From assembly GCA_038065915.1 (NCBI GenBank), contig JBBTPZ010000002.1, positions 18,714-69,625 on the forward strand: a DNA stretch of 50,912 bases. Reading direction: 5' to 3'. Positions 1-50,912 of this stretch are shown piece after piece. Positions within the stretch are counted from its first letter, which is position 1, and each line of letters starts with the position of its first letter. The notes below the pieces were generated by a model. That model did no database searches. It had not been told where the DNA came from and was given only the letters and a program-made list of their open reading frames with translations. This DNA is from Patescibacteria group bacterium. GTDB lineage: Bacteria; Patescibacteriota; Minisyncoccia; Phycocordibacterales; 21-14-all-36-13. The translations under genes were made by a program, and so were the position numbers.

Positions 1-100
1 TTAACGACAATTTTAAAAAACAAATGGATGAAAATTGTCGCTTAACGACAATTTTAAAAAACAAATGGATGAAAATTGTCGCTTAACGACAATTTTCATT
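1..100. repeat. tandem repeat, 41-bp unit x2 plus 18-bp partial copy; each junction forms the family C hairpin GAAAATTGTCGCTTAACGACAATTTTC
   Basis: Units 1-41 and 42-82 are identical and 83-100 is a partial copy. The array touches the window edge and may continue upstream. Confidence 0.9.
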
Positions 101-106
101 TACCCA

Positions 107-424
107 CTACTTACTGTTAAGTCCAACCGACGCATTCAATTCTAGGTCCGTGGGTTCTCCAGATTTAATTTTCTCCATATTACCAGTAAATGATTCCCAA
201 ATGAGTTTAATAAATATTTCGTTCCATAAATACAAAATCGGTCCTTTTAAATAGTTTTGCCATACATCAATCGCAAAACCCCAAACATATTTAAGATTCC
301 CCTGCGTTTGGTCCGATTCTATAGATGTTTTTAAATCAAAACCGAGATAACTTAAAACAAGAATCGCTATCACTATTAAAATAACTAATTTTACCAATCC
401 CCCACTTGTTTGTTTTTTTGTCAT
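107..424 (-). CDS. hypothetical small membrane protein (one TM span)
   Basis: ORF 107..478 opens at a TTG; the first ATG is at 424 (MTKKQTSGG). One hydrophobic span LVKLVILIVIAILVLSYLGF. No recognisable family. Confidence 0.5.
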   Translation of the reverse strand: MTKKQTSGGLVKLVILIVIAILVLSYLGFDLKTSIESDQTQGNLKYVWGFAIDVWQNYLKGPILYLWNEIFIKLIWESFTGNMEKIKSGEPTDLELNASVGLNSK

Positions 425-490
425 AAGTTTTTTTACCCTATTAAATAATTTTCTTTGAAAATTATTTTTGCTTCGCAAAAATAGTTAACA

Positions 491-538
491 CGAATATTAT
501 GGTTCAAAACTCTCTTAATGAGAGTTTTGAATTATTCG
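491..538. repeat. family B hairpin (ATTATGG(A/T)TTCAAA..TTTGAAT outer arms, variable inner stem)
   Basis: CGAATATTATGGTTCAAAACTCTC-TTAAT-GAGAGTTTTGAATTATTCG palindrome between two minus-strand genes. Confidence 0.85.
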
Positions 539-572
539 TATATTATATAATATATTTTAGTTTAAATATAAG

Positions 573-1868
573 TTATTGCAAATAATCCAGTGGATTAAGA
601 TATGCATTTAATGGAGCAACAGGCATTTTAACATTACTGCAGTTTGTTATCTTTTTTATATCTCCCAATCTAACAATTTTGACACCTTGTGTTGCATAAA
701 CCGTCAAATGAAGATGAGGACCTGTTGAGTACCCAGTGTTGCCGGAATATCCTATTATGTCTCCAGTATTGACCGTTTCGCCGGCATTAACTTTTATTAA
801 TGAAAGGTGCGCATATAAAGTTGATAGACCATTTTCATGTTTTATTAAAATCCACTTCCCATACGAATAACATCCACGAGACTCATCCGTATTTCCTGTT
901 CCAACAATCACTCCGCCAAGAGAGGCCTTAATTTTTGTACCAACCGAAGCTCTAAAATCTATTCCATTATGTCCATTTCCATTATATGCAGTTGTTGTTT
1001 TTGAAAATTCGGTATCTCCAAAATATTGAGTTATAAAAATATTATCAAGAGGCCAATTTAAAACTCCTGCGCGTGCCCTAGGAATGCTGTTCGGGTCTAT
1101 AGTTATGCGTAATTCTGATTCAAGGTTTAAAAGTTCTTTTTCAAACTGTTCCTTTAACCTAAGTTTTTCCGCAACCATATTTCTATAGTTTGATTCTTTA
1201 TTTTTAGTTTCTTTTAATAAATTAAATTGTTCCGCTTTATTGTAATCAACAATTTTTTTCTGGTCAGCCAATTGTGATTTTAAATTTGCCAACTCTCTTC
1301 TTTTTTGTTCCTCACTCAATTTTTTGTTTGTATATTCTTCTTTAAGCACACGAAGTTCATTCAAATTGTCTTGTATACTGGATTGAAATTTTTCTAAATT
1401 TTCAATTATATTCCAAAAGTCAGACATTTTTTCATAACCAACAACAATTTCAATCAAAGAAGTTGAATCAAATTCATACATTCTTCTTATTGATTCCGAG
1501 AGGGCTTTGTTATTTTGTATTATTTGTTGTTTTTTGTCTGATATTTCCACACTTAACTTACCTATATTTGAATCAGTCAAACTTATTTTCTTTTCTGTAA
1601 TTTTCATATCTACTAACAGTTTTTTACCGGATATTTCAAGAATTTGAATAGCGTTTTGAAGTGTATCTTTTTCCTTTCCAATAGTTTCTATCATTTTTTG
1701 ATACCCGCTAATTTCTTTTTCCAATTCTTGAATTTTTGTACTTCTGTCATCAATTTCAGATTTTAATTCACTAATGGATGATGCATTAGCGAAATGTATT
1801 GCAAAAGGTGCATATAAAAAAAATAACAACAGAAAAATTATACACGCTGTTTTCTGATAAGTTTTCAT
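573..1868 (-). CDS. M23 (LytM) family metallopeptidase with N-terminal signal anchor and long coiled coil (EnvC-like)
   Basis: C-terminal motifs HNGIDFRA, LYAHLS and GPHLHLTVY. The N-terminal ~250 aa are heptad-rich. Confidence 0.9.
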   Translation of the reverse strand: MKTYQKTACIIFLLLFFLYAPFAIHFANASSISELKSEIDDRSTKIQELEKEISGYQKMIETIGKEKDTLQNAIQILEISGKKLLVDMKITEKKISLTDSNIGKLSVEISDKKQQIIQNNKALSESIRRMYEFDSTSLIEIVVGYEKMSDFWNIIENLEKFQSSIQDNLNELRVLKEEYTNKKLSEEQKRRELANLKSQLADQKKIVDYNKAEQFNLLKETKNKESNYRNMVAEKLRLKEQFEKELLNLESELRITIDPNSIPRARAGVLNWPLDNIFITQYFGDTEFSKTTTAYNGNGHNGIDFRASVGTKIKASLGGVIVGTGNTDESRGCYSYGKWILIKHENGLSTLYAHLSLIKVNAGETVNTGDIIGYSGNTGYSTGPHLHLTVYATQGVKIVRLGDIKKITNCSNVKMPVAPLNAYLNPLDYLQ

Positions 1869-1877
1869 TTGTAAAAA

Positions 1878-3239
1878 TTATTTAATAGAATTAATTTTTT
1901 TGACCGCTGTTTCTATTCTGCTGATGGTCTCTTTTTTACCAAGTAGTGATGCAAGAATAAACGGGTCTGGTGATTTATCAATTCCGGATAAAGCATATCT
2001 CATTGGCCAAAGAACATTTCCTCTTCCCTTTTCTGTCGCAAAATTCCAAACGGCGTCTTTTATTAATACAGAATTAAAATTATTGTCTTGTATTTTTTCT
2101 AACAAATTTAAAATTTCTTCCAAATATTTTTTTGTGTTTTGAATATTTTTTTCATCTTTCCACATTAATGATTTTGTTTCATATTCTGGTTGTTCAAAAA
2201 AGTATTTTAACTCTCCCCTTTTGTGCATGTCTTTTATATCTCCAAATTTTTCAATCCTTTCTTTAATAACAGGAATAATTTTTTCCACCTTTTTATCATA
2301 ATTTGGAAAATTTTTTATTTCTGATGGCATAAATTTATTAACAAGCTCCATAAATTTTTTATCCGATAACATTTGTATATATTTTTTGTTAAACCAATTT
2401 AATTTTTCTATATTAAAGACAGCTCCTCCTTTTTGAATTTTTTTCATATTGAATCCTTTTATAAATTCTTCTCTTGTTAGAATCTCTCTATCATCCCCAG
2501 GGTTCCATCCTAAAAATGCCAAAAAATTTATAATTGCTTCCGGTAAATATCCAAGATTTTTATATTCAACAACATTAACGGCACCATCTCTTTTTGAAAG
2601 TTTTGATTTATCTGGCGAAAGTATTAAAGGTATATGAGCGTAAACTGGTCTTTGAGCCCCAATCGCTTCTTGAATTAGAATTTGTCTTGGAGTGTTTGGT
2701 ATGTGGTCTTGTCCTCTTATTATATGAGTTATGCCCATTTCGTAATCATCAATAACATTTGTAAGATGAAATATAGGTGTTTCCATATCTTTCGCAATAA
2801 CAAAATCACCTAAGTCGGTTGTATTAACTTCCACATCTCCAACAATTAAATCGTTGAAAATTATTTTTTTGTTTGGATTTTTAAAACGAATGACCTCATC
2901 TCTATCCCCCCTTTTTTCAGGTTTTTCTTTTGAGACATAAGCACTGCCGTCACCTATCATTTTTTTTAGATATTTTTTATATATTTCAATTCTTTCAGAT
3001 TGTCTATAAATTTCATCATAATCAAGTTCTAACCATTTCATTGTTTCTAAAATACTTTTTTCGTATTCTTTTGTTGACCTTTCTCTGTCGGTATCTTCTA
3101 TTCTCAAAATAAATTTTCCACCATTTTGTCTTGCAAAAAGATAAGTAAAAAGAGCCGTTCTTGCTCCTCCAATATGCAAATAACCCGTCGGCGACGGAGC
3201 AAAACGAACAACGACATTATTTTTTAGATTTTTTGTCAT
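1878..3239 (-). CDS. gltX: glutamyl-tRNA synthetase
   Basis: VRFAPSPTGYLHIGGARTALF (HIGH region) and KLSKRDG (KMSKS). Length 453 aa. Confidence 0.95.
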   Translation of the reverse strand: MTKNLKNNVVVRFAPSPTGYLHIGGARTALFTYLFARQNGGKFILRIEDTDRERSTKEYEKSILETMKWLELDYDEIYRQSERIEIYKKYLKKMIGDGSAYVSKEKPEKRGDRDEVIRFKNPNKKIIFNDLIVGDVEVNTTDLGDFVIAKDMETPIFHLTNVIDDYEMGITHIIRGQDHIPNTPRQILIQEAIGAQRPVYAHIPLILSPDKSKLSKRDGAVNVVEYKNLGYLPEAIINFLAFLGWNPGDDREILTREEFIKGFNMKKIQKGGAVFNIEKLNWFNKKYIQMLSDKKFMELVNKFMPSEIKNFPNYDKKVEKIIPVIKERIEKFGDIKDMHKRGELKYFFEQPEYETKSLMWKDEKNIQNTKKYLEEILNLLEKIQDNNFNSVLIKDAVWNFATEKGRGNVLWPMRYALSGIDKSPDPFILASLLGKKETISRIETAVKKINSIK

Positions 3240-3823
3240 ACAGGCTCATTCTTTAAATTTAAAAATTTAATTATTTCTGAATTTCTAATAAGAATTGTTT
3301 TGTTACTGTTATATGAAATGCCCTTATTTTGATTTTCTTCAAAACCAAGATAAACGACTATAATATTTTTTTTCTTAACATTGTTTATTGCTGGTTGTAA
3401 ATCTGAATCGGAACTACCTAATATAATTTGATCAAATAATTTATCGCAAGAAAAACTTACCATATCTACCCCAATTCTAACATCTACACCTTTTTCTTTA
3501 AAAATTAAAGATTTTTTACCAAGGAATCCAATTTCTTGAAAACCCCTGACTCTACCAGAAAAGATGACTTCAAATTCCTGTTTTTCCAGATGAGTTTTTA
3601 GTAGTCTTTGTTTTTCTATAAGTTCTTTAGATTTTTCTTTTGTATCTTTGTGTTCTTTGAGTTTTGCAAAATAAAAAACAACCTTGCTTATGTTGTAGCC
3701 ATTTAGTACCAAATTAAACAAACCCTTAAAATCAAACTGATGCCATATTATATCTTTTTTATTTAAAGAATCTTTAGCTTTTTTTATAAAATTTTCTCCA
3801 TCTATTAACAATACTGTTTTCAT
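3236..3823 (-). CDS. NYN (LabA-like, PIN-related) domain protein
   Basis: LLIDGENF, GVDVRIGVDM and GSSDSDLQP motifs. 4-nt overlap with the gltX start. Confidence 0.8.
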   Translation of the reverse strand: MKTVLLIDGENFIKKAKDSLNKKDIIWHQFDFKGLFNLVLNGYNISKVVFYFAKLKEHKDTKEKSKELIEKQRLLKTHLEKQEFEVIFSGRVRGFQEIGFLGKKSLIFKEKGVDVRIGVDMVSFSCDKLFDQIILGSSDSDLQPAINNVKKKNIIVVYLGFEENQNKGISYNSNKTILIRNSEIIKFLNLKNEPV

Positions 3824-4008
3824 ACAAAAATTATATCATAAAAATAGAAACTCCCGCGGACCTTTCGGCTGGCGGGAGCGTTTATGTGATTAAATATACA
3901 CTAATATAATAAAAAAACAAGAAACTCATCAACCTTAATCTTCTGTGTCAGTTGTTTTAAGATTTTGTTTTTAAAAAGATTTATTTTTAGCCATAATTTG
4001 AGAAACAC

Positions 4009-4037
4009 TTGACAAAAAAATCTAATCATGCTATCAT
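4009..4037 (+). promoter_or_regulatory. sigma70-type promoter TTGACA-N17-(TGc)TATCAT
   Basis: -35 at 4009-4014 and extended -10 at 4029-4037, upstream of the + strand small ORF. Confidence 0.6.
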
Positions 4038-4114
4038 ATATGTAGAAAAATTAAAGATAGTTTTTTTCAGAAAAAAACACCGGAGTTGCAGGAACAATAA
4101 AAATTCCAAATCTT

Positions 4115-4354
4115 TTGACTCTAACAGGATATTATGAGTCAATTAAGACAACATCTGGTTTTGTTACAATTACCCTTGGCAATTTAGGTGACCCATATTC
4201 TTGGTTTGTATATGATAGAACCAAAAAAACTTGGTCAAGTGAAATTGGCTGGACAAAAAAATATTCAATTGATACTAAAACCCATATTCTTGTTGGTTTC
4301 GGATATTTTCCTGAAGCAAAAATGTTTAATACTTATTTTTGGATACATCTATAG
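4115..4354 (+). CDS. hypothetical small aromatic-rich protein (79 aa, TTG start)
   Basis: Lies between the promoter at 4009-4037 and the terminator at 4368-4398. No SD and no ATG start, so an RNA-only transcript is possible. Confidence 0.4.
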   Translation: MTLTGYYESIKTTSGFVTITLGNLGDPYSWFVYDRTKKTWSSEIGWTKKYSIDTKTHILVGFGYFPEAKMFNTYFWIHL

Positions 4355-4367
4355 TTTAGATGTACCA

Positions 4368-4398
4368 AAACCGGCGATTCACATCGTCGGTTTTTTTT
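4368..4398 (+). terminator. intrinsic terminator
   Basis: ACCGGCGA-TTCACA-TCGTCGGT stem followed by T8. Confidence 0.7.
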
Positions 4399-4418
4399 AT
4401 CTTTTTCATTCCAAAAAA

Positions 4419-4456
4419 TCTACACCTATCTCTGCTATCGCAAAGATAAGTGTAGA
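4419..4456. repeat. family A hairpin (core CTGCTATCGCA, stem class TCTACA)
   Basis: TCTACACCTATCTCTGCTATCGCAAAGATAAGTGTAGA. Two C-A mismatches become G-U pairs on the minus-strand RNA. T6 follows on the minus strand. Confidence 0.9.
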
Positions 4457-4460
4457 GACT

Positions 4461-5009
4461 TTATAATTCAAATTCATCCTTTAATAAATCTTCATTACTG
4501 ATTTTTTCTGTTTCAAGAAAGATTATGTGTTTTGAAACACCAAAATATTCTCCAATAAATTTGATTTCCTTTTTGCATTCATATGGGGTAATAAAAACCG
4601 ATTTCTGTATTGGAGCACATCCAATTCTTATCAATTTTAGGGTTAATCCATCTCTGGCTGTTTTATGTTTTTCTGGAATATCAAACATTATTATTCTCCA
4701 AATCCCATCCCACCCCTTTTGCTCTTTTATCTTTATTTCATCTATTTTGTATTTCAAAATCTCTTTTCTTCCATTTTCTGTTATTTCAATTACATCAATT
4801 CCTTCTTTTTTATATTTTTTAACATATTTTTTGTTTTCTAATCTATCTATTGCTCGTCTAATTTTCTCCTTTTCTTTCCATGCTTCCGCATCAAACATTT
4901 TATAGACAAGAGGTAATTGTGGAAGTGCCATAGAACCAATTACAAAAGTTGCCCCCACTATTGCTTTTAATATATCTTTAGCTAATTCTCCTCTACTGTG
5001 TTTTTTCAT
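4461..5009 (-). CDS. PaaX-family / Cas2-fold-like small protein, paralog 1 (182 aa)
   Basis: WDGIWRIIMFDIPEKHKTARDGLTLKLIRIGCAPIQKSVFITPYE matches the Cas2-like beta-alpha-beta core seen in PaaX-type proteins. Collinear paralog at 41512..42060. Confidence 0.8.
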   Translation of the reverse strand: MKKHSRGELAKDILKAIVGATFVIGSMALPQLPLVYKMFDAEAWKEKEKIRRAIDRLENKKYVKKYKKEGIDVIEITENGRKEILKYKIDEIKIKEQKGWDGIWRIIMFDIPEKHKTARDGLTLKLIRIGCAPIQKSVFITPYECKKEIKFIGEYFGVSKHIIFLETEKISNEDLLKDEFEL

Positions 5010-5050
5010 ACAAATTATTTTTTGAATGCCACCTTACCCCTCTACATCTA

Positions 5051-5088
5051 TCTCTGCTATAGCAGAGATAGATGTAGAAAGAATTTCT
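5051..5088. repeat. family A hairpin (stem class TCTACA)
   Basis: Perfect palindrome TCTACATCTATCTCTGCTA/TAGCAGAGATAGATGTAGA, ~40 nt upstream of the paralog 1 start. Confidence 0.9.
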
Positions 5089-5174
5089 TCTTTTAAAAAA
5101 CAATTTTCTCACTGCTTATTTATTCATAACCCCATATATCCATATAATTCTTCTAAAAAAATATCATACTTTTA

Positions 5175-5214
5175 TTCTACACTTATCTTTGCTATCGCAA
5201 AGATAAGTGTAGAA
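5175..5214. repeat. family A hairpin (stem class TCTACA)
   Basis: TTCTACACTTATCTTTGCTATCGCAAAGATAAGTGTAGAA, directly after the murG stop. Confidence 0.9.
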
Positions 5215-5219
5215 AATAT

Positions 5220-6347
5220 CTACTTTTCGTGTTCCAAAGCAATTCTTATTAATTCTTTTGCGATTATTTTTGCTGAATCGGTTTTAGCGAATGATTTTGT
5301 TGCATTTATCATATTATTTCTTTTTGTTTCATTACCCATAATTTCTTCCACCTGTGAAATAAGTATGTCATCTGAAAGATTATTTTCTTCAATAACAATA
5401 GCAGAACCGGATGAAGCATAATTAAAGGCGTTTTTTCTTTGGTGATCTCCGTTTGAATTTGTTATTGGAATTATTATACTTGGAACACCCCAAACAGCTA
5501 TTTGAAAAATTGTTGAACCGGCTCTTGAAATAATTAAATCAGCGACCCCTGCAGACATTTTCATCGCAATCGTGTTCAAATAAGAAAAAGGTTTATATCT
5601 GTTTTTATATTTACTATTTTTTAATTCTATATCTGCCAAATTTTTTACATCTGCAAAATTTTTTTCTCCTGTTTGATGAATTATTTGATATTTTTCTACA
5701 AGTTTTGGAAGCGAATCAATAATTACATTATTTATTGTTTGAGAACCCAAGGAACCGCCTATTATAAAAATTACAGGAACATCTTTTTCTAATTTTAAAA
5801 ATTCTTCTGCCCCAGTTTTTGAAGGTTTTAATAATTCTTTCCTTATTGGATTACCCGTTAGGGCCACTTTTTCTTTTGGAAAATAATTTGATGCCTCTGG
5901 ATAAGAAATAGCAATCTTTTTGGCAAATTTTCCAGCCCACATATTGACTTTTCCGGGGACACTATCTGACTCATGAATTATTAGTGGAATTTTAAAAATT
6001 TTTGATGCAAGAATTACAGGAAAACTTCCATAACCTCCTTTTGAAAAAATTACATCTGGGAAAATATTGAATACAACAAAAACACTTTTTACTATTCCCC
6101 ACCCTGTTTTAAATAAATCAAAAAAGTTCATCAAAGAAAAATATCTTCTTAATTTTCCCGCTGATATTTTTTTATATTCTATACCAAGTTCAAAAAGAGC
6201 CCTTTTATCATAAACATCCGGTGCTAAAAAAAACAAATCTGGTTCTAATAGATTTTCATCTTTAACTATTTCCCTTATTTCTTCTGCAACGGCAATAATC
6301 GGATAAAAATGTCCGCCCGTGCCTCCGCCTGTAAATACAATTTTCAT
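5220..6347 (-). CDS. murG: UDP-GlcNAc:undecaprenyl-PP-MurNAc-pentapeptide GlcNAc transferase
   Basis: MKIVFTGGGTGGHFYP N-terminus and typical MurG length (375 aa). Confidence 0.95.
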   Translation of the reverse strand: MKIVFTGGGTGGHFYPIIAVAEEIREIVKDENLLEPDLFFLAPDVYDKRALFELGIEYKKISAGKLRRYFSLMNFFDLFKTGWGIVKSVFVVFNIFPDVIFSKGGYGSFPVILASKIFKIPLIIHESDSVPGKVNMWAGKFAKKIAISYPEASNYFPKEKVALTGNPIRKELLKPSKTGAEEFLKLEKDVPVIFIIGGSLGSQTINNVIIDSLPKLVEKYQIIHQTGEKNFADVKNLADIELKNSKYKNRYKPFSYLNTIAMKMSAGVADLIISRAGSTIFQIAVWGVPSIIIPITNSNGDHQRKNAFNYASSGSAIVIEENNLSDDILISQVEEIMGNETKRNNMINATKSFAKTDSAKIIAKELIRIALEHEK

Positions 6348-6480
6348 CCTGTAGTGAAAAATGGCATCGCTCTAAAAGAGCGCGGTCATTTTTGTTGTTA
6401 ATGTTAATAAATCTTGTCTCATAAATTTTTCATTATTTTAATATCCATTCCCGAATGCCATTTTCTACTACGGGATTCAT
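6345..6480. repeat. family E long inverted repeat (CATCCTGTAGTGAAAAATGGCAT / ATGCCATTTTCTACTACGGGATTCAT) enclosing an inner hairpin
   Basis: Arms at 6345-6367 and 6455-6480 give 22 pairing positions (2 wobbles, 1 mismatch on the + strand). The left arm contains the murG start codon. Confidence 0.85.
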
Positions 6481-6547
6481 CTTATTTATTATATAACAAA
6501 ATTATCTCAAAACAAACGAAGTAAATTTGTGATATTTAATTTAAAAT

Positions 6548-6716
6548 TAAAAAATCAAAATGAAAAATAATTATCCCTTCGGGAGATCTCCCGTAGGGAG
6601 ACAATGTAAAATATTAAAGTTACTGAACAAATTTTCTGAAAGAAAATTTGCAACTAATCTTTTGTTCGCCTTCGGCGAACTCCATAACTTTACACTTTGA
6701 GATTTACACTTTGCAT
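6548..6716. repeat. family D composite repeat (~150-170 bp; modules CCCTTCGGGAGATCTCCCGTAGGG, AAATTTTCTGAAAGAAAATTT, TTCGCCTTCGGCGAA, TTTACACTTTG)
   Basis: Abuts the ftsW stop. An inverted homologous copy lies at 7826-7990 and a direct copy at 33443-33592. Confidence 0.85.
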
Positions 6717-7823
6717 TCATACCGCTTTGCGGTATTTAGATATGTTTAATATAATTCCAACGGACGCAAGAGCAAAAAACAGAGCGGTTCCACCCTTGCT
6801 TACGAATATCAAAGGCATTCCTGTTAGAGGACCAACACCAAGCATTGATGCAATATTTATACTTGATTGAGTTATTATCAATAAAATAATCCCAACAACA
6901 AGCAATCTTGCAAAATTTGTCGGGGCCCTCGAAGCAATTTTAAAACCACGAAATGTAAAAACGAGAAACAAAATAAGTAATGCGATACTTCCAACAAATC
7001 CCCATTCTTCTGCAAAAACAGCAAATATGGAATCCCCTATTGGTTCAGGTAGAGAGCTAAATTTTTGTATACTTTGTCCAAAGCCCCTACCAAACATTCC
7101 GCCGGAACCAATTGCAATAAGAGATTGTTGTATTTGATATCCCGACCCATCCGGGTCCCTTCCGGGGTCAAAATATGTTAAAAATCTATCTTTTATATAA
7201 AAATACTGTTCAAAAGAAGCAAGTATCATAACTCCTATTGATATAATTAAAATTAAACCAAGCGCGTGTTTCCAACTCCCTCCGCCAACCAAGAACATTC
7301 CTATTGCGGTTACTGCTATTACAATCAAAGTTCCCGTATCTGGTTGTGCAAGTAAGATTCCAGCAATAATTCCAACCATAATAAAAAGAGGAATAATTCC
7401 ATATTTAAGCGATAAAATTTTTGTTTTTACACCAGCAATCCATGCCGAAAAATAAATTACAAATCCTATCTTAAGTAATTCCGCGGGTTGAAATGAAAAC
7501 GGACCGAGTGATAACCATCTTGTTGCTCCGCCATGCTCAATGCCTATACTAGGAATAAAAACTAATGCTGTTAATATCAAAGAACCTAAAAATATATAAA
7601 AAGCGTATTTATTCCAAATTTTATAATTTATTTTTGAAAATAAAATGAGTGCCAATGAACCAAGGAAAACTCCCAAGAAAATTTGATTGAAGGCAACCGA
7701 AGAAAAACTTGCTCCATCTTTTGCTAATAAACCCAAAGATGCTGATGTAAAAATAAAAAGTCCACCCAAAACCATAATGGCTGTTATTAATAAAAATACT
7801 TTGTCTATTTTGTGTTCGTGCAT
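6717..7823 (-). CDS. ftsW: SEDS family peptidoglycan polymerase (FtsW/RodA)
   Basis: 10-TM profile, FtsW/RodA-like sequence, position between mraY and murG. Confidence 0.9.
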   Translation of the reverse strand: MHEHKIDKVFLLITAIMVLGGLFIFTSASLGLLAKDGASFSSVAFNQIFLGVFLGSLALILFSKINYKIWNKYAFYIFLGSLILTALVFIPSIGIEHGGATRWLSLGPFSFQPAELLKIGFVIYFSAWIAGVKTKILSLKYGIIPLFIMVGIIAGILLAQPDTGTLIVIAVTAIGMFLVGGGSWKHALGLILIISIGVMILASFEQYFYIKDRFLTYFDPGRDPDGSGYQIQQSLIAIGSGGMFGRGFGQSIQKFSSLPEPIGDSIFAVFAEEWGFVGSIALLILFLVFTFRGFKIASRAPTNFARLLVVGIILLIITQSSINIASMLGVGPLTGMPLIFVSKGGTALFFALASVGIILNISKYRKAV

Positions 7824-7825
7824 GA

Positions 7826-7990
7826 TAGAAAGTTAAAAATGCAAAAATCAAAATGCAAAGTTGTCGTATCCGCCGAAGGCGGACGAACAATTAGTTATAA
7901 ATTTTCTTTCAGAAAATTTACTCAATGATTCTAACATTTTAAATTGTCTCCCTACGGGAGATCTCCCGAAGGGATGGTCATTTTACACCT
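7826..7990. repeat. family D composite repeat, inverted relative to 6548-6716
   Basis: The reverse complement aligns module by module with 6575-6716. Abuts the ftsW start. Confidence 0.85.
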
Positions 7991-8056
7991 TGCCTGCCCC
8001 GTAGTTAAATTTGTAAAATTTATACTTCGGGGAGATTTGCATTTTAAATTTTTGTA

Positions 8057-9109
8057 CTACTTTAGTAGTGCAATAATAACTCCAACAAATGCAAATACAA
8101 CACTTATTACCCAATAACGCATTGTGACTTTATATCCCGGCCATCCTTTTGCTTCAAAATGATGATGTATTGGTGCTACAAGAAAAATTTTTTTCCCTCG
8201 CAATTTTTTAGACAAAATCTGAATAATATCGGAAAGTGTTGTTATGACTAAAGGAAAAGCAATGATTGGTAAAACAAGAACTTCTTTTGTTAAAAATGCA
8301 ACAACGGCCAAAGTCATTGTTAGTGCCATACTTCCTGTCTCTGACATATAAAATCTTGCTGGTGGAATATTAAACCACAGAAATGCAAGCAGACCACCAA
8401 CTATAACAAAACTAAAAGTCGCTAAATCAACTTGGTTTTGAACAAATGCTATTACTCCGTATGCTGAAAATGCGGAAGAAAAAACTCCACCGGCAAGTCC
8501 GTCAATTCCATCGATAACACCACCAGAATAAATACCAAGCATAACAATTATAAAAAATGGTATAAATAATAATCCTATATCAAGATCTCCAACCAAAGGT
8601 ATGGCGACAGATGTCATTTCAAGTTTTGAGTAAAACCACCAAGCACCTATCAGAGATACAACAAAAACAACAAGTAATCTCTTTTTTAAAGATAAACCGC
8701 CGGCGAGATGGTCTTTCTTTCCTTTCACTTCAAAATAGTCATCAATCAAACCTATGACCGCTCCTACCAAGAGAGTAAATAATGGCAACCATGTTTGATT
8801 TCTGCTGAAAAAATCTAATTTAGAAGTTATTTCAAAATTAAAAATATAAGGCAGTATTAAAAATAATAATGTAGTTAAAATTACACTCCCCCAAATTAAT
8901 ATTCCGCCCATTTTAGGTGTCCCGACTTCTTTTCCTTTGTGTAATTTATTAAAAATAGGAGTATCTTTTCCATCCATTCCTACCTTCCCTGATTTTTTTT
9001 TCCACATTTTATGCTTGTATAAATAACTTATCAAAACAGGAGCAAAGCCAATGCCTATCAAGAAAGCAATCGCCGATGGTGTAAATACTTTTATTATGTT
9101 TATTATCAT
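8057..9109 (-). CDS. mraY: phospho-N-acetylmuramoyl-pentapeptide transferase
   Basis: GTPKMGGILIW, DDYFEVKGK and APIHHHFE motifs. Confidence 0.95.
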   Translation of the reverse strand: MIINIIKVFTPSAIAFLIGIGFAPVLISYLYKHKMWKKKSGKVGMDGKDTPIFNKLHKGKEVGTPKMGGILIWGSVILTTLLFLILPYIFNFEITSKLDFFSRNQTWLPLFTLLVGAVIGLIDDYFEVKGKKDHLAGGLSLKKRLLVVFVVSLIGAWWFYSKLEMTSVAIPLVGDLDIGLLFIPFFIIVMLGIYSGGVIDGIDGLAGGVFSSAFSAYGVIAFVQNQVDLATFSFVIVGGLLAFLWFNIPPARFYMSETGSMALTMTLAVVAFLTKEVLVLPIIAFPLVITTLSDIIQILSKKLRGKKIFLVAPIHHHFEAKGWPGYKVTMRYWVISVVFAFVGVIIALLK

Positions 9110-9170
9110 AAAATCATTAAATCACAAAATCACTAAAACAAAAAACAATAGTTTTTACTTTATTTTTTAT

Positions 9171-9198
9171 TTGACATTATTTTTGTATCTGATATAAT
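9171..9198 (+). promoter_or_regulatory. strong promoter TTGACA-N16-(TGa)TATAAT
   Basis: -35 at 9171-9176, extended -10 at 9190-9198. Confidence 0.7.
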
Positions 9199-9204
9199 AT
9201 ATGT

Positions 9205-9343
9205 GGACTTGATTAAACGATGTTTTGTCGCTAGGATTTCTTATTTAATATTCTACAAAAATTTGAATAATAAGAGATCCTGGTTATGTTTATAGAAGCT
9301 ACCCCATTCTAGAAATAGATTGCTAACGGGTAGCTTTTTTTTT
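9205..9343 (+). ncRNA. candidate small RNA 1 (unknown family, ~140 nt)
   Basis: No ORF. Consensus promoter. 13-bp stem 9233-9245/9269-9281 has a U-G pair valid only on the + strand RNA. Terminator stem 9297-9304/9328-9335 plus T9. Confidence 0.55.
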
Positions 9344-9362
9344 ATTTATCCACATTTTCATT

Positions 9363-9389
9363 TTGACAGAACAATTACTACGTTATAAC
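9363..9389 (+). promoter_or_regulatory. promoter TTGACA-N15-TATAAC (alternative -10 TATAAT at 9403-9408)
   Basis: Read directly from the sequence. The spacer is suboptimal, so the TSS is uncertain. Confidence 0.45.
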
Positions 9390-9395
9390 ATAGTT

Positions 9396-9480
9396 AATGT
9401 CATATAATTAGATGTTCTTTATGTTTTCGGACACGCAGTTATTTGATTCTCTAAACTCCCACATGTGTGGGAGTTTTTTA
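9396..9480 (+). ncRNA. candidate small RNA 2 (unknown family, ~85 nt)
   Basis: Only a 25-codon ORF without SD. Terminator AACTCCCACA-TG-TGTGGGAGTT plus T6 at 9454-9479. Confidence 0.45.
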
Positions 9481-9502
9481 TTTAATTGAACATAAAAAAT
9501 AA

Positions 9503-9549
9503 TCATGGATTCAAATACTCCCTTGAAACATTTGAATTTGAATCCATGA
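9503..9549. repeat. family B hairpin lying inside the last 16 codons of the carboxypeptidase CDS
   Basis: Arms TCATGGATTCAAAT (9503-9516) and ATTTGAATCCATGA (9536-9549) encode ..MDSNSNVSREYLNP*. Confidence 0.85.
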
Positions 9550-10480
9550 CAATATCAACCAATTTTTTCATATCCTTAAACCTCCCTTCTTTGGTTGAAC
9601 CAAGAACGGAAATTATTATTGGTCGCATCATTCCATTATCAAAAGCCACTACAAGATTTCCTCCCGCCAAATCCGTATAACCGGTTTTTGAAGCTATCAC
9701 CCAAGGTATCTTATTTATAATTTCGTTAGTATTTTCTGTATTGTGAATTTTATTATCTTCAGATTTTAATTCCAATTTATTGTAGGAAGTAACCTCGAGT
9801 ATTTCTGGTTTATTTCGAACCATATAATCAAAAAGCATAGCAACATCTTGTGCTGAACCATAAGAGCCACTTAAAGATTTTTCATCAATATCTAATCCGG
9901 ACTCATTTAAAAAGTATGTCTGTTTCAGATTTAATTCTTTGGCTTTTTTATTCATTTTTTTAACAAACGACATTTCTTCCACACCGTTTTTATTTTTTGT
10001 GAACGATTGAACCGCAGAAGCAACTGCGCTTGCACCATCGTTTGACGAAGAAATAAGTGTAAAATCTATTAAATCTTTTAAATTCCATTTCTCGTTTTTT
10101 ATAAGTCCACCATTCCCATTTTTTTCATCAATATTTACTATTATATTTTTATTTTCATATTCACTAGCAATTAATGCTGTCATAATTTTTGAAAGAGATG
10201 CAAGTGGTAATTGTGCTTCTTTGTTTTGTGAAAAAATTTCTTTTTGGTTATAAACATCCCAAATAAACACGGCTTGCGCTTCAAGTCGTGCGTCTTTTAT
10301 TTTTTGAGCTATATTGTTAACAATATCTGTTTTTTGTATAGAAATTTCCGACTCGCTTTCTTTTTTTTCTGGGAAAGATATGTAAACAATTGAAAAAAAT
10401 AATAATACTATTGCAATAGAAAAAATAAATTTAATTAATCCTTCCTCTGGTTTTATTGTATTTTCTTCCATTTCGTCCAT
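9503..10480 (-). CDS. serine-type D-Ala-D-Ala carboxypeptidase (PBP5/S11-like)
   Basis: SLSK (SxxK), SSND (SxN) and KTGYT (KTG) motifs; N-terminal TM anchor. Confidence 0.9.
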   Translation of the reverse strand: MDEMEENTIKPEEGLIKFIFSIAIVLLFFSIVYISFPEKKESESEISIQKTDIVNNIAQKIKDARLEAQAVFIWDVYNQKEIFSQNKEAQLPLASLSKIMTALIASEYENKNIIVNIDEKNGNGGLIKNEKWNLKDLIDFTLISSSNDGASAVASAVQSFTKNKNGVEEMSFVKKMNKKAKELNLKQTYFLNESGLDIDEKSLSGSYGSAQDVAMLFDYMVRNKPEILEVTSYNKLELKSEDNKIHNTENTNEIINKIPWVIASKTGYTDLAGGNLVVAFDNGMMRPIIISVLGSTKEGRFKDMKKLVDIVMDSNSNVSREYLNP

Positions 10481-10486
10481 GATTAG

Positions 10487-10534
10487 TTTACCCCGTGGAA
10501 TAAAATTCTAAAGAATTTTATTCCACGGGGTAAA
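10487..10534. repeat. perfect 22-bp-stem hairpin with a 4-nt loop
   Basis: TTTACCCCGTGGAATAAAATTC-TAAA-GAATTTTATTCCACGGGGTAAA, 6 nt upstream of the carboxypeptidase start. Confidence 0.9.
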
Positions 10535-10575
10535 TATTAACATCTTTACTCTATATTTTCAAAATCTACCTTATT

Positions 10576-10677
10576 TGCCCCGTTAGAAATTCGGATGCTT
10601 TTAACGAACATTCTAATCCATAATTTTTTTTGTTTGATTTTTAAAGTTATTCGCCCTTAACGAACTTCTAATGGGGT
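10576..10677. repeat. long-range inverted repeat plus direct repeat TTAACGAAC(A)TTCTAAT x2
   Basis: CCCCGTTAGAAATTCG pairs with CGAACTTCTAATGGGG. The right arm abuts the scpB stop. Confidence 0.7.
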
Positions 10678-11234
10678 CATTCATCTATCTCTTCATCTCC
10701 CGTGGTTTTAAATGTCTTTTCAAACTCGTTGATACTTTCTTTTATTTTTCCGTATTCAGGCAACTCTTTTACATTTTCAATTCCAAGATATGCGATTAAA
10801 TCAATCGTTGGACTATATAAATAAGTTCTTTTGTTTTCTTGGCTTTCGGTTCTTTTTACAAGACCACGAACGAGCAAGCTTCTTAATATTGTTACTGAAT
10901 TTACTCCTCTTATATAATCAATGTCTGGTTTTGAAATTGGTCCTTTATATAAAACTATTGTTAGTGTTTCCAAACTTGCCTTACCTAAATTTTTTGATAG
11001 TTCTTCCTTTCTTAATTCTTCTATTAAAGAAGATGTCTCTGGCGTTGTCCCTAACATTACATCATTATCTGTTGAAATAAGTTTTAATCCCCTATCCTTG
11101 AGTTTTTCTTCAAGAATTTTTAATGATTTATTTATTTCCCAAACACTCACATCAAAAATATTCGCCAGTTCTTTTATTGAAACCGGTTCACCTTTGTAAA
11201 AAAGTATTGATTCTATTTTTGCATCTAAGTTCAT
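10677..11234 (-). CDS. scpB: segregation and condensation protein B
   Basis: IESILFYKGEPVSIKEL N-terminus; follows scpA. Confidence 0.9.
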   Translation of the reverse strand: MNLDAKIESILFYKGEPVSIKELANIFDVSVWEINKSLKILEEKLKDRGLKLISTDNDVMLGTTPETSSLIEELRKEELSKNLGKASLETLTIVLYKGPISKPDIDYIRGVNSVTILRSLLVRGLVKRTESQENKRTYLYSPTIDLIAYLGIENVKELPEYGKIKESINEFEKTFKTTGDEEIDE

Positions 11235-11271
11235 AAAACAAATTTATATTAGCACATTATTTTTTTTAATT

Positions 11272-12027
11272 TTAATACTTCGGTAATGTTGGTTTGTTGC
11301 TCTCTATTTCTATATCTTCAAAATGATTATCTTGTTTTGCTAAAACGATTCCTTGTTTAACAAGTTCAAGTAAGGCGAGAAAACTTACGATAACATTAAC
11401 TTTTTCTGCCTTACTTTTATTTGAAAATTCATTAAAACTTAATCTAAAACTACTTTGTATTCTCTCACTTAAATTATTTATAATTTCTTCCAACTTAATT
11501 ACCTTCTTTATTTTTGTTGATTCTACTTTTTCTTTTTTAGGCAATCTCTCAACAAGTTTTTTTATTGATGATACTAAATTATCAATAGTTATGTCTTCAC
11601 TTGGAGAAAAAACCGGTTCTATTTGTTTTATATATTCCCTTTCATATATTTTATTTCCAATTGCAAGTTTAGAAATATGCTGACTTAGGTTTTTAATTTC
11701 TTGGTAGAGTTTCAATCTCGTTTCCAGATATTCAATATTTAATTCCTCTTCATCTGTTAGGTCTAAGTTTGGCAGTAATGATTTTGATTTTATTAAAAGC
11801 AAGGTTGAAGCTATAAGCAAAAAATCTGCTACATTTGGAACATCAAAATTTTCTAATTTATTTACGAAAGAAATATAGTCGTCTGTTACTTGTGCAAGAG
11901 AAATGTCGTTTACGAACAATTTTCGTTTTTCTATAAGCTCTAAAAGTAAGTCTAAGGGTCCTTCAAAAACATTCGTTTTGGCTACGAATGTTTTTGATAA
12001 AATCTGGTTATTTATTTCTTCCGTCAT
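11272..12027 (-). CDS. scpA: segregation and condensation protein A (kleisin)
   Basis: FEGPLDLLLELIEKRKL motif; 251 aa. Confidence 0.9.
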   Translation of the reverse strand: MTEEINNQILSKTFVAKTNVFEGPLDLLLELIEKRKLFVNDISLAQVTDDYISFVNKLENFDVPNVADFLLIASTLLLIKSKSLLPNLDLTDEEELNIEYLETRLKLYQEIKNLSQHISKLAIGNKIYEREYIKQIEPVFSPSEDITIDNLVSSIKKLVERLPKKEKVESTKIKKVIKLEEIINNLSERIQSSFRLSFNEFSNKSKAEKVNVIVSFLALLELVKQGIVLAKQDNHFEDIEIESNKPTLPKY

Positions 12028-12111
12028 TGACTTTTAATTGAGGTTATTATATACTTCTGGACAGAATAATCTTTTCAATTAAATATATTTTAACATAATT
12101 TTGGAGGATTT

Positions 12112-12279
12112 ATGTCTTCAGCGGATGTAGAAAAACTATTTCGAAGAAAACAAGAATTAACGAAAGAAAATGAGGAACTGAAAGAACAAATTTCTAAATT
12201 AAAACAAGAAAATCAAGAGTTAAAAAACGAAAATGAAAATCTCAAAATAACTCTTATGGGATTAGGCCCTGCTGTCTAA
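12112..12279 (+). CDS. 55-aa coiled-coil protein (below the ORF-track cutoff)
   Basis: GGAGGA SD 3 nt before the ATG. MSSADVEKLFRRKQELTKENEELKEQISKLKQENQELKNENENLKITLMGLGPAV. Terminator follows. Confidence 0.55.
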   Translation: MSSADVEKLFRRKQELTKENEELKEQISKLKQENQELKNENENLKITLMGLGPAV

Positions 12280-12283
12280 CACA

Positions 12284-12326
12284 AACCACAACATTTTAAT
12301 TAAAAAATGTTGTGGTTATTTTTTTT
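12284..12326. terminator. intrinsic terminator between convergent genes
   Basis: AACCACAACATTTT-AAT-TAAAAAATGTTGTGGTT plus T8. Confidence 0.75.
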
Positions 12327-12334
12327 CTGCGTAA

Positions 12335-12381
12335 GTCCGCATTTAGTCCGCGTTTAGCCCGCGTTTTTAGTTCGCGTTTTC
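12335..12381. repeat. four tandem 11-13 nt units AG(T/C)(C/T)CGC(A/G)TTT
   Basis: Units start at 12335, 12346, 12357 and 12370. The last two encode the aspS tail ..TRTKNAG* and its stop codon. Confidence 0.8.
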
Positions 12382-13778
12382 TTGATTTCTATCCCGAGCT
12401 CTTTTAATTGTTCATTTGAAACTTCTGAAGGAGCATTCATAAGTAAATCCCTACCGTCCCCTGTTTTTGGAAATGCTATAACTTCACGAATACTTGGTTC
12501 ATTTTGAAGCAACATAACAATTCGGTCTATTCCCCACGCGATTCCTCCGTGTGGAGGAGTACCAGAAAAAAATGCCTTCATCATATGCCCAAAATTTTTT
12601 TCAATGTCTTCCTCTTTATATCCCATAATTTCAAAAACCCTTTTTAATGCTTCCGGTCTGTGATTTCTTATACTTCCCCCACCTATTTCATATCCGTTCA
12701 AAACAATGTCATACTGGTCTGTTAAAATTTTTCCAATATTCTTTTTGCTAAGTAAATCGTCATAAAATTCTTTTTTAGGTGCTGAAAAGGGATTGTGTGT
12801 GAATGTCCAACCAGTTTGGGTATTTTCTCCGCCTGTGGCGGAAAAAAAAGGAAAGTCAACAATCCAACAAAACGCCAAAAGATCTGAATCGTTCCGGTCT
12901 TTTCTTAAATCAGGATTATCTCTTTTATATTTTTCCATCGCTTCTTTGTATGTAAGTCGTGGAAATGGAATTTCTTGTATTTTCTTTTCTGGGTAATTTT
13001 TTTGAATAATTTCAACGAGAGCTTTTTCATTCAATTGCATAACATCTTCTCTTTCAACAAAGCTCATTTCCAAATCCATTTGTGTAAATTCTGGTTGTCT
13101 GTCTCCTCTGCTATCTTCGTCTCTCATACATCTCGCAATTTGAAAATATTTTTCCATTCCTGAAGCCATCAAAAGTTGTTTGTATTGTTGTGGCGCTTGT
13201 GGTAAAGCATAAAATTTTCCATTTTGAACTCTTGAAGGCACAATAAAGTCGCGCGCTCCTTCCGGCGTTGATTTTGTTAAAATAGGTGTCTCAATTTCTA
13301 TAAATCCTTCTTTATCAAAAAAATCTCTTATTGATTTAACTAAATTGTGTCTATTTCTTATGTTTTTTTGCATTCTGTTTCGTCTCAAATCTAAATATCT
13401 ATATTTCATTCTTGTTTCTTCATTAACATCTTTTCCATCAGAACTTGTTTCAAAAGCAGGAGTTTCGGCTTCGTTTAAAACTTTAATTTCTTTGATTTCA
13501 ATTTCCACATCTCCGTTTTCTTGGTCTTTATTTATCATTTTTTCTGGTCTTTTGTTTACTATACCAAAAATTTCAACAACCCATTCGGTTCTTAGTGTCT
13601 CGGCTATTTTGTATGCTTCTTCGTGATTTGATAACGCGACCATTTGAACAATACCTGTCATGTCTCTCAAATCAATAAAAATAAGTTTTCCATGGTCGCG
13701 ACGAATATTAATCCAACCAGAAATTTTAACTTCCGAGCCAATATGTTTTTTTAGTTCTTTTATGTATATTCTGTTCAT
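12354..13778 (-). CDS. aspS: aspartyl-tRNA synthetase, bacterial type lacking the GAD insertion domain
   Basis: FYALPQAPQQYKQLLM and FQIARCMRDEDSRGDRQPEFTQMDLEMSF. NPDLRK runs almost directly into WIVDFPFF. Confidence 0.95.
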   Translation of the reverse strand: MNRIYIKELKKHIGSEVKISGWINIRRDHGKLIFIDLRDMTGIVQMVALSNHEEAYKIAETLRTEWVVEIFGIVNKRPEKMINKDQENGDVEIEIKEIKVLNEAETPAFETSSDGKDVNEETRMKYRYLDLRRNRMQKNIRNRHNLVKSIRDFFDKEGFIEIETPILTKSTPEGARDFIVPSRVQNGKFYALPQAPQQYKQLLMASGMEKYFQIARCMRDEDSRGDRQPEFTQMDLEMSFVEREDVMQLNEKALVEIIQKNYPEKKIQEIPFPRLTYKEAMEKYKRDNPDLRKDRNDSDLLAFCWIVDFPFFSATGGENTQTGWTFTHNPFSAPKKEFYDDLLSKKNIGKILTDQYDIVLNGYEIGGGSIRNHRPEALKRVFEIMGYKEEDIEKNFGHMMKAFFSGTPPHGGIAWGIDRIVMLLQNEPSIREVIAFPKTGDGRDLLMNAPSEVSNEQLKELGIEIKKTRTKNAG

Positions 13779-13805
13779 AAATTTTTTGGAAAAATTTATT
13801 AAATT

Positions 13806-13905
13806 TCTAATTACTAATTTCTAATATCTAATGAAATGTTTGAATTCTTAATTTAACATTAAAAATTTCATTAGAAATTGATAATTTGACATTAGTAATT
13901 TCAAA
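13806..13905. repeat. imperfect long AT-rich palindrome (CTAATGAAAT..ATTTCATTAG core)
   Basis: Fills the aspS-trpS spacer. Confidence 0.6.
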
Positions 13906-13917
13906 ATTGGTTTGTAA

Positions 13918-14910
13918 TTATTTTAAATTCAAACCAATTTTGGTTCTAACTTCCTCCATTTTTTTTGCAATTCTTTTTTCTGCTTTTTTCCCGCCTTTTT
14001 CAAGCACATCCAAAACATATTCCTTATCTTTTTGTATCATTTCTCTTCTTTCTCTCATTGGTTTTATAAAATCGGTTACATTTTTTAATAAAATTTCTTT
14101 TGATTCTTTATATCCAATTTTCCCATTCGCATATCTTTTACTTAATTCTCTTAATTCTTCGTCAGAACTGAAAAGTTTATGTAAATTAAATATATTACAT
14201 TTATCAGGGTCTTTTTTATCTTTCACATCTTTTGAATCCGTTATTATTCCTATTATTGCCTTCTTTAGTTCTTCGTCGGAAGCAAACAATTCTATTGTAT
14301 TTTTATAACTCTTGCTCATTTTTTGACCATCCGTTCCAATAATTGTTCCAACATTTTTAAATATCATCGGTTCAGGTAATTTAAATGTTTCTCCAAAAAT
14401 ATTATTAAATTTTTGAGCAATATCACGAGCAATTTCAACATGTTGTTTTTGGTCATCTCCAACGGGAACAACATCTGCTGATGGAAGTAAAATATCTGCA
14501 GCCATAAGAACTGGATAATCAAATAGACCAACATTTATTTCTTTATTTTTTGCCTCAGCATCTTTAAATGCGTGTGCTCTCATTAAAAAAGGCATTGTAG
14601 TTATACAATTAAATATCCATGCCATTTCGGAAACCTGTGGCACATCTGATTGTTTATATAAAGTTACATTTTCTGGGTTGAGTCCAATGGCTAAATAATC
14701 AACAGCGATATCATATATATAATTGCTCATTTGTTTTTTATTTTGAACGGTTGTGAGTGCATGTAAATCAGCAATAAAAATATATGAGTCATATTCATTT
14801 TGAAGTGCCACAAACTGCTTCATCGCACCAAAATAATTACCAAGATGTGGACGTCCAGATGGTTTAACCCCGGAGAGTAGTATCTTTTTTTGATATTTTT
14901 CTATATTCAT
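13918..14910 (-). CDS. trpS: tryptophanyl-tRNA synthetase
   Basis: SGVKPSGRPHLGNYFGA (HIGH-like) and KMSKS; 330 aa. Confidence 0.95.
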   Translation of the reverse strand: MNIEKYQKKILLSGVKPSGRPHLGNYFGAMKQFVALQNEYDSYIFIADLHALTTVQNKKQMSNYIYDIAVDYLAIGLNPENVTLYKQSDVPQVSEMAWIFNCITTMPFLMRAHAFKDAEAKNKEINVGLFDYPVLMAADILLPSADVVPVGDDQKQHVEIARDIAQKFNNIFGETFKLPEPMIFKNVGTIIGTDGQKMSKSYKNTIELFASDEELKKAIIGIITDSKDVKDKKDPDKCNIFNLHKLFSSDEELRELSKRYANGKIGYKESKEILLKNVTDFIKPMRERREMIQKDKEYVLDVLEKGGKKAEKRIAKKMEEVRTKIGLNLK

Positions 14911-14937
14911 GTTTGTCTTTATTCTTTTAACTTAATT

Positions 14938-15028
14938 AAAAATGTAAATCTCAAAGTTGAAAATGACAATTCAAAATGTCAAAATCATTTTATAATTTTA
15001 CATTGTCATTTTTCATTTTGATTTTTTA
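14938..15028. repeat. family D-related palindromic repeat (AAATCTCAAAG..TTTACA words)
   Basis: Shares the word set with 33443-33592 and 47645-47700. Confidence 0.6.
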
Positions 15029-15050
15029 ACTTTACACTATTTATAACAAA

Positions 15051-16358
15051 CTATTTTGAAAACTTATCATTAAAATAATCTATCAGCTTGGTCATTTCTA
15101 TTCTATCCTGCTCCATACTATCTCTTTCTCTAATTGTTACCATTTTGTCATTCAATGATTCAAAATCTACGGTAACACAATATGGAGTTCCTGTTTCGTC
15201 TTGTCTTCTATATCTTTTTCCTATTGACTGTGTCTCATCATAAATACATACCCATTTTGTTTTTAATTCATTTAATATTTTTTTTGAAATTTTTTGTAAG
15301 TCACTTTTTTTTGATAAAGGTAGAATTGCTATTTTAAACGGAGCGAGAGATGGTTTTATTTTTAACAACACCCTGGTCTCACCATTAACTTCTTCTTCTG
15401 TGTATGAATCACAAAGAATTGCGAGAACCGTTCTATCAATTCCCAAACTTGGTTCTATAACATGCGGTGTGTACCTTTCATTATTTTCTTGGTCGTAATA
15501 TTCAAGCGGAACATTACTTCCTGTTGTGTGACTTTTTAAATCAAAATCTGTTCTGTAAGCCAAACCATACAATTCATTTTTCCCAAAAGGATAATCATAT
15601 TCAAAGTCAACAGTTCTTTTTGAATAATGAGCTAATTTTTCTTTTGGAGTTTCATACTCGTGAATATTTTTTTTATTTAAACCTATTTCGTTTATCCATT
15701 CACGCATTTCTTTGACCCATTCTTCAAAATATTTTTTCCATTCTTTTGGCTTAACAAAATATTCTATTTCCATTTGTTCAAACTCACGAACTCTGAATAT
15801 AAAATCGCGTGGTGCAATTTCATTTCTGAATGCTTTTCCTATTTGTGCTATACCAAAAGGTATTTGTGGATGAAAAGAATCAATTATATTTTTGAAATTA
15901 ACAAAAATACCTTGTGCTGTTTCTGGTCTTAAATATGATATTGAAGATGAATCCTCATTTGCACCGATGTTTGTTTTAAACATCATATTAAATTGTCTCT
16001 CTTCACCAACTTCTCCACCACAATCAGAACATTTATTTTTTTCTAATTGGTCTGCTCTAAATCTTTTTTTGCATTTTTTACATTCAACCAACGGATCGGA
16101 AAAACCATTAACATGCCCACTTGCTTTCCACACCTTCTGATTCATTAAAATAGCTGTATCTAAGCCATAAATATCCCCCCTATTTCGCACAAAACGGCTC
16201 CACCAGAGACCTTTTATGTTGTTTTTGAGTTCTACTCCCAGTGGTCCATAATCCCATGTTCCAGCAAGTCCGCCGTATATTTCTGAGCCCTGATATATAA
16301 AACCCCTTCTCTTTGAAAGAGATATTATTTTGTCCATGTTAGAATCATTTTTCTCCAT
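15051..16358 (-). CDS. glyQS: glycyl-tRNA synthetase (alpha2 type)
   Basis: RGFIYQGSEIYGGLAGTWDYGPLG. The start may instead be the Met at codon 8. Confidence 0.95.
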   Translation of the reverse strand: MEKNDSNMDKIISLSKRRGFIYQGSEIYGGLAGTWDYGPLGVELKNNIKGLWWSRFVRNRGDIYGLDTAILMNQKVWKASGHVNGFSDPLVECKKCKKRFRADQLEKNKCSDCGGEVGEERQFNMMFKTNIGANEDSSSISYLRPETAQGIFVNFKNIIDSFHPQIPFGIAQIGKAFRNEIAPRDFIFRVREFEQMEIEYFVKPKEWKKYFEEWVKEMREWINEIGLNKKNIHEYETPKEKLAHYSKRTVDFEYDYPFGKNELYGLAYRTDFDLKSHTTGSNVPLEYYDQENNERYTPHVIEPSLGIDRTVLAILCDSYTEEEVNGETRVLLKIKPSLAPFKIAILPLSKKSDLQKISKKILNELKTKWVCIYDETQSIGKRYRRQDETGTPYCVTVDFESLNDKMVTIRERDSMEQDRIEMTKLIDYFNDKFSK

Positions 16359-16453
16359 ATAATATTTATATTTTAATTAAAAAACTCATGGTTAATCATA
16401 CTATATTCTTTCTCTTTTTAAAATATGTATAGTTAATAATAAATTTTGTGCCA

Positions 16454-16481
16454 TTGACATTTTTTTAAAAAGGTCTATTAT
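16454..16481 (+). promoter_or_regulatory. promoter TTGACA-N16-TATTAT
   Basis: -35 at 16454-16459, -10 at 16476-16481. Confidence 0.6.
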
Positions 16482-16529
16482 TCATTTCGGACAAGCACAT
16501 GTTTCAAACTAAATTTAATGGAGGAAAAA

Positions 16530-16796
16530 ATGATAACAAAAAATTTAACATTCTCTGACATAAAAATTTTCGGAGAAAAACTTCGAAAAATTCTTTTGGA
16601 ACAATATAATAAAGTTCCAGAAAGAATTTCTAAAATTGGACATGTCTCGCGCGTGAGTTGTATCCGAAGTTTAAAAGCGATGTTGCCAGATTGGGCGGTG
16701 GAAATTGCCGAATTAAGTTTCAAAGACCCAAACAAAAAAATTGATTGGGACCCCGAATTTTTATTAAGTTTGGAATTCTCAAAACCTATTCTCTAG
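16530..16796 (+). CDS. hypothetical 88-aa protein
   Basis: ORF opens at 16518, but GGAGGA sits 4 nt before the ATG at 16530. Own promoter and terminator. Confidence 0.55.
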   Translation: MITKNLTFSDIKIFGEKLRKILLEQYNKVPERISKIGHVSRVSCIRSLKAMLPDWAVEIAELSFKDPNKKIDWDPEFLLSLEFSKPIL

Positions 16797-16819
16797 GAAA
16801 TTTTTCTTTAGGTGCTTTT

Positions 16820-16856
16820 AATCCCTCTCTGCTAGCAGAGAGGGATTTTTTATTTT
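16820..16856 (+). terminator. intrinsic terminator; variant of the family A core (CTCTGCTAGCAGAG)
   Basis: AATCCCTCTCTGCTAGCAGAGAGGGATT plus a T-run. Confidence 0.75.
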
Positions 16857-16915
16857 TTGAAAAAAGTTGAATTAACTATTTGACAAACGCTATATGTCTT
16901 AGCATATACATACTA

Positions 16916-17012
16916 CAGCCAATTTAAATTTAATTTATTGTCAAATTAATAATACTCCATAGGGTCGCCATATCTCTGCGATAGCAGAAATATGGCGACC
17001 AGTTTTTGTTTT
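16916..17012 (+). ncRNA. candidate small RNA 3 (weak)
   Basis: TTGACA at 16880-16885 with an imperfect -10 (CATATA/TATACA). No ORF. Ends in the family A hairpin 16963-17000 plus TTTTTGTTTT. Confidence 0.3.
16963..17000. repeat. family A hairpin (stem class GTCGCC)
   Basis: GGTCGCCATATCTCTGCGATAGCAGAAATATGGCGACC. Confidence 0.9.
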
Positions 17013-17038
17013 CTTGCCCCAGTACCACAACAAGTTGG

Positions 17039-18661
17039 CTACAGGGTAAATTTTTTTGAATTCAATTCAACATAAAACTCTGCGCCCTTACCTTCCCCAT
17101 CTGATTCAGCCCAGACCTTGCCGTTGTGCGCTTCTATAATTTTTTTAACTATATATAAACCAAGCCCTGTTCCTTTAACATTAACTTTATTTGCATTATT
17201 TGCTCTTCTGAATAATGTGAATAATCCGGATAATTCTTTTTCTGGAATCCCGACACCACTATCTGAAATAGAGAATAATATTTTTTTATTACTATCAATT
17301 TTTTTAAGTTCAGTTTTTACCCAACCATATTTTGCGTACTTCAGCGCATTATCTATCAAATTTGTTATTACTTGTTTAAATTTGCCTATATCAATTTTCG
17401 CATTGTACTCTGCAGATTTATCATAATTAAAAGAAAACTCCAAACCTGATTCATCTATTGATGGTTTCATTTCATTTATTACACTTTCTATAATTTCATT
17501 TATTTTTGCCGTTTCAAATTTATACTCCATTCTTCCCTGCTCTATCCGCGAAACATTTAAAAAGTCCTCAACTATCATTGCGAGATTGTTTGTAGAATCA
17601 AACATATTTTTAACAGGTTGCTTTATTTTGTCATCAATTTTTCCGTATGACCCTTCCATAATTAATGAAGCATATCCTTTTATTGCGGAAAGTGGACTTC
17701 TAAATTGATGCGACGCAATAGATAAAAATTCTGATTTTTGTCTATCTAACTCTTTTAATTTTACATTTGCATCTTCCAATTTTGCGTTTGTTACTTCTAA
17801 ATCTTTTGCAAGTTTTTCAATTTTTTCTCTCGTGCTGATTTCTTTTAGAACACTCTTAATAAGCAAAATGCCTAATATTACCATAACAGACAATAAGACA
17901 ACTTCTATTATTTTATCTTGAATATTGCTAGCGAGTAAGATTCTTCCGAACAAGAAAAACCAAATAGAGAATACCAACAATTGTGTGGCGAGGACTTTAA
18001 TATTTAATAATTGATATTTAAAAATAGAATATACTACAACCAGAGCAGAAATAAGAATAGTTATATTATAAACTGGGTAAACATAAATTCCGTAAACAGG
18101 GAAAAAAGAAGTTGCTCCACCTGCAAAACCAACAATAAAGGCAAGAATGAGATATTGTATTTGGTGTTTAACGACAGGATTTTTACTTTTATTTAATTCC
18201 TTATAAAGAATGAAGATGTTATAAATTGCCAACAATAAAAATAGTGTGACCATCGTGGTATAAATTGGCGTTGGTGTGATGTAATAGAATTGATTAAAAA
18301 TAAAACGAACAGGCCCAAAAAAATAATCGGTAAATATATCAAAAAATAAAAAAATAAAAGATATAAAATACAGTACAAATATTAATTTTTTTTTGGAATA
18401 GTTTAAAAATTCATAAACAAAATGTGTTAAAAATACTGGAATAAAGATAACCCCAATTTCTGCAATACGCCACCAAAAAACAGAATTTTCCAATTCAACA
18501 GATGACGCAAATTTAAATATTCCAAAACCCCACAATGCAACAGATGTAGAAAAAAGCCCCCAAATAAAATGGATTTTTTGTTTTGTGTTTACGAAAGAAT
18601 AAACAGCCAATACGACTGAAGCAATAGCAATGATTAAACCTACTATCGAAAGAATATTCAT
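17039..18661 (-). CDS. sensor histidine kinase with multi-TM (7TM-type) N-terminal domain
   Basis: H-box SIASHQFRSPLSAI, N-box DNALKY, and G-boxes DSGVGI and GTGLGLYIV. About 8 hydrophobic spans in the first 270 aa. Confidence 0.9.
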   Translation of the reverse strand: MNILSIVGLIIAIASVVLAVYSFVNTKQKIHFIWGLFSTSVALWGFGIFKFASSVELENSVFWWRIAEIGVIFIPVFLTHFVYEFLNYSKKKLIFVLYFISFIFLFFDIFTDYFFGPVRFIFNQFYYITPTPIYTTMVTLFLLLAIYNIFILYKELNKSKNPVVKHQIQYLILAFIVGFAGGATSFFPVYGIYVYPVYNITILISALVVVYSIFKYQLLNIKVLATQLLVFSIWFFLFGRILLASNIQDKIIEVVLLSVMVILGILLIKSVLKEISTREKIEKLAKDLEVTNAKLEDANVKLKELDRQKSEFLSIASHQFRSPLSAIKGYASLIMEGSYGKIDDKIKQPVKNMFDSTNNLAMIVEDFLNVSRIEQGRMEYKFETAKINEIIESVINEMKPSIDESGLEFSFNYDKSAEYNAKIDIGKFKQVITNLIDNALKYAKYGWVKTELKKIDSNKKILFSISDSGVGIPEKELSGLFTLFRRANNANKVNVKGTGLGLYIVKKIIEAHNGKVWAESDGEGKGAEFYVELNSKKFTL

Positions 18662-19839
18662 TATATTATTCTAAAACCATTAATTTGTTTTTTATCAGAA
18701 ATACCAGTGATAACCTTTTCTTCACCGAGTGATATGTGCGTATCGTTAGGAATCATTCTACCTGGGGCAACAACACACCCAGAACCCAAATATACATTGT
18801 TGCCAAGACAACAACCCAATAATGTACTTCCTGTATCAACCTTAAGCCCATCTTTAATCACATTAATTGATTTGTTGTCTAATCTAAAATCGGTTAAAAC
18901 TGCTCCTAGTCCGACAAAAGAATCTTTGCCAACTATACTAGTTGATATCGCGTGGGTTATAGAAAAAAATCCAGAATAAAGAACACAAAACAAAATATGA
19001 CCACTTAATATTGTAGATTTTTCTCCAATAACTGACATTTCAATAACCACTCCATTGCCTATAAAACAATTATCACCAATTATGGACTCTCTGATAACCG
19101 TTCCCGCACCAATGGTAACATTATTACCTATAGTACTTCCCTCTATATAAGCCGTGTGATGAATTTTGTTATTTTTTCCGACCTCATTCAAAAAACTTGC
19201 AATTTTCCATTTATCAGATGATCTTGCTTTTAAAAATAATTTTATTAATTTAAATTTTGATAATTTTTTAAAACTAGCCAACCTAGACAAAATTGACATT
19301 AAGTTTGCCGTCCACAAATTAGCCCAGTGATCTATTTGGATTATAACTTTTTCCGTAACAGGCATTGGATAATTGGAATTTTTATACATATGTTCTGGTA
19401 AAATCAAATTTTCATAATCTTGGTCATTTTCCAATACGATAGGTTTTATTTCTTGGTTTCTTAAATATTTTTGTGGATAATAAAAAATATTATATTCTAT
19501 TCTGTCTTCATATTTTTTAACATTTTGAGTATTAACAATGGTTTGGTTGGTAAAAACCCCCAGTTTTAATGAACACACGGTTGGTGAGTTTATTTTTTTT
19601 GATTTGTCAATAAATTCCCTCAAAAGAGGGGCAGTAAAATAAATTGCACTGTCTAAAATTAAATATTCATCATCATCATCTATTTTTAAATTACTATCAA
19701 AAAATACAGCTATGATTCCGAGAGATTCCAAGGATTCTTTTTGTAGGCCTTTTAAACATTTGTTTCCAATTAAAAGTGTCTCACTATCTTCAAAAAAGGG
19801 TTCAATTTGGATTTGATTTTTTATTATATAAGCTTTCAT
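18661..19839 (-). CDS. left-handed beta-helix (hexapeptide repeat) protein with an unknown N-terminal domain
   Basis: Hexapeptide run IEGSTIGNNVTIGAGTVIRESIIGDNCFIGNGVVIEMSVIG. TAATG overlap with the kinase start. Confidence 0.75.
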   Translation of the reverse strand: MKAYIIKNQIQIEPFFEDSETLLIGNKCLKGLQKESLESLGIIAVFFDSNLKIDDDDEYLILDSAIYFTAPLLREFIDKSKKINSPTVCSLKLGVFTNQTIVNTQNVKKYEDRIEYNIFYYPQKYLRNQEIKPIVLENDQDYENLILPEHMYKNSNYPMPVTEKVIIQIDHWANLWTANLMSILSRLASFKKLSKFKLIKLFLKARSSDKWKIASFLNEVGKNNKIHHTAYIEGSTIGNNVTIGAGTVIRESIIGDNCFIGNGVVIEMSVIGEKSTILSGHILFCVLYSGFFSITHAISTSIVGKDSFVGLGAVLTDFRLDNKSINVIKDGLKVDTGSTLLGCCLGNNVYLGSGCVVAPGRMIPNDTHISLGEEKVITGISDKKQINGFRII

Positions 19840-21020
19840 TTTTTATTTTTAAATTCCTCTAATTTTATAATAAAATCTTTTGCCAATTCATAGACAAAAT
19901 TTTCTTTTTTGTGTACAGATATTATTTTATTCATTTTATTACCCATAACCATTTTTAAATTACTTAGATCATATTCATTACTTTTTGTCATATAATATCT
20001 ATAAGTATTTAAAATTTTTGACAACGATTTTGTAAAACTAAAAAAAGAAAGAAACTGCGATATTAATATCATAAATATATTAACAAAAAAAGAGTTTATT
20101 TCCAAAATTGGCATGTTCATATTCATTGCACTTAATGATTCTTTCATCACGGTTTTCATTGATGGTGGAACCGGATTTGTTATATGAAATATTTTTCCAT
20201 TGTTTTTTTTCTTTTTTAAAACTTCATCAATTACATTAATTACCGAATCTAAATATACAAGATTCAGTGTTGATTTTCTTGATACTAACCATGGTATTGG
20301 AATGCGTAATTTACCATTTTTAGAACGAAAGATGCTATTTAGAAGAAAAATATTTCTATTGTTTATTTCTTCCAAAACTTTCTTTAACTTAAAAAATGAA
20401 TGCAAAACAGAGTAATAGCCAAAAAATTTTGTTGATATAAAATCTCCACCAACTAAAATACTTGGTCTAAAAATGACAAATTTTTTACCATTTTTTTTAC
20501 TCCATTTATATATTTCTTTTTCAGATATAAATTTACTTTCCTCATAATAGTTATTGAACTTTCGCCCATCATCTTTTAATTTTTCTTCATAACAAATTCC
20601 GGGTTTCTTTCCATGAATATATGCGGTGCTAACATAATAAAAATTACAGCCCAAAAATTTGCTCAACTTAAGCATATTTTTTGTCCCCTCTATGTTTGTT
20701 TTGAAGATGTTTTCTTTGTCCTTTTTTTTAAAACTCAAATTTGCGGCTAGATGTAATAAACCATCTACCTTATTTTTATATTCGGAAAACTCTTTTCTTT
20801 CTATTATGTTTGAATCGGTAATATCTACTTCTACCGCAACCACAAGTTTTAAAAATTGATTTTTTTCATTGTTTTCAATCTCTTTGTAAATTCTTTCTTC
20901 AAACGAAATATTTTCTTTCCCACGACCAACAAAAATAATTCTGTTGCCTTGCTCTAACAATCTTTTGGCTAAAGCAGACCCTAAATACCCCGTTCCACCA
21001 GTTAGTATATAAGTTTTCAC
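19836..21020 (-). CDS. extended SDR / thioester-reductase-like NAD(P)-binding protein with hydrophobic C-terminal region
   Basis: TGGTGYLG Rossmann motif, HLAA and YYEESK (YxxxK). GTG start. ATGA overlap with the next gene. Confidence 0.85.
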   Translation of the reverse strand: MKTYILTGGTGYLGSALAKRLLEQGNRIIFVGRGKENISFEERIYKEIENNEKNQFLKLVVAVEVDITDSNIIERKEFSEYKNKVDGLLHLAANLSFKKKDKENIFKTNIEGTKNMLKLSKFLGCNFYYVSTAYIHGKKPGICYEEKLKDDGRKFNNYYEESKFISEKEIYKWSKKNGKKFVIFRPSILVGGDFISTKFFGYYSVLHSFFKLKKVLEEINNRNIFLLNSIFRSKNGKLRIPIPWLVSRKSTLNLVYLDSVINVIDEVLKKKKNNGKIFHITNPVPPSMKTVMKESLSAMNMNMPILEINSFFVNIFMILISQFLSFFSFTKSLSKILNTYRYYMTKSNEYDLSNLKMVMGNKMNKIISVHKKENFVYELAKDFIIKLEEFKNKK

Positions 21021-21027
21021 AAATATA

Positions 21028-21036
21028 ATTATATCA
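21028..21036 (-). promoter_or_regulatory. extended -10 TGaTATAAT, 7 nt before the GTG start (leaderless-type)
   Basis: ATTATATCA on the + strand at 21028-21036. Confidence 0.5.
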
Positions 21037-21076
21037 AAATAATCTCAATAAGAAAAATCAGAATATATATTAAATA

Positions 21077-21105
21077 TTGATTATTTTACTTATAAATTAT
21101 ATAGT
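21077..21105 (+). promoter_or_regulatory. promoter TTGATT-N17-TATAGT, 7 nt before the ATG (leaderless-type)
   Basis: -35 at 21077-21082, -10 at 21100-21105, ATG at 21113. Confidence 0.55.
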
Positions 21106-21112
21106 TTGAGCA

Positions 21113-21694
21113 ATGATTCAAAAAGAAAAAAGAAAAATATATATAATTCCGGGGTTAGGAGAATCAACACGAAAAAGATGTTATATGAAAATAATGGAGT
21201 TTGCCAAAAAATCCGGTTTTTCTGTTGTCCCAATAAACATAAAATGGAAATTGGATATGTATATGGATGATTTTATTAGGCAAGCAAACAAAGAAATTCC
21301 TAATAATATCAAAAATGATTATATATTGGGCTTTTCTTTTGGCGCATATATTACGGCTGTTTTATCAAAAAAGAAAAAGGCAAAAGGATTTATTTTTTGT
21401 TCCCTGTCACCATATTTTAAAGATGATTTAAATAGTATTCCAGATAAAAGTAAAAAATATTTTGGTAAAAAAATGATGAATGATTTTAAAAAATATTTAT
21501 TTCCAAATAAAAATAGCGGTTTGGCATATTTTTTAATCGGAGAAAAAGATTGGGATATTGCTATAAACAGAACGGAAAAATCATACAAAATTTGGAAAGG
21601 TAAAAAAGAAAAATATATTATTAAAAATACAGAACATGACTTATCTACTAAAAATTATGTCAAAACTTTAAAAGAAATAATAAAAAAGCTTTAA
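21113..21694 (+). CDS. alpha/beta hydrolase fold protein
   Basis: IYIIPGLGES and nucleophile elbow GFSFGA; C-terminal TEHD. Confidence 0.75.
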   Translation: MIQKEKRKIYIIPGLGESTRKRCYMKIMEFAKKSGFSVVPINIKWKLDMYMDDFIRQANKEIPNNIKNDYILGFSFGAYITAVLSKKKKAKGFIFCSLSPYFKDDLNSIPDKSKKYFGKKMMNDFKKYLFPNKNSGLAYFLIGEKDWDIAINRTEKSYKIWKGKKEKYIIKNTEHDLSTKNYVKTLKEIIKKL

Positions 21695-21702
21695 GTTGTT
21701 TT

Positions 21703-21731
21703 AAATTCCAGCGGTTCAACCGCTGGAATTT
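21703..21731. terminator. hairpin terminator between convergent genes
   Basis: AAATTCCAGCGG-TTCAA-CCGCTGGAATTT. Confidence 0.7.
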
Positions 21732-21945
21732 ACATCTTTCCATGGCCGTATAATACTTCTAGGGCGTTATAACTGGTTGCTGTTTCTATTATTTGTCCTG
21801 CTGCTTTATGTGTTTTTTTGATACCATGCTGAAAAGATTTAGGAAGACTGTTTAATATTGGTATAAGTATAAAATCAAAAGCCTTTTTAGAAGGATTATT
21901 TGTCTCAAATTTTATATTTTTGTCTTTATATATTTCAGTAATCAT
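21730..21945 (-). CDS. hypothetical 71-aa protein
   Basis: TATAAT (21953-21958) lies 7 nt before the ATG. No family recognised. Confidence 0.4.
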   Translation of the reverse strand: MITEIYKDKNIKFETNNPSKKAFDFILIPILNSLPKSFQHGIKKTHKAAGQIIETATSYNALEVLYGHGKM

Positions 21946-21994
21946 TACTATAATTATATAATTATATCAAAAAATATTATAATTAACAAAATAA

Positions 21995-22021
21995 AATGCC
22001 GTATCATATGATTACGGCATT
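21995..22021 (-). terminator. intrinsic terminator overlapping the stop codon of 22004..22282
   Basis: AATGCCGTAATCATATGATACGGCATT followed by a T-rich tract on the minus strand. Confidence 0.65.
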
Positions 22022-22282
22022 CTTGTTTTTCTTGTGAATTGGAAATATGCAAGAAAAAAATATTATAGAAGAAATAAAAAAACATAAAAACAACACAAAG
22101 GAAATTATAGAAATCCATAACGAAAAATCATTCTGAATAAAATCGGTAACAACTAACCTGCCAAGAACCAATTCTCCGCCTGAATTCCCTATCTCTTCGA
22201 ATGATTTAACACTTACATTTCCAAACATAAATGCCAAACCAAGTAAAACAAAAGAAAAAAGAGCCATAAATATCCTTTTCAT
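22004..22282 (-). CDS. small membrane protein (signal/TM plus C-terminal TM)
   Basis: Hydrophobic N- and C-terminal spans. GAGAGG SD. Driven by copy 1 of the triplicated promoter. Confidence 0.55.
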   Translation of the reverse strand: MKRIFMALFSFVLLGLAFMFGNVSVKSFEEIGNSGGELVLGRLVVTDFIQNDFSLWISIISFVLFLCFFISSIIFFSCIFPIHKKNKNAVII

Positions 22283-22322
22283 TTAAAACCTCTCTGATTT
22301 ATTAAACAACTTTTCGATTGAA

Positions 22323-22351
22323 ACAATACCACAAAACTTATTTAAAGTAAA
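22323..22351 (-). promoter_or_regulatory. triplicated promoter, copy 1: TTTACT-N17-(TGg)TATTGT
   Basis: AGTAAA at 22346-22351 and ACAATA at 22323-22328 on the + strand. Same 29-mer class as 23109-23137 and 23964-23992. Confidence 0.6.
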
Positions 22352-22371
22352 TATAAAACCACACAACAAAA

Positions 22372-22399
22372 TTGACAGAGTTTCAAATGGGTATATTAT
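22372..22399 (+). promoter_or_regulatory. promoter TTGACA-N16-TATTAT
   Basis: -35 at 22372-22377, -10 at 22394-22399. Confidence 0.55.
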
Positions 22400-22445
22400 A
22401 GAATTAAGTGGGTTGATTTAAAATTATATTATTAAAAATAAAAAC

Positions 22446-22817
22446 ATGACTAAATTAAATAATAAAATAGGTGTAATTAATAAAATTTTAAAATCTGGTT
22501 CTGAACAAAGTTTTCTAAATATCATAAATAAAAAAAGATTGGGGAAATATGAAAATTTTTTAATATCAAAACTTAGTGTTAATCCTGTCCCCATTGAAGA
22601 AATTTTCAAATTTGGGATTGAAAATTTACCTACAGATGAACTTCGTCCGAATCTTTCCTTGAGCTCTTATTTTTTTGTAATAACAGAAATTAAAGAATTG
22701 CCAGAAGAGTTGTATAATTTAGCAATGGAAGCCATGATTTATTGCAAAAATGATTCTGATGTTCCAACAAAATCTTTATTTGATTTAAATAAAATATATA
22801 AAAAAGCTCTCTGTTAA
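22446..22817 (+). CDS. hypothetical 123-aa protein
   Basis: Own promoter and terminator. No family recognised. Confidence 0.5.
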   Translation: MTKLNNKIGVINKILKSGSEQSFLNIINKKRLGKYENFLISKLSVNPVPIEEIFKFGIENLPTDELRPNLSLSSYFFVITEIKELPEELYNLAMEAMIYCKNDSDVPTKSLFDLNKIYKKALC

Positions 22818-22830
22818 AATACAGAGAGCT
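22805..22830. terminator. hairpin terminator between convergent genes
   Basis: AGCTCTCTGT-TAAAA-TACAGAGAGCT. Confidence 0.65.
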
Positions 22831-22847
22831 ATATTTGGTCCAAAAAA

Positions 22848-23060
22848 TTATTTTTTGGAAATACCATGAAACCCATGAGCTGTTTTTGAGCCATCACTAT
22901 TTTCCCGTATCATTATGTGAGAATGATTGTCTCTATCTCCTTCCCTTGTGTTATCCTTTGTACGGATATGGTGAGTATCTTTACTTCCATTAGAATTTTT
23001 TTCTGTTTTGGAGTTTGTTTCTCCACCAGAAGAATCGTTGAACCAATCTAACCAACCCAC
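22848..23060 (-). CDS. His/Asp/Asn/Ser/Lys-rich 70-aa hydrophilic protein, paralog 1 (GTG start)
   Basis: AGGAGG SD 5 nt before the GTG. MGW N-terminus and ..AHGFHGIS motif shared with 23676..23915. Confidence 0.6.
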   Translation of the reverse strand: MGWLDWFNDSSGGETNSKTEKNSNGSKDTHHIRTKDNTREGDRDNHSHIMIRENSDGSKTAHGFHGISKK

Positions 23061-23108
23061 TTCAACCTCCTATATTTTATTTTTTTAAAAAAGAGCTATT
23101 TGTTTTTC

Positions 23109-23137
23109 AGAATACCACAAAACTTGTTTAAAGTAAA
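23109..23137 (-). promoter_or_regulatory. triplicated promoter, copy 2: TTTACT-N17-(TGg)TATTCT
   Basis: Part of the 87-bp block 23051-23137, which is near-identical to 23906-23992. Confidence 0.6.
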
Positions 23138-23155
23138 TAGAAAATATTACTTTAT

Positions 23156-23623
23156 TTATTTGCAAGAGTATATTTCTTCAAATAAATTAAAAATTAAATC
23201 ATATTTATTTATTTCTATATTTATTTCATTTTTTTTCAACATTTCAACATAATCTTTATTTTTACCAAAAGCAATACATAATTTAATTAGTGTGCTCTCG
23301 TCTAGTTTGATCAACGAAAGAAATATTTTTTTACCTTCACTGTAATTTATTAAATTTGAATATTTTTTTTCAATAATTTTTTTTGTTTTTTCTAATAACA
23401 ATTTTTGGTCCTTTGCATCTGAATATTCAAAAGTTAAAACTAATCCTATTTCTTTTATTGAAGTTTGGTTTCTCCAATTTTTGTCTGTAAATTTAATCTT
23501 AAATTTATCAAGTAAATACAAAATGTCCTTTCTTTCTAAAACTCCCCTACTCAAAATAATTTCAAGCCATAAGTTATCAAAATTACTAACTTTTATTTCT
23601 CTTTTTTTATTTATTATTTTCAT
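23156..23623 (-). CDS. hypothetical 155-aa protein
   Basis: TTGTCC-N17-TATAAT (23631-23659) ends 7 nt before the ATG. No family recognised. Confidence 0.55.
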   Translation of the reverse strand: MKIINKKREIKVSNFDNLWLEIILSRGVLERKDILYLLDKFKIKFTDKNWRNQTSIKEIGLVLTFEYSDAKDQKLLLEKTKKIIEKKYSNLINYSEGKKIFLSLIKLDESTLIKLCIAFGKNKDYVEMLKKNEINIEINKYDLIFNLFEEIYSCK

Positions 23624-23630
23624 TGCTTAA

Positions 23631-23659
23631 ATTATAGAATAATAAAGAGAAACGGACAA
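23631..23659 (-). promoter_or_regulatory. leaderless-type promoter TTGTCC-N17-TATAAT-N7-ATG
   Basis: ATTATA at 23631-23636 and GGACAA at 23654-23659 on the + strand. Confidence 0.5.
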
Positions 23660-23678
23660 TTGTCCGTTTCTGTCTTTA
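23645..23678 (-). terminator. hairpin after the His-rich gene 23676..23915
   Basis: AGAAACGGACA-AT-TGTCCGTTTCT palindrome. Confidence 0.6.
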
Positions 23679-23915
23679 TTTAACATGATCCTTTTGGTCC
23701 CCATTTTCATTTACAGAAATATGACCAAAATTAGCGTTTTTTTCACTAATCTTTTCATTGTTTTTGTAAGTTACTTTTGCAGCATATATATCATGTCCGC
23801 TTGAACCATCTTTGTGTTTGTGATTTTCACTTTTGCGACCTTCTATTTTGACTTTATATTCAGTTTCATCGTTAGAGTTATTATCACTTCCAAAGAGATC
23901 ACTAAACCAACCCAC
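23676..23915 (-). CDS. His/Asp/Asn/Ser/Lys-rich 79-aa hydrophilic protein, paralog 2 (GTG start)
   Basis: Same SD, GTG and MGW start as paralog 1. NFGHIS motif. Confidence 0.6.
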   Translation of the reverse strand: MGWFSDLFGSDNNSNDETEYKVKIEGRKSENHKHKDGSSGHDIYAAKVTYKNNEKISEKNANFGHISVNENGDQKDHVK

Positions 23916-23963
23916 TTCAACCTCCTATATTTTATTTTTTTAAAAAAGAGCTATTTGTTTTTC

Positions 23964-23992
23964 AGAATACCACAAAATTTATTTAAAGTAAA
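23964..23992 (-). promoter_or_regulatory. triplicated promoter, copy 3: TTTACT-N17-(TGg)TATTCT
   Basis: AGAATA at 23964-23969 and AGTAAA at 23987-23992 on the + strand. Confidence 0.6.
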
Positions 23993-24083
23993 CAAAAGAT
24001 TAAACCACTTTCTAATTCGCGCGAATTAGAAAGTGGTTTCTGCCTAGTAATTTAGTGATTTTATGTTTTTAAAAATACAAAAT

Positions 24084-24120
24084 ATTATGGATTCAAATGC
24101 TTTGAATGAGCATTTGAATT
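24084..24120. repeat. family B hairpin
   Basis: ATTATGGATTCAAATGC-TTTGAATGA-GCATTTGAATT, followed by the GTGATTTG x3 microrepeat at 24121-24146. Confidence 0.85.
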
Positions 24121-24147
24121 TAGTGATTTGGTGATTTGGTGATTTTA

Positions 24148-24181
24148 CTTGTCCCGTAGCGAGCTTTGCTCTACTACTGGG
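24148..24181. repeat. family H element CTTGTCCCGTAGCGAGCTTTGCTCTACTACTGGG
   Basis: Near-identical copy at 39996-40030. This copy overlaps the plsC stop codon and the last codons (..ETSQ*). Confidence 0.85.
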
Positions 24182-24866
24182 ATGTCTCTTTATAAAGTTC
24201 TTTTATTTCATCCATTATCTTATTCGCGCCGAGTTTATAATCATTTATTGTGATTTCTTTTTTATCATCAAAAATATCTTTTAAATACATCGGCTTTCCT
24301 ATATTCAAAACAATTTTTCTTTTTCTCAAAAAGAAATTTTCCCAAGATATTTTATATGTGCTATTAATCCCAACTGGTACAACTGGAAAATTAGTTTTAT
24401 GTGCGAGAAAAGCCACTCCACCTTTTGCTTCTTTAAAATTTCTATCCTTGGTCGTCCCTCCCTCGGGGAAAATAAATAAACTATGCTTATCATTCAAAAT
24501 TTTTATATGATCTCTGAGAGATTCTTCATAATTATGAACCCCTATCGCAACTGCGTAGGAACCCCACGCCTTAAAAAATAAGCCTGATGAAAAAAATATT
24601 CTCATCCAAAGTCTTTTATAAAAAGTGTTTTCACGAGAAGTATAAAACATCGGCATAAATTTTGATAAAAAAGGCAAACTTGCGGGTAAAAGTATCGGGT
24701 CAAGAGCATTTGCGTGGTTTGATGCAAAAATAATCCCTTTTTCAAGGCCTTTCAAATTTTCAATTCCACGAACTTTTAAGCCAACAAAAAAAATTAAAAC
24801 CAGTCGAGCCGGTATCCATATTAATGTTTGTAAAAATAGTGGCGGTATATAATAAAGTTTTTTCAT
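24174..24866 (-). CDS. plsC: 1-acyl-sn-glycerol-3-phosphate acyltransferase
   Basis: NHANALD (HX4D) and FPEGGTT motifs. ORF opens at a TTG (24878); the ATG at 24866 lies 11 nt after TGaTATAAT. Confidence 0.9.
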   Translation of the reverse strand: MKKLYYIPPLFLQTLIWIPARLVLIFFVGLKVRGIENLKGLEKGIIFASNHANALDPILLPASLPFLSKFMPMFYTSRENTFYKRLWMRIFFSSGLFFKAWGSYAVAIGVHNYEESLRDHIKILNDKHSLFIFPEGGTTKDRNFKEAKGGVAFLAHKTNFPVVPVGINSTYKISWENFFLRKRKIVLNIGKPMYLKDIFDDKKEITINDYKLGANKIMDEIKELYKETSQ

Positions 24867-24877
24867 TTGACTCGTCA

Positions 24878-24886
24878 ATTATATCA
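24878..24886 (-). promoter_or_regulatory. extended -10 TGaTATAAT upstream of plsC
   Basis: ATTATATCA on the + strand. Confidence 0.45.
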
Positions 24887-24955
24887 TATTTAATTTTAGA
24901 TTTCTTTGATTTCAAAAATATCTAGTTGTTTGACTATACAACAATTCAATTTTAT

Positions 24956-25330
24956 TTAAATTTTTACTTTTAAGTATTCTTTTATTCTTTCTTTATCTTC
25001 TATTTCTTTTTCACCTTTGAAATAAATTCCAATAAAATCTACTATTTCAGTTTCTATATGAAAAGCATATATAATCCTTATGCCACTTTTTATACCGCGT
25101 CCTTTTAGTGACTTACAGGCAAATTTTTTGAGTTTGCAGATTATTATTTTTTCAGAACAAAAATTAGGAATTGGAAATATCGCTTGCTTATTTATTTTTT
25201 GTAAATGAAATAATTCAATAGCAAAAGTTTTTGCTGTTTCAATATCTTCATTAAGGGAGGAAAATTTTTTTAGAAGTTCTTTAAGATCCTTTTGAAATTC
25301 TTTTGTATTTTTATAATTAATCTTCGCCAT
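24956..25330 (-). CDS. RelE/HigB (Gp49-like) superfamily toxin candidate
   Basis: GIKSGIRIIYAFHIETEIVDFIGIYFKGEKEIEDKERI resembles the RelE/HigB C-terminal core. 14-nt overlap with the upstream antitoxin gene. Confidence 0.65.
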   Translation of the reverse strand: MAKINYKNTKEFQKDLKELLKKFSSLNEDIETAKTFAIELFHLQKINKQAIFPIPNFCSEKIIICKLKKFACKSLKGRGIKSGIRIIYAFHIETEIVDFIGIYFKGEKEIEDKERIKEYLKVKI

Positions 25331-26096
25331 AGATTCTCACCGATGTTTCTGGAGTCCTATAAAATACTGACTCATAGCTTATAATTTTACCATCTTCCGT
25401 CCCTACCCATGGCACATCTTTGTGAGAATAGTCACTTAATTCCATTGCAGATTTATCAGAAAGTCTAAAAAGAACATCATCAATATGTTTTATTTCTTGA
25501 GCATTTAAAATAGAAATATTAGATTGTCTACGAGGTAAATATTTCGTTTGTTCATGTAAAAAGTATTTACTTTTTACTGTTTCTAATTCCCCTTTTGATT
25601 CTAAACTTTCAACGATTTTTTTAAATTCCACGGGGGTTGGGCCAAAATGATTTTTTATATATGTTGCCCCAAGTAATTGTTCTTCAAATTTTTCGTAATA
25701 ATCAAAATCAATAAAATAAAGGAGTTTATATAAAACCGTCATTCCAACATTTGGTTTACTGCCAACTTTTTCTAATATATACAATAATACTTCTTTAAAT
25801 TTTTTAAGATTTTTTTGTGGTATATCAATACGAATTTCTTGCACTTCCTTTCTTTTTTTTTCTTTCTTAAAAAAAATTTTTATTTCAGAATTTTTTTTAC
25901 CAGCAATTAGTGCTTCAAGAGAAAGATTAAAAATTTCAGCAATTTTTTGAGCCTGTGAAAGAGTTAGTTCTTTTGTTCCCTTCTCAATTTCAATATAACT
26001 AGCTCGAGAAACACATATCTTTTGAGCCATAAAGGCCTGAGAAAGATTATTGATTTTTCTCAATTCTAATAGAAATGTATGTTTAATCATATTCAT
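25317..26096 (-). CDS. XRE-family HTH fused to a DUF4065 (Panacea/SocA-like) antitoxin domain
   Basis: HTH: LSQAFMAQKICVSRASYIEIEKGTKELTLSQAQKIAEIF. DUF4065-like: VLYKLLYFIDFDYYEKFEEQLLGATYIKNHFGPTPVEF. The start is ATG 26096 or 26090; the ORF-track start at 26162 is a TTG. Confidence 0.8.
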   Translation of the reverse strand: MNMIKHTFLLELRKINNLSQAFMAQKICVSRASYIEIEKGTKELTLSQAQKIAEIFNLSLEALIAGKKNSEIKIFFKKEKKRKEVQEIRIDIPQKNLKKFKEVLLYILEKVGSKPNVGMTVLYKLLYFIDFDYYEKFEEQLLGATYIKNHFGPTPVEFKKIVESLESKGELETVKSKYFLHEQTKYLPRRQSNISILNAQEIKHIDDVLFRLSDKSAMELSDYSHKDVPWVGTEDGKIISYESVFYRTPETSVRIYGED

Positions 26097-26098
26097 AT

Positions 26099-26126
26099 AG
26101 TATAGTCGTAAAAAATCATATGTCAA
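26099..26126 (-). promoter_or_regulatory. leaderless-type promoter TTGACA-N16-TATACT
   Basis: TGTCAA at 26121-26126 and AGTATA at 26099-26104 on the + strand. ATGs lie 2 and 8 nt downstream. Confidence 0.55.
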
Positions 26127-26206
26127 TATTTTAGACAAACCAAATGTGGATAAACTTGACAAGCAAAAATTGAAAATAAAACAATCGTCATTTTTCTTGT
26201 TTTTTT

Positions 26207-26238
26207 GTCCCCCTGTGGGAGATCTCCCGTAGGGGGAC
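26207..26238. repeat. GGGAGATCTCCC-module hairpin (family D module)
   Basis: GTCCCCCTGTGGGAGATCTCCCGTAGGGGGAC, between the dnaJ stop and the TA promoter. Confidence 0.8.
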
Positions 26239-26258
26239 TTTATTATTGTTTTCTTGAT

Positions 26259-27356
26259 TTAGATTCCCTCTTTCTTTAATTCATCTAGTAGTTCCTTGGC
26301 TTTTTTAGAAAGTTTTTTAGGCATTATGATTTTTACTTTCACAAGTAAATCACCTCTCTTATTTTTATTAATAACAACTCCCTTCTCTTTTACGCGCAAA
26401 AAATCTCCGTGGTTCACACCGGTTGGAATTTCAATTGTTATTATTCCATCCAAGGTTTTTAATTTATATTCGGCACCCGTGATTGCGTCTGTAAGTTTTA
26501 CATCTAAGTCGGTGAATATATTATTTCCTTCTTTTCTGAAATTAGAATCTTTTTTAACATGAATTTTAATATATAAATCCCCCGCAATTCCATCTTTTAT
26601 AACTTCGCCAGTGCCTGTTTGTCTTATCATTTCTCCATCTTCAATTCCTAGTGGAATTTTTATGTTTATTTCTTCTTGTTTTTCTATAACCCCAAATCCA
26701 GAACATTTACCGCATTTTTCTTTTGGTATTTTGCCTTTTCCAGCACATTCATTGCATACAACAGTGTGAGTTATTGTTCCAAAAATTGACCTTTTTGATT
26801 CATGTATCTTACCAGAGCCATTACATACAGAACATATTTTCATTTCTGTTCCCTTTTTCGCTCCATCACCCCTACATTCTTCACATAAGATTTTCTTTTT
26901 CACTAAAATTTTTCTGTCTACACCAAAAATAGATTCTGAAAATGAAATTTCAATATCAATAGAAATATCCCTACCTCTTCTTTTTTGAGAAGTTCTAATT
27001 CCGCCTCCAAAAAATTCACTAAATATGTCTCCCAAATCAAAATCCTGAAAACCAGAAGCTTCATTATTAAAATTAGAAAAACCGGAAAAATCGAACCCGC
27101 CAAATCCGCTTTGGGAAGAAAATCCACTCGTGTCATATCCACCAGAAGCGCCACTAAATGTTCTTCCGTATGTGTCATATTCCGCTTTTTTCTTATCGTC
27201 TGATAAGGTAGAATATGCCTCGTTTATTTCTTTGAATTTTTTTTCATCCCCACCTTTTTTGTCTGGATGATATTTATGCGCCAACTTTCTATAGGCCTTT
27301 TTTATTTCATCTTTTGAAGCCCTTTTATCAACTTCTAATATTTTGTAGTAATCCAT
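26259..27356 (-). CDS. dnaJ: chaperone DnaJ
   Basis: [14 protein letters not shown] domain, G/F region and four CxxCxGxG zinc motifs. The ORF-track N-terminal 10 aa are discarded. Confidence 0.95.
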
Positions 27357-27442
27357 AACATTTTTTATTAAAAAATGAAATAACAAATCACAAATTACAA
27401 ATCACAAACAATATCCAAATTCCAATTACCAAAATCCGAAAC

Positions 27443-27482
27443 ATTATGGATTCAAACGCTCATTAAGAGCGTTTGAATTATG
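27443..27482. repeat. family B hairpin
   Basis: ATTATGGATTCAAACGCTC-ATTAA-GAGCGTTTGAATTATG. Confidence 0.85.
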
Positions 27483-27483
27483 A

Positions 27484-27514
27484 ATGAAAATTGTCGCTAA
27501 ACGACAATTTTCAT
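27484..27514. repeat. family C hairpin
   Basis: ATGAAAATTGTCGCTAAACGACAATTTTCAT. The right arm contains the dnaK TGA stop. Confidence 0.85.
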
Positions 27515-29385
27515 TTAGTTTCCGCGTCGTGTATCGTTCCATCATCTTCTTTTTTTCCTTCTTCTGGCTTTGTTTGTGTTTGCGCATTTTTTTGAATTTC
27601 TTCTCCTATTTTAGACATCTCGGAAGATAGTTCTTCTGTTGCCTTTTTAATCTCATCCACTTCATTCCTATCTTTTATTTTTTTAGCATTATCAATTTTT
27701 TCCTGTAAGTTTTTCTTTAAATCATCTGAAATTTTATCAGAATTTTCAGACAATGACCTTTCTGCGGTATAAACAACTTGGTCTAAAAAATTTCTTGCAT
27801 CCATTAATTCTTTTTTCTTTTTGTCTTCTTCTTCGTGTAATTCAGCATCTTTTTGCATCTTTTTTATATCATCTTCAGACAATCCGGATGTTGCTTCTAT
27901 TTTTATTGATTGTTCTTTTCCTGTTGATTTATCTTTTGCTTTCACATTGAGAATTCCGTTTGCATCTATATCAAAAGTAACCTCAATCTGCGGCATTCCT
28001 CTTCTTGAAGGAGGTATTCCATCCAAAACAAATCTGCCCAAACTTTTGTTGTCATTTGCCATAGGTCTTTCTCCTTGGACAACATGAATTTCAACGGATG
28101 TTTGATTGTCAGCAGCGGTAGAAAAAACTTGTGATTTTGATGTAGGTATTGTTGTATTTCTTTCAATTAATTTAGTTGCAACACTACCAAGAGTTTCTAT
28201 ACCAAAAGATAGTGGAATTACATCAAGAAGTAAAACATCTTTTACATCGCCTCTTAAAATTCCAGCTTGAACAGCAGCACCCAAAGCAACCACTTCATCC
28301 GGGTTAATTGACTTGTTTGGTTCTTTCCCGAATAAGTTCTTTACGGCTTTTTGAATCGCAGGCATCCTTGTCTGTCCGCCAACAAGAACTACTTCATCTA
28401 TATCAGAAATTTTAAATGGGGATGCTTCCATGGCTCTTTTTGTTATTTCAATTGATTTATCAATATATTCTTTAACTAAATCTTCAAGCTTTGCTCTTGA
28501 AAATTTCATTAATAAATGTTTGGGACCATCGGCATCTGATGTTATAAAAGGTATATTTATTTCTGTTTCGGTAGAACTGGACAATTCGTGTTTTGCTTTT
28601 TCAGCCGCTTCGTCCAATCTTTGTAGCGCCAAAGAATCTTTTGTAATATCTATGCCACTTTCTTTTTTAAATTCACTAGCAATCCATTTTATTATTTTTT
28701 GGTCTATATCTTTTCCGCCCATATGACTATCGCCGTCTGTTGATTTAACTTCAACCACATCATCTCCCACTTCAAGAACGGAAATGTCAAATGTTCCGCC
28801 ACCAAAATCAAAAACTACTATTTGTTCATTTTTCTTTTTATTAAAACCATAAGCCAGAGCGGCTGCGGTCGGTTCATTTATAATTCTTTTTACATCCAGC
28901 CCGGCTATTTTACCGGCATCTTTTGTCGCCTTTCTTTGTGAATCATTAAAATACGCGGGAACAGTAATAACGGCCTCTGTTATTTTTTCTCCTGTTTTTG
29001 CCTCCGCGTCGGTCTTTATTTTTTGAAGTATTATTGCAGAAATTTCTTCCGGTCTATATTTTTTATCCCCGAGTGTAATTAAAACTCCACTGTCATTTCC
29101 TTTGGTTATTTCGTAGGGGACAATTTCTTTATCTTTTTGGACTTCCTTATCGTCAAAACGATGTCCCATAAATCTTTTTATTCCAAAAACCGTATTTTTA
29201 GGGTTAGTAACCGCCTGTCTTTTGGCAGAAATTCCAACAATTCTTTCGCCAACTTTCGATAAAGCAACAATAGACGGTGTGGTTCTAGCCCCGTCAGAAT
29301 TTTCTAAAATTTTTGGTTCTCCGCCCTCAATAACGGCAAAAGCTGAATTTGTCGTTCCTAAATCAATTCCTAAAATTTTGCTCAT
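27511..29385 (-). CDS. dnaK: chaperone DnaK (Hsp70)
   Basis: [17 protein letters not shown] and [10 protein letters not shown] motifs; 624 aa. Confidence 0.98.
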
Positions 29386-29398
29386 ATTTTTTTATTTA

Positions 29399-29521
29399 CC
29401 CGCACACTAACTTTTGTTTTAAATAATTTGGTATGCGATTTTTTAATTATTATCTAATAAAAATTTATCTTTAATTTGACCAATCCTTTTATGCAACACA
29501 AAACAAAAGTTAGTGTGCGGG
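29399..29521. repeat. perfect 22-bp inverted repeat separated by 79 nt
   Basis: CCCGCACACTAACTTTTGTTTT (29399-29420) and its exact complement (29500-29521). The right arm encodes the grpE tail ..DTPAH*. Confidence 0.9.
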
Positions 29522-30109
29522 TGTATCTTTATAAATACCAATTTTAACCTTTGCCGGCCTTATGTTTTTACCATTCAAACTGTATCCCTTTTGTAAAACT
29601 TCTAAAATTATATGATCATTTTTTTCGTCGTCAACATCTATTGAGCCAGTCGAGATATGAAATACTGGATTGAATTTTTCTTTTATTGGGTTAATTACTT
29701 TTACACCAAAATTTTTTAATGTATTTAATAACTGATTATATATATATTCTACTCCTCTTCTCCAATTTTCATCAACTTTTTCCCACTGATTTTTATTTGA
29801 AAAAGCCATATCAAAACTATCCAAGACATTTATTATCTCTAATATTAAATTCTCGTTAGCAAATAATATGATATCTTTTTTTGAAAGCTCTACACCTCTT
29901 TTAAAATTTATTAACTCTGCTTTTGACCTTTGCCATCCGTCTAAATATTCTTTCTTGATTTTTTCACAATCTTTTAATTTTTCTTTTATTTTTCTTATTT
30001 TATTGTCTATAGATTCTTCCATTTCTTCAATTTCAACATTTTCATTTTCTTCTTTTGGATTATTTTCATTATCTTCAGGCATACGAATTATTTTATCTTT
30101 TTTAAACAT
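29510..30109 (-). CDS. grpE: nucleotide exchange factor GrpE
   Basis: Acidic N-terminus, coiled coil, and C-terminal GYSLNGKNIRPAKV. Operon order grpE-dnaK-dnaJ. Confidence 0.93.
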   Translation of the reverse strand: MFKKDKIIRMPEDNENNPKEENENVEIEEMEESIDNKIRKIKEKLKDCEKIKKEYLDGWQRSKAELINFKRGVELSKKDIILFANENLILEIINVLDSFDMAFSNKNQWEKVDENWRRGVEYIYNQLLNTLKNFGVKVINPIKEKFNPVFHISTGSIDVDDEKNDHIILEVLQKGYSLNGKNIRPAKVKIGIYKDTPAH

Positions 30110-30158
30110 ATTTTTAGTTTGTTTTTTGAAAATATATTATTGACTCAAAAACTCTACT

Positions 30159-30310
30159 GGAGCATAACACAAAAAAAATAATTATGGATTCAAATGCTCC
30201 CATGGAGCATAACACAAAAAAAATAATTATGGATTCAAATGCTCCCATGGAGCATAACACAAAAAAAATAATTATGGATTCAAATGCTCCCATGGAGCAT
30301 TTGAATTATG
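30159..30310. repeat. tandem repeat, 45-bp unit x3 plus a terminal complete family B hairpin
   Basis: Units GGAGCATAACACAAAAAAAATAATTATGGATTCAAATGCTCCCAT at 30159, 30204 and 30249. No spacers. Confidence 0.9.
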
Positions 30311-30311
30311 G

Positions 30312-30342
30312 ATGAAAATTGTCGCTTGACGACATTTTTCAT
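30312..30342. repeat. family C hairpin
   Basis: ATGAAAATTGTCGCTTGACGACATTTTTCAT, directly after the rpsI stop. Confidence 0.85.
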
Positions 30343-30807
30343 TTATCTCTTACTCCATTGAGCAGCTTTTCTAGCTTTTTTCAAACCGAATTTTCTTCTT
30401 TCTTTTGCTCTTGAATCGCGTTTCAAAAATCCCGCTTTTTTTAATTTTTTCTTATATTCCTCATTTAAAGTAGACAAAATTCTTGATAAACCGTGTCTCA
30501 CAGCTTCTGCCTGTGATGAAGTTCCACCACCTTTTACTTTTACAGAGAAAGAAAATTTTTCTTTCGGTTTTACTTTCAAAAGTGGATCTCTAACTGTATT
30601 TTGTAATTTACCTGTCTTAAAATAATCTTCCAATTTTAAATCATTAACAACAAATTCATTTTTTGCTTTCGCGTTTTCCGTTGCTCTAACAATAGCGACT
30701 GAAGTTTTTCTTCTCCCTATTTCTTGAAAAAATTTCTTTTTTATTTGTCCCAAAGTTGATTTAGGAATTTTTGTTGTTTCTTTTACCTTTTTTGTTTCTT
30801 TTATCAT
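30343..30807 (-). CDS. rpsI: 30S ribosomal protein S9 (N-terminally extended)
   Basis: GGGTSSQAEAVRHG..KKARKAAQWSKR. Confidence 0.95.
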   Translation of the reverse strand: MIKETKKVKETTKIPKSTLGQIKKKFFQEIGRRKTSVAIVRATENAKAKNEFVVNDLKLEDYFKTGKLQNTVRDPLLKVKPKEKFSFSVKVKGGGTSSQAEAVRHGLSRILSTLNEEYKKKLKKAGFLKRDSRAKERRKFGLKKARKAAQWSKR

Positions 30808-30814
30808 AATTTTA

Positions 30815-31162
30815 TTATTCGGATATTTTTAATTTTTTCATCATATCAGGCCTAAGTCTATTGTTTGGTAACATACTACGAACAGCTTTTTTAATTAATT
30901 CTGCGTTACCTTTTTCTTTTATCACTTTTTCTGCGCTTTCTTTTCTAAGCCCCCCGGGATAACCGGAAAAATGAGGATATCTTTTATTACTAATTTTTTT
31001 AGGGTCTAATTTCATTTTTGATGCATTTATGACGGCTACAGCAACATCAGAAACAATATTTTTTTTATAATTTCTTAAATTTTTTCCCATTAATAAAACA
31101 GCCAGTTTGCTAGCCAACCTTCCTAATTTTTTATCTTTTGCATCAATTGTATAAACTTCCAT
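30815..31162 (-). CDS. rplM: 50S ribosomal protein L13 (short form)
   Basis: KLGRLASKLAVLLMGK and SGYPGGL. Confidence 0.93.
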   Translation of the reverse strand: MEVYTIDAKDKKLGRLASKLAVLLMGKNLRNYKKNIVSDVAVAVINASKMKLDPKKISNKRYPHFSGYPGGLRKESAEKVIKEKGNAELIKKAVRSMLPNNRLRPDMMKKLKISE

Positions 31163-31176
31163 AATTTTTAAATAAA

Positions 31177-31527
31177 TTAAACAAATTCTATTATAGCCAT
31201 TGAGCTGGAATCAGCGGCTCTTTTTGATAATTTTGTAATTCTTGTATAACCACCTTTTCTATCTTTATATTTTGGCGCTATCTCTTCAATAAGTTTTTTT
31301 GATAAATCTTCTCTTCCCAATCTAGAAATTATTAATTTTTTTGAAGTTAAAGTTTTACTTTTTCCTCTCGTAACCAATTTTTCTATAAAAGGTCTCAATT
31401 CTTTTGCTTTCGTTTCTGTTGTTTTAATTTTTCCATTTTTTATTAAAGACAAAGATAAAGATTTTATCAAAGCTTTTCTTTGATTTGTTGTTCGGCCAAA
31501 TTTTCTATTTTTATTATGATGTCTCAT
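31177..31527 (-). CDS. rplQ: 50S ribosomal protein L17
   Basis: MRHHNKNRKFGRTTNQRKAL. Confidence 0.95.
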   Translation of the reverse strand: MRHHNKNRKFGRTTNQRKALIKSLSLSLIKNGKIKTTETKAKELRPFIEKLVTRGKSKTLTSKKLIISRLGREDLSKKLIEEIAPKYKDRKGGYTRITKLSKRAADSSSMAIIEFV

Positions 31528-31549
31528 CGTTTTGTTTTTTTAAAAAAAC

Positions 31550-31645
31550 ATTATGGATTTAAATGCTCAGAATAGGATTAAAATCTGACACGGTTCTTTA
31601 AAATCTCATTTAGAGATTTTAAAGTTAGAGCATTTAAATTTAATG
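31550..31645. repeat. family B variant with a nested inner hairpin
   Basis: ATTATGGATTTAAATGCTC..GAGCATTTAAATTTAATG enclosing TTAAAATCTC-ATTTA-GAGATTTTAA. Confidence 0.75.
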
Positions 31646-31663
31646 ATTATTTTTTTGTCTGTT

Positions 31664-31688
31664 GCCATTTTCTACTACGGAATCTCAT
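31664..31688. repeat. solo family E right arm (GCCATTTTCTACTACGGAATCTCAT)
   Basis: Adjacent to the rpoA stop. No partner arm nearby. Confidence 0.6.
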
Positions 31689-31689
31689 C

Positions 31690-32673
31690 TTAGTTCGTTT
31701 TCAAAGAAATGTTATTGTTTTTCAAAAGTTTTTTTATTTCATCAAGTCCTTTTTTACCAAGTCCTTCAATTTCTAATATGTCCTCTTCCTTTTTTCTTGT
31801 TAAACCACCAACGGTTCTTATACTTGCATTTTTAAGTGCATTTTCTGTTCTAACAGAAAGACCGAGTGATTCTATTCTTGTTTTGAAAAATTCTTTATCT
31901 GTTGAACCATCGTTCGAAGATTCTTTTTCATCACCAGTTTCTTTTTCTGTAGAACTCTTATTCTCTATGGACTCTTCCTCTTCTTCTTGAAAACCAACAA
32001 TTGCCTTTAATTGTTTTATCATTATTCCTATTGATTTTTCAAAAACTTCCCTCGGAGTCATAGTGCCGTCTGTTTCTATGAACATTCTCAATCTGTTGAA
32101 GTTCGTTCTTTCTCCAACACGCATATCATCAACTTCATAATTTACTCTTCTTATTGGACTAAATATTGCATCAAGAGATATTGCTCCTATGTCTACTCTG
32201 TCTTTTTCTATTGTTTCCTTTGGAATATAGCCGAGACCTCTTTGAACTCTCATCTCTATATTTAATGATGCGTTTTTATTTGTTGTATGTGCGATTATAA
32301 GGTCTGGATTTAATATTTCTATTTGACCAGGAACTTCTATGTCTCCGGCTTTTACTTCTTTGTCTCCCCTTGCTTTTAGATACATTGTTTGTGGTTCTTC
32401 CGTGTCCATTTTTATTCTTATCTTTTTTAGATTAAGAAGTATATTTATAACATCCTCTCTAACTCCATCTATTGCGGTAAATTCATGGTCGGCACCGTCT
32501 ATTTTGACAGATACAATTGCAGCACCCGGCAAAGAAGATAAAATGATACGTCTAAGAGAGTTCCCGAGGGTATGACCATAACCGGGATACAAACCTTCTA
32601 TCTCATATATGCCTTCAAAGCTTTCTTCCTTTATAACTTTTGGCTGTGATGGTAAGACAATATCGTAATCCAT
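31690..32673 (-). CDS. rpoA: RNA polymerase alpha subunit
   Basis: GYGHTLGNSLRRIILSS. Acidic, serine-rich linker before the C-terminal domain. Confidence 0.95.
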   Translation of the reverse strand: MDYDIVLPSQPKVIKEESFEGIYEIEGLYPGYGHTLGNSLRRIILSSLPGAAIVSVKIDGADHEFTAIDGVREDVINILLNLKKIRIKMDTEEPQTMYLKARGDKEVKAGDIEVPGQIEILNPDLIIAHTTNKNASLNIEMRVQRGLGYIPKETIEKDRVDIGAISLDAIFSPIRRVNYEVDDMRVGERTNFNRLRMFIETDGTMTPREVFEKSIGIMIKQLKAIVGFQEEEEESIENKSSTEKETGDEKESSNDGSTDKEFFKTRIESLGLSVRTENALKNASIRTVGGLTRKKEEDILEIEGLGKKGLDEIKKLLKNNNISLKTN

Positions 32674-32715
32674 AATTTTTATTAATTATTAATAATTATA
32701 TACTACTACTAAACT

Positions 32716-33342
32716 TTAACGATTATAAAATTCTACGACTGACTGCAAATCAAATAATAAATCTGTAGGATTATAAACCGGGGCATTCTTTAAAATTCCT
32801 TCCTTGTTTTTTAAATTGAAAGAAATCCAAGATGGTATATTTGGCATATTCATCACCTCTTTATCAAGATTAACAAATAAACCATTATTTTTCTTTTCAT
32901 TTTTTATTGAAATTTTATCACCAACCCCAACATTATAAGATGGAATTGATAATCTTTTGCCATTTACAGTTATGTGTCCGTGAGAAACTATTTGTCTTGC
33001 CATTCTTCTTGTTTTAGCGAATCCAAGACGATAAACAACATTATCTAATCTGCTTTCTAAAAATTTAAAAAGTTCTTCACTTGGGGTAGATTCTTTTTTT
33101 TCTATAGATTTTTTAACGTAATTTCCAAATTGATTTTCTGAAATACCATATGTAAACCTTGCTTTTTGTTTTTCTATAAGCTGACGACCATAGTTAGTCA
33201 TCGCTCTTGGTCTTTTTTTTGATGAGGATCTTTTTGCTTTGCTTGTTTTTGATTGTGCTAAAGCAAACTTCTCTGTTTGACATTTTTCAAACACACCTGA
33301 ACCCAATCTCTTACATATTTTATATTTTGGACCTGTTATCAT
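32716..33342 (-). CDS. rpsD: 30S ribosomal protein S4
   Basis: GPKYKICKRLG and the S4 domain SHGHITVNGKR. Confidence 0.95.
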   Translation of the reverse strand: MITGPKYKICKRLGSGVFEKCQTEKFALAQSKTSKAKRSSSKKRPRAMTNYGRQLIEKQKARFTYGISENQFGNYVKKSIEKKESTPSEELFKFLESRLDNVVYRLGFAKTRRMARQIVSHGHITVNGKRLSIPSYNVGVGDKISIKNEKKNNGLFVNLDKEVMNMPNIPSWISFNLKNKEGILKNAPVYNPTDLLFDLQSVVEFYNR

Positions 33343-33429
33343 CCTGTAGTGAAAAATGACATTGCTCTAAAAGAGCATTGTTATTTTTGTTATTAATTTT
33401 GATAAATTATTTTTCATCCTGTAGTGAAA
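33340..33429. repeat. two direct copies of the family E left arm CATCCTGTAGTGAAA (33340, 33415)
   Basis: The first copy carries the rpsD start codon. The second opens a 16-codon upstream ORF on the minus strand. Confidence 0.8.
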
Positions 33430-33442
33430 TTTTGTTAATAAA

Positions 33443-33592
33443 TTAAAAATGCAAATCTCAAAATGAAAAATGGCAATGCAAAATGTTAAAGTTATTAAGC
33501 AAATTTTTTTTCAGAAAATTTACAATAAATTGATTATTCGCCAAAGGCGAATTCCACAATTTTACACTTTGATTTTTTAATTTTGCATTTTT
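33443..33592. repeat. family D composite repeat (lacks the GGGAGATCTCCC module)
   Basis: Aligns with 6560-6716. Its ends are mutually inverted. Abuts the rpsK stop. Confidence 0.8.
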
Positions 33593-33594
33593 TA

Positions 33595-34029
33595 TCATAC
33601 TCTTCTAGTTTTAGGTGGTTTCGGACCATTATGTGGAATAGAAGTTACATCTCTAACAGAATTTAATTTTATTCCTTTTGATATAAAAGCTCTTATTGCC
33701 GACTCGCGTCCTGCACCAACACCATTTACAACCGCGTCTATTTTTTTTATTCCCATAATTTTTGCTTTTTCACCAATTAATTCTCCAACTTTTGCGGCAG
33801 CAAACGGAGTTCCTTTTTTTGCACCTTTGAAACCAAGTGCTCCAGAAGAAGACCACAAAATTACATTTCCACCTAAATCAGTCAAAGTAACAAGTGTGTT
33901 GTTATAAGTTGATTTTATAGAAAGTATTGCGGACTCTATTCTTTTCTTTGGTGTTTTAGAAATAGCCCGTGATTTTGCTTCACGATCCATTGTTGAGCCA
34001 GTTTTTTTAACTATTCGTTTTTTACCCAT
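33595..34029 (-). CDS. rpsK: 30S ribosomal protein S11
   Basis: GFKGAKKGTPFAA..PHNGPKPPKTRRV. Confidence 0.95.
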   Translation of the reverse strand: MGKKRIVKKTGSTMDREAKSRAISKTPKKRIESAILSIKSTYNNTLVTLTDLGGNVILWSSSGALGFKGAKKGTPFAAAKVGELIGEKAKIMGIKKIDAVVNGVGAGRESAIRAFISKGIKLNSVRDVTSIPHNGPKPPKTRRV

Positions 34030-34070
34030 GTGATTGATTTTTAATGAGCGGAGCGAATATAAAAATCATC

Positions 34071-34166
34071 ATCCCGCCCTTTTTATGTTTTTTCTTTGTC
34101 ATTAAAATTCTATTTTTTTTGTATCTTTTCTTACCAGTCCTTAATAAATTTATAAAAGGGCGGGAT
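34071..34166. repeat. inverted repeat ATCCCGCCCTTTT / AAAAGGGCGGGAT
   Basis: Arms at 34071-34083 and 34154-34166 in the rpsM-rpsK spacer. Confidence 0.65.
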
Positions 34167-34201
34167 AAAGAAAATATATTCACTTCGTTCATTATTTTCT
34201 A

Positions 34202-34582
34202 CTACTTCTTATCTACTTTTTTTCTGCCAGAACCCATTGTTTTTCTAACATTTCCTCTAACCGTTCTAGAATTTGTTTTCGTCCTCTGACCTCGAGATGG
34301 CAATCTCTTCATGTGTCTTATTCCTCTGTATGCCTTTATATCTTTTAGGCGTTTTATATTTGAAGAAACTTTTCTTTTTAGATCGCCCTCTACTGAATAT
34401 TTCTCAATTAACTCTCTTATTTTATTTTCCTGTTCAGGAATTAAATCTTTTGCCTTGCTGTCCTTATCAACTTTTGCATTTTTTAAAATTTCAATTGCTC
34501 TAGGTCTACCAATACCATATATGACGGTTAATCCTATTTCTAATTTTTTATTATCTGGTATTGTAATTCCTAAAATTCTCAT
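34202..34582 (-). CDS. rpsM: 30S ribosomal protein S13
   Basis: MRILGITIPDNKKLEIGLTVIYGIG. Confidence 0.95.
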   Translation of the reverse strand: MRILGITIPDNKKLEIGLTVIYGIGRPRAIEILKNAKVDKDSKAKDLIPEQENKIRELIEKYSVEGDLKRKVSSNIKRLKDIKAYRGIRHMKRLPSRGQRTKTNSRTVRGNVRKTMGSGRKKVDKK

Positions 34583-34602
34583 AATTAAAATAAAAAAACA
34601 AA

Positions 34603-34716
34603 TTATCCTTGTCTTTGTTTATGTCTTGGATTATCGCAAATTACACACAAACGATTTTTCCTTTTGACTATTTTGCACCTTGGGCATCTTTTTTTTATTG
34701 ATGATTTTACTTTCAT
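34603..34716 (-). CDS. rpmJ: 50S ribosomal protein L36 (37 aa, below the ORF-track cutoff)
   Basis: Hand translation: [37 protein letters not shown]. Confidence 0.92.
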
Positions 34717-34726
34717 TATAAATACA

Positions 34727-34945
34727 TTAACTTCTTTGTATTATTCTTCCTTTACCGCCGTATTTGTCTAATTCAACAGTAACCCTATCTCCTAGAACAA
34801 TCTTAATACGATTTTTTCTCATTTTACCAGACAAATAAGCTAGTTTTTCTTTATTATTTTCAAATTTAACCATAAAAGTCGTATTAGGCATGGCCTCAAC
34901 AACTATACCGTATGCTTTTTCGACTTGTTCTTTTTTTATATTCAT
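34727..34945 (-). CDS. infA: translation initiation factor IF-1
   Basis: [37 protein letters not shown]. Start moved to the Met at ORF-track codon 13. Confidence 0.93.
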
Positions 34946-35026
34946 CACAATAACAGTGCTGTATATTAGCAAAATAACCACACATAAGTCAACCTTTTCG
35001 TCAACAAAGTTCTTAAAAATTATCGT

Positions 35027-36298
35027 TTATTCCAAAATTCTTTCGATTTTTATATTTTTGGGTTTACTTGGGAAAGCACTTTTCCAGAAAGGTGTTACAA
35101 CAACTTCTGCTTTTTTAATACCAGGATATTTAGATAAAACTGAATTAATATCTTTTTTGTTTTTATCAACAAGGTCTAATTTCAGCTGTTCTTCATTGTA
35201 TAACCAAACGAGTGTTGCGTTCCCTTTTATATTAAGCCCTATTTCTTCTCCTTTGGATATATTTTTGTTTTTATCAATAATAGAGATTTTTAAATCATTT
35301 ATATTTAGTATTTCTATATCTTCATCTTTAAATCCATCAATCTTATTTTTTGCTATGAATTTTGCCAATTCTTTTTTGTTTATAATTGCACCATTTAAAG
35401 TTGCTTTCTCACTAATTAATACAGTGTCCCCATTCACATTTGAATTTGGTAATGATTCAAATGTAATTTTAATTAAATCATCAAAAAGGATAAAATCACT
35501 TGGAATTTGAAGACGTGCTTCATTTAATATTTCTTTTTCAATTTCTGAATGTATTTGTTTTATAGTGGCTTGCTTGTCTTCTTCTGGAACAATTTTTATA
35601 TTACCGATTAGACCACCAGTGATAGGTGTTTTTGATCTTGCATAAAACTTATCAAATCTTGGGTCTCCTTTAAAACCGGGAATAGTAAAGTCACTTAAAC
35701 CTATATTATATTTTTCACCCGGCTCGTTGGCGTAAACTTTAACATCTACACTACCTGGAATATTTTTACCATCCACTTTTTTAATGCCAGGAACAACAAC
35801 CGAATTTTTTATTCTGTATGTAAGGCCCCCTGCCGATTCAAATCTTGTATTTTTTATTAACCTTTGGTCTTTAGAATCAAAATTATTAAAAATTGTTATG
35901 GTCCCAGACGCACTTTCTTCAACATATTCTTCACCAGTTGCTTTGATAGATTTGGACGCATTTTTGTCTATTACCATGACCTCATATTGCATAGCGTCTT
36001 TATTATTAAGATTTTTAACAGCAGAGATTATTTCATCCAAAGATAGTGTTGCTTTTTGTGGATAAACCAAAACTTTTGCACCAGAAAATAAAATTGAAAA
36101 CAAAAAAAATAAAAATACAATTACAATTATTCCAATAAACCAAAGACCAATAGATGAAGCTCTTTTTTCTCTTCTTATTTTTATTGGCGATATTGGCCCG
36201 TTGTCTTGTTTTTCTTTTTTTATGTCATATTCAATTGGAATTTGTCTTATTGAATTTTCATTTAAAGAAACGAGGCCGTCTAAAATTTTTTTTGTCAT
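35027..36298 (-). CDS. membrane-anchored extracytoplasmic protein, unknown family (423 aa)
   Basis: Single TM span LWFIGIIVIVFLFFLFSILF near residue 50, followed by a large beta-rich domain. Confidence 0.7.
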   Translation of the reverse strand: MTKKILDGLVSLNENSIRQIPIEYDIKKEKQDNGPISPIKIRREKRASSIGLWFIGIIVIVFLFFLFSILFSGAKVLVYPQKATLSLDEIISAVKNLNNKDAMQYEVMVIDKNASKSIKATGEEYVEESASGTITIFNNFDSKDQRLIKNTRFESAGGLTYRIKNSVVVPGIKKVDGKNIPGSVDVKVYANEPGEKYNIGLSDFTIPGFKGDPRFDKFYARSKTPITGGLIGNIKIVPEEDKQATIKQIHSEIEKEILNEARLQIPSDFILFDDLIKITFESLPNSNVNGDTVLISEKATLNGAIINKKELAKFIAKNKIDGFKDEDIEILNINDLKISIIDKNKNISKGEEIGLNIKGNATLVWLYNEEQLKLDLVDKNKKDINSVLSKYPGIKKAEVVVTPFWKSAFPSKPKNIKIERILE

Positions 36299-36413
36299 AA
36301 TATTTTTTTATTCTGTAAAATATTTTAATTTATTAAAATAAAATTCTGAAAATTTTTATTCTACCGAGGTAAATTTAATTATCTTGTATAGTATAATCTA
36401 AAATTAACAACTA

Positions 36414-37601
36414 TTAAAGCTTTTTCATTTTTTTCAAAAAAATCGTTTCCAAAGATAAAAACTGGTCTTTTTCTCCTTGGTTGTTATATTTTACATATTC
36501 TTCAAAAATTTCATTATCAATAAATTTTACATTTACAAGTTTTTCAAAGGTATCTATATTATCAAATTTATATAATTTTATAAAATCTCCAACTAATTGA
36601 CTAACATCGTCATCAGACATAAAAAATATTCCTTGTGGTAATGCAATATTTGATAATAATTGTTTTATTGAAATGTCGAACAGTTTATGCCATTCTTTCA
36701 TTAAATTTTCTATAATTTTTGAAATTTTACTATTTGCAATTTTTATTGAATCGTTAGATTTATAAAGTGATGCTCTAGAAATTGCTTCTTCCTTATTTGT
36801 ACCTAAATCTTCAGAAAGTTTTCTAACTATGGAATTTTTACCAAATGGAAAAGATATCGAATCAAACAAAACTCCATTTTTAATAATTGCAATTTCCGTT
36901 ATTTCACCGCTTATATCAAGAAAGAGATAATCATTGATTGTAGGATTTATGTCTCGTAAGGTCACAAACGCCGTGTTTATAAATGTGTGATATTGAATAA
37001 TTTTATTATTAAAAAATCTAAAAAATGATTCTTCTAATATTTTTATTACTTTTTTTGATACGGCACTTATAAAAAAGTTTATCTCCAATGTTTTTGCCAT
37101 CTTTGAATATGGCTCGGAAGTTTCATAACCGTTCAATTTTATTTGCATTATTTTCTTTTCAATTATTTGTATATCTTCAGCAGAAATATTTATGTCTCCT
37201 TTTAATGTAGATGTTTCAAAAATTTTTGATTCTTTTTCAACTATTCTATTTATCAAAGATTTTATAATTTTTGTATCTTTTCCATTTTCATTAGTCAAAA
37301 CTCTTGTTTGAGAAATATGCCAAAGCGAAGAAAAGAAACAATGAGTTTCTTTTATATTTATTATATTTTTAGATATAGAAATAAAATTTTTTTGTAAGTC
37401 AGTCAACGCTTCTTCAAATGCATTTATCATTGAAAATAAAAATCTTCTCGAGTTTAGTCCCCCGTAATATTTTATTTCTTTTCTGTTTGTATAAAGAATT
37501 TCAGGTACAATATTTGGATCAGAACAAACAGACACCACGGCAACTCCAATACTTCCACTTCCAATATCTATAATAAGATTTATTTCCTTTTTGGATTTCA
37601 T
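36414..37601 (-). CDS. actin-fold ATPase, FtsA/PilM-like
   Basis: LIIDIGSGSIGVAVV (phosphate 1), FLDISGEITEIAII (phosphate 2) and a C-terminal amphipathic FLKKMKKL. Confidence 0.7.
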   Translation of the reverse strand: MKSKKEINLIIDIGSGSIGVAVVSVCSDPNIVPEILYTNRKEIKYYGGLNSRRFLFSMINAFEEALTDLQKNFISISKNIINIKETHCFFSSLWHISQTRVLTNENGKDTKIIKSLINRIVEKESKIFETSTLKGDINISAEDIQIIEKKIMQIKLNGYETSEPYSKMAKTLEINFFISAVSKKVIKILEESFFRFFNNKIIQYHTFINTAFVTLRDINPTINDYLFLDISGEITEIAIIKNGVLFDSISFPFGKNSIVRKLSEDLGTNKEEAISRASLYKSNDSIKIANSKISKIIENLMKEWHKLFDISIKQLLSNIALPQGIFFMSDDDVSQLVGDFIKLYKFDNIDTFEKLVNVKFIDNEIFEEYVKYNNQGEKDQFLSLETIFLKKMKKL

Positions 37602-37784
37602 ACTATTTACTATTTAATTATAGCACATAAAAAAATTAAATCTCAAAAATTAAATCTAAAATCTGCCAATTTAAAAAATATTCGGGTTTTAATTGCATAT
37701 TTTTATAAACTGTGTAATAATAATTTGCAGAGAGTTCATTCATTAGAACTCAGATTGATCAAACATTTAAAAAAGGAGAAATTT

Positions 37785-37985
37785 GTGAAAAACAGCCGAA
37801 TCCCAAACAAAAAAAACAACTCTTCTACTTTAATCAAAACAGAGTTGCCTATACAAATTCAAAATTTATCTTCATCTTCATGCTCATCTTCTTTCAATAA
37901 GCTGGAACAGTATAGAGATGAGTCCAGTGTTAGTAGAAATAATTCCCCAACCGTTCTCAGACCACGGTTGGTTCACATTTTTTGA
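37785..37985 (+). CDS. possible 66-aa Ser-rich peptide (GTG start) or non-coding transcript
   Basis: AAGGAG lies 6 nt before the GTG. The ORF runs into a terminator hairpin at 37947-37971. Low complexity. Confidence 0.3.
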   Translation: MKNSRIPNKKNNSSTLIKTELPIQIQNLSSSSCSSSFNKLEQYRDESSVSRNNSPTVLRPRLVHIF

Positions 37986-38032
37986 TCAATCTATTTAAAA
38001 AAAATCCTGTCATTGACAGGATTTTTATTTTT
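37947..38032 (+). terminator. two consecutive intrinsic terminators
   Basis: CCAACCG..CGGTTGG plus a T-run, then AAAAATCCTGTCA-T-TGACAGGATTTTT plus a T-run. Confidence 0.65.
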
Positions 38033-38058
38033 TATAAAATTAGAAAATAAGATAATAA

Positions 38059-38098
38059 AGGTCGCCATATCTCTGCTATCGCAGAGATATGGCGACCT
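38059..38098. repeat. family A hairpin (stem class GTCGCC)
   Basis: AGGTCGCCATATCTCTGCTATCGCAGAGATATGGCGACCT, perfect, just after the alaS stop. Confidence 0.9.
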
Positions 38099-38118
38099 AG
38101 TTTTATTTCATGTTTCTT

Positions 38119-39969
38119 CTATTCAAGAACCGCTTTTATTCTACGAACTCCGGCAGAAACTGCCTCTTCTTTTATAATTTTAAAATGTCCAAGTTCAGAA
38201 GTATTTTTAATATGTGGCCCACCACAAATTTCCTTACTAAAATTATCTTCGTCTTTTCCTATAAAATAAACCTTAACTCTATCTCCATATTTATCTTCAA
38301 AAACACCGGTTGCACCTATTTCTTTTGCTTTATCTAATGTCATCTCTTCAAACCAAACCGAAAGATTTTTTTGTATTTGTTCATTAACAATTTTTTCTAT
38401 TTTTTCTTTTTCTTCATCTGTTAATTTTTGTGGATGAGAAAAATCAAATCTTAATCTTTCAGCAGTAATATTACTTCCCTTTTGTTCAATATGATTTCCC
38501 AAAACAATTCTCATTGCTTGCAACATTAAATGAGCAGTTGTGTGCAATTTTTTTGTTTCCTCACTTGCATCCGCAAGCCCTCCTTTAAACATCCCAACGG
38601 ATGCGGTTCTTGATAAATCTTGATGTTTTCTCATTTCGGTATCAAACCCATCACTGGTTCTTTGCCAATCAAGAATAATACAGCGTTTAAAAACTTTTTC
38701 TAGATTTTTTAATTCTTCAAAGATCATCTCTTTTGGAAATCCGTAGGTCTGAAACAGATCAAAACACCATTTTCCACTTATTGGATGTTCTACAATTTCT
38801 TTAAGGGTTCCGGATATTTCAAATTTTTTTCTTAATTCTTTCAAACCATTTTCAAGCGTCTTTCTAAATTTATTTTCTTCAGCTTCCAGTTCTCTTTTTA
38901 TGAAGTCCTTGTTTTTTTCAATTTCTGGATAAACTTTTTTATATATTTTAATTACTGAATCAGAAAGTTTTGATGTAAAATTTTCATTTATATCAATCAT
39001 TTTTGCATATCTAACTGCTCTACGGATAAGCCGTCTCAAAACATATCCATGGCCAGTATTTGAAGGAATAATTCCTTTTTCATCTCCCAAAATCATCACG
39101 GATGCCTTTATGTGGTCTGCAATAATTCTCATTTCTTTTTTAAAATCATCATATTTTTTATTAGACAATTTTTTTATTTCTTCTATTATTGGCAACCACA
39201 ATTCTGTTTTATAATTATCACTAAATCTATTTATAACAGCCAAAGTTCTTTCGAGCCCCATACCTGTATCAACATTTTTTTGTTTGAGTGGCTCAAAGTT
39301 TCCTTCTTTTGTTTTATTGTATTGCATAAAAACATCATTCCAGATTTCTATCCATCTTTTATCATTAAAATCAAACTCACTTGGTGGCTCCACCACCAAG
39401 TCGGACCAATAAAACATTTCTGTATCTGGACCACATGGACCAGTTTCTCCTACCGGACCCCACCAATTATTTTTTTTATCTAACTCCACAATTCTTTTTT
39501 CGGAAATTCCTAAACTAACCCAATTTTTTTTTGATTCTAAATCCTTTGGTGCATTTTTGTCCCCAACAAAAATACTTATTGCTAATTTTTCAATCGGTAT
39601 TTTTAACTCCTTTATCAAAAATTCCAAACTCATTTCAATTGTTTCTTTTTTGAAATATCCTATCCCGACCCCATTTGGGTCTTTGGGGTCACCCAAAGAC
39701 CAATTTCCAAGCATTTCAAAAAAAGTGTGGTGTGTTTCATTTCCAACTTCTTCTATATCGCCTGTTCTTATACATTTTTGAACACTTGTTAATTTATTAC
39801 CCAGAGGATGTCTTTCTCCCATTAAAAATGGGACGAGCGGATGCATTCCGGCAGTTGTAAACAAAACAGATGGATCATTTTCAGGAATTAAAGATGCAGA
39901 AGAAATAATCGCATGACCGCGTTTTTTAAAAAAGTTTAAATATTTATCTCGTAATTCATCAGCTTTCAT
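38119..39969 (-). CDS. alaS: alanyl-tRNA synthetase lacking the C-Ala domain (616 aa)
   Basis: MKADELRDKYLNFFKKRGH start, editing-domain HTAHLML, and an end at ..AGVRRIKAVLE. The 27-codon ORF-track extension reads through repeats. Confidence 0.95.
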   Translation of the reverse strand: MKADELRDKYLNFFKKRGHAIISSASLIPENDPSVLFTTAGMHPLVPFLMGERHPLGNKLTSVQKCIRTGDIEEVGNETHHTFFEMLGNWSLGDPKDPNGVGIGYFKKETIEMSLEFLIKELKIPIEKLAISIFVGDKNAPKDLESKKNWVSLGISEKRIVELDKKNNWWGPVGETGPCGPDTEMFYWSDLVVEPPSEFDFNDKRWIEIWNDVFMQYNKTKEGNFEPLKQKNVDTGMGLERTLAVINRFSDNYKTELWLPIIEEIKKLSNKKYDDFKKEMRIIADHIKASVMILGDEKGIIPSNTGHGYVLRRLIRRAVRYAKMIDINENFTSKLSDSVIKIYKKVYPEIEKNKDFIKRELEAEENKFRKTLENGLKELRKKFEISGTLKEIVEHPISGKWCFDLFQTYGFPKEMIFEELKNLEKVFKRCIILDWQRTSDGFDTEMRKHQDLSRTASVGMFKGGLADASEETKKLHTTAHLMLQAMRIVLGNHIEQKGSNITAERLRFDFSHPQKLTDEEKEKIEKIVNEQIQKNLSVWFEEMTLDKAKEIGATGVFEDKYGDRVKVYFIGKDEDNFSKEICGGPHIKNTSELGHFKIIKEEAVSAGVRRIKAVLE

Positions 39970-40145
39970 CCTGTAGTGAAATTTCAAATTGTTTTCTTGT
40001 CCCGTAGCGAGCTTCGCTCTGCTACTGGGGTTATTAATTTTTAAAAACAATTCAAAACTCTGTCGTTAAATTAACTATATATTATTCTAGAACCTAATCC
40101 CGAGAAAAACAAATTAATGATTTGAAATTCTACTACGGGATTCAT
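39967..40145. repeat. family E long inverted repeat enclosing a family H element
   Basis: Arms CATCCTGTAGTGAAATTTCAAA (39967-39988) and TTTGAAATTCTACTACGGGATTCAT (40121-40145). The left arm carries the alaS start codon. Confidence 0.85.
39996..40030. repeat. family H element CTTGTCCCGTAGCGAGCTTCGCTCTGCTACTGGGG
   Basis: Near-identical to 24148-24181. Confidence 0.85.
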
Positions 40146-40152
40146 ATTATTT

Positions 40153-41421
40153 TTATATTTTCATATATTTTAACAGATTTTTGTTATCTTTTATTGGTCC
40201 GATTACTGCTAAATTCATTTTGTTGTTTTGAAATATCTTATTAGCTATACTTTTTATATCTTTGGCAGTAATTTTTTTTATTTTATTTGCCTCCATTTCT
40301 GGTGTTCTTAGTTTGAGATGCATTATTTCCTGTTCCCCATACCATTCTGCAATAGAGTCGGACGACTCCAAATCCATATGCATATTACCTATTAAATATT
40401 CTCTCGCTTTTTTAATTTCCTTTTCTGACACAGTTTCTGTTTTTAATCTTTTTAATTCTTTAATGATAGCTGTTAATACTTCACTAATTCTTTTTGTATC
40501 AATGCCAGCAAATATACGAAAGTTTCCGATATCACTTTGAGAACTATTCGCAGAAGCAACATAATAAGCAACACCTAATTCTTCTCTCAACTTTTCAAAT
40601 AAACGAGAGCTCATACCACCACCTAATATTGTTGCCAATAATTTAACAGTTGGTATTTTTTTATTTTTATCATCAAATGTTCTGAAACCAAGAACAAAAT
40701 GTGTTTGTTCGGTATTTTTTTCTTTTATTAAAAGTTGGGGGTTAGTTTGTTTTTCAATTGTTTTTTTCTTTCCTTCTCCTTTTTTTGTGCTTATTTGAGA
40801 AAATTTTTCTTTAATTTCTTTCAAAACATCTTTCAAACTAATATTTCCAGCTACAACAACAACTGTCTTTTTTGCAACATAATGTTTTTTTCTATATTCA
40901 ATAAAATCTTCTTTTTTTATTTTTTTTATATTTTCTTTTGTTCCTAAAATATTCCAACCGGCTGGCTGATTGCCGTACATTAATTTCCCCAATAGTATTT
41001 GCACATTTTTCTGTGGCGAATCTTTATACATATCTATTTCTGCATTTATTACACCTTTTTCTTTTTCTATTTCTTTTTCTGGTAATTCAGAATTTAAATA
41101 AATGTCAGACATCACATTCGTAATTTTACTAAAATTTTTACTCCTTGCCTTTGCATAATAACCAGTGTATTCATACCAAGTGAATGCATTATTCATCGAG
41201 CCGAGCGCATCTAATTCTCTTGAAATATCAAGTGATTTTCTTTTCTTTGTTCCTTTAAATGCCATGTGTTCTAGAAAGTGTGAAATCCCATTTATTTTCT
41301 TTGTTTCATATTTAGAACCGGCTTCAACAAGAATAAGCGTAGTTACGGTGGGACTTTCTTTCATTGGAATAACAATAATTCTCATTCCATTTTTCAAAAC
41401 TTTTTTTATTGGTTTGTTCAT
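40153..41421 (-). CDS. M16 (pitrilysin/insulinase) family zinc peptidase
   Basis: HFLEHMAFKGT (HxxEH) motif; 422 aa. Confidence 0.9.
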   Translation of the reverse strand: MNKPIKKVLKNGMRIIVIPMKESPTVTTLILVEAGSKYETKKINGISHFLEHMAFKGTKKRKSLDISRELDALGSMNNAFTWYEYTGYYAKARSKNFSKITNVMSDIYLNSELPEKEIEKEKGVINAEIDMYKDSPQKNVQILLGKLMYGNQPAGWNILGTKENIKKIKKEDFIEYRKKHYVAKKTVVVVAGNISLKDVLKEIKEKFSQISTKKGEGKKKTIEKQTNPQLLIKEKNTEQTHFVLGFRTFDDKNKKIPTVKLLATILGGGMSSRLFEKLREELGVAYYVASANSSQSDIGNFRIFAGIDTKRISEVLTAIIKELKRLKTETVSEKEIKKAREYLIGNMHMDLESSDSIAEWYGEQEIMHLKLRTPEMEANKIKKITAKDIKSIANKIFQNNKMNLAVIGPIKDNKNLLKYMKI

Positions 41422-41463
41422 AATTTTATTTTAACATATTTTCCATAAACTTTTGTAAAAACA

Positions 41464-41503
41464 AGGTCGCTCTATTTTTGCGATAGCAGAAATAGAGCGA
41501 CCT
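41464..41503. repeat. family A hairpin (stem GGTCGCTCTAT, core inverted: GCGATAGC)
   Basis: AGGTCGCTCTATTTTTGCGATAGCAGAAATAGAGCGACCT, just after the paralog 2 stop. Confidence 0.9.
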
Positions 41504-41511
41504 TAAATAAT

Positions 41512-42060
41512 TTACAACTCAAACTCATCTTTTAAAGAATCTTCATTACTAATTTTATTTGTTTCAAGGAAAATTATATGTTTTGCAATATCGAAGTATT
41601 CTCCAATAAATTTAATCTCCTTTTCGCATTCGTATGGACTAACAAAAACCGATTTTTGTATTGGAGCACAACCCATTTTTATCAATTTTAAGGTTAATCC
41701 ATCACGAGCCGTTTTCTTTTTTTCAGGAATATCAAACATTATTATTCTCCAGATGCCATCCCATCTTTTTTGTTCTTTTATTTTTATTTCGTCTAATTTA
41801 TATTTTAAAACTTCTTTTCTTCCATTTTCAGTTATTTCAACGACATCAATCCCTCCTTTTTTATATTTCTTTACATATTTTTTATTTTGTAATCTATCCA
41901 TTGCTTTTCTTACTCTTTCCTTTTCTCTTTTGTCTTCCGCATCAAACATTTTATAAATCATGGGTAGTTGTGGTAATGCAAGAGAAGAAACAAGAAATGC
42001 TGTTCCAACAAGTCCTTTTAAAATATTTTTCATTATTTCTCCATTTCTATATTTCTTCAT
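41512..42060 (-). CDS. PaaX-family / Cas2-fold-like small protein, paralog 2 (182 aa)
   Basis: Gap-free alignment with 4461..5009. By eye about 40 differences in 182 positions. Confidence 0.8.
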   Translation of the reverse strand: MKKYRNGEIMKNILKGLVGTAFLVSSLALPQLPMIYKMFDAEDKREKERVRKAMDRLQNKKYVKKYKKGGIDVVEITENGRKEVLKYKLDEIKIKEQKRWDGIWRIIMFDIPEKKKTARDGLTLKLIKMGCAPIQKSVFVSPYECEKEIKFIGEYFDIAKHIIFLETNKISNEDSLKDEFEL

Positions 42061-42076
42061 ATATTTTATTAAATGA

Positions 42077-42085
42077 ATTATATCA
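42077..42085 (-). promoter_or_regulatory. extended -10 TGaTATAAT, 16 nt before the paralog 2 ATG
   Basis: ATTATATCA on the + strand. Confidence 0.45.
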
Positions 42086-42098
42086 TTTTAAAATATGA

Positions 42099-42138
42099 GA
42101 GCCCACCCTACTCTGCTATCGTAGAATAGGGTGGGCTC
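42099..42138. repeat. family A hairpin (stem class GAGCCCACCC)
   Basis: GAGCCCACCCTACTCTGCTATCGTAGAATAGGGTGGGCTC. Confidence 0.85.
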
Positions 42139-42215
42139 AAGAATAAAAACAAAATAAAAAACAAAATAAGAATAAAAACAAAACAAGAATAAAACAAAAT
42201 GTTTACACCCTCTTT
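42139..42215. repeat. A-rich low-complexity tract (AAGAATAAAAACAAAA-like units)
   Basis: Read directly from the sequence. Confidence 0.7.
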
Positions 42216-42260
42216 ATCACCATTTATTATTTTTCGTGTTATTATTTTCCATTTATTCTA

Positions 42261-42300
42261 TAGTCGCCACATCTCTGCTATCGCAGAGATGTGGCGACTA
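42261..42300. repeat. family A hairpin (stem class GTCGCC)
   Basis: TAGTCGCCACATCTCTGCTATCGCAGAGATGTGGCGACTA, perfect. Confidence 0.9.
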
Positions 42301-42312
42301 TTATAAAATATA

Positions 42313-42942
42313 TTATATAAAATTTTTCAAAATCAAAAAATCCTCTTTAAGTGTATCTTTGGTTTTATTGTTATAAATTGCGACTGCTGGATGATACAAA
42401 ACAGCTATTTTTACATCTCCATATTTTGCCTTCGCATCAAATACCTTGCCATGCATTTGACCTATTGGTAAAAGTTCTGATTCAAGACCAAACTTTCTCA
42501 TTATATAATCCATTGAATACCTCCCAAGTGTCGCAATAACTTTGGGCTGAATTATATTTATCTGTCTATCTAAAAATGGCCCATAAATTTTAACTTCATC
42601 TGGCAAAGGGTCTCTGTTTTGTTGTGGTCTGTCTTTTAAAATATTTCCGATATAAATATCCTCTCTTTTTATTCCTGCATTTTCAAGAAGTTCATCTAGA
42701 ATTTTCCCGGCGGAACCACAAAATGGTCTGCCCGTTTTTGCTTCATTCAATCCAGGCGCCTCTCCTATAAACATAATTTTTGCATTATGACTTCCCTCTC
42801 CTATAACAGGAAAATAATGGTTTTCTTTTCTATATTCGTACAAAGGAGATGTTGTTAAATTTAAAACCTCATCGCGAATTTGTTTCATTAATTCTTTTTT
42901 ATTTTCATCACCCATATTTTTTATTTTAAACAAACGGGACAA
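42313..42942 (-). CDS. uracil-DNA glycosylase, family 4
   Basis: FIGEAPGLNEAKTGRPFCGSAGKIL. The start may instead be the Met at codon 10 (42915). Confidence 0.9.
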   Translation of the reverse strand: MSRLFKIKNMGDENKKELMKQIRDEVLNLTTSPLYEYRKENHYFPVIGEGSHNAKIMFIGEAPGLNEAKTGRPFCGSAGKILDELLENAGIKREDIYIGNILKDRPQQNRDPLPDEVKIYGPFLDRQINIIQPKVIATLGRYSMDYIMRKFGLESELLPIGQMHGKVFDAKAKYGDVKIAVLYHPAVAIYNNKTKDTLKEDFLILKNFI

Positions 42943-43543
42943 AAGAAAACCCCGGGTATTCTTTTCTTTCTAATTTTCCATTTGATAATTTTTTAACTTT
43001 GAAAACTGAATTCAAAACAGGAGCCACTATTATTCCTCCTGCGTCCAATTGTTCCAAAAGCTCTTTAGGAATATTTTCCTCAAAACTCGCCGAAACAAGA
43101 ATCCTGTTGTATGGAGCATATTTTTTCAATCCAATTTCTTCCCCAACATTTATTATCTGATAATTGTTAAAATTATATTTAGATAAATTCGTTTTCCCAA
43201 AATTAATGAGTTCGGAGACAATGTCCGTTCCAAAAACTCTTCCTCCGGAACCAACCATTTGAGACAGTAAGGCCGTGGTCCATCCTGAACCAGAGCCGAC
43301 ATCCAGAACTTTATCGCCTTTTTGGGGGTTTAAAAGTTCTAACATAAATGCAACTGTCGTCGGTTGTGAAATTGTCTGTCCATATCCTATTGGCAAAGGA
43401 TAATTCTCATACGCTTCCATCTTATACTCCTCCCTCACAAAATCAGCCCTATTAATTTTTTCAAAGGCCTTTTTTATTTCAGAATTTTTTAAAACTCTCG
43501 TACCGTTTTTAAGATAATTTATTAAATCCTTTCGCGAGTTCAT
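42926..43543 (-). CDS. pcm: protein-L-isoaspartate O-methyltransferase
   Basis: GQTISQPTTVAFMLELL and VLDVGSGSGW. Confidence 0.9.
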   Translation of the reverse strand: MNSRKDLINYLKNGTRVLKNSEIKKAFEKINRADFVREEYKMEAYENYPLPIGYGQTISQPTTVAFMLELLNPQKGDKVLDVGSGSGWTTALLSQMVGSGGRVFGTDIVSELINFGKTNLSKYNFNNYQIINVGEEIGLKKYAPYNRILVSASFEENIPKELLEQLDAGGIIVAPVLNSVFKVKKLSNGKLERKEYPGFSFVPFV

Positions 43544-43548
43544 AAAGG

Positions 43549-44364
43549 TTAAAATAAAGAATTTTTTTCTGAATTCTCATTTTTGTCTCTTACATTAAAT
43601 TTTTTATGTCTTTCAACTACTTCCACCGCGGAATCTCTGTAAGGACAATAATCACATCTCTTTCCTTCTTTCGGAATTCTATTATCTATTAAACATTTTT
43701 TCATATCAACCAAAACTTTCTCAATCCAATTTAAATTTTCAGATTTGTAAGGAATAATTTTTACATCAAATTCTAATCTTGCATCAAAAGCAGCTCTATC
43801 TTTTTTACCGTTTGCATAAACAAAATAACCTGTGTCAGAGACCTTAAATCCATTATTTATAAAAAGCCATCTATATATTTCCATTTGTCTTTTGTACCCG
43901 TCTTGCCATTCAGCATCCAAGTTTACTTCATCGTCTTTACTTGTCGCTTTGTAATCAACAATGTGAAGTTCCTTTTTGAAATTTATCCAAACATCGTCAA
44001 TTGCTCCAAAAATTAAAAAATTTGTTTTTTTGTGCAAAAATTGGATTCCTTTAAAGTTATTTCTCCACTCATTTATTTTTTCATTTTGAAAAGGAACTGC
44101 ATCTATTTTGTATGCTTTCATCATTGGATGAGTTGTTTCATTTGCTCTATGGATATCAAATTCTTTTTTTAGAAGTGCATCCACGGCGCTATTTAATGCA
44201 AACGGAAATCCGGGCGGTCTTCCAACTCCAAGTCGTCTGTCTAAATAGAAACACCTCGGACACTCAACAAACAAATCTATTTTTGACCTGCTCAATTTAA
44301 AAGATTCTTTTGAGTCAGGGTCAAATAAATTTCTAGTTCTTAATGAATTATAGTATTCGGACAT
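43549..44364 (-). CDS. PD-(D/E)XK nuclease, Cas4/RecB-like, with Cys pairs
   Basis: CPRC near the N-terminus, GAIDD..IVDYK core and CDYC near the C-terminus. Start set at the ATG lying 6 nt after TGtTATAAT. Confidence 0.7.
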   Translation of the reverse strand: MSEYYNSLRTRNLFDPDSKESFKLSRSKIDLFVECPRCFYLDRRLGVGRPPGFPFALNSAVDALLKKEFDIHRANETTHPMMKAYKIDAVPFQNEKINEWRNNFKGIQFLHKKTNFLIFGAIDDVWINFKKELHIVDYKATSKDDEVNLDAEWQDGYKRQMEIYRWLFINNGFKVSDTGYFVYANGKKDRAAFDARLEFDVKIIPYKSENLNWIEKVLVDMKKCLIDNRIPKEGKRCDYCPYRDSAVEVVERHKKFNVRDKNENSEKNSLF

Positions 44365-44370
44365 TAGTTT

Positions 44371-44379
44371 ATTATAACA
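44371..44379 (-). promoter_or_regulatory. extended -10 TGtTATAAT, 6 nt before the ATG (leaderless-type)
   Basis: ATTATAACA on the + strand. Confidence 0.45.
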
Positions 44380-44470
44380 TAATAAATTCATCATAAAATC
44401 ACTAAATCCATGAAACCATAAAAGCAATCTACTCTCTTATTCAATTGAATGGTTGTATAGGTAAAAATCC

Positions 44471-44499
44471 TTGACAGACAAATCGTTTAGATATATAAT
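44471..44499 (+). promoter_or_regulatory. consensus promoter TTGACA-N17-TATAAT
   Basis: -35 at 44471-44476, -10 at 44494-44499. Confidence 0.7.
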
Positions 44500-44573
44500 A
44501 TATTGTAGAAAATAAAGGCAGTTTTTTGAGTCAAAAATAAATATTTTTCAATTAAATTTCCCAGGAGGAAAAA

Positions 44574-44996
44574 ATGAGCAGAAAAACTTCTATATTCGTG
44601 ATGACCATTATTGTTGTTCTCTTTATTGCAATAATAGTAAATGATAATTATACAAAAAAAAGGTCAAACAAAGAAAATATTCCAGGGTCTACAAAAAAAT
44701 CTGAAATGGTTGCACATTACGGAAAATCAGCAGAAGTAGAACTTCTGAAAATTGATGATAACAACTGGCAATTAGTTAACTACAATGGTTACTTTGTAAC
44801 CATTCGTCGTGTGACAATCTCATTGGCGTATGGTGCAGGAGAAACAACGGTGTCAGTTCAAAGAATTGGAGCAAAAGGAAGTATCAACTTTAAAAACCTT
44901 AATCATTCAGACGGTTTTTATATTTACGATAGTTATGGAGCTCTTTCTGGTTGGTTGAGAGCCGACGAGATTCATTATCTTACGGAACCTCTCTAG
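44574..44996 (+). CDS. hypothetical membrane-anchored/secreted 140-aa protein
   Basis: AGGAGG SD, N-terminal TM span, own promoter and terminator. Confidence 0.6.
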   Translation: MSRKTSIFVMTIIVVLFIAIIVNDNYTKKRSNKENIPGSTKKSEMVAHYGKSAEVELLKIDDNNWQLVNYNGYFVTIRRVTISLAYGAGETTVSVQRIGAKGSINFKNLNHSDGFYIYDSYGALSGWLRADEIHYLTEPL

Positions 44997-45002
44997 ATTA
45001 AG

Positions 45003-45032
45003 CCGGTACATTTTGTTATGTACCGGTTTTTT
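45003..45032 (+). terminator. intrinsic terminator
   Basis: CCGGTACAT-TTTGTT-ATGTACCGG plus T6. Confidence 0.8.
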
Positions 45033-45042
45033 ATTTTGTTCT

Positions 45043-45086
45043 AAAAGTCGCCGTATCTCTGCTATCGCAAAGATACGGCGACTTTT
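45043..45086. repeat. family A hairpin (stem class GTCGCC)
   Basis: AAAAGTCGCCGTATCTCTGCTATCGCAAAGATACGGCGACTTTT. Confidence 0.9.
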
Positions 45087-45123
45087 GTTATTAAATTTTG
45101 AATTGTAGATTTGAGATTTTTTA

Positions 45124-45162
45124 ATCTGCGTTCATCTGCGCTTGTTATCTGCGTTTATCTGC
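45124..45162. repeat. ATCTGCG short direct repeats x4 (10-12 nt period)
   Basis: Contains the 17-mer ATCTGCGTTCATCTGCG, also found inside mnmA at 48386-48402. Confidence 0.85.
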
Positions 45163-45180
45163 AAATTTGCTGGAAGCAAA

Positions 45181-45810
45181 TTAACGGGGCATCCCAGAAG
45201 TAGTTTTAAATGTAGTAATTAAATCTTTCTTGATCACGGAATCTTTTATAGGCAAATCTTTTGTGTGGTCAAAAATTCTATCACCATCGTCTTTCAAAAG
45301 CTTCACATAATATGTTGAATCCCCAGAAGTACTTCGGAGCAAACTAATTTCTTGTTTTTCAAACGAACCCGCATCAAAAACTCCTGCACCAAGAATATTT
45401 CCCGGCTCACCGTTCACATCTTCGTAAATAGTAACCCAAACAGTTTCTTCTAAACTAAGTTTTGAAATAATTACACTATCACCGAATGGCTGGTTTTCAA
45501 CAACAATTGTATCTTTGCCAAAAGAAGTTTCTTCGTTAATATTTTTATTATTTAAAACATTTGTGTTTTCTGTAGTTTTTATTTCTTCAATTTTATTTTT
45601 TGATATAAAATTTTTTATTCCATCTCCAAAAATATAAGATGCTACAAATCCTATTACAAAAAATATTATTCCAACTGTGATTATTTTTCTCATTTCGTTA
45701 TTTCGGTTTTTATTTAAACCTTCAATACCACCATTTTGTATGTATTCTTTATTTGCTTCGTTTACACTAAAACTATCTTTTGTGTTGGACTTGTTCCTGC
45801 TGATATTCAT
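45181..45810 (-). CDS. hypothetical membrane-anchored protein (209 aa)
   Basis: One TM span IITVGIIFFVIGFVASYIF followed by a beta-rich C-terminal domain. Confidence 0.6.
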   Translation of the reverse strand: MNISRNKSNTKDSFSVNEANKEYIQNGGIEGLNKNRNNEMRKIITVGIIFFVIGFVASYIFGDGIKNFISKNKIEEIKTTENTNVLNNKNINEETSFGKDTIVVENQPFGDSVIISKLSLEETVWVTIYEDVNGEPGNILGAGVFDAGSFEKQEISLLRSTSGDSTYYVKLLKDDGDRIFDHTKDLPIKDSVIKKDLITTFKTTSGMPR

Positions 45811-45867
45811 AGATAGAATTTAATTATACAAACAAAATAAAAAATGTCTAATTAATAAAATATTGGG

Positions 45868-46779
45868 CTAAGGTCGTCTTTTTGTTTTCAATACGCCCTC
45901 TACCTCTCTCAAAATACGTTCAATTCTTATGTCTTTTATTCCTATTTTTCTTAACAATTCATTATTTTCTAACAAAGATTTACAAAGAATAATCCCCTGT
46001 TCAAAAAGAATCCTTTTTTCTTGATTTGTTAGGTTTGTCAAAATTGTTAATGGAAGAAGGTTCAAATCTTCAAGTAAGTCCTGCAAATTTCCTTCATTCG
46101 GATATCCCCATCCTATCATTGTAATTCCATTACATCTCCCATAAATTATCGCATTTTTTGTAAACTTTGTGTTTGTAACCAGCCAATATTTAGGAGAAAG
46201 ATTTTCGGGTTTTTTACCATCAAAATTGCCTTTCGCTAAATCCTTACATCTTGCATCAACATAGAGGGCAACTTTTAAGTCGGATTTGACACCGCTGGTA
46301 TTATGAAATTTTGCTTCACATATTATAAAATCTTTTTCATTTTTTGCTAAAACGTCTATTTCGTGCTCAACACAACGTCCGTTCATTATTAAATCGGTTT
46401 CAGTTTTATAACCTTTTTCTTTCAATATTTCGGATATGAGTAATTCAAAAGGAAAACCGCTTGGGCCCATTTCTGAAAGAGCTCTTTTTAAAGAATATCT
46501 TGACGCAACTGGTTCTGATTTTTCTCCGAGTATTCGAAAGGCTCTGTGATAAATATAAGAAGTTTTCATCCCATCTTGAATTTCTTTTTCAATTTGTTTC
46601 ATTACTTCATCACAAAGTTCTTTCGTGGCACCAGATTTTTGAAGCGAGCTAATTAATTTTGATGGGTCAAAAAATTCTAAAGTTCCATCTGCTTTTTTAA
46701 TTGTTATATTTTCCACGTTTTTTAAAAACTTATTCAATAATAGTTTCTTTACTAATTTCAAGTTTAATTGGTTTATCAT
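45868..46779 (-). CDS. ATP-cone domain fused to a restriction-endonuclease-like (Mrr/PD-(D/E)XK) domain
   Basis: ITIKKADGTLEFFDPSKLISSLQKSG (ATP-cone) and HEIDVLAKNEKDFIICEAKFH (D..E.K). Start uncertain: ATG 46779 or GTG 46716. Confidence 0.7.
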   Translation of the reverse strand: MINQLNLKLVKKLLLNKFLKNVENITIKKADGTLEFFDPSKLISSLQKSGATKELCDEVMKQIEKEIQDGMKTSYIYHRAFRILGEKSEPVASRYSLKRALSEMGPSGFPFELLISEILKEKGYKTETDLIMNGRCVEHEIDVLAKNEKDFIICEAKFHNTSGVKSDLKVALYVDARCKDLAKGNFDGKKPENLSPKYWLVTNTKFTKNAIIYGRCNGITMIGWGYPNEGNLQDLLEDLNLLPLTILTNLTNQEKRILFEQGIILCKSLLENNELLRKIGIKDIRIERILREVEGVLKTKRRP

Positions 46780-47173
46780 TTATAGTAGAACTAACAAGCG
46801 CCTCTTTACTTGCTTGAAAAATAATTCTGAATTTTTTTTCTGTGATAACTTGCGCACAAATTTCTGTGGTTTTATCTTCTTCTATTGTAAATCTAATTGT
46901 AACATCTTCCGGAAAGGATTCTTTTACAACTGCATCCACACTCATTCTATAACACGGCGTTGGAAATATAATTGTGCCTGTGTAATCATGTAAACCACTT
47001 TTAAAATTATGTTCCGCCGTTATTAAATTAATAAAAGAAAAATCTTTTTGTGGGTCTTCTGTTTTTTTATCGGATTGAAAAACATTACTAAAAACGGCGA
47101 CAAAAATAATTATAACTATTATTAATGTAAAAATTAAAATTTGTTTTTTGTTTTCTTTATTATAAAAATCCAT
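46730..47173 (-). CDS. hypothetical membrane-anchored protein (147 aa)
   Basis: N-terminal TM span ILIFTLIIVIIIFVAVF. Confidence 0.6.
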   Translation of the reverse strand: MDFYNKENKKQILIFTLIIVIIIFVAVFSNVFQSDKKTEDPQKDFSFINLITAEHNFKSGLHDYTGTIIFPTPCYRMSVDAVVKESFPEDVTIRFTIEEDKTTEICAQVITEKKFRIIFQASKEALVSSTINDKPIKLEISKETIIE

Positions 47174-47217
47174 TATTTTATTGTTTATATTTTAACATGC
47201 ATAAAGAAAATAAAAAT

Positions 47218-47242
47218 AGTGCGTTAGTTTACTAACGCACTA
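47218..47242 (-). terminator. intrinsic terminator
   Basis: TAGTGCGTTAG-TAAAC-TAACGCACTA followed by a T-rich tract on the minus strand. Confidence 0.7.
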
Positions 47243-47251
47243 TCTAGAAAA

Positions 47252-47530
47252 TTAGAATCTATTTCTGAAAACTAATTTTTCTTTCTTCGTCCAGCTCATA
47301 ACTACAACTGTAGAAATTGTTGAGCCGAAAAAAATCATCAGGCCAGAAATAAAGAGCCAAAAAATTGGGATTGAAATAACAATTAAACCTACAAAAGAAA
47401 GTATGATTATGACCAGTAAACAAAAACTAGAAAAAAATTCCTTTTCTCTCATGTGTGGTTCAAAGCCGAGAGAAATACCAAAGAAAACACAAATTATTAT
47501 AAAAGTAATTGGTGATATTAAATCGTTCAT
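47252..47530 (-). CDS. small 3-TM membrane protein (92 aa)
   Basis: AGGAGA SD 7 nt before the ATG; own terminator. Confidence 0.6.
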   Translation of the reverse strand: MNDLISPITFIIICVFFGISLGFEPHMREKEFFSSFCLLVIIILSFVGLIVISIPIFWLFISGLMIFFGSTISTVVVMSWTKKEKLVFRNRF

Positions 47531-47644
47531 TTAGATTTCTCCTAAATTTATTTCAAAATAACTATTTAATTTATGAAGAATTATACACCTATAAAATAAA
47601 TATGTCAATCCCATTAGAAGTTCCGTGAAAATAAATACTTTCTT

Positions 47645-47700
47645 TAGAATGTTTTACTTTGTAATTTTATATTGTCATTTTTCACTTTGAATTTTTCATT
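47645..47700. repeat. family D-related fragment (TTGTCATTTTTCACTTTGAATTTTTCATTTT)
   Basis: Contains the mnmA TGA stop. Confidence 0.6.
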
Positions 47701-48880
47701 TTAAATTTTTTATAACTCCTCCTCCTAAACATTCTTCTCCATCATACAAAACAACTGACTGACCGAGAGCAACTGCTTTCTGTTTTTCATCAAAAATTAT
47801 AAAAGTTTTTTCTTTTTTATACTGAACAAAACAACTTTGAAGTGGTTGACGATATCTTATTCTCCCTAAATATTTTTTACTTTCATTTGGTTTTTCCCCA
47901 GAAACCCAGTTTATATTTTGTATTTCTATTTTATTTGAATTATAAAGTGAAGATTCTTTTTCATCTCCTTCTCTTACAACAAGAGTATTATCATCTATAT
48001 TTTTTGAAATTATGTAATAAGGTTTTTGGTCCGGTTTCTTTTTAATAATTGTAAATCCGTGTCTTTGTCCTATTGTATAAAAGAACGCTCCTTCGTGATT
48101 CCCTATTATTTCTCCTTTTTCATTTAAAACATTCCCCTCTTTTTCTTTAACAAAATTTTTCAAAAATTCTTTCATTTGAATTTTCCCAATAAAACAAACA
48201 CCCTGGCTATCTTTCTTTTTAGCTGTCGCCAGATTATTTTCTTTAGCTATTTTTCTAACTTCACTTTTTTCTAAATCTCCAACCGGAAAAAGTGTATATT
48301 TCAATTGTTCTTGATTCAGTGTCCACAAAAAATATGATTGGTCTTTTTCTTTATCAACTCCCGCATACATTTTGTAAAACATATCATCTGCGTTCATCTG
48401 CGGTTTTTTATCTGCGTTAATCTGCGTCGTCTCTAGACGAGCGTAGTGTCCTGTCGCAATCGTGTCTGCTCCCATTTCTTTTGCTTTATCTAAAAACGCT
48501 CCAAATTTTATATTTTTATTACACATCACATCCGGATTTGGAGTTCTGCCTTTTTTATATTCTTCAATCATGCAATCGGCAACTTCTTTTTTATATTCTT
48601 TTTCAAAATCAAAAGTCAAAAAAGGTATGTTTAGTTGTGCGCAAATTTTCATTGCGTCATTTCTTTCTTTTTTCCAATCACACTCTAAAAAATCTGGATG
48701 CCAAACTTTTATAAAAACACCTGTTATGTCATATCCTTTTTCTTTCAACAGAAAAGCGGAAACGGATGAATCAACGCCACCCGATATTGCTACAAATATT
48801 TTTCTTGTCTCGAGCTTGCTTGCGGTGAGCTCGTCGAATCCGTCGAGAGATTTGTCTTTATTTAAAATCATGTTTGACAA
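47696..48880 (-). CDS. mnmA: tRNA 2-thiouridine(34) synthase
   Basis: AISGGVDSSV PP-loop, TGHYAR and KDQSYFL. Carries a repeat-derived insertion (see 48386-48427). Confidence 0.93.
   Translation of the reverse strand: MSNMILNKDKSLDGFDELTASKLETRKIFVAISGGVDSSVSAFLLKEKGYDITGVFIKVWHPDFLECDWKKERNDAMKICAQLNIPFLTFDFEKEYKKEVADCMIEEYKKGRTPNPDVMCNKNIKFGAFLDKAKEMGADTIATGHYARLETTQINADKKPQMNADDMFYKMYAGVDKEKDQSYFLWTLNQEQLKYTLFPVGDLEKSEVRKIAKENNLATAKKKDSQGVCFIGKIQMKEFLKNFVKEKEGNVLNEKGEIIGNHEGAFFYTIGQRHGFTIIKKKPDQKPYYIISKNIDDNTLVVREGDEKESSLYNSNKIEIQNINWVSGEKPNESKKYLGRIRYRQPLQSCFVQYKKEKTFIIFDEKQKAVALGQSVVLYDGEECLGGGVIKNLK
48386..48427. repeat. ATCTGCG short direct repeats x4, in frame inside mnmA
   Basis: Copies at 48386, 48396, 48410 and 48420 encode ..TQINADKKPQMNAD.. 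Confidence 0.85.
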
Positions 48881-48931
48881 AAATGATAAAATTATATATT
48901 ATACAAACTAGAAAAATTCTTTGGAGGTATT

Positions 48932-49141
48932 ATGACTTTTTGGAATTACTTCGCTGAAATATCAAATATTCCTGTACTAATCGTCTTGTTTTGCTTTTCG
49001 GTGGGAATATTTTATTCTTGTGAAAAATGGATAAAAATGATTTTGCGTTTTTTGTTCAAAGTTTCACTTCTTCCTATCTATATTGCCTTTATTATTTTAT
49101 TTGCTTTCGGAATTAAAAAAATAAGAAGTAAAAATTTGTGA
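48932..49141 (+). CDS. small 2-TM membrane protein (69 aa)
   Basis: GGAGG SD 4 nt before the ATG; own terminator. Confidence 0.55.
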   Translation: MTFWNYFAEISNIPVLIVLFCFSVGIFYSCEKWIKMILRFLFKVSLLPIYIAFIILFAFGIKKIRSKNL

Positions 49142-49144
49142 TTT

Positions 49145-49166
49145 AATGCCCTTCGGGGCATTTTTT
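49145..49166 (+). terminator. intrinsic terminator with UUCG loop
   Basis: AATGCCC-TTCG-GGGCATT plus a T-run. Confidence 0.8.
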
Positions 49167-49203
49167 ATTATTTTAGCGAGTAAACATAATTTTATAAATA
49201 AAA

Positions 49204-49240
49204 ATTATGGATTCAAAAGCTCATTCATCGCTTTTGAATT
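49204..49240. repeat. family B hairpin overlapping the trmD 3' end
   Basis: ATTATGGATTCAAAAGC-TCATTCATC-GCTTTTGAATT encodes ..SKAMNELLNP*. Confidence 0.85.
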
Positions 49241-49873
49241 TCTCCACTTTTCTATGTTTTTATGATTTCCAGAAAGCAAAATTTTTGGGACACTCCATTT
49301 TTTACCATTGAATTTAAAAATCTCCGGCCTTGTATACATTTCACTACTTGATGTTCTGTTTTCTTCTATTGATTCCAAATTACCCAAAACTCCGTGGACT
49401 TGTCTTGATACTGAGTCAATCACAACCATTGCGGGAATCTCCCCACCAGTAAGGATATAATCTCCGATTGAAATTTCTTCAGCTCTAAATATTTTTCTTA
49501 CTCTTGCGTCTATCCCCTCGTAGCGACCACAAATCAAAATTAAATTTTTATATTTTGAAAATTTTTTTGCTTTCAAATTAGTGAATTTTATACCGCTCGG
49601 AGAAAAAATTATTATTTTTGTGTTTTTATTATTTTTTGTCTTTCCTATAATTTTTTTAATTGCTTTCGTTAGTGGTTCAACTTGCATTATCATTCCCGGA
49701 CCACCTCCATATGGTTTTGCATCAACTTTTTTATGTTTATCTGTAGAAAAATCTCTCGGGTTATACACACTCACTTTTATTTTTTTCTCTTTTTGGGCAT
49801 GTTTAAGAATGGACTCCTCTAAATATGAATCCAATGCGTTCGGAAATATGCTTAAAACATGAAAATGAATCAT
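49205..49873 (-). CDS. trmD: tRNA (guanine37-N1)-methyltransferase
   Basis: FHVLSIFPN, YGGGPGMIM and GRYEGIDARV. Confidence 0.95.
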   Translation of the reverse strand: MIHFHVLSIFPNALDSYLEESILKHAQKEKKIKVSVYNPRDFSTDKHKKVDAKPYGGGPGMIMQVEPLTKAIKKIIGKTKNNKNTKIIIFSPSGIKFTNLKAKKFSKYKNLILICGRYEGIDARVRKIFRAEEISIGDYILTGGEIPAMVVIDSVSRQVHGVLGNLESIEENRTSSSEMYTRPEIFKFNGKKWSVPKILLSGNHKNIEKWRNSKAMNELLNP

Positions 49874-49948
49874 TTTATAAGTCTAAAGGCCGTGACATTA
49901 GAATATCACGGCCCCTAGTTTATGTCTCTTTAAAAAATTGAGATTAAA

Positions 49949-50269
49949 TTATGCTTTCAAATCTTCCATTGCCCTGTCAACCTCTTCAGACGCTGAACTT
50001 ACTCTTGGTGTTCTTTTTACACCGTCTTTTGGTTCATTAATCTTTAGATTTACTCTTGCGTGGTTTTTCATACCAACAACTCTTAACAATGTTCTGATTG
50101 ATTTAGCCGTATTACCATTGCGACCAATAACTTTACCCATATCTTCAGGATTTACATCCAGAGTAATAAGCACACCCATTTCGTCAACTACCCTATCAAT
50201 TTTTACATCTTTAGGATAATCAACCAATGCCTTAATAACATACTCTAGAAATTCTTTATCTTGTTCCAT
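49949..50269 (-). CDS. KH-domain RNA-binding protein (UPF0109/YlqC-like) with C-terminal extension
   Basis: MGKVIGRNGNTAKSIRTLLRVVG (GxxG KH motif). Position between rpsP and trmD. Confidence 0.85.
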   Translation of the reverse strand: MEQDKEFLEYVIKALVDYPKDVKIDRVVDEMGVLITLDVNPEDMGKVIGRNGNTAKSIRTLLRVVGMKNHARVNLKINEPKDGVKRTPRVSSASEEVDRAMEDLKA

Positions 50270-50320
50270 TTTATCTTTATCAAATAACTATTAATCTAAT
50301 ATAGTCCACCAATGTGAGAT

Positions 50321-50349
50321 GGAAAACAGCGCGACCTATCATGCTGTTC
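50321..50349 (-). terminator. hairpin after rpsP
   Basis: GAACAGC-ATGATAGGTCGC-GCTGTTTTCC on the minus strand. Confidence 0.55.
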
Positions 50350-50431
50350 TAAAAATAATTATGCCTGATTTAGAAAAAAAAAGCAACCACAAGAGTTGTT
50401 TATAGTTGACGAATATTATTTGAACAAAACT

Positions 50432-50815
50432 TTATTCTTTTGGGGCCCCTTCTACTGCCTCAGTATTTATTGACGACTCAGAAATAGTGGGTGTTTCTAT
50501 TTTAATTTCTTTTTTTTGTTTCGTTTTTTCTGTTGCCTTTTTACCAACTTTTTTAGAAGAGACATCTTTCTTTTTTCCTTCAATAATTTTTTCTGCAATA
50601 AAAATATTGTGAACGGTATCAGAAACTTGCGCTCCTTTTGAAATCCAATATTTAACACGCTCAGTATTAACTATTTTAGTATCCTTTCTTGGGTTGTATG
50701 AACCGATATTTTCTAGATATTTTCCACTTTTAGGACCACGGAAATCCTCCGTCACAACAATTCTGTATGACGGGTCATGTTTTCTACCAACTCTTTTTAA
50801 TCTAATTTTTAACAT
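50432..50815 (-). CDS. rpsP: 30S ribosomal protein S16 with Lys-rich C-terminal extension
   Basis: MLKIRLKRVGRKHDPSYRIVV. Confidence 0.95.
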   Translation of the reverse strand: MLKIRLKRVGRKHDPSYRIVVTEDFRGPKSGKYLENIGSYNPRKDTKIVNTERVKYWISKGAQVSDTVHNIFIAEKIIEGKKKDVSSKKVGKKATEKTKQKKEIKIETPTISESSINTEAVEGAPKE

Positions 50816-50825
50816 TTAGAAAAAT

Positions 50826-50854
50826 ATCTTAGCAAAATAGCTGCCCGCAGTCAA
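50826..50854 (-). promoter_or_regulatory. promoter TTGACT-N17-TAAGAT, 10 nt before the rpsP ATG
   Basis: AGTCAA at 50849-50854 and ATCTTA at 50826-50831 on the + strand. No SD. Confidence 0.55.
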
Positions 50855-50912
50855 ATTTGACTTATTTATAAATCAGTGTATGAAAAAATCTGGAAGATAA
50901 TTACCAAAAAAG

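Follow-up and report, generated by a model that had tools for sequence, protein, structure and literature searches.

The question raised by this locus is how a gene for a small protein with a Cas2-like domain is related to the hairpin-forming palindromes found on both sides of it. The locus lies in a stretch of 50,912 nucleotides from a contig of a Patescibacteria metagenome-assembled genome (MAG), which is referred to here as the window and has a G+C content of 30%. The gene (copy 1) occupies positions 4461–5009 on the minus strand, starts with ATG and encodes 182 amino acids; its neighbours are murG and gltX. Hairpin C (4419–4456, minus strand) starts 4 nt past its stop codon and resembles an intrinsic terminator, with 15 Watson-Crick pairs, two mismatches (G.T on the copy-1 sense strand) and a loop of 4. 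Hairpin B (5041–5078) is a 38-bp perfect palindrome (19 bp) that ends 31 nt 5' of the copy-1 ATG, and is a proposed operator. This position is also occupied in a paralog within the window, copy 2, and in the orthologous loci L006, L209 and L210. Hairpin A (5175–5214) is a second upstream palindrome, 6 nt past the murG stop codon, with 18 pairs and a loop of 4. An earlier note, made from the sequence, had described three hairpins bracketing the gene. All three were found, but the middle one had been placed at 5051–5088, 10 nt off, that being the start of its core. The outer stem TCTACAYYTA occurs within the window only at the three copy-1 hairpins, as the note had said. An Rfam search at gathering thresholds gave no match in the window, and there are no tRNAs in it either.

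The central part of these hairpins is more widely distributed. The core, TCTYTGCTATMGCARAGA, is found at seven sites in the window with no more than one mismatch, compared to an expected number of 0.00 from 100 shuffles. Two further degenerate copies, centred at 41483 and 42118, give nine core hairpins, in agreement with the earlier count of at least nine. Six of the nine flank copy 1 and copy 2. Copy 2 (41512–42060, minus strand) is 78% identical to copy 1, sits at a UDG / peptidase-M16 site, and is syntenic with the family genes of loci L001 and L006; the family genes in the window carry the locus tags AAB334_00175 and AAB334_00375. The two copies have a common layout, in which hairpins A and B are separated by about 100 nt, hairpin B and the gene by about 35 nt, and the gene and hairpin C by 4–8 nt. 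For copy 2 the corresponding hairpins are A' (42260–42301, 5' of the gene, outer stem AGTCGCCAC), B' (42099–42138, 5' of the gene, outer stem GAGCCCACCC, with a degenerate core) and C' (41463–41504, 3' of the gene, outer stem GGTCGCTCT). The inner 24-bp core is common to both paralogs.

The other three core hairpins stand alone. One (16963–17000) is between the 3' ends of convergent ORFs, one (38059–38098) is 21 nt past the stop codon of a gene at 38119–40050 (minus strand), and the third (45043–45086) is between convergent genes, with A4/T4 runs on its flanks. All three have T-runs, and each is located either at a gene 3' end or in the space between convergent genes, a place where an operator would have no obvious job. 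The hairpin at 38059–38098 is missing from the orthologous spot in L001 and L006.

The protein encoded by copy 1 has a single Pfam match above threshold, to PF20803 (PaaX_M, 'PaaX protein central Cas2-like domain'), which covers residues 98–172 with an E value of 2.1e-20 and 73.1 bits against a cut-off of 24. Cas2 models match residues 104–141 below threshold (PF09827, 15.5 bits against 23.8; TIGR01573, 17.1 bits against 24.5). The best PADLOC Cas2 match has an E value of 6e-4, and the PHROGs and PADLOC searches gave nothing beyond weak winged-helix or Cas2 matches. The AF2 model (pLDDT 81) contains a winged helix-turn-helix domain at residues 6–91 (helices 6–23, 32–38 and 44–59, wing 63–76), followed by a β-α-β-β-α-β domain at residues 104–167. 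A membrane helix at the N-terminus can be discounted, since the hydrophobic stretch concerned lines up with MarR helices and belongs to the winged-helix domain in the model. Foldseek ranks E. coli PaaX (8a39, 188 columns) at the top, followed by the PaaX-like structures 3kfw and 3l09, with MarR-type and Cas2 structures matching separate halves of the model. A profile of the family divides in the same way, residues 15–87 aligning with MarR/SlyA and residues 106–139 with the Cas2 protein SSO8090. The earlier assignment of the protein as Cas2/PaaX-like is thus supported by both profile and structure searches, which add that the Cas2-like domain is fused to a winged helix.

PaaX is the phenylacetyl-CoA-responsive repressor of the paa operon, and acts as a dimer on palindromic operators. 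The copy-1 protein resembles the E. coli protein, its best structural match, in having an N-terminal winged helix and then a Cas2-like central domain (PF20803). It is nevertheless not a true PaaX, because it ends at residue 182 (PaaX has 316 residues) with no match to PaaX_C in Pfam, because its score on the PaaX equivalog model TIGR02277 is 28.8 bits, where the cut-off is 264.55, and because no paa genes are found near the family genes in the window or in the neighbourhoods of the relatives' loci. It differs also in its sites, which are palindromes of 30–50 bp on both sides of its own gene. There is a comparable mixture of likeness and difference with the autoregulated MarR-type repressors. 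The N-terminus aligns with MarR/SlyA and there is a dyad just 5' of the gene's own start codon, but dimerisation would go via the Cas2-like domain rather than the MarR helical bundle, and the sites are much longer, are present also 3' of the gene, and lie inside hairpins with co-varying stems. We would class the family among regulators of the PaaX/MarR type, with sites whose architecture is unusual and repeat-like.

The Cas2-like half deserves further comment. As in Cas2 and VapD, the fold is a ferredoxin-like β-α-β-β-α-β arrangement, in which the Asp at the end of β-1 and the Q-x-S-V-F strand are conserved. This Asp, D110, is invariant in 29 family sequences and aligns with the Asp of the YDV motif in SSO8090, the catalytic Asp of Cas2. 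Where the family has FDIPE...QKSVF, E. coli PaaX has SEGLD...APSLM, and going by this alignment the family keeps Cas2 signature motifs that are lost in canonical PaaX. On the other hand, all the Cas2 scores are below threshold, the domain comes joined to a winged helix, and there is no accompanying cas1, CRISPR array or conserved neighbour. The retained motifs, D110 among them, hint at a role beyond mere dimerisation. They could illuminate how the Cas2 fold was recruited into DNA-binding regulators, and the family may show a role of Cas2-like proteins outside CRISPR.

The family is large. In Patescibacteria MAGs it comprises 1,087 clusters at 50% identity (E ≤ 1e-30), and at least 586 loci are present among GTDB species representatives, nearly all of them labelled as Patescibacteria groups, with a few bins under other labels. 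There are often several copies per genome. A scan of viral contigs gave a single weak relative, so the family is essentially absent from them and is not phage-borne. The genes have no conserved neighbour, their surroundings being different in each lineage: 316 neighbouring ORFs fall into 235 clusters, the biggest of which has 5 members. Neither cas1 nor a CRISPR array was found among these neighbours, and the hairpins of the window are dispersed singly and not arrayed. Patescibacteria have very small genomes with few recognisable regulators; in this large family each copy has its own DNA 'address'.

The evidence for this comes from 80 family loci of other genomes, in which the gene was located and the flanks were then scanned for hairpins. 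Most of the 80 genes have a near-perfect palindrome of 30–50 bp, either 8–130 nt before the ATG, or 0–90 nt past the stop codon, or in both places. Dyads with a score of at least 13 of 16 are found in 45/83 upstream flanks and 44/85 downstream flanks, compared to 11/324 random windows; in most of the weaker cases there is an imperfect dyad whose centre is of the same type. Of 100 flanking palindromes, 77 have C[TG]AT[AC]G at the centre, compared to 21 of the 190 hairpins found elsewhere in 1.25 Mb. For 20 of the 80 family genes, as against 3 of 1005 other ORFs, the bracketing hairpins have a 10-mer in common, which makes this arrangement about 80-fold commoner for family genes. The upstream and downstream palindromes of one gene are alike (arm identity 0.84, with 27 of 30 same-gene arm pairs above the 95th percentile of unrelated pairs), and those of different genes are not (0.34). 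Paralogs within one genome have different palindromes, as seen for L008/L012/L071, for L023/L030 and for an adjacent pair in L072. The association of gene and hairpin is real and specific, and the palindrome changes along with the protein. Similarity between palindromes gives partial correlations of 0.17 with the winged helix and 0.14 with the Cas2-like domain, values that do not discriminate between the two. We found no description of a family gene with bracketing palindromes in the searchable literature; the pairing of a Cas2-fold protein with palindromes that bracket its own gene appears to be undescribed, as the earlier note had suspected.

It could be argued that there is no functional link, and that the hairpins are ordinary bidirectional terminators which are alike because they were copied with the gene or homogenised by gene conversion. 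Gene ends in the relatives' genomes do carry repeated hairpins of several unrelated families, and there is recombination between paralogous loci. We regard this as very unlikely: about 80 independent lineages show the association, with arms that differ and a centre that does not, the pairing exceeds that for other genes by the factor given above, and the upstream copies lie beside the start codon, where a terminator for the gene itself makes no sense.

The palindromes have a characteristic anatomy. Their centre, RC-KATM-GY, is conserved across the family; counting outward from the dyad, positions 1–4 are T-M-G-Y family-wide (T in 50/58 and G in 55/58), and positions 5–12 are A/T-rich and specific to the lineage. 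In the lineage of the window, the inner 24 bp or so, (T)ATCTCTGC-KATM-GCAGAGAT(A), are conserved across genomes whose MurG proteins are 73–90% identical. The outer stems at this same murG site differ and yet stay complementary (TCTACA, GCCACGAT/GTGACACTAT and CCTCGCTCT), and the base of the outer stem is G+C-rich, often followed by a T-run. In 34 hairpins sharing the core, a set pre-selected for outer pairing, both sides have changed at 14 of 18 pairs, and the covariation score is 0.76 as against 0.17 in shuffles. With its inner core kept while the outer stems differ and remain complementary, the element is bipartite, consisting of a conserved dyad and, outside it, a structural stem whose base is G+C-rich. 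It is worth adding that compensatory change in the outer stem shows selection for base pairing, which would be needless in a pure double-stranded DNA operator.

Does the element then function as DNA or as RNA? Eighty of the 102 flanking palindromes (78%) have a loop of 0 and are thus perfect dyads. The centre is self-complementary in 65 of 77, compared to about 40 expected from base frequencies. Where the centre is asymmetric, there is no strand preference across the family (CTATCG 7, CGATAG 5), and the orientations in the window are mixed. The loop-free dyads, and likewise the imperfect ones, fit a dimer bound to double-stranded DNA better than they fit a hairpin-processing enzyme. The nearest structures are likewise those of dimeric repressors. 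Perfect palindromy can also come from template switching, the process of 'quasipalindrome correction', and this possibility weakens the argument from symmetry.

Other features indicate that hairpin formation matters as well. On the minus strand, hairpin C forms 17 pairs (with G-T allowed) and is followed by TTTTTTGG; with TTTTTT included, it is scored as an intrinsic terminator. Sense-strand mismatches in the downstream hairpins are G.T in 20 cases and A.C in 6, a bias that is not seen in the upstream hairpins (12 against 9). The median distance between the upstream dyad and the ATG is 47 nt, and in L035, L021, L006/L207 and L210 the palindrome is directly followed by TATAAT. Overall, -10-like hexamers after the upstream palindrome number 19, compared to 10–15 in controls, an enrichment that is not significant; it is plausible that the upstream palindrome overlaps the promoter. 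We conclude that the element acts at both levels, the dyad being a putative protein site and the whole palindrome a terminator or insulator.

A protein that acts on the RNA itself seems rather improbable. Such a protein, either an RNA-binding protein or an RNase of the Cas2/VapD type, would bind or cut the transcribed hairpins in terminators and 5' leaders, and in this way adjust termination, read-through or the stability of the mRNA. There are RNases among the Cas2 and VapD proteins, and the excess of G.U over A.C on the sense strand of downstream hairpins, the T-runs at hairpin C and several lone copies, the terminator-like shape of the G+C-rich stem base and the covariation of the outer stems are all in keeping with this idea. 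However, an RNA loop does not require a self-complementary centre, which is found far above expectation; the asymmetric centres have no preferred orientation relative to transcription; the upstream palindromes lack the G.U bias; and the closest structures are those of DNA-binding repressors.

On the basis of these observations, we hypothesise, with moderate confidence, that the protein is a dimeric DNA-binding protein whose cognate dyad sites, bracketing its own gene, regulate and insulate that gene and double as terminators. It would be a small homodimer, in which the N-terminal winged helix of MarR/PaaX type reads the DNA and the C-terminal Cas2-like domain, equivalent to the central domain of PaaX, joins the two subunits. 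We infer that the dimer binds double-stranded DNA and recognises a dyad of about 24 bp, with the family-wide RC-KATM-GY at its centre and the lineage-specific positions 5–12 on either side. This site would sit at the tip of a longer hairpin-forming palindrome, whose G+C-rich outer stem is free to vary as long as it remains complementary. Autoregulation would come from the palindrome or palindromes upstream, placed over the promoter or leader region, and the downstream copy would serve as the intrinsic terminator of the gene, so that between them they may turn the gene into an insulated unit, complete in itself. Copies standing alone at the ends of other genes would then be extra binding or terminator sites, or the leftovers of a lost gene copy. 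If the protein does bind the palindromes, the family offers a ready-made set of orthogonal protein–DNA pairs, and these would be among the first predictable regulatory circuits of uncultivated Patescibacteria.

The history of the murG site provides further information. In the window (MurG identity 100%) the order is hairpin, hairpin, gene, hairpin; in L209 (81%) and L210 (73%) it is hairpin, gene, hairpin. In L207 (90%) a TCTACA hairpin is followed by a 47-aa remnant and a hairpin, the remnant consisting of the first 18 and last 29 codons fused across a KFIG microhomology. L102 (about 80% at the nucleotide level) has just one TCTACA hairpin, the DNA to either side of it being homologous, and L208 (83%) has nothing. 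Repeated loss is the simplest history for the site, because it is occupied in the most distant relative, and if the flanking palindromes recombined with each other, the product would be exactly the lone hairpin of L102. The series shows one route to lone copies, and that the copy-1 gene is dispensable; active mobility is not demonstrated by it. A whole gene, a remnant and a lone hairpin at one site together indicate how lone intergenic palindromes can arise. Other pairs of occupied and empty sites (L008 versus L066; L048/L073 versus L086) were considered and set aside: the gene is missing, but the sites are too diverged or contain other genes, and are not clean footprints. The TCTACA hairpin of L102 stands alone, and in L006 there is one upstream of the site of the other paralog, so the idea that each paralog has one class of outer stem, raised in the earlier note, does not hold in the relatives. 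The genome that contains L006 and L207 has almost the same upstream hairpin and leader at its two paralogous loci, implying that the loci exchange sequence.

These observations bear on the suggestion in the earlier note that the locus is a REPtron-like unit, by analogy with the REP/RAYT (TnpA_REP) systems of Proteobacteria. There too, a single gene lies amid cognate extragenic palindromes with more copies at gene ends, the class of repeat differs by paralog or lineage, and the repeats are terminator-like. The part of the suggestion concerning cognate flanking palindromes applies to the whole family, with the palindromes changing along with the protein; there is no sign of transposase-like activity. 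Nor is the protein an HUH/Y1 (IS200-like) transposase; the copy number appears, from the relatives' loci, to be far below that of REP elements; the palindromes are mostly perfect dyads, with no REP GTAG head; and no cleavage activity is known. Searches of Pfam and NCBIfam gave no Y1_Tnp match and no HUH/Y1 or other recombinase domain, and there is no His-x-His motif among the conserved columns of the family alignment.

In its full form, the REP/RAYT comparison would cast the Cas2-like domain as an active metal-dependent nuclease which, directed by the winged helix, nicks palindromes extruded as hairpins or cruciforms, thereby spreading the hairpins and moving or duplicating the cassette. We consider this unlikely, although a good deal can be said for it. 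Cognate repeats bracket the gene and lone copies are found elsewhere in intergenic DNA, each paralog having its own repeats; the Cas2 Asp is invariant and FDIPE and QKSVF are kept, having been lost in E. coli PaaX; presence and absence at the murG site are bounded by hairpins, as in L102 and L207; hairpin and leader are swapped between paralogous loci of one genome; and hairpin families turn over fast at orthologous intergenic spots. Against it, besides the lack of a recombinase domain, the murG series needs no insertion, since deletion between 38-bp direct repeats and a microhomology deletion suffice. The palindromes are mostly loop-free, and the imperfect dyads of many members would not fold. 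In addition, the family is essentially absent from viral contigs and in most lineages there are few copies away from the gene. A looser analogy, and only an analogy, is with the pdif (XerC/D) modules of Acinetobacter plasmids and with integron cassettes, in which short palindromic sites bracket single genes that are present or absent between relatives; here no recombinase is apparent, and the likely site-binding protein is the product of the bracketed gene itself.

A regulator bound to its own dyads is still the explanation that we favour. A more general proposal, that this Cas2-fold and winged-helix family is a dedicated partner of dispersed palindromic repeats and acts on them as a site-specific nuclease or a recombination-directing factor, strikes us as doubtful. 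If it were true, the palindrome–gene–palindrome units would be semi-mobile, a non-HUH counterpart of REP/RAYT, and would provide a free-living example of palindromic-repeat recognition of the Cas2 type outside CRISPR.

Lone copies are rare in most of the relatives, whose loci contain 16 in about 1.25 Mb, located in convergent, divergent and tandem intergenic spaces. Among matches to the core in metagenomes they are common: the long palindromes there number about 45, and a family gene lies beside only about 8 of these.

Outside the window, the family gene, which codes for a winged helix and a Cas2-like (PaaX_M) domain, is found both as a remnant and in paralogous pairs. In a sister genome, represented by the compared loci L006 and L207, a 47-aa remnant ORF is present (L207:4376-4519), in which the C-terminal 29 residues are joined to the N-terminal 18 across a KFIG/AAATTTATTGG microhomology, and hairpins are retained on its flanks. 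At locus L072 (3115-7261), two divergently specified paralogs are separated by 1.6 kb. Palindromes belonging to one or other of the paralogs' two classes occupy every intergenic space there. Besides the paralogs themselves, a uvrC-like gene and a secreted-looking protein of 279 aa are bracketed by them.

The window contains further palindromes. One, AATCCCTCTCTGCTAGCAGAGAGGGATT (16820-16847), is a perfect palindrome of 28 nt whose core, CTCTGC-TA-GCAGAG, is the family core minus its central AT; the distance between it and the lone hairpin at 16963-17000 is some 120 nt. Two more long perfect palindromes, at 10487-10534 and 24002-24039, are unrelated in sequence; one has 23-bp arms around AA, and the other is 38 nt long with a CGCG centre.

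A second family of repeated hairpins has the form ATGAAAA(A)T...loop...ATTTTTCAT. It is found in the window at 69-99 and 27483-27515, and elsewhere at L006:856-890, L102:10411-10440, L207:4125-4154, L117:6930-6959 and L187:6333-6362. These hairpins often start at, or overlap, a stop codon, and at L102 and L207 they lie directly 3' of murG. A third family, of the form (A/C)TT(A/G)AAA..CTC-NNN-GAG..TTT..AA(T/G), has window copies at 503-531, 27450-27478 and 30278-30306. There are eight copies in L006, many gene ends in related genomes carry one, and at L207:4160-4241 the hairpin is in a tandem duplication with a 53-nt period.

An element of approximately 80-150 nt is also repeated, at 6343-6494, upstream of murG, and at 33339-33427, upstream of the gene 32716..33342(-). 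Copies that are 83-90% conserved lie elsewhere in the relatives' loci L001, L006 and L187. A search of Rfam gave no match for this element, which may be a leader or small RNA.

Eight of the family loci (L020, L022, L026, L033, L039, L041, L061 and L084) come from bins whose record titles are not Patescibacteria, the labels being Syntrophaceae, Thermodesulfobacteriota, Deltaproteobacteria or Gammaproteobacteria; these are either mis-binned Patescibacteria contigs or true outside occurrences. Finally, L205 (ENA ERZ1286166 contig_4896, 685,866 bp) is a near-genome-length contig from the same species as the window, with 99.4% identity to it in the flanks. Its gene calls are fragmented, probably as a result of long-read indel errors.

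Follow-up and report, generated by a model that had tools for sequence, protein, structure and literature searches.

Several families of small bacterial repeat are regarded as MITEs, including the Correia elements of Neisseria (CREE, or NEMIS), ERIC and RUP. The palindromic elements of Rickettsia, also small repeats, are translated in frame when they lie in genes and add extra segments to the protein. GIY-YIG homing endonucleases, for instance I-TevI and the Seg proteins, occur both as free-standing and as intron-encoded genes, while the IS200/IS605 elements, considered here alongside the REP/RAYT systems, use an HUH Y1 transposase and generate no target duplication. Hairpins positioned over translation starts are known from RNA thermometers such as ROSE and fourU, which are gene-specific, conserved at orthologous sites and composed of short, metastable stems.

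The closest published system to the repeat described below is that of the Ssn nucleases and their NTS/SRM repeats, in which small GIY-YIG nucleases specific for single-stranded DNA (ssDNA) are associated with hairpin repeats distributed genome-wide (Chenal et al. 2025, PMC11893778, where REP/RAYT is also cited). These repeats are palindromes of 20-30 nt around genes, and the IS-like character of the repeat-gene-repeat layout was remarked upon by the authors (PMC11893778). Relatives of the tiny GIY-YIG proteins have recently been shown to be site-specific ssDNA nucleases, and are of biotechnological interest (PMC11893778).

The window analysed here, a stretch of 50,912 nt, belongs to a Patescibacteria genome (G000) of 545 kb in 31 contigs, with a GC content of 30-36% and an estimated completeness of 86%. 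On its minus strand lies murG (5220..6347), identified by the N- and C-terminal Pfam domains of Glyco_transf_28 (both GT28), the start of which falls in a long inverted repeat that had been interpreted, in a sequence-only reading, as a possible translational switch or thermosensor. The pairing over 22 positions described there was borne out by a repeat search of the window, which returned 22 nt arms at 6346-6367 and 6455-6476 with 86% complementarity; read by eye, these form 19 Watson-Crick pairs and one G-U pair, with two mismatches. The 22-mer arm has three matches with no more than three mismatches in the window, compared with none in 100 shuffles. Read along the minus strand, the locus is arranged as ...ttatataataaataag ATGA ATCCCGTAGTAGAAAATGGCAT ...87 nt... 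ATGCCATTTTTCACTACAGG ATGAAAATTGTA....

Arm pairing and the alignment of further copies identify ATCCCGTAGTAGAAAATGGCAT (6455..6476) as the left, distal terminal inverted repeat, and ATGCCATTTTTCACTACAGGAT (6346..6367) as its right, proximal counterpart, which closes with the first two letters, A and T, of the murG ATG (6347-6345). Together they delimit a complete, gene-less element of 129 nt (6348..6476), here assigned to subfamily type A, that runs ATCCCG...CAGG between two copies of ATGA or, in an equally valid notation, TCCCG...CAGGA between two copies of TGAA. The left target copy (6477..6480) is the original murG start codon, as judged from the empty site in a sister species, and the right-hand copy provides the rebuilt one. 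The 15-codon upstream open reading frame (uORF) MNPVVENGIREWILK, which runs from the ATG at 6480 to a TAA at 6433 (6433..6480), exists just as had been described. It consists of the former murG start codon and the frame that this opens into the left end of the element, its first nine codons being set by the arm. A short internal hairpin, CGCTCTtttAGAGCG (6368..6382), is common to the type-A copies of G000 and holds in its loop the last uORF stop, a TAG.

The inverted repeat at murG therefore represents the ends of a 129 nt MITE inserted exactly on the start codon, and the arms can be recognised as the terminal inverted repeats of a mobile element from their placement at multiple genes, their occurrence in arrays, an empty site, a target duplication and a nuclease-encoding parent. 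The empty site is found in the congener G002, a sister species, where the same upstream flank as in G000 (...gagataactttattatataataaataag) is followed directly by ATGAAAATCGTATTTACAGGC, giving a clean junction, ...aataagATGAAAATC, with a single ATGAAAATC and a target that reads aaataagATGAAAATC. A second congener, G001, carries the murG element at 93% identity. In a third, G003, and in G031, a member of another family, the murG start is occupied by a sister element with the ends ATGAA[C/T]CCCGTTAGA... and ...TCTAAC[A/G]GG, the latter followed by [A/G]TG.

The target duplication was assessed in 95 paired copies from G000 and 61 other loci, 88 of which could be scored. In 82 of these 88 the two flanks carry the same base after the ATG, a level of agreement not attained in any of 10000 permutations; among the matching copies this base is A in 52, G in 24, T in four and C in two. 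The fifth target base is A at all 50 host sites, although full independence is not assured for those that come from related genomes. As the fourth base matches and the fifth is always A, the target can be written ATGNA and the duplication TGNA. Five copies have GTG or TTG as the left flank and ATG as the right, the latter being fixed by the search pattern; such left flanks suggest that it is the element, through its final base, that contributes the A of the rebuilt ATG.

Similar copies are present at other genes in the window. A type-B copy of 172 nt (39970..40141, minus strand) sits on the start of alaS between a left ATGA at 40145-40142 and the alaS ATG at 39969-39967. The proposal that alaS is flanked by the same arms as murG, with the same first six uORF codons, holds for the outer arms (ATGAATCCCGTAGTAGAA / TTTCACTACAGGATG), which are all that the two copies share; the inner arms at alaS are different (TTTCAAAT/ATTTGAAAT), and the true start of the gene is the ATG at 39969-39967 (MKADELRDKYLNFF), immediately after ...TTTCACTACAGG, whereas the TTG at 40050 is a wrong call. 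These two copies exemplify two subfamilies with a common outer arm, type A having the inner arms AAATGGCAT/ATGCCATTT and type B TTTCAAAT/ATTTGAAAT. The shared outer arm gives the murG and alaS uORFs their identical first six codons. A partial copy at 33343..33428 on the minus strand, composed of a type-B right end and the right half of a type-A element, ends on the rpsD start codon (33342-33340), which is empty in G001, G002 and G003. On the same strand, one nucleotide past the rpoA stop, a left-end remnant consisting of ATGAG and ATTCCGTAGTAGAAAATGGCAA (31662..31688) marks the former start of rplQ, its right end having been lost.

Scanning G000 with up to two mismatches allowed found the left end (ATCCCGTAGTAGAA) 39 times and the right end (TTCACTACAGGAT) 50 times, and these combine into 30 paired copies. 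Every terminal right end either completes the ATG of a long ORF or adjoins the left end of the next copy, and 19 ORFs of at least 100 aa start at terminal right ends, including murG, alaS, rpsD (208 aa) and lepA (597 aa). Arrays contain up to four tandem copies, and some type-A copies have a type-B copy nested at an internal ATGA. The assembly itself breaks within copies of the element at several contig ends. The ATGNA word itself occurs 5671 times in G000, 259 times at called starts and 1087 times in intergenic sequence, such that starts would account for 19% of insertions were only the non-disruptive ones to survive; as 19 of 22 were observed at starts (P = 2e-11), placement depends on something beyond the ATGNA word alone.

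The repeat is also distributed well beyond this genus. An 18-mer of the left arm was found in more than 111 contig stretches in a collection of species-level genomes, and at 61 of these loci left and right ends pair to give complete copies. Among the record titles listed, the loci with complete copies are all labelled as Patescibacteria, the labels including Paceibacterota, Nomura-, Wolfe-, Zambryski- and Vogelbacteria and 'Saccharibacteria', or simply as 'bacterium'. Matches to the 18-mer outside the CPR (Pirellulaceae, Holophagae, Marivirga and others) are without a paired right end, and were taken to be chance similarities or fragments. The 77 unique copies are 102-149 nt long, and 19 of the 22 arm positions pair in at least 70 of them, a figure in which left-arm positions 1-18 are fixed by the search pattern and only the inner positions are unbiased. 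Positions 19 and 20 co-vary, with G-C in 47 copies and A-T in 23 at position 19; every copy has A.C at position 11 and G.U at position 12, a fixed asymmetry between left and right. Beyond MNPVVEN(G/D)I, the uORF peptide is not conserved among the 77 unique copies, varying in length between 10 and 46 codons, and the chain of later mini-ORFs likewise varies among them with no constant layout. Since uORF layouts differ so widely between copies, the MITEs share no conserved ribosome relay.

A candidate for the parent was found in the same genome. Of six GIY-YIG matches in G000, one (C3:66503-66862) is bracketed by ACCCCGTAGTAGAT and TTCACTACAGG, has ATGC as its flank on either side and occupies the start of a 394 aa ORF. 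Its nuclease gene is frameshifted in an A-run, and no other copy of the cognate gene was found in this genome, which is 86% complete. The product has matches in 178 of 301 genomes of the order, the best being an intact element in G260 (L143) with 89% identity to the C3 copy. This element, of approximately 315 bp, runs from a flanking catATGA through ATCCCGTAGTAGATTTTTGATTCGATT-ATGTTC...(96 aa)...AAAAATTCACTACAGGATGA to the flank aatcaa.... In G260 the old host ATG opens a 7-codon ORF, MNPVVDF, with 7 nt separating its stop from the nuclease ATG, and the TGA of the nuclease forms an ATGA overlap with the rebuilt host ATG. Further intact elements with similar ends and matching flanks are present in G063 (L144), G153 (L147), G154 and others, and across several genomes the inverted ends bracket nuclease ORFs of 84-98 aa.

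The 96 aa protein matches the Pfam GIY-YIG profile (E = 4.7e-19) over positions 1-72 of 78, and comprises the catalytic domain only. The nearest solved structures are those of the UPF0213 proteins BH0048 and EF2693 and of Slx1, all at E = 8e-4 or weaker, and there is a weak match to TIGR01453. More distant nucleases, with ~55-60% identity, carry other end words, such as GTTAGAG and GTACGAA, such that protein and ends appear to change together. In G001 the same 394 aa ORF bears a GTTAGAG-type element that is intact and likewise flanked by ATGC; two different members of the family thus occupy one start codon in two congeners. On sequence grounds, the autonomous parent of the repeat is an element of ~315 bp with the same ends and one gene, for a single-domain GIY-YIG protein of ~85-100 aa.

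The sequences upstream of the targets provide an indication of how they are chosen. A -10-like hexamer, defined as matching TATAAT at five or more of six positions and including A2 and T6, lies exactly 7 nt upstream of 14 of 50 target sites but only 31 of 923 background starts (3.4%; Fisher 7e-9), the background consisting of crude start calls and the target sites, some from related genomes, perhaps not being fully independent. A more generous background, in which any of the first three ATGs may qualify, gives 51 of 923 (P = 1e-6). Among the 14 is murG itself, where TATAAT (6488..6493, minus strand; a sequence motif) is separated by a 7 nt spacer from the original ATG at 6480; the empty site in G002 has the same hexamer and spacer, so the motif belongs to the host. 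Between the murG arms, a search for internal promoters gave one weak sigma-70-like match, fewer than in shuffles. These observations suggest that many targets are leaderless starts and that, judging from the position of the TATAAT, transcription of murG starts at the old ATG or close to it and covers both arms. Shine-Dalgarno-like words precede one of the 50 targets compared with 6-10% of the crudely called background starts; as the background is also low, this apparent depletion was rejected as an uninformative signal. Leaderless starts are not the sole targets, as others closely follow an upstream stop, by 1-7 nt, as seen for alaS (TAAaaataatATG) and for the former rplQ start (TAAgATG).

It is proposed, with a probability of about 0.86 for the explanation as a whole, that the murG repeat is a MITE on a start codon, derived by insertion at ATGNA with rebuilding of the ATG, and that it descends from a GIY-YIG parent that would use a ribosome relay. 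The family inserts at ATGNA and duplicates TGNA, its own last base apparently supplying the A of the new ATG, such that the old start comes to head a short, meaningless uORF and the host gene would begin at the rebuilt ATG at the right end. In the full-length form, ribosomes would begin at the old host ATG, translate the 7-codon leader MNPVVDF, restart on the nuclease gene 7 nt further on and be returned to the host gene by the ATGA stop/start overlap. On the murG copy, ribosomes may be loaded at the old start by the host gene's own signal, with translation of the left arm, or transcription-coupled timing, holding the stem open and the rebuilt AUG usable; otherwise the stem would hide the first two bases of the AUG. 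Cleavage of the stem by RNase III would represent an alternative route.

The putative mover is assumed to be the GIY-YIG nuclease. To our knowledge a GIY-YIG nuclease alone has no strand-transfer chemistry, and the mover could therefore be another protein. Target choice appears to be biased towards starts with a -10 box at 7 nt, which are likely to be leaderless. A bolder version of this proposal, considered less likely than not, is that these elements, at ~280-315 bp and with one nuclease of ~90 aa, would rank with the smallest autonomous transposons known and form a class of their own that is new. They would recognise ATGNA, preferentially at leaderless-type starts, capture the host's initiation site and return ribosomes to the host gene through the stop/start overlap. 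A possible reason for the preference is that the single-stranded non-template strand of the open promoter complex would suit an Ssn-like, ssDNA-specific nuclease. The murG hairpin might then be both a fossil of such an element and a device coupling murG translation to the old start.

The hairpin might alternatively be a dedicated cis-regulatory RNA, a switch or thermometer that hides the start codon of murG and, separately, that of alaS. The occlusion of the start region envisaged in the sequence-only reading is indeed predicted: the arm-arm helix of the murG copy is present in both the MFE and centroid folds (-38.1 kcal/mol, z = -3.7; stability matched by 0 of 200 shuffles), and in both the A and U of the AUG are paired. 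The alaS copy folds similarly (-47.8 kcal/mol, z = -3.8), and the arms co-vary at position 19. Such co-variation is, however, equally expected of transposon ends. Moreover, although the helix includes part of the initiation codon, as in ROSE and fourU, the stability of a 22 bp stem whose fold reaches -38 kcal/mol greatly exceeds that of known RNA thermometers, and the stem is part of a transposable repeat absent from the sister species. No Rfam family reaches its gathering score anywhere in the window, and neither the interior nor the uORF is conserved. A dedicated switch is most difficult to reconcile with the recurrence of the same element at the starts of 19 or more unrelated genes and its tandem and nested arrays, combined with its variability at orthologues: G002 lacks it at murG, where G003 and G031 have a different sister element, and the rpsD start is empty in three congeners. 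The target duplication and the nuclease-encoding parent with the same ends argue further against this reading, which is considered very unlikely; the predicted occlusion of the AUG would then be a by-product of the element's ends. A milder form, analogous to the Correia elements in Neisseria, is that this particular copy has been co-opted, its 5' stem-loop now being of use to the host, for instance as an RNase III site or as a stabiliser of the 5' end that sets the level of murG mRNA. The predicted transcript would carry the 22 bp stem at its 5' end, given the TATAAT 7 nt before the left ATG, the genome has an RNase III gene and the copy has been kept at 93% identity in G001. Yet G002 lives without the element, the pattern is identical at many unrelated genes and the murG copy is not distinguished from the others by anything, making co-option improbable, if less so than a dedicated switch.

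Mobilization might also be attributed to IS200/IS605-type Y1 (RAYT-like) transposases, the repeat being comparable to REPs and BIMEs rather than dependent on a GIY-YIG nuclease. G000 has four Y1_Tnp ORFs of ~235 aa, and the hairpin ends, the fixed orientation and strand of insertion 3' of a short fixed word, and the existence of gene-less derivatives all recall IS200/IS605 and REP/RAYT. The arms also contain GTAG, the head motif of many REPs. By contrast, the Y1 genes of G000 lie between palindromes of an unrelated kind (TGTCAAACAC..., CACTTGGAAGC...) instead of the CCCGTAG ends, G031 has sister elements with no Y1_Tnp match, and in several genomes the ends bracket GIY-YIG genes. The match at the fourth base indicates a true duplication, of which IS200/IS605 makes none. 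This alternative is regarded as the least probable of those considered.

The proposed insertion of a MITE with a GIY-YIG parent can be compared with the described systems on the same features. As in bacterial MITEs, the copies are short (~100-170 nt), numerous and gene-less, with inverted repeats and a short target duplication; they would be co-transcribed with their neighbours, are predicted to form a long hairpin and share their ends with a gene-bearing parent. Inverted repeats, target duplication, empty sites, small non-coding copies in multiple and a gene-bearing parent are thus all found here. The element nevertheless differs from described MITEs in its target, its orientation rule, the repair of the start codon and the enzyme of its parent: their targets are TA or random and their parents encode DDE transposases, whereas here insertion is at ATGNA, in a fixed orientation to the host gene and with the start rebuilt, and the parent has a lone GIY-YIG nuclease. 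Within the element no DDE or HUH transposase was found, its sole ORF encoding the GIY-YIG domain, and the Y1_Tnp genes are unlinked to the ends. Rickettsia palindromic elements are likewise small palindromic mobile repeats tolerated in or at essential genes of reduced genomes; the murG element, however, is out of frame, with 133 nt between the two ATGs, and needs a rebuilt start. GIY-YIG homing endonucleases similarly place a selfish nuclease gene at a precise site in essential genes while the host remains functional, but the protein here has no DNA-binding domain, there is neither intron nor intein, and the element ends in inverted repeats, duplicates its target and sits at many unrelated genes. 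Homing that depends on homology cannot account for such a spread.

With the Ssn nucleases the similarity extends to the layout of the locus, in that a single-domain GIY-YIG gene of ~100 aa is flanked on both sides by a hairpin repeat that is also scattered genome-wide. The left end, ATGAATCCCG..., frequently contains a local hairpin, TCCCGTA...TACGGGA, that recalls ATTCCCG...CGGGAAT. Neither start-codon insertion, target duplication nor occurrence in Patescibacteria is described for the Ssn repeats, and the terms 'start codon' and 'Patescibacteria' have no occurrences in the text of PMC11893778. Full-text literature searches turned up no account of start-codon-targeting GIY-YIG elements or MITEs.

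Elements of this kind would represent an unusual parasite strategy, in which survival in a 0.5 Mb genome is achieved by insertion at the start codons of essential genes, each of which is rebuilt in the process. They also provide a natural experiment on how ribosomes find start codons where Shine-Dalgarno sites are rarely used, and a possible in vivo role, mobility, together with a defined DNA target, for the large and mostly uncharacterised family of tiny GIY-YIG proteins. For annotation and assembly, the repeats offer an explanation for breaks at gene starts, and for many of the odd uORFs, conserved start-codon hairpins and mis-called starts of Patescibacteria, as at alaS, where the call was TTG 40050 and the start is ATG 39969.

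The gene-less kind of start-codon element whose 129-nt copy sits at murG (type A) has termini that differ: across 77 unique copies, its left end reads GTAGTAGAAAA, against GTAGTGAAAAA for the reverse complement of its right end. All 77 have A.C at arm position 11 and G.U at position 12, left-arm positions 1-18 being fixed by the search pattern; as every copy carries these pairs, the two ends are permanently distinguishable, and their asymmetry may encode the fixed orientation in which the element is found.

A single start codon, that of a 394-aa ORF (MQKIKKFYFENLKK...), is occupied by GIY-YIG-bearing elements in both the genome containing the window (contig C3, 66503-66862) and its congener G001 (locus L020, contig C19). 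The former element is of the GTAGTAG type, named for its end sequence, and is frameshifted; the latter is intact and of the GTTAGAG type. Both have ATGC on the left and right flanks. Elsewhere in the window's genome, an intact 85-aa GIY-YIG ORF on the minus strand of contig C4 (7687-7896), followed by ...AAGTCGTAACAAGGTA..., lies within the 3' part of a 16S rRNA gene and looks like an rRNA insertion carrying its own nuclease. Another GIY-YIG ORF (contig C14, 14486-14656) is associated with an inverted repeat, CCCCGCCCTTTT / AAAAGGGCGGGG, other than that of the start-codon element, and with the end ...GGGGTGATGA; it may represent a further family of the same kind.

At alaS in the congeners G003 (locus L177) and G001 (L178), the first ~21 nt of the gene (ATGAAGACTGATGGATTACGA / GTGAAAGCGCAAGAATTACGA) are present on both sides of a ~100-nt upstream insert opening with the hairpin CCCCAGT...ACGGGG, which is a start-region insertion of another kind than the start-codon element. 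Unrelated to the start-codon element are four RAYT-like Y1_Tnp (PF01797) ORFs of ~235 aa in the window's genome (C3:69760-70011, C3:75433-75660, C21:6857-7096 and C25:5891-6109), each with its own flanking palindromes (TGTCAAACAC.../CACTTGGAAGC.../ACTTGGCGCTTCG...).

Within the window, ftsW (6717-7823, minus strand) lies between 157-nt inverted repeats (6556-6712 and 7836-7992) of 80% complementarity. These consist of small hairpin modules, also present in the spacer between rpsK and rpsD, where 33423-33471 resembles 6520-6568 and 33474-33589 resembles 6602-6717. Families of 40-50-nt hairpin repeats, with sequences ATGGATTCAAATGCTC...GAGCATTTGAAT and ATGAAAATTGTCG...CGACAATTTTCAT, are found between genes at 30129-30354, 27443-27517, 24-111 and 9490-9538, with as many as three units of 45 nt repeated in tandem.

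Follow-up and report, generated by a model that had tools for sequence, protein, structure and literature searches.

Bacteria of the Candidate Phyla Radiation (Patescibacteria) are uncultured, with tiny genomes in which few regulators can be recognised, and a search of the literature found no paper describing regulatory small RNAs (sRNAs) in them. Among sRNAs of other bacteria, RybB, MicA and RoxS have a common layout in which an own promoter is followed by a conserved single-stranded 5' seed, a variable structured body and a Rho-independent terminator, with no open reading frame (ORF). The cyanobacterial Yfr1 is ∼60 nt long and carries a conserved internal ACUCCUCACAC-type motif. It acts in trans and represses mraY and murC in Nostoc (PMC6974561). 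StfZ is a cis-antisense RNA of the E. coli dcw cluster, arising at the junction between ftsA and ftsZ, where it has been proposed to tune the downstream essential gene; it is 366-552 nt long, is transcribed from three promoters and extends over the ribosome-binding region and the start of the ftsZ coding sequence (PMC9628754).

The locus described here, a predicted sRNA gene (unit 1) at the dac-mraY junction of a Parcubacterium, comes closest to StfZ by position, as both are non-coding, occupy an intergenic junction and would be transcribed against a row of division and cell-wall genes. It differs from StfZ in its length (∼137 nt), in its single perfect promoter and canonical terminator, in its host, and in lying wholly within the spacer and ending at or before the stop codon of the upstream gene; the two are without similarity in sequence or structure. 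By target class the closest system is Yfr1, likewise a short RNA that combines a conserved unpaired sequence with stem-loops. Unit 1, however, is twice as long, has a different conserved sequence that lies at the 5' end, does not match the Yfr1 family in Rfam and is not predicted to pair with the mraY leader any better than background, and the two RNAs are unrelated in sequence and structure. The layout of RybB, MicA and RoxS, as generally described, is shared by unit 1, but there is no sequence relationship to any of the three, and no target of unit 1 stood out in the searches described below.

Genomic setting

The DNA analysed was a 50.9-kb stretch (hereafter, the window; ∼30% GC) of a groundwater Patescibacteria/Parcubacteria genome, and contigs identical to it are present in Hainich groundwater metagenomes. 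The best reference-genome matches to its MraY were Patescibacteria/Parcubacteria MAGs, at 56-73% identity. Nearly all genes of the window are on the minus strand, including the co-oriented row scpA-scpB-dac-mraY-ftsW-murG, in which dac denotes a Peptidase_S11 D-Ala-D-Ala carboxypeptidase gene. The 393-nt spacer between dac and mraY contains two units (Table 1), and unit 1 runs in reverse orientation within the row. A first-pass annotation, made from the sequence without database searches, had described this spacer as two tandem promoter-to-terminator units read opposite to their minus-strand neighbours, and had proposed both as novel sRNAs; the features were found where it had placed them, and in that orientation.

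Table 1. Features of the dac-mraY junction (window coordinates).
Feature	Position (nt)	Strand	Description
mraY	8057-9109	-	ATG at 9109
mraY upstream leader	9110-9170	-	Between the mraY ATG (9109) and the sRNA -35 hexamer
Unit 1, whole	9171-9343	+	Promoter to terminator
Unit 1 promoter	9171-9198	+	-35 TTGACA 9171-9176; 16-nt spacer; extended -10 TGaTATAAT 9190-9198
Unit 1 5' tail (predicted single-stranded)	9205-9229	+	GGACUUGAUUAAACGAUGUUUUGUC; most conserved segment
Unit 1 long hairpin	9230-9284	+	20 bp; MFE fold
Unit 1 intrinsic terminator	9296-9343	+	9-bp stem 9296-9304 with 9328-9336; 23-nt loop; T9 9335-9343
Unit 2, whole	9363-9482	+	Promoter-like site, body, terminator
Unit 2 promoter-like site	9363-9391	+	TTGACA 9363-9368; weak -10
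Unit 2 body and terminator hairpin	9398-9482	+	Stem 9453-9476; T-run 9474-9479
Dispersed palindromic repeat, family D2 copy	9490-9547	-	Repeat-family search
Peptidase_S11 D-Ala-D-Ala carboxypeptidase (dac)	9503-10480	-	

Promoter, fold and terminator of unit 1

The TTGACA-N16-TGaTATAAT promoter named in the first-pass annotation proved to be a 12/12 match to the sigma-70-type consensus plus the TG extension, and is the sole such site in the 5-14 kb region of the window. Perfect 12/12 sites are rare by chance (3 observed in the 50.9-kb window vs. 0.135 expected from shuffles). Promoter-like sites matching at 9-10/12 positions are no commoner in this AT-rich DNA than in its shuffles. The other perfect or near-perfect sites of the window mostly precede real ORFs, from which we infer that the organism uses the sigma-70 consensus. 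A TTGACA at 38013 was considered as a further promoter and rejected, as it sits within the loop of a terminator hairpin. In unit 1, neither hexamer nor the TG varies among the seven homologous variants that were aligned across the promoter, and the sequence of the promoter spacer is also kept in five of these seven.

The transcription start was placed at ∼9205 on the basis of the -10 spacing and the onset of the conserved block, giving a predicted plus-strand transcript of ∼137 nt (9205-9343), in line with the ∼140-nt unit ending in a stem plus T9 that had been annotated. The RNA is predicted to begin with a tail of ∼25 nt, GGACUUGAUAAACGAUGUUU, which is nearly invariant among variants and unpaired in the consensus structure. 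Mean pairwise identity in this tail was 0.86, compared with 0.51-0.69 for the other segments of unit 1, and the tail is a candidate seed or first-contact region.

The tail is followed by a long hairpin. An internal stem had been annotated here as 13 bp with one U-G pair; the stem itself stands, but it is larger, with a lower part of 15 bp (9230-9244 with 9270-9284; three of the pairs are G·U), a 4-nt bulge (9245-9248), and a 5-bp apical stem (9249-9253 with 9265-9269) closed by an 11-nt loop. The terminator was missed by a simple terminator scan because of the size of its loop (23 nt), which carries the semi-conserved motif AGAAAUAGAUUG and among variants keeps an A-rich sequence, AGAAAUAgAUUG. 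The fold energy of the whole RNA (9205-9343) was -42.8 kcal/mol (z = -7.0). The T-runs lie 3' of the stems on the plus strand only. In one variant, L133, the T-run comes after a second hairpin further downstream.

Homologues and distribution of unit 1

Homologues were sought through synteny, by tracing MraY homologues (84-92% identity) and carboxypeptidase homologues (76-97% identity) to their contigs, and by a pattern scan. Unit 1 occupies the same junction between the carboxypeptidase gene and mraY, always in reverse orientation, in eight distinct sequence variants belonging to related metagenomic lineages, namely the window and the loci L127, L128, L085, L100, L086/L090, L133/L134 and L135. 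The scan of JGI metagenomes with a DNA pattern contributed one new lineage (L100); of its 27 matches, 22 belonged to one marine coding sequence with no relation to unit 1, and another two were isolated and due to chance. When a covariance model was trained on three sequences, it recovered four further members from outside that set, with E-values from 2e-6 to 6e-11. Four near-identical contigs (L081-L084) give no variation for comparison, and the apparent replacement of 374 nt by 100 nt in L082 is a scaffold gap (100 N) rather than a real allele.

The sRNA gene is missing from L093, L097 and L099, where the junctions measure 30, 132 and 106 nt, respectively. Searches of 80 distant Parcubacteria mraY loci with the spacer (blastn and nhmmer) found no similarity, and covariance models R1 and R2 found no member in the same 80 loci. 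Given these absences, the family appears to be young, narrow and roughly genus-level, restricted to a clade of groundwater Parcubacteria. Within the window, no second copy of unit 1 was found with the covariance models or the repeat search. The 5' tail and the two unit 2 hairpins were also looked for in viral contigs, with chance matches only.

Covariation, strand and coding potential

The helices of unit 1 covary among homologous spacers, a check that the first-pass annotation had itself proposed. In an eight-sequence alignment that was fitted to the model structure, so that the counts are biased towards that structure, 16 of the 29 pairs had double compensatory changes and 96.9% of cells were paired. 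By helix, such changes affected 9/15 pairs in helix 1 (98.3% of cells paired), 2/5 in helix 2 (92.3%) and 5/9 in helix 3, the terminator stem (97%). None of 500 shuffles attained the observed values, and slid controls gave 40-56% pairing. The same compensations were seen by eye in a MAFFT alignment, and independent MFE folds of divergent members arrived at the same architecture.

Pairing also differed by strand. Read as plus-strand RNA, 218 of 225 cells paired, with 24 G·U and 3 A·C combinations, compared with 197 of 225 for the other strand; this asymmetry between G·U and A·C marks the plus strand as the structured one.

Six-frame translations of four lineages revealed no conserved ORF on either strand. 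An ATG within a conserved ACGATG was considered as a coding start and rejected, the ORFs downstream of it being 4, 35, 16 and 11 codons long depending on the lineage. Unit 1 has no Shine-Dalgarno (GGAGG) sequence, unlike genuine small plus-strand genes of the window, one of which carries GGAGG 4 nt ahead of its ATG. We consider unit 1 to be an independent, conserved, structured and non-coding sRNA gene, the transcript itself being predicted, and comparison strongly supports it as a new RNA of a lineage that is poorly understood.

Comparison with known RNA families

No RNA family had been recognised in the first reading of the spacer, and the Rfam/Infernal scan likewise assigned none. At the gathering score, Rfam 15 gave no matches in the window or in L085, L086 and L100, and a permissive scan of 9000-9600 produced terminator-driven noise only (E of at least 0.19). 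ARAGORN found no tRNA or tmRNA. Several named classes were considered and set aside. 6S RNA is ∼180 nt long, with 5' and 3' ends paired in a closing stem around a central bubble; in the consensus fold of unit 1 the 5' tail is free and the two hairpins stand apart. A type I toxin-antitoxin locus was rejected in the absence of a conserved small hydrophobic ORF on either strand, and a riboswitch or leader in the absence of a downstream gene on the same strand, the next plus-strand sequence being antisense to the carboxypeptidase gene. As to a dispersed repeat of the REP or MITE kind, units 1 and 2 are each single-copy in the window and the repeated element is the adjacent D2 alone. On these comparisons, unit 1 appears to be a new family of a known kind, the small regulatory RNA.

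Unit 2

For unit 2, the first-pass annotation had reported a second TTGACA promoter and a stem followed by T6. The TTGACA, stem and T6 are all present, but the -10 element is poor: the options are TAACAT at 17-nt spacing (10/12, without TG) or TATAAC at 15-nt spacing, and the promoter as a whole is no better than many chance sites. The terminator was picked up by the terminator scan and has a perfect 10-bp stem, with three T of the stem included in the T6, and the fold energy of the unit was -23.5 kcal/mol (z = -4.4).

L085, L100, L086 and L135 lack unit 2, and their unit 1 terminator runs straight into the carboxypeptidase stop codon; L133 has only an extra hairpin and T7 at its position. In the sister strain (L127-L132), the same position holds TTGACA-N15-TATAAG, an unrelated body of ∼60 nt, and a different hairpin and T-run. 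Identity between the window and L127 is 48% inside 9346-9500 vs. 96.7% outside it. No homologue of unit 2 was found in any of the loci compared, and the possibilities that it is a duplicate of unit 1 or a copy of a repeat in the window were rejected, there being no similarity to either. What recurs at this position is a plus-strand hairpin with a T-run, and not a sequence.

Two assemblies also break here: L083 stops at window position 9213, and in L082 positions 9214-9587 fall in an N-gap, a pattern compatible with co-existing unit 2 alleles. Dispersed palindromic repeats are abundant in the window, and the carboxypeptidase gene takes its final ∼14 codons and its stop from the D2 copy that abuts unit 2, after which a T-run comes on the minus strand. 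This copy forms the boundary of the variable segment, and the carboxypeptidase C-terminus departs from its relatives exactly there.

Thus, the proposal of two novel sRNAs is well supported for unit 1 (conserved, covarying and without an ORF) and unsupported for unit 2, which is absent or replaced in relatives. Unit 2 is not part of the conserved gene. Its most economical reading is as a fast-evolving back-up terminator, which would shield the carboxypeptidase gene from the strong unit 1 promoter by halting residual antisense transcription, and which may at the same time be a strain-specific short RNA. An alternative, which we regard as unlikely, is that unit 2 is a genuine strain-specific second sRNA gene, in a slot that swaps short transcription units between near-identical strains. 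Both the window and L127-L132 do carry TTGACA-N15-TATAA(C/G), a body of 60-85 nt and a strong hairpin with a T-run, and the collapse of identity to 48% is confined to the unit 2 segment in which assemblies break. However, the -10 is weak and the 15-nt spacing unusual, and the elements retained in the sister strain (TTGACA and ACGnTATAA) sit in sequence where background identity is already 96.7%. Furthermore, five other lineages are without any second promoter, no covariation or other comparative support was obtained, and a back-up terminator explains the same data.

Possible modes of action of unit 1

The joint explanation that we consider best, and to which we give roughly an even chance, is a unit 1 sRNA gene that acts antisense on the dac-mraY junction, with unit 2 not part of it. 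Under this explanation, mraY would be transcribed by read-through from the carboxypeptidase gene, and the read-through RNA would be perfectly complementary to the sRNA. An abundant sRNA could then pair with the dac-mraY junction, the 5' tail making first contact 50-100 nt upstream of the mraY start, while transcription from the strong sRNA promoter would meet the operon head-on. Both effects combined would determine the amount of surviving mraY-ftsW-murG message, with duplex cleavage or polymerase collision as possible routes.

The opposite strand may be transcribed across the sRNA gene, judging from the gene row, the promoter-less spacers and the gap in L133. In L133 the sRNA -35 hexamer is only 18 nt away from the mraY ATG, too close for a dedicated mraY promoter to fit between them, and no promoter-like site was found on the mRNA strand in the L100 or L086 spacers; for these reasons read-through into mraY is probable. 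Relatives without the sRNA have operon-like dac-mraY spacers (30-132 nt), and the 3' end of the sRNA abuts or overlaps the carboxypeptidase stop codon in L085, L100 and L086. Counting against the antisense model, the sRNA covers neither the start codon nor the ribosome-binding region of mraY; its 5' end (∼9205) is 96 nt upstream of the ATG, and any effect on mraY would therefore be indirect.

Other features of the mRNA strand also count against the antisense model. Hairpins with T-rich tails are present on it in the window (9490-9538) and in L086 (2932-2970), and might end the carboxypeptidase transcript. A TAAAAT is found on the mRNA strand of the conserved promoter spacer, and a weak mraY promoter may overlap the sRNA promoter on the opposite strand.

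A more far-reaching version, in which unit 1 would be a lineage-specific antisense riboregulator that gates mraY-ftsW-murG in ultra-small, probably host-dependent Parcubacteria and unit 2 an exchangeable RNA slot, seems to us distinctly improbable. Were the antisense riboregulator reading true, it would give the Candidate Phyla Radiation its first described case of riboregulated cell division. In unit 1 there is a concrete candidate for a means by which such cells adjust wall synthesis and division; for now its impact is modest, the family being very narrow and the function putative.

A close rival of the antisense model, though one that we hold to be doubtful, is that unit 1 is a trans-acting sRNA, with the 5' tail seeding mRNAs elsewhere and the proximity of mraY being incidental or reflecting co-regulation. 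A tail that is by far the most conserved segment, next to stems that drift with compensation, is the classic pattern of a seed, and the order of tail, hairpin and terminator is typical of seed-type sRNAs. This extra conservation counts against a purely cis-antisense RNA, which needs no such seed. There is also precedent in Yfr1 for an sRNA that represses mraY and murC (PMC6974561). In target searches that covered 50 kb of genome plus the neighbouring genes of four lineages, no target stood out: pairing of the tail with 54 translation-initiation regions in the window (RNAduplex) was no better than that of shuffled tails, no consistent site was found in the neighbouring genes of the four lineages, and the 50-kb window held no complementary 18-mer, even when 3 mismatches were allowed.

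It is also conceivable, but in our view very unlikely, that transcription as such counts for more than its RNA product, with the perfect promoter serving as a roadblock or competitor through collision or through occlusion of an overlapping mraY promoter. The strict conservation of a 12/12 promoter with its TG, along with that of the promoter spacer in five lineages, would fit such a role, as would the orientation of the sRNA towards the operon, a -35 hexamer lying as little as 18 nt from the mraY ATG, and strong terminators protecting the carboxypeptidase gene. Yet compensatory changes keep the 20-bp internal hairpin, which is dispensable for termination and whose maintenance makes pure transcriptional interference less likely. 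Sequence is conserved in the 5' tail and terminator loop as well, which, with the compensated hairpin, points to selection on the RNA product itself.

Lastly, the reading in which there is no RNA gene at all, only structural or repeat DNA (REP- or MITE-like palindromes, bidirectional terminators) with chance promoter hexamers, is disfavoured for unit 1 and highly implausible: the window is indeed rich in dispersed palindromic repeats, with D2 abutting unit 2, and promoter-like sites at 9-10/12 are at shuffle frequency, but unit 1 is single-copy with a perfect promoter conserved in seven aligned variants, its T-runs are one-stranded, the ratio of G·U to A·C (24 to 3) indicates RNA rather than DNA pairing, and a palindrome model does not predict a conserved unpaired 5' tail.

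The mraY leader

The leader upstream of mraY, between its start codon and the -35 hexamer of the sRNA, is U-rich and without GGAGG, and carries (G/A)TGATTT repeats with a period of ∼8 nt. A reading of the GTGATTT repeats upstream of mraY as an MraZ box came under consideration. A leader resembling that of mraY is also found elsewhere in the window, at 44367-44406.

Carboxypeptidase-mraY spacer

The spacer between the carboxypeptidase gene (dac) and mraY was interrupted in two independent Hainich assemblies, represented by the near-identical contigs L082 and L083. L082 carries a scaffold gap of 100 N (L082 2797-2896) that corresponds to window 9214-9587, while L083 stops at window 9213; the break falls in the same segment where the window strain and its sister strain (L127-type) diverge. 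A 32-codon ORF on the - strand, whose ATG overlaps the carboxypeptidase TGA (ATGA), passes antisense through the hairpin of unit 2, one of the two candidate units in this spacer. As this ORF is confined to one lineage and its product is not hydrophobic, it probably arose by chance.

The mraY gene lacks a GGAGG, and its leader contains (G/A)TGATTT repeats with a period of ∼8 nt; the related locus L100 has TTGTTTTA x4 at this position. A closely similar leader, TTTAGTGATTTT(G/A)TGAT, was found upstream of a PD-(D/E)XK nuclease gene, which, like mraY, is opposed by a perfect + strand promoter.

Repeat families

Several repeat families were identified in the window (Table). The D2 family is a dispersed palindrome (ATGGATTCAAATGCTCC..GGAGCATTTGAATT), one copy of which encodes the final ∼14 codons and stop codon of the carboxypeptidase, with a second, inverted copy immediately upstream of the same gene. 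A separate hairpin family has a conserved centre (ATCTCTGCTATCGCAGAGAT) and outer stems that vary yet remain complementary. Several of these hairpins border two PaaX_M (Cas2-like domain) paralogues, which also have in common a 300-nt repeat of 84% identity. Lastly, ftsW is bracketed by 157-nt inverted repeats that are 80% complementary, with a third related copy 26 kb away.

Table. Window coordinates of repeats, leaders and small units
Feature	Strand	Position
D2 copies		9490-9547, 10585-10635, 24072-24120, 27443-27480, 30129-30307 (four 45-nt units in tandem), 49192-49240
ATCTCTGCTATCGCAGAGAT-centred hairpins		4419-4468, 5041-5090, 5176-5225, 16963-17011, 38060-38108, 41465-41513, 42262-42310, 45046-45094
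PaaX_M paralogues		4461-5009, 41512-42060
ftsW-flanking repeats		6556-6712, 7836-7992; third copy 33474-33598
mraY leader	-	9098-9145
Nuclease gene leader	-	44367-44406
Promoter opposing nuclease gene	+	44471
32-codon ORF	-	9408-9506
Promoter-hairpin unit	+	4009-4400; hairpin 4370-4398
69-aa gene	+	48874-49170; GGAGG 48923-48927; ATG 48932
55-aa ORF	+	12112-12279, within 12027-12325; promoter-like site 12027; terminator 12284-12317
Aminoacyl-tRNA synthetase gene		12354-13778

Other + strand units

A small opposite-strand gene with an 11/12 promoter, a GGAGG and a GC hairpin with T-run encodes a hydrophobic product of 69 aa, and serves as an example of how a genuine small protein gene on the + strand is built in this genome. 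Within a 640-nt gap separating - strand genes lies a strong promoter (TTGACA-17-TGcTATCAT; 11/12 with TG), followed ∼350 nt downstream by a hairpin and its T8 run. A long ORF preceded by an SD is not evident in this unit, which could be a further opposite-strand RNA or small-protein unit. The 55-aa ORF, with its promoter-like site and terminator, is flanked by scpA and a class II D/K/N-type aminoacyl-tRNA synthetase gene; its position is occupied by a small opposite-strand gene call in three relatives (L082, L086 and L093).

Follow-up and report, generated by a model that had tools for sequence, protein, structure and literature searches.

The nine long palindromes of Family A in the window, by which we mean the whole analysed stretch of 50,912 nucleotides, are on balance probably, though far from certainly, binding sites on duplex DNA for a homodimeric, truncated PaaX-like protein. 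The gene of this protein is present twice in the window and is bracketed by the palindromes both times. A first-pass annotation had taken the conserved core of these elements for a recognition site. This idea was supported, since the copies bracket the PaaX-like gene, the arrangement recurs in Patescibacteria and a residue of the protein co-varies with the palindrome centre. That annotation had overlooked the partner gene, without which the palindrome element cannot be understood. The PaaX-like module is related to two known kinds, a repressor with its operator and a REP-like repeat, and comes with a concrete, testable recognition rule. Few uncharacterised small proteins are as common as the PaaX-like family in these ultra-small, uncultured bacteria, and with these palindromes a large uncharacterised protein family gains a defined 40-bp DNA site as a testable target.

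Palindromes and PaaX-like genes in the window

The nine palindromes are near-perfect and 38-44 bp long, with arms of 16-20 pairs around a 4-nt centre (TATC, GATA or TATA) (Table 1). They share a 20-bp core, ATCTCTGC-KATM-GCAGAGAT, and their outer arms vary yet are complementary. The 16-nt core CTCTGCTATCGCAGAG, which had been described as kept in all copies, was found at all nine of the places noted earlier when up to 2 mismatches were allowed; the chance expectation, from dinucleotide-preserving shuffles of the window, was 0 matches. The exact 16-nt core was present in 2 of the 9, but the others had 1-2 transitions or a flipped centre. When the window was scanned with a covariance model built from 50 copies, exactly the same nine were recovered, with 38-68 bits and much the same result on either strand, and the next best match had only 24 bits, which shows that the list of nine is complete. 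The palindrome at 16820, earlier listed as a variant of the family, is a doubtful member. It scored at the level of generic hairpins, and its GCTAGC centre and T-run suggest that it is probably an ordinary terminator of the + strand. Scans for Rfam families, tRNA and tmRNA in the window gave zero matches.

Table 1. Palindromes, PaaX-like genes and a putative promoter element in the window
Feature	Position	Strand	Score	Location and remarks
Family A palindrome, TCTACAC arm class	4419..4456	.	53.7 bits	4 nt past paralog 1 stop codon
Paralog 1, 182-aa PaaX-like protein	4461..5009	-	PF20803 E = 2e-20	
Family A palindrome, perfect, centre GCTATAGC	5041..5078	.		31 nt upstream of paralog 1 start codon
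Family A palindrome	5175..5214	.	60.2 bits	5 nt past murG stop, 96 nt upstream of 5041 copy
Palindrome earlier noted as 'variant', perfect, 28 bp, GCTAGC centre then T-run	16820..16847	+	22.7 bits	
Solo Family A palindrome, GGTCGCCATAT arms	16963..17000	.		38 nt past histidine-kinase gene stop
Solo Family A palindrome	38059..38098	.	66.9 bits	20 nt past alaS stop codon
Family A palindrome	41463..41504	.		7 nt past paralog 2 stop codon
Paralog 2, 182-aa PaaX-like protein	41512..42060	-	PF20803 E = 3e-21	FDIPE motif with D110 and E113
Extended -10-like TGATATAAT	42085-42077			between 42099 palindrome and paralog 2 ATG
Family A palindrome, GAGCCCACC arms	42099..42138	.	47.8 bits	38 nt upstream of paralog 2 start
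Family A palindrome	42260..42301	.	68 bits	11 nt past uracil-DNA glycosylase gene stop, 121 nt upstream of 42099 copy
Solo Family A palindrome	45043..45086	.		convergent intergenic region, 94 nt past DUF7282 gene

The earlier statement that most copies sit at gene 3' ends held for seven of them, which begin 4-94 nt past a stop codon, but not for two, which precede the 182-aa paralogs by 31 and 38 nt. Six of the nine copies are arranged around the two paralogous genes, with one layout for both, namely copy, gene, copy, about 100 bp, copy. One copy is found 4-7 nt past the stop codon, one 31-38 nt before the start and the third 96-121 bp further upstream, just past the stop codon of the preceding gene. 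Only the copies at 16963, 38059 and 45043 are solo. The arms of the first two are identical, and identical 38-bp units are present there at unrelated sites. The surrounding DNA is Patescibacteria/Paceibacterota housekeeping DNA of about 30% GC with almost every gene on the - strand, including murG, ftsW, mraY, several aminoacyl-tRNA synthetase genes, dnaK/dnaJ/grpE and ribosomal protein genes.

The two PaaX-like paralogs are 78% identical. The 182-aa protein has a winged helix and a Cas2-like PaaX_M domain ('PaaX central Cas2-like domain'), and the chain ends after the Cas2-like domain, with the C-terminal effector domain (PaaX_C) absent. The AF2 model of paralog 2 (pLDDT 80.6) consists of a winged helix and, after it, a ferredoxin-like domain. 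In a Foldseek search of the PDB the best fold match was E. coli PaaX (8a39), followed by the PaaX-like regulators 3kfw and 3l09 and then by Cas2 proteins. The winged helix and the PaaX_M domain that mark the PaaX family are thus both present, by the PF20803 matches as well as by the fold matches. With Cas2 profiles, including those of PADLOC, the PaaX-like proteins gave weak matches only, and a sequence search of the PDB with the family profile or with the Cas2-like domain alone gave marginal matches only. In the FDIPE motif, D110 is at what we take to be the position of the Cas2 catalytic Asp. This Asp is invariant in the family and neighbours the residue that is linked to specificity below.

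The position of paralog 1 after mraY-ftsW-murG is conserved in the loci L159-L161, and paralog 2 is syntenic in L001 and L004 in the order UDG - gene - M16 peptidase - alaS. Both paralogs are syntenic and stable back to at least about 80% amino-acid identity. A recent mobility of the gene cassette in the window was therefore rejected, and the cassette is old and stable. Linkage to paa genes was not found, the neighbours being murG, UDG, M16 peptidase and alaS. Between the upstream palindrome and the ATG of paralog 2 lies the extended -10-like TGATATAAT. We read it as a putative promoter element of paralog 2, whose -35 region would then be inside the palindrome.

The gene family, its flanking palindromes and the residue after FDIP

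The PaaX-like family comprises 996 clusters (50% identity) at E <= 1e-30 and 3334 at E <= 1e-10. More than 560 family loci are present in species-representative genomes, nearly all of them Patescibacteria and often several per genome. Most members are annotated as hypothetical, 'PaaX' or 'Cas2'.

The flanks were compared in 81 non-redundant fetched loci, with a long palindrome taken as at least 14 pairs. Palindromes were found on both sides of 25 of the 81 family genes and of 15 of the 1026 other genes (odds ratio 30, p = 1.6e-20), and the density of long palindromes less than 200 bp from a family gene was 19 times that elsewhere. The flanking palindromes had a median length of 40 bp (range 27-74), and in the whole family the upstream palindrome ended at a median of 18 nt before the ORF start. 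Nearly all of the palindromes (99/102) were extragenic, and the rate per spacer was highest in convergent spacers (11.9%), with 5.1% in tandem and 5.2% in divergent ones.

In the inner 14 nt, the identity between both flanks of the same gene was 79%, compared with 42% between loci. The arm sequences were lineage-specific across diverse Patescibacteria, and the centre was usually C-K-A-T-M-G. It read C[GT]AT[AC]G in 68 of 101 flanking palindromes; the remainder were mostly TCATGA, CGACCG and CCATGG. Where one genome has several paralogs, each was found with its own matched palindrome pair (L011/L012, L014/L024, L047/L052, L087). The same 20-bp core as in the window was present beside proteins that are just 33-45% identical to those of the window (L113, L148, L150), which shows that the core and the recognition helix do not co-vary simply. 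Inspection by eye showed no simple link between changes in the recognition helix of the winged helix and changes in the core or the arms, and this candidate was rejected. Orthologues with near-identical recognition helices differed in the outer arms.

Directly after the Cas2-like FDIP motif comes a residue, E113 in both window paralogs, that changes together with the central bases of the palindromes beside the gene. When it was E or D, the centre was of the KATM type (TATA, GATC, GATA, GACC) in 48 of 51 proteins and never CATG or ATAT. All 6 proteins with H or S had the centre CATG, and all 4 with L, V or I had ATAT. Proteins with Q were mixed, 3 with CATG and 2 with a TATA-type (KATM-type) centre. 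The single protein with K was found with AATT and the single one with N with TCGA. Fisher tests, in which the kinship between the proteins is ignored, gave p = 2.8e-8 for H/S and p = 2.9e-6 for the aliphatic residues. The aliphatic-type proteins share just 25-34% identity with one another, no more than the background; the H clade is distinct from the Q clade; and L012 (E, CTATAG) lies within the Q clade and comes from the same genome as L011 (Q, TCATGA). These three observations argue against a purely phylogenetic effect.

Six non-E proteins were newly looked up after the rule had been seen. The H-type protein had CCATGG, the V- and I-type proteins had GCATATGC, the K-type protein had CCAATTGG on both sides, the N-type protein had CTCGAG on both sides and the Q-type protein had CTATAG and CCATAG. 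The rule was thus confirmed in part on the newly fetched loci. Counted two positions out from the dyad, the base that accompanies E is A or C (amino bases), the one with H and Q is G, and the one with the aliphatic residues is T. To us these pairings would fit the chemistry of a readout in the major groove. One residue against the central bases makes a simple, falsifiable code and, if true, a Cas2-fold domain would here read DNA sequence, which is unusual.

Arm complementarity and turnover at orthologous sites

The paired stem changes that had been reported, CATAT/ATATG, CACAT/ATGTG, CGTAT/ATACG and CTCTAT/ATAGAG, were every one present. In a larger alignment of 50 distinct copies from the window and related genomes, 86.7% of the cells were paired compared with 61.8% in shuffles, a percentage that is inflated by the choice of copies with at least 17 of 26 pairs and that agrees with an unselected count (56/72, see below). 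The covariation score was 0.632 compared with 0.170 in shuffles, and 0 of 500 shuffles reached the observed score; the stem differences are compensatory. Slid controls had 36-47% of the cells paired. At the positions 11-19 from the centre all four Watson-Crick pairs were used, and more than 90% of the cells were still paired. Wobble pairs were rare among the aligned copies. The predicted RNA folding of the copies gave -31 to -38 kcal/mol with z = -8 to -11. Together with orthologous sites that keep the core and have wholly different yet complementary arms, the strong covariation bears out the earlier proposal that the complementarity of the hairpin is under selection. This poses the puzzle of how some 10 base pairs in each arm can vary and yet stay perfectly complementary.

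When metagenomes were scanned for the 20-nt core, 72 matches in 71 loci were obtained. In 56 of the 72 the core was inside a perfect palindrome of 30-62 bp with highly diverse outer arms; the bare-core matches, mostly in high-GC contigs, are probably due to chance. Between genomes, orthologous flanks kept the 20-bp core with wholly different arms (TCTACA, CCTCTCCA, TGCCACG, CCTCGTTG), and the two flanks within one genome were often of one arm class. The orthologous counterpart of the 5041 copy in L159-L161 had the same core and different arms, and in the orthologous copies of the 41463 palindrome in L001 and L004 the arm changes were compensated. The solo copies were also variable. The orthologous spacers downstream of alaS in L001 and L004 had no copy, and at the site downstream of DUF7282 the window copy was of the GTCGCC class, that of L004 was decayed and of the TCTACAC class, and L001 had none. 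In related metagenome contigs a GTCGCCATAT-core unit was found again in at least 5 distinct flank contexts. In relatives, frequently only the gene-flanking copies were found within 20 kb. Since solo copies are gained and lost, arm classes are replaced and identical units are found at unrelated sites, the behaviour of Family A is concerted and REP-like at a modest copy number.

Proposed binding mode and alternatives

We propose that the Cas2-like dimer would be placed on the dyad, where the residue after FDIP (E113) would read the base two positions from the centre, and that the two winged helices would read the conserved inner arms. Such a readout would account for the invariant 20-bp core. 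The upstream site, 31-38 nt before the start in the window and a median of 18 nt in the family, would overlap the promoter or leader of the gene itself and could lead to autoregulation. The downstream, after-neighbour and solo copies would be further sites, copied around and turned over like REP elements. A two-fold dimer on a duplex dyad is favoured because the chemistry of the readout and the free mixing of half-sites (CGA|TAG) fit a dyad and not a tetraloop. A symmetric, duplex-reading dimer alone leaves the complementary variable arms unexplained, so a hairpin, cruciform or copying step must be added. Further observations weigh against the proposal: the Q-type proteins are mixed in their centres, the 20-bp core is shared with proteins just 33-45% identical to those of the window, and three of the window copies are located where no promoter is expected, for example in the convergent spacer at 45043. 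The outer arms would then be free in sequence, and their complementarity would be kept either through hairpin or cruciform use or through arm-to-arm re-copying, which could be caused by nicking at the dyad. We keep the possibility of nicking open because the invariant Asp adjoins the specificity residue.

The PaaX repressor of E. coli and Pseudomonas is alike in its winged helix followed by a Cas2-like middle domain (PaaX_M), and the E. coli protein (8a39) is the best fold match. The operator of E. coli PaaX, TGATTC-N27-GAATCA, spans 39 bp (PMC9493321), and this inverted repeat of about 39 bp compares with palindromes of about 40 bp here. PaaX is autoregulated, as the Patescibacteria protein may be. 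Unlike PaaX, the Patescibacteria protein has no C-terminal phenylacetyl-CoA effector domain and no paa genes beside it, and the FDIPE motif of its Cas2-like domain is invariant or linked to specificity in the family. The sites also differ in that they are palindromic over their full length, have complementary variable arms, bracket the gene and are found solo as well.

Similar arrangements of dimeric helix-turn-helix-type proteins with a handful to dozens of dyad sites, some of them by the own gene, are known from ParB/parS, MatP/matS and KorB/OB, but these sites are 13-16 bp long, conserved in sequence and without long co-varying variable arms. CRISPR systems with palindromic repeats are alike in the Cas2-fold dimer, in the Asp that ends strand 1 and in dyad-symmetric repeats by the gene. 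They differ in that the repeats here are self-complementary and not direct, have no spacers and lie 96-121 bp apart or with a gene in between. No Cas1 and no direct-repeat array of a CRISPR-Cas adaptation module was found in the window, and the Cas2 matches were weak. Family A palindromes should be annotated neither as terminators nor as CRISPR-like repeats. A literature search, with partial journal coverage, found no publication that links PaaX-like proteins to Patescibacteria or to such palindromes, and nothing relevant on palindromic hairpins in Patescibacteria or on REP/RAYT in candidate phyla.

REP elements with their RAYT genes (REPINs) share more features with Family A. They are extragenic palindromes of 20-40 nt, their partner gene is present in one or few copies, is passed on vertically and has its cognate repeats on either side, each paralog goes with a repeat type of its own, and within a genome copies arise, disappear and become homogenised. 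The partner here is different in that it is not an HUH/Y1 transposase, and the palindromes are near-perfect through the centre and apparently far fewer per genome. It is conceivable, though we consider it unlikely, that the module is such a system with a new enzyme, in which the Cas2-like domain is an active nuclease that nicks the palindrome centre and the protein copies or re-templates the palindromes via hairpin intermediates. Such a system would account for the spread, the turnover and the arm symmetry, and the gene-flanking copies would then be the ends of an ancestral mobile unit. The cognate palindromes on both sides of the gene with a matched pair for each paralog, the identical 38-bp units at the unrelated sites 16963 and 38059, and the recurrence of one GTCGCCATAT-core master sequence would all be expected of this. 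So would the replacement of an arm class or the presence and absence of a copy at orthologous sites, the extragenic location with enrichment in convergent spacers, and the invariant D110 at the presumed position of the Cas2 catalytic Asp beside the specificity residue. The synteny and long stability of both paralogs argue against it, as does a copy number that seems low for a mobile family, since close relatives and many lineages have only the gene-flanking copies within 20 kb. No target-site duplications were noted, and we know of no transposition or nicking activity of PaaX or Cas2-like proteins. A more specific version, to which we also assign a low probability, is that a Cas2-fold PaaX-like dimer recognises the long palindromes, nicks the dyad and regenerates and spreads them. 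It would be a non-HUH counterpart of REP/RAYT whose specificity could be re-programmed by one residue (E, H/Q, L/V/I, K or N after FDIP). If this nicking partnership were true, it may shed light on the origin of the link between Cas2-fold proteins and palindromic repeats.

The first-pass annotation had also considered the strand of the mismatches and stated that several resolve to G-U on one strand only. This was overstated, because of the 7 mismatches counted by hand, 5 give G.U when the - (gene-sense) strand is read and 2 when the + strand is. The data gave no support to an RNA hairpin that is strand-specific or of the terminator type, as the orientation of the centre was unbiased, G.U pairs were rare and T-tracts were mostly absent. 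Relative to transcription the centre read TATC in 8 and GATA in 6 cases, which is no preference, and most centres were self-palindromic (TATA in 29, GATC in 17), with CTATAG, CGATCG and TCATGA in most lineages. Among strictly internal mismatches of gene-flanking copies, sense-strand G.U was found in 22 and C.A in 11 cases (p = 0.08), with 29 transversions and 33 transitions. With a looser stem definition, sense-strand G.U-compatible mismatches numbered 55 compared with 21, which is significant under this definition only. Given the unbiased orientation and the p value of 0.08, a strand-specific RNA signal was not relied on. The evidence on the form of the nucleic acid favours DNA; an RNA-level side effect at 3' ends is possible.

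That the elements are plain RNA hairpins, in part bidirectional terminators or stabilisers of mRNA 3' ends, which are alike by duplication and lie beside the PaaX-like gene incidentally, is quite improbable in our view. Stable, G+C-containing stem-loops of -31 to -38 kcal/mol are indeed present at 3' ends, with 7 of the 9 copies beginning 4-94 nt past a stop codon, and convergent spacers have 2.3-fold more palindromes than divergent ones. A-runs and T-runs frame many copies elsewhere. However, a T-run 3' of the stem was found by the terminator scan in only 2 of the 9 copies, at 38059 and 42099, and elsewhere a T-rich tail was present in 4 of 52 gene-downstream and 6 of 49 upstream palindromes. 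The intrinsic-terminator reading was rejected because T-tracts were mostly absent. A plain hairpin also leaves unexplained the association with one gene family (p = 1.6e-20) and a centre that is conserved phylum-wide and co-varies with a protein residue. The loop is self-palindromic and randomly oriented to transcription, and two of the window copies, like the upstream copies in general, sit just 5' of the PaaX-like gene.

A reading of comparably small probability is that the protein binds the hairpin as RNA or single-stranded DNA, with the apical CUCUGC-GAUA-GCAGAG, and controls how transcripts, its own among them, are terminated, processed or stabilised. In favour of it, the Cas2 fold resembles an RRM, and RNA cleavage has been reported for some Cas2/VapD proteins. 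The selected complementarity of the arms would be expected of a bound hairpin, as would the sense-strand excess of G.U-compatible mismatches (55 to 21 by the loose and 22 to 11 by the strict count). Two copies in L004 with several A-to-G changes keep their pairing only via sense-strand G.U. Against this reading stand the two-fold symmetric dimer, which suits a duplex dyad rather than a tetraloop, and the palindromic centres with freely mixed half-sites and unbiased orientation. Transversion mismatches were as common as transitions, and PaaX, the closest characterised relative, is a repressor that binds duplex DNA. Duplex binding by the dimer is the reading that we retain. The mild sense-strand excess of G.U-compatible mismatches and the A-to-G copies of L004 leave room for an RNA-level role.

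It is hardly credible that Family A consists of ordinary REP elements that depend on a conventional HUH tyrosine transposase (RAYT) whose gene lies elsewhere in the genome. The extragenic location, the REP-like size and the GTAG of one arm class (TCTACAC...GTGTAGA) would be in line with it, but the gene that is consistently flanked is PaaX-like, and no transposase-like Pfam domain was found among the 50 window ORFs scanned (38 main ones at E <= 1e-5 or better and smaller ones). The GTAG or CGTC end tag is not general, GTAG being confined to the TCTACAC class and missing from the GTCGCC, GCCCAC, CCTCGC and other classes, and the copies, nine in 51 kb with six beside two genes, are single perfect palindromes with no inverted REP doublets seen in the window.

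Palindrome variants among relatives

Two Family A copies in L004, a fetched locus syntenic with the paralog 2 region of the window, carried CGGGGG(G/T) instead of CAGAGAT in one arm. This corresponds to 3-4 A-to-G changes, all of which are G.U-compatible on the gene-sense strand only. The two copies are the best single hint of a constraint at the RNA level, or of a copied variant.

Imperfect palindromes were observed about 60-100 nt from the family gene, on both sides, in the loci L026 and L027, whose PaaX-like proteins are N-type members (residue N after the FDIP motif). Their outer arms TGACACCAAA...TTTGGTGTCA are complementary and their centre GCCTACGC is non-symmetric, suggesting that this subgroup may have a different binding mode.

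Positions of the features in the window and in the syntenic loci L001 and L004
Feature	Locus	Positions	Strand
Family A copies with altered arm	L004	9820-9862; 10590-10630	
Tandem hairpin pair (second/third family)	Window	27450-27515; 30278-30342	
Second/third-family hairpin types	L001	18259-18287; 18840-18868	
Second/third-family hairpin types	L004	854-892; 2601-2629; 6771-6799	
Palindromes with centre GGGAGATCTCCC	Window	6574-6599; 7949-7974; 26207-26238	
Long perfect palindrome, 23-nt arms	Window	10487-10534	
Long perfect palindrome, 19-nt arms	Window	24002-24039	
Non-coding sequence, ~400 nt	Window	37602-38000	-
Counterpart of non-coding sequence	L001	14560-14940	
GCAGAT(A/T)A-like heptamer run	Window	about 45118-45165	-
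GCAGAT(A/T)A-like heptamer run	L001	6745-6900	
GCAGAT(A/T)A-like heptamer run	L004	6725-6770	
HTH_3 + SocA/Panacea antitoxin-like gene	Window	25317-26162	-
124-aa ORF	Window	24956-25330	-

Further hairpins and palindromes

In the window, hairpins of a second and a third family stand in tandem, ATTCAAAYGCTC-loop-GAGCRTTTGAAT preceding ATGAAAATTGTCG-loop-CGACAATTTTCAT. One such pair lies between dnaK and dnaJ, another upstream of grpE. In the relatives, these hairpin types adjoin ribosomal-protein genes. One possible reading is that they are conserved sites for regulation or processing.

A separate repeat family comprises three palindromes, TCCCTTCGGGAGATCTCCCGTAGGGA and relatives, with the common centre GGGAGATCTCCC. 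Two long perfect palindromes scored ~21 bits with the Family A covariance model and have no kinship to Family A.

Conserved sequences and a candidate gene pair

The non-coding stretch between the hairpins downstream of alaS and the next gene is kept in the relative L001, at an amino-acid distance of roughly 80%. No match to this stretch was found in Rfam; it may correspond to an RNA that lacks annotation or to a small gene that has diverged. Immediately 3' of the DUF7282 gene stop codon, the heptamers recur with a period of 9-12 nt, and the run is kept in both relatives.

The 124-aa ORF, for which no family match was obtained, overlaps the antitoxin-like gene, and both (24956-26162) may form a toxin-antitoxin pair.

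Follow-up and report, generated by a model that had tools for sequence, protein, structure and literature searches.

A possible make-and-sense signalling cassette joined to a conserved histidine kinase core in an ultra-small groundwater bacterium

The window, meaning the entire stretch of 50,912 nucleotides analysed here, comes from an ultra-small groundwater bacterium of the Patescibacteria (CPR) with an 86%-complete genome, called G000 in the comparisons. Its open reading frame list contains three overlapping minus-strand genes, the last of which, the kinase gene, occupies 17039-18661 and is divided into two parts in the table. The overlaps read in the sequence are ATGA at 19839-19836 and TAATG at 18663-18659. 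The observation made in the original prediction is thereby confirmed, both in these overlaps and in the lack of a receiver-domain protein in the window, and its gene and domain calls (an SDR, a hexapeptide-repeat or LbH protein and a 7TM histidine kinase, HK) are borne out by the reading frames and by Pfam. The SDR, LbH and kinase genes are under purifying selection, with dN/dS values of 0.09-0.18 against the sister genome (0.175 for the SDR, against G001). The extended -10-like element ahead of the SDR start points to a leaderless-type arrangement with putative promoter function; a generic promoter scan is uninformative in the AT-rich DNA of the window. The matches of the hydrolase-like frame to Hydrolase_4 and Abhydrolase_5 are both weak (E about 1e-3), and the frame sits between the two homology breakpoints. 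The PlsC of the window shares 85-87% identity with its counterpart 2-4 kb upstream of the kinase in the congeneric genomes G002 and G003, and 7 of 10 other relatives also have a PlsC close to the kinase.

Table 1. Features of the locus, with window coordinates and the basis of each assignment
Feature	Coordinates	Strand	Basis or remark
Extended SDR, thioester-reductase-like, 394 aa, GTG start, first operon gene	19836..21020	-	PF07993
Predicted GlmU/ST0452-like two-domain protein (LbH), 392 aa	18661..19839	-	AF2 model, Foldseek, alignments
Kinase gene, 5' part: HisKA_7TM sensor domain, residues 1-~214, in the exchanged cassette	18020..18661	-	Identity, trees
Kinase gene, 3' part: TM8-9, signalling helix, DHp (H318), catalytic ATP-binding domain (CA)	17039..18019	-	Resident, genome-tracking
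Methyltransf_20 gene remnant, first 71 codons	21733..21945	-	tblastn; upstream edge of replaced segment
Alpha/beta-hydrolase-like ORF, 193 aa	21113..21694	+	Weak Pfam matches; in segment without G002/G003 counterpart
Extended -10-like TGATATAAT	21028..21036	-	Read in sequence; 7 nt before SDR GTG start
PlsC-type acyltransferase gene, conserved upstream flank of variable slot	24174..24878	-	PF01553, 1.1e-14

The SDR matches NAD_binding_4 (PF07993) at 2.4e-32 and carries the Rossmann motif GGTGYLG at residue 8 as well as a catalytic Y159-x3-K163. Its top Pfam and PDB matches are terminal thioester reductase domains (MxaA, the AusA R domain) and fatty acyl-CoA reductases; the TGxxGxxG Rossmann and YxxSK catalytic motifs align, and among solved structures the MxaA thioester reductase (4u7w) comes closest. 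Unlike the R domains of MxaA and AusA, the protein is free-standing and outside any NRPS or PKS, it scores below the cut-off of TIGR01746 (72 against 213 bits), and it has a hydrophobic segment in its C-terminal part. This hydrophobic tail, which had been noted before, is indeed present (residues 303-329) but is lineage-specific and not a general trait. In most CPR loci, and likewise in Chloroflexi and Bathyarchaeia, the gene immediately before LbH encodes an SDR.

In the LbH protein, Pfam places hexapeptide/LbH_EIF2B repeats at residues 218-380 and gives no match for residues 1-215, which had been called an unrecognised domain. The best Foldseek matches to the AF2 model (pLDDT 92.3) are structures of ST0452 (5z0a, 5z09, 2ggo; TM 0.54-0.62), followed by GlmU, GMPPA/B and eIF2B-epsilon. 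According to this model, the N-domain has a GlmU/ST0452-like nucleotidyltransferase fold, and a helical arm joins it to a left-handed β-helix. This is the two-domain plan of ST0452 from Sulfolobus tokodaii and of bacterial GlmU, which are bifunctional sugar-1-phosphate nucleotidylyltransferases and amino-sugar-1-phosphate acetyltransferases. Unlike them, LbH is without the GxGTR(x)nK nucleotide-binding loop: the family alignment A1 contains conserved motifs, but GxGTR is absent from the N-domain. When aligned to residues 312-377 of ST0452, the protein keeps the equivalents of R333, D335 and K337, N331 corresponds to D317, and the alignment gives no conserved equivalent of the catalytic His308. 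Its score against TIGR03992 (47.7 bits) is far under the cut-off of 292 bits, and its gene contexts differ from those of ST0452 and GlmU. The 13 CPR LbH proteins form one clade, the subclades of which match those of the sensor tree.

The kinase is recognised by Pfam as HisKA_7TM (47 bits, cut-off 28.6), HisKA and HATPase_c, and its H, N and G boxes are complete, as had been predicted (H318, N box at 434, G1 at 467, F at 481 and G2 at 497). About eight TM spans had been expected; the protein is multi-span, but the AlphaFold model (pLDDT 85-95) shows nine TM helices, i.e. the 7TM domain and two more. The best Foldseek match of the core is HK853. In sensors of the type that accompanies LbH, the invariant residues lie in the TM helices and the outer loop, with just 2 of 43 clade-invariant residues in the cytoplasmic loops, which are short; clade-specific buried polar residues (K50, E68) and an aromatic outer hairpin are kept.

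The two parts of the kinase gene have different relatives. Between G000 and the congeneric G002 and G003, the 7TM domain is 25% identical, the DHp 88-95% and the CA 77-81% (25%, 88% and 81% for G002), while the distant trio locus L047 shares 56% of the 7TM domain and 39% of the CA. DNA homology to G002 starts at window position 18019, and the identity profile along the kinase jumps at residues 208-268. In the 7TM tree, all nine LbH-adjacent sensors form one clade (98/99, and 100/100 in a larger set), and a topology with a monophyletic genus is rejected (p-AU 4e-5). The core tree recovers the genus as a clade (100/100), and here it is the grouping of SDR-LbH-type cores that fails the test (p-AU 9e-4). 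Partner labels change 6 times on the sensor tree against 15 times on the core tree, where tree groups were labelled only once the trees were in view and related genomes are non-independent samples. Across 34 kinases, the sensor type follows the upstream gene (about 12 types) and the core follows the genome. Judged by these comparisons, the kinase of G000 is a chimera of a resident core and a 7TM domain that groups with distant CPR sensors following LbH.

The upstream edge of the exchange is also visible. The methyltransferase remnant is 82-86% identical to residues 1-71 of the methyltransferase encoded directly before the kinase in G002 and G003 (tblastn), and the G000 genome holds no other match to PF12147. 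The trio, whose conservation in relatives was in question, is conserved across CPR but absent in two of three congeners, where the methyltransferase and a different sensor take its place. The replacement of a methyltransferase-7TM cassette by an SDR-LbH-7TM cassette is evident in the lineage of the window, with a 71-codon stump left behind. The enzymes and the 7TM sensor domain are inherited together and exchanged together, as a unit.

LbH with a 7TM-HK gene directly after it was retrieved at about 28 loci, some of them redundant, across CPR lineages. An LbH-type 7TM-HK follows LbH in G001, L042, L044, L046, L047 and L049, at 6 CPR genome loci with downstream sequence and at 17 metagenome loci, the retrieval sets overlapping in part, as well as in L222 and L223, which were found with the sensor alone as query. 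No such succession occurs among roughly 35 non-CPR genome loci; metagenome loci without the kinase carry no phylum assignment. Throughout the distant CPR lineages compared, the LbH-type sensor always accompanies the LbH gene. The concordance of enzyme and sensor is not absolute: Methyltransf_20 pairs with two sensor clades, one sensor clade has SET, PrmA-like, ATP-grasp and formyltransferase partners, and the LbH of G038 precedes a sensor of the PlsC-HAD type. The predicted lipid or sugar theme is not general, as about a dozen gene types with no chemical relation to each other occupy the slot before the kinase in relatives. In 35 of 35 loci, the gene upstream of the kinase has the same orientation, and the gap to the kinase start is 10 nt or less in 71% of these against 33% of the background (p = 3e-5), a spacing that shows translational coupling of the kinase start to that gene. 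The predicted functional tie of the kinase to both enzymes gains support because the enzymes and the 7TM domain are inherited and exchanged together and the kinase start is unusually tightly joined to its neighbour in 35 of 35 loci; stoichiometric coupling and a regulation of the enzymes by the kinase are unsupported, and the earlier interpretation stands in part.

A genome-wide search finds no receiver domain on the contig of the window and two in the whole genome, both receiver-only, on contigs C23 and C20. The predicted lack of a response regulator therefore holds for the locus but not for the pathway, and the likely regulator lies on another contig, not just outside the window. It is a CheY-like receiver encoded between PilB and PilT that keeps D12, D13, D57, S87 and K109. 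No second HK is found in the genome, the other HATPase_c match being GyrB, and no HK besides the 7TM kinase turns up in the four genomes of the genus, G023 and G027. The pilus receiver, in turn, is the only receiver in G001-G003, G023, G027 and G037; G037 additionally has, at the end of a contig, a partial match to a non-7TM kinase. The pilus receiver is present in 29 of 29 genomes with the 7TM-HK, and pilB and pilT flank its gene in all genomes checked; seven relatives have the receiver and no kinase of the 7TM type, and G012, G014 and G039 have neither, with PilB and PilT abutting. Within the genus, the DHp (88-95%) and the pilus receiver (88-94%) are conserved side by side, as expected if the kinase-receiver pair is kept. 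The kinase most likely signals to this receiver-only protein, a partner singled out by elimination in a genome that is 86% complete and encodes a second receiver. The single-domain receiver EmvR of Xanthomonas oryzae binds PilB and represses its ATPase (PMC11973254). Like the CPR protein, EmvR is an output-less CheY-like receiver; it is phosphorylated by an HK encoded elsewhere and acts on the pilus extension ATPase (PMC11973254), and PilG/PilH of the Pil-Chp system are listed with it as comparable. EmvR is an orphan, whereas the CPR receiver is syntenic with the pilus motors.

Since the enzymes and the sensor half are inherited and exchanged as one cassette, the enzymes may make or process what the kinase senses. 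A model built on this suggestion, from entirely comparative evidence, would take the trio as one version of a modular CPR signalling unit with make-and-sense logic and the pilus receiver as output, a tentative reading given slightly less than an even chance. In this model, a conserved cytoplasmic core (DHp and CA) would receive exchangeable cassettes spliced in frame, each composed of one or two genes, mostly for enzymes, and the matching 7TM domain. The SDR, of the acyl-thioester reductase type, and the acyltransferase-like LbH protein would produce or alter a small molecule that probably partitions into the membrane, and the matched 7TM domain would detect this molecule inside the membrane, with the buried K50 and E68 and the aromatic outer hairpin as candidate contacts. 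The logic would be that of CqsA/CqsS, ComQ-ComX-ComP and AgrB-AgrD-AgrC. The kinase would then phosphorylate the CheY-like receiver, which would adjust the extension and retraction of type IV pili with no transcription factor involved.

A serious rival, rated as rather unlikely, would explain the same pattern by linkage: the core DNA and a conserved upstream flank such as plsC would serve as anchors for homologous recombination, and everything between them, the fast-evolving sensor part and its cargo alike, would be swapped together, the enzymes having no signalling relation to the kinase. The breakpoints do fall exactly at the onset of sequence conservation, and the G001 trio is flanked up- and downstream by genes other than those in the window. 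In G001, G003, G006 and G038, the DNA 1.5-6 kb downstream of kinases contains short relics of kinase 3' ends (further short fragments, not placed relative to a kinase, occur in G016 and G029), and such relics show the conserved core to be by itself an anchor for recombination. The unrelated gene types in the slot fit cargo at a recombination hotspot equally as well as many signals, some related sensors have different upstream enzymes, and in other phyla the SDR-LbH pair works without a kinase beside it at the loci examined. Linkage would not by itself account for the position of LbH upstream of a 7TM kinase in all CPR loci with enough sequence, even in G038, where PlsC-HAD intervenes; the sole low-GC locus seen without a kinase, L143, is of unassigned phylum. 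The pairing persists from Parcubacteria to Saccharibacteria though the cores, even a GAF insertion, differ. The shared direction and close junction of the upstream gene, far above background pairs, the buried polar residues kept in LbH-type sensors and the purifying selection on all trio genes also argue against it.

It is also conceivable, if distinctly unlikely, that the upstream protein binds a cytoplasmic substrate, docks on the matched sensor or linker and so switches the kinase, with LbH, the NTase-like domain of which seems to be without catalytic activity, as a ligand-binding regulatory subunit in the manner of GMPPA or eIF2B subunits. Accessory proteins and transporters switch some other kinases. 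Translational coupling favours equimolar synthesis, partner specificity would explain why sensor and enzyme are inherited together, and the LbH N-domain is strongly conserved though its catalytic loop is missing. The regulatory pseudoenzymes GMPPA and eIF2B-epsilon are among its structural neighbours, and a canonical NTP_transferase gene directly precedes LbH in some Chloroflexi. Such docking is hard to reconcile with cytoplasmic loops that are short and unconserved in LbH-type sensors, and the non-CPR family looks enzyme-like, as its members belong to biosynthetic clusters that also encode radical SAM, UbiA, aminotransferase and OYE proteins. The strict form of the original prediction, in which a kinase without any regulator would act directly on two co-translated enzymes, is highly improbable. 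It would fit the lack of a receiver on the contig and next to the trio in Parcubacteria-type loci, but the kinase has an ordinary HK853-like HisKA core whose phosphotransfer apparatus is complete, the genome encodes receiver-only proteins, of which the pilus receiver is conserved together with the DHp, and the 7TM-GAF subclade of the same cassette family has a receiver-only gene directly 3' of the kinase.

A unit that makes and senses its own signal would have parallels in known systems. In CqsA/CqsS of Vibrio and LqsA/LqsS of Legionella, a cytoplasmic enzyme using an acyl-thioester makes a hydrophobic signal, and the kinase of the neighbouring gene detects it by a multi-helix membrane domain without a large periplasmic domain. 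Unlike the SDR and LbH, CqsA and LqsA are PLP-dependent; the sensor fold has six TM helices, and the hybrid kinases feed phosphorelays. For these systems, we know of no cassette exchange comparable to that at the trio. The trio also resembles, by analogy, synthase-plus-sensor cassettes of the comQXP and agr type. The hypervariable region of staphylococcal agr covers the signal-processing enzyme, the signal gene and the sensor part of AgrC, giving rise to specificity groups (PMC10482373), and its variable/conserved boundary lies inside the gene of a polytopic kinase, as at the trio. The agr signal is a peptide thiolactone and AgrC an HPK10 kinase with an adjacent LytTR regulator; at the trio there is no evidence for a peptide or for cross-inhibition. 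In the ComQXPA quorum-sensing locus of Bacillus subtilis, known for its pherotypes, polymorphism affects the enzyme, the signal and the N-terminal membrane domain of ComP jointly but leaves the cytoplasmic kinase domain conserved (PMC4008528). As at the trio, a modifying-enzyme gene (comQ) lies directly upstream of an HK with a polytopic sensor (8-10 TM), and gene overlaps are common; no gene for a ComX-like precursor peptide was identified at the trio locus. ComQ is an isoprenyl transferase and ComP a HisKA_3 kinase, in place of the SDR, LbH and HisKA type found here, and the adjacent DNA-binding ComA differs from the probable receiver-only regulator at the pilus locus. The variation in ComQXPA is among alleles of one family, whereas the CPR slot varies between enzyme families.

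The trio lies on contig C2 of a genome of 545,571 bases in 31 contigs (estimated to be 86% complete), in a window with a G+C content of about 30%. The genes for the SDR, the left-handed beta-helix (LbH) hexapeptide protein and the multi-TM kinase are adjacent, overlapping and in the same orientation. ORF calls reproduce the three minus-strand genes of the original prediction, and its two start-stop overlaps can be read directly in the sequence (Table). All three genes are under purifying selection relative to the sister genome, with dN/dS values of 0.18 (SDR), 0.13 (LbH) and 0.09 (kinase). A generic promoter and terminator scan of this AT-rich DNA gave fewer promoter-like sites than shuffled sequence, and operon boundaries from it are not usable.

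Table. Positions of the features discussed (G, genome; C, contig; L, retrieved locus)
Feature	Source	Position
SDR gene (gene 1)	window	19836-21020, minus strand
LbH gene (gene 2)	window	18661-19839, minus strand
Kinase gene (gene 3)	window	17039-18661, minus strand
ATGA overlap	window	19839-19836
TAATG overlap	window	18663-18659
LbH residues N224/K225	window	19165-19170
Start of DNA homology to G002	window	18019
Restart of homology to G002/G003	window	21731
Methyltransferase stump	window	21733-21945
Match to G001 kinase 3'-end fragment	window	17061-17197
Kinase 3'-end relic	G001:C11	9065-9241
Kinase 3'-end relic	G003:C1	163682-163780
Kinase 3'-end relic	G006:C1	122179-123050
Kinase 3'-end relics	G038:C14	40758-40859, 44443-44541
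C20 receiver locus	L002	432-1884
Tandem 7TM kinases	L073	8198-11581
Tandem 7TM kinases	L131 (G028)	3950-8783
Tandem 7TM kinases	L129 (G024)	3966-7270
NTP_transferase gene upstream of LbH, Chloroflexi	L078	5841-6572
NTP_transferase gene upstream of LbH, Chloroflexi	L102, L090	
Radical-SAM/SPASM, MvdD-type ATP-grasp or DUF6624 genes adjoining trio	L008 (G001)	1684-3063, 7168-8793
The same	L222	2122-3444
The same	L223	856-1896
The same	L047	4391-5408
The same	L049	10776-11288
Kinase upstream gene, Methyltransf_20	G002, G003, G023, G027, G033, G006, G020	
Kinase upstream gene, PlsC + HAD	G037, G038	
Kinase upstream gene, shikimate-DH-like Rossmann protein	G011, G004, G024, G026	
Kinase upstream gene, SET	G013 (L065), G022 (L128), G030 (L136)	
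Kinase upstream gene, PrmA-like methyltransferase	G018 (L127), G019 (L137)	
Kinase upstream gene, amidohydrolase, ADC-like, GARS-like ATP-grasp, nitroreductase, formyltransferase, two proteins without Pfam match	one locus each	
Non-CPR LbH cluster, Dehalococcoidia	L048, L075, L089, L092, L105	
Non-CPR LbH cluster, Desulfobacteraceae	L076, L080, L083, L085, L086	

The kinase (540 aa) belongs to the HisKA type (class I, HK853-like) and consists of HisKA_7TM (PF16927, residues 9-221, 47.1 bits against a cut-off of 28.6 bits), HisKA (PF00512, 2.6e-13, above cut-off) and HATPase_c (PF02518, 2.6e-24). Its boxes are complete as predicted, with H, N, G1, F and G2 all located in the sequence (H318 within SHQFRSPL, N box at 434, DSGVG at 467, F at 481 and GTGLG at 497). 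A polytopic sensor was also correctly foreseen, but the expected count of about eight TM spans becomes nine in the AlphaFold (AF2) model built with 22 homologues, seven in the HisKA_7TM span and two before the DHp domain; TM9 is continuous with the DHp helix, and the second outer loop contains a small beta-hairpin. Foldseek with the full model matched kinase cores only, HK853 and WalK being the best, and returned no match for the 7TM domain. HisKA_7TM is given only as a sensor domain with unknown ligand (PMC5847659).

The kinase start is tightly coupled to a gene whose identity varies from genome to genome. Full-length kinase orthologues occur in 29 of 41 relatives, and the upstream gene is co-directional at all 35 loci, against 71% of background pairs. 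In 71% of kinase loci the two genes overlap, mostly by 4 nt, or lie within 10 nt of each other, against 33% of other co-directional pairs from the same loci (p = 3e-5, relatedness ignored). A lipid theme for all partners, as PlsC, HAD and acyl reductase might suggest, is ruled out by the methyltransferase, SET, amidohydrolase, nitroreductase, ATP-grasp and formyltransferase partners. The closeness of plsC to the kinase may be plain conserved synteny, because the tRNA synthetase genes on the opposite side are conserved too. Some partners are protein-methyltransferase-like (SET, PrmA/PRMT-like, and Methyltransf_20 with faint CheR similarity). Because of this resemblance, the alternative has to be raised that some cassettes, meaning the upstream enzyme genes plus the 7TM part of the kinase, might modify a protein instead of producing a small molecule.

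In the genus of the window's genome (G000), the exchange of such a cassette can be followed directly. Compared with the congener G002, which carries a methyltransferase gene in this position, the kinase is 25% identical in the 7TM domain, 46% in TM8-9, 88% in DHp and 81% in CA; compared with the distant CPR trio locus L047, the corresponding values are 56%, 69%, 61% and 39%. The protein identity profile against G002 climbs from at most 35% to at least 75% across residues 208-268, and DNA homology starts at about residue 215. Where homology to G002 and G003 restarts upstream, the window still codes for residues 1-71 of the Methyltransf_20 protein whose gene lies just before the kinase gene of these two genomes (82-86% identity); no other PF12147 match is present in the genome. 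The two breaks in homology and the methyltransferase stump show that, in the window's lineage, a segment of about 3.7 kb has taken the place, in frame, of the former sensor-coding region and most of the methyltransferase gene. This segment comprises the 5' third of the kinase gene, the LbH and SDR genes and a small hydrolase-like ORF.

Phylogenies of the two kinase parts agree with this: the sensor domain varies along with the enzyme, whereas the kinase domain is conserved, and the boundary lies inside the kinase gene. In the 7TM tree, all nine sensors adjacent to LbH fall into one clade (98/99, and 100/100 in a set of 37 sequences), the PlsC-HAD, PrmA-like and most Rossmann-type sensors likewise group by partner, and subclades of the LbH tree correspond to sensor subclades. 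Monophyly of the genus is rejected for the sensor (p-AU 4e-5). The core tree (DHp plus CA) recovers a monophyletic genus (100/100) and rejects a clade of SDR-LbH-type cores (p-AU 9e-4). In both trees the groups were set from gene context and tested after the trees had been seen, in related genomes. Mapped on the sensor tree, partner labels require 6 changes (minimum 5), against 15 on the core tree. Import of the whole kinase together with the enzymes is ruled out, as the genus stays together in full-length and core trees.

In some CPR genomes, 7TM kinases occur in tandem, as pairs or triplets. The tandem paralogues L073a and L073b of one genome have sister cores and sensors from unrelated clades, which points to sensor diversification on a duplicated core; the cores of the tandem kinases in G024 and G028 are not resolved as sisters. 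Kinase 3'-end relics of about 100-180 nt were also seen 1.5-6 kb downstream of intact kinases in several genomes. In the congener G001, which shares the trio, an MvdD-type ATP-grasp gene and a DUF6624 gene lie between the kinase and the relic. The position of these relics suggests that the 3' end of the kinase also serves as an anchor for insertions or exchanges.

Conservation of the neighbourhood is borne out within CPR. In every CPR locus readable downstream, a 7TM kinase comes after the LbH gene (with PlsC and HAD between in G038). The partly redundant cases are G001, G038, five assembly loci, six genome loci (Parcubacteria, Campbellbacteria, Staskawiczbacteria and Saccharibacteria), 17 metagenome loci and two from a sensor-only search. 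Among the 41 relatives the LbH protein is present in three genomes, namely the query genome, one of three congeners and one from another family, and 13 CPR LbH proteins form one clade (SH-aLRT 99). A phylum-wide search matched 58 of 401 genomes; these were LbH-domain matches to ordinary GlmU-like proteins, full-length only in the query genome, and the search is unsuited to presence or absence. None of about 35 non-CPR genome loci has a kinase beside the LbH gene; kinase-less metagenome loci carry no phylum assignment.

The SDR (394 aa) is of the extended type, with an NAD_binding_4 match (2.4e-32, 112.6 bits against a Pfam cut-off of 20.1 bits), a Rossmann motif of TGxxGxxG type at residue 8 and a catalytic YxxxK motif (Y159-x3-K163). 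Among solved structures it is closest to the thioester reductase MxaA, and the YxxSK motifs of the two align. Profile and motifs uphold the description as thioester-reductase-like, although TIGR01746 falls short of its cut-off (72.2 against 213 bits, N-terminal 190 residues only). The hydrophobic tail, also predicted, is not general: it is strong only in G000, G001 and locus L044, and six other CPR SDRs show it weakly or not at all. Membrane tethering by this segment for docking on the sensor is ruled out as a general feature because it is lineage-limited. From its sequence, we infer an acyl-thioester-reducing SDR, predicted to convert an acyl thioester to an aldehyde or alcohol; products of such enzymes are hydrophobic.

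In the LbH protein (392 aa), hexapeptide profile matches are confined to residues 218-380. The N-terminal domain was initially called unrecognised, which is true of Pfam, where it has no NTP_transferase match, but not of structure. The AF2 model (pLDDT 92.3, pTM 0.90) matches ST0452, a bifunctional enzyme of archaea, over its full length in Foldseek (5z0a, 5z09 and 2ggo, TM 0.54-0.62), then GlmU, GMPPA/GMPPB and eIF2B-epsilon, so that the architecture is read as a nucleotidyltransferase (NTase) fold, a GlmU-type helical arm and a C-terminal LbH domain; the profile alignment runs from the arm onward. The protein is nevertheless not classed as a GlmU or ST0452 orthologue, because the GxGTR loop is missing and the alignment shows neither N331 nor a conserved equivalent of His308. 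The family consensus opens with MKAYIxxxxKxIEPF and lacks the GxGTR...K nucleotide loop altogether. We take the acetyltransferase active-site residues of ST0452 to be His308, Asn331 and Lys337. Aligned by sequence to ST0452 312-377, the window protein keeps R333, D335 and K337 (as R319, D321 and K323) and has D317 for N331; the His308 position precedes the aligned block, and the family has no conserved His there. TIGR03992 covers the LbH part only (47.7 bits against a cut-off of 292). Weak PDB matches raised the possibility of metal binding by the LbH domain in the manner of gamma-carbonic anhydrases. The near-invariant C224 and D225 (motif NCDIHPTAY), present in at least 90% of the family including G001, are N224 and K225 in the window protein.

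On these alignments, the LbH protein is a distinct and conserved family, enzyme or pseudoenzyme, with a conserved SDR partner. It comprises about 180 clusters with 42-57% full-length identity in Patescibacteria, Chloroflexota, Desulfobacterota, Actinomycetota, Bathyarchaeia, Nitrososphaeria and others. An SDR is the most frequent LbH neighbour in several phyla, in the order SDR-LbH in Chloroflexi and SDR-aminotransferase-LbH in Bathyarchaeia. Other LbH genes sit among UbiA prenyltransferase, PALP, radical-SAM and B12-binding radical-SAM genes, as in Dehalococcoidia, or with an aminotransferase, an OYE flavoenzyme, an uncharacterised 391-aa protein, an ATC-hydrolase-like protein and a B12-radical SAM in Desulfobacteraceae. 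Both clusters are conserved and resemble biosynthetic pathways that have yet to be described.

In the window's genome a single kinase was found alongside receiver-only proteins. Apart from GyrB, the 7TM kinase is the only HATPase_c match, and hence the only histidine kinase found. The predicted lack of a response regulator holds for the neighbourhood of the trio in this lineage but not for the genome, which encodes two receivers of 132-133 aa with Response_reg alone. The receiver on contig C23 (132 aa, PF00072 1.2e-21, no other domain) lies between PilB and PilT and retains D12, D13, D57, S87 and K109 (acidic pocket, phospho-Asp, Thr/Ser and Lys). The one on C20 (133 aa, a weak "inactive receiver" Pfam match) lies between a ComEC-type metallo-beta-lactamase gene and rpmB; the three congeners yielded no match to it. 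Each receiver gene thus neighbours genes for pili or DNA uptake.

The 7TM kinase is the sole histidine kinase found in the four genomes of the genus and in G023 and G027, and the PilB-RR-PilT receiver is the sole receiver in G001, G002, G003, G023, G027 and G037 (in G037 a contig end also holds one partial match to a non-7TM kinase). This gene order was found in 10 of 10 receiver-bearing genomes inspected, including G000 and the Saccharibacteria genome G439. In G014 (100% complete) and G039, which have neither kinases nor receivers, and in G012, which lacks the 7TM type, pilB abuts pilT. A receiver orthologue accompanies the kinase in 29 of 29 genomes and occurs in 7 of 12 without it (Fisher p = 0.001, uncorrected). 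Synteny and co-occurrence point to this receiver as the likely target of the kinase and a candidate regulator of PilB/PilT. A precedent for the output step is the single-domain receiver EmvR, which binds PilB and represses its ATPase (PMC11973254). Within the genus, DHp (88-95% identical) and receiver (88-94%) are conserved regardless of the attached sensor; it is thus probable that the cassettes, though different, share one output. Among LbH cassettes, the 7TM-GAF branch has a receiver-only gene directly after the kinase at L098, L149, L172, L173 and L181 and, with a 268-aa ORF putatively of this kind, at L160, and the Saccharibacteria genome with L098 also has a receiver between PilB-like and PilT genes.

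The evidence on mechanism is comparative throughout. By analogy, the trio would be rated as a two-component system with a synthase/sensor specificity cassette: the SDR and LbH enzymes would make or modify a small molecule, the matched 7TM domain would detect it, and the single kinase would feed receiver-only outputs without an adjacent transcription regulator. The same pattern of modifying enzyme, variable polytopic sensor and conserved kinase with a boundary inside the kinase gene is found in comQXP pherotypes (PMC4008528) and the agrB-D-C hypervariable region (PMC10482373). Unlike these systems, the trio has no adjacent DNA-binding regulator that would close an autoinduction loop; neither receiver adjoins it in this lineage and both are output-less. 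That the enzymes produce or alter the ligand of their matched 7TM domain is the favoured reading, quite possible if somewhat short of probable. Detection within the membrane is favoured over docking of soluble enzymes, because 35 of the 43 residues invariant in LbH-type sensors are in TM helices and only 2 in cytoplasmic loops; the other 6 are on the outer face, 4 of them in the outer hairpin. Residues specific to this clade include the buried K50 (TM2) and E68 (TM3), and F122, F125 and Y127 in the outer hairpin. An enzyme acting as a co-sensor of the kinase is improbable, and a regulator-less kinase that instead regulates the two enzymes is very hard to credit.

As the main rival, the association could reflect linkage only, with kinase-core DNA as a recombination anchor and everything up to the next conserved flank exchanged together. 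Breakpoints do fall where conservation begins, 3'-end relics lie downstream of several kinases, the genes on both sides of the trio in G001 differ from those of the window, the partner families share no common chemistry, and the SDR-LbH pair occurs and functions without a kinase elsewhere. The concordance also has exceptions, as Methyltransf_20 occurs with sensors of two clades, five partner types share one sensor clade, and the LbH gene of G038 precedes a PlsC-HAD-type sensor. Linkage only is nonetheless rather unlikely: the pairing of LbH and sensor spans Parcubacteria to Saccharibacteria despite changes in the cores and in a GAF insertion, the kinase junction is unusually tight and always co-directional, and the buried polar residues are specific to the LbH-type sensor clade. 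Production and sensing of a ligand by the cassette could be extended to a plug-in chemical communication of CPR, in which at least a dozen interchangeable enzyme and 7TM cassettes would be recombined onto one core with CheY-like outputs on pilus motors, each with a private signal (pherotype). Close relatives (G000/G001 against G002/G003) would then differ in the molecules deciding pilus extension, host attachment and DNA uptake. This wider scheme is doubtful.

CPR bacteria account for a large part of the diversity of bacteria. They are attached to other microbes, need type IV pili for host contact and have almost no transcription factors or two-component systems; to our knowledge, what they sense, and how, is essentially unknown. 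The locus shows that their principal and often sole sensor kinase is modular, with a sensing half that is packaged with particular enzymes and replaceable between close relatives. No description of this arrangement was found in the literature on CPR kinases, HisKA_7TM or CPR pilus-linked receivers. If the enzymes do make the ligand, this would open a direct route to the first CPR signalling molecules and to pilus control. Even under linkage only, an in-frame domain replacement within a kinase gene is documented together with a relic of the displaced partner, and a GlmU-like LbH family spanning bacteria and archaea is identified as uncharacterised.

Two further observations concern genes beside LbH proteins. 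In three Chloroflexi loci the LbH gene is directly preceded by a stand-alone canonical NTP_transferase gene; GMPPA pairs with catalytic GMPPB, and by analogy this order would fit a non-catalytic NTase-like domain in the LbH protein with a catalytic partner subunit. Radical-SAM/SPASM, MvdD-type ATP-grasp and DUF6624 genes, absent from the window, recur beside the trio in other CPR genomes. A peptide part in the signal is conceivable, because radical-SAM/SPASM and MvdD-type enzymes typically mature ribosomal peptides.
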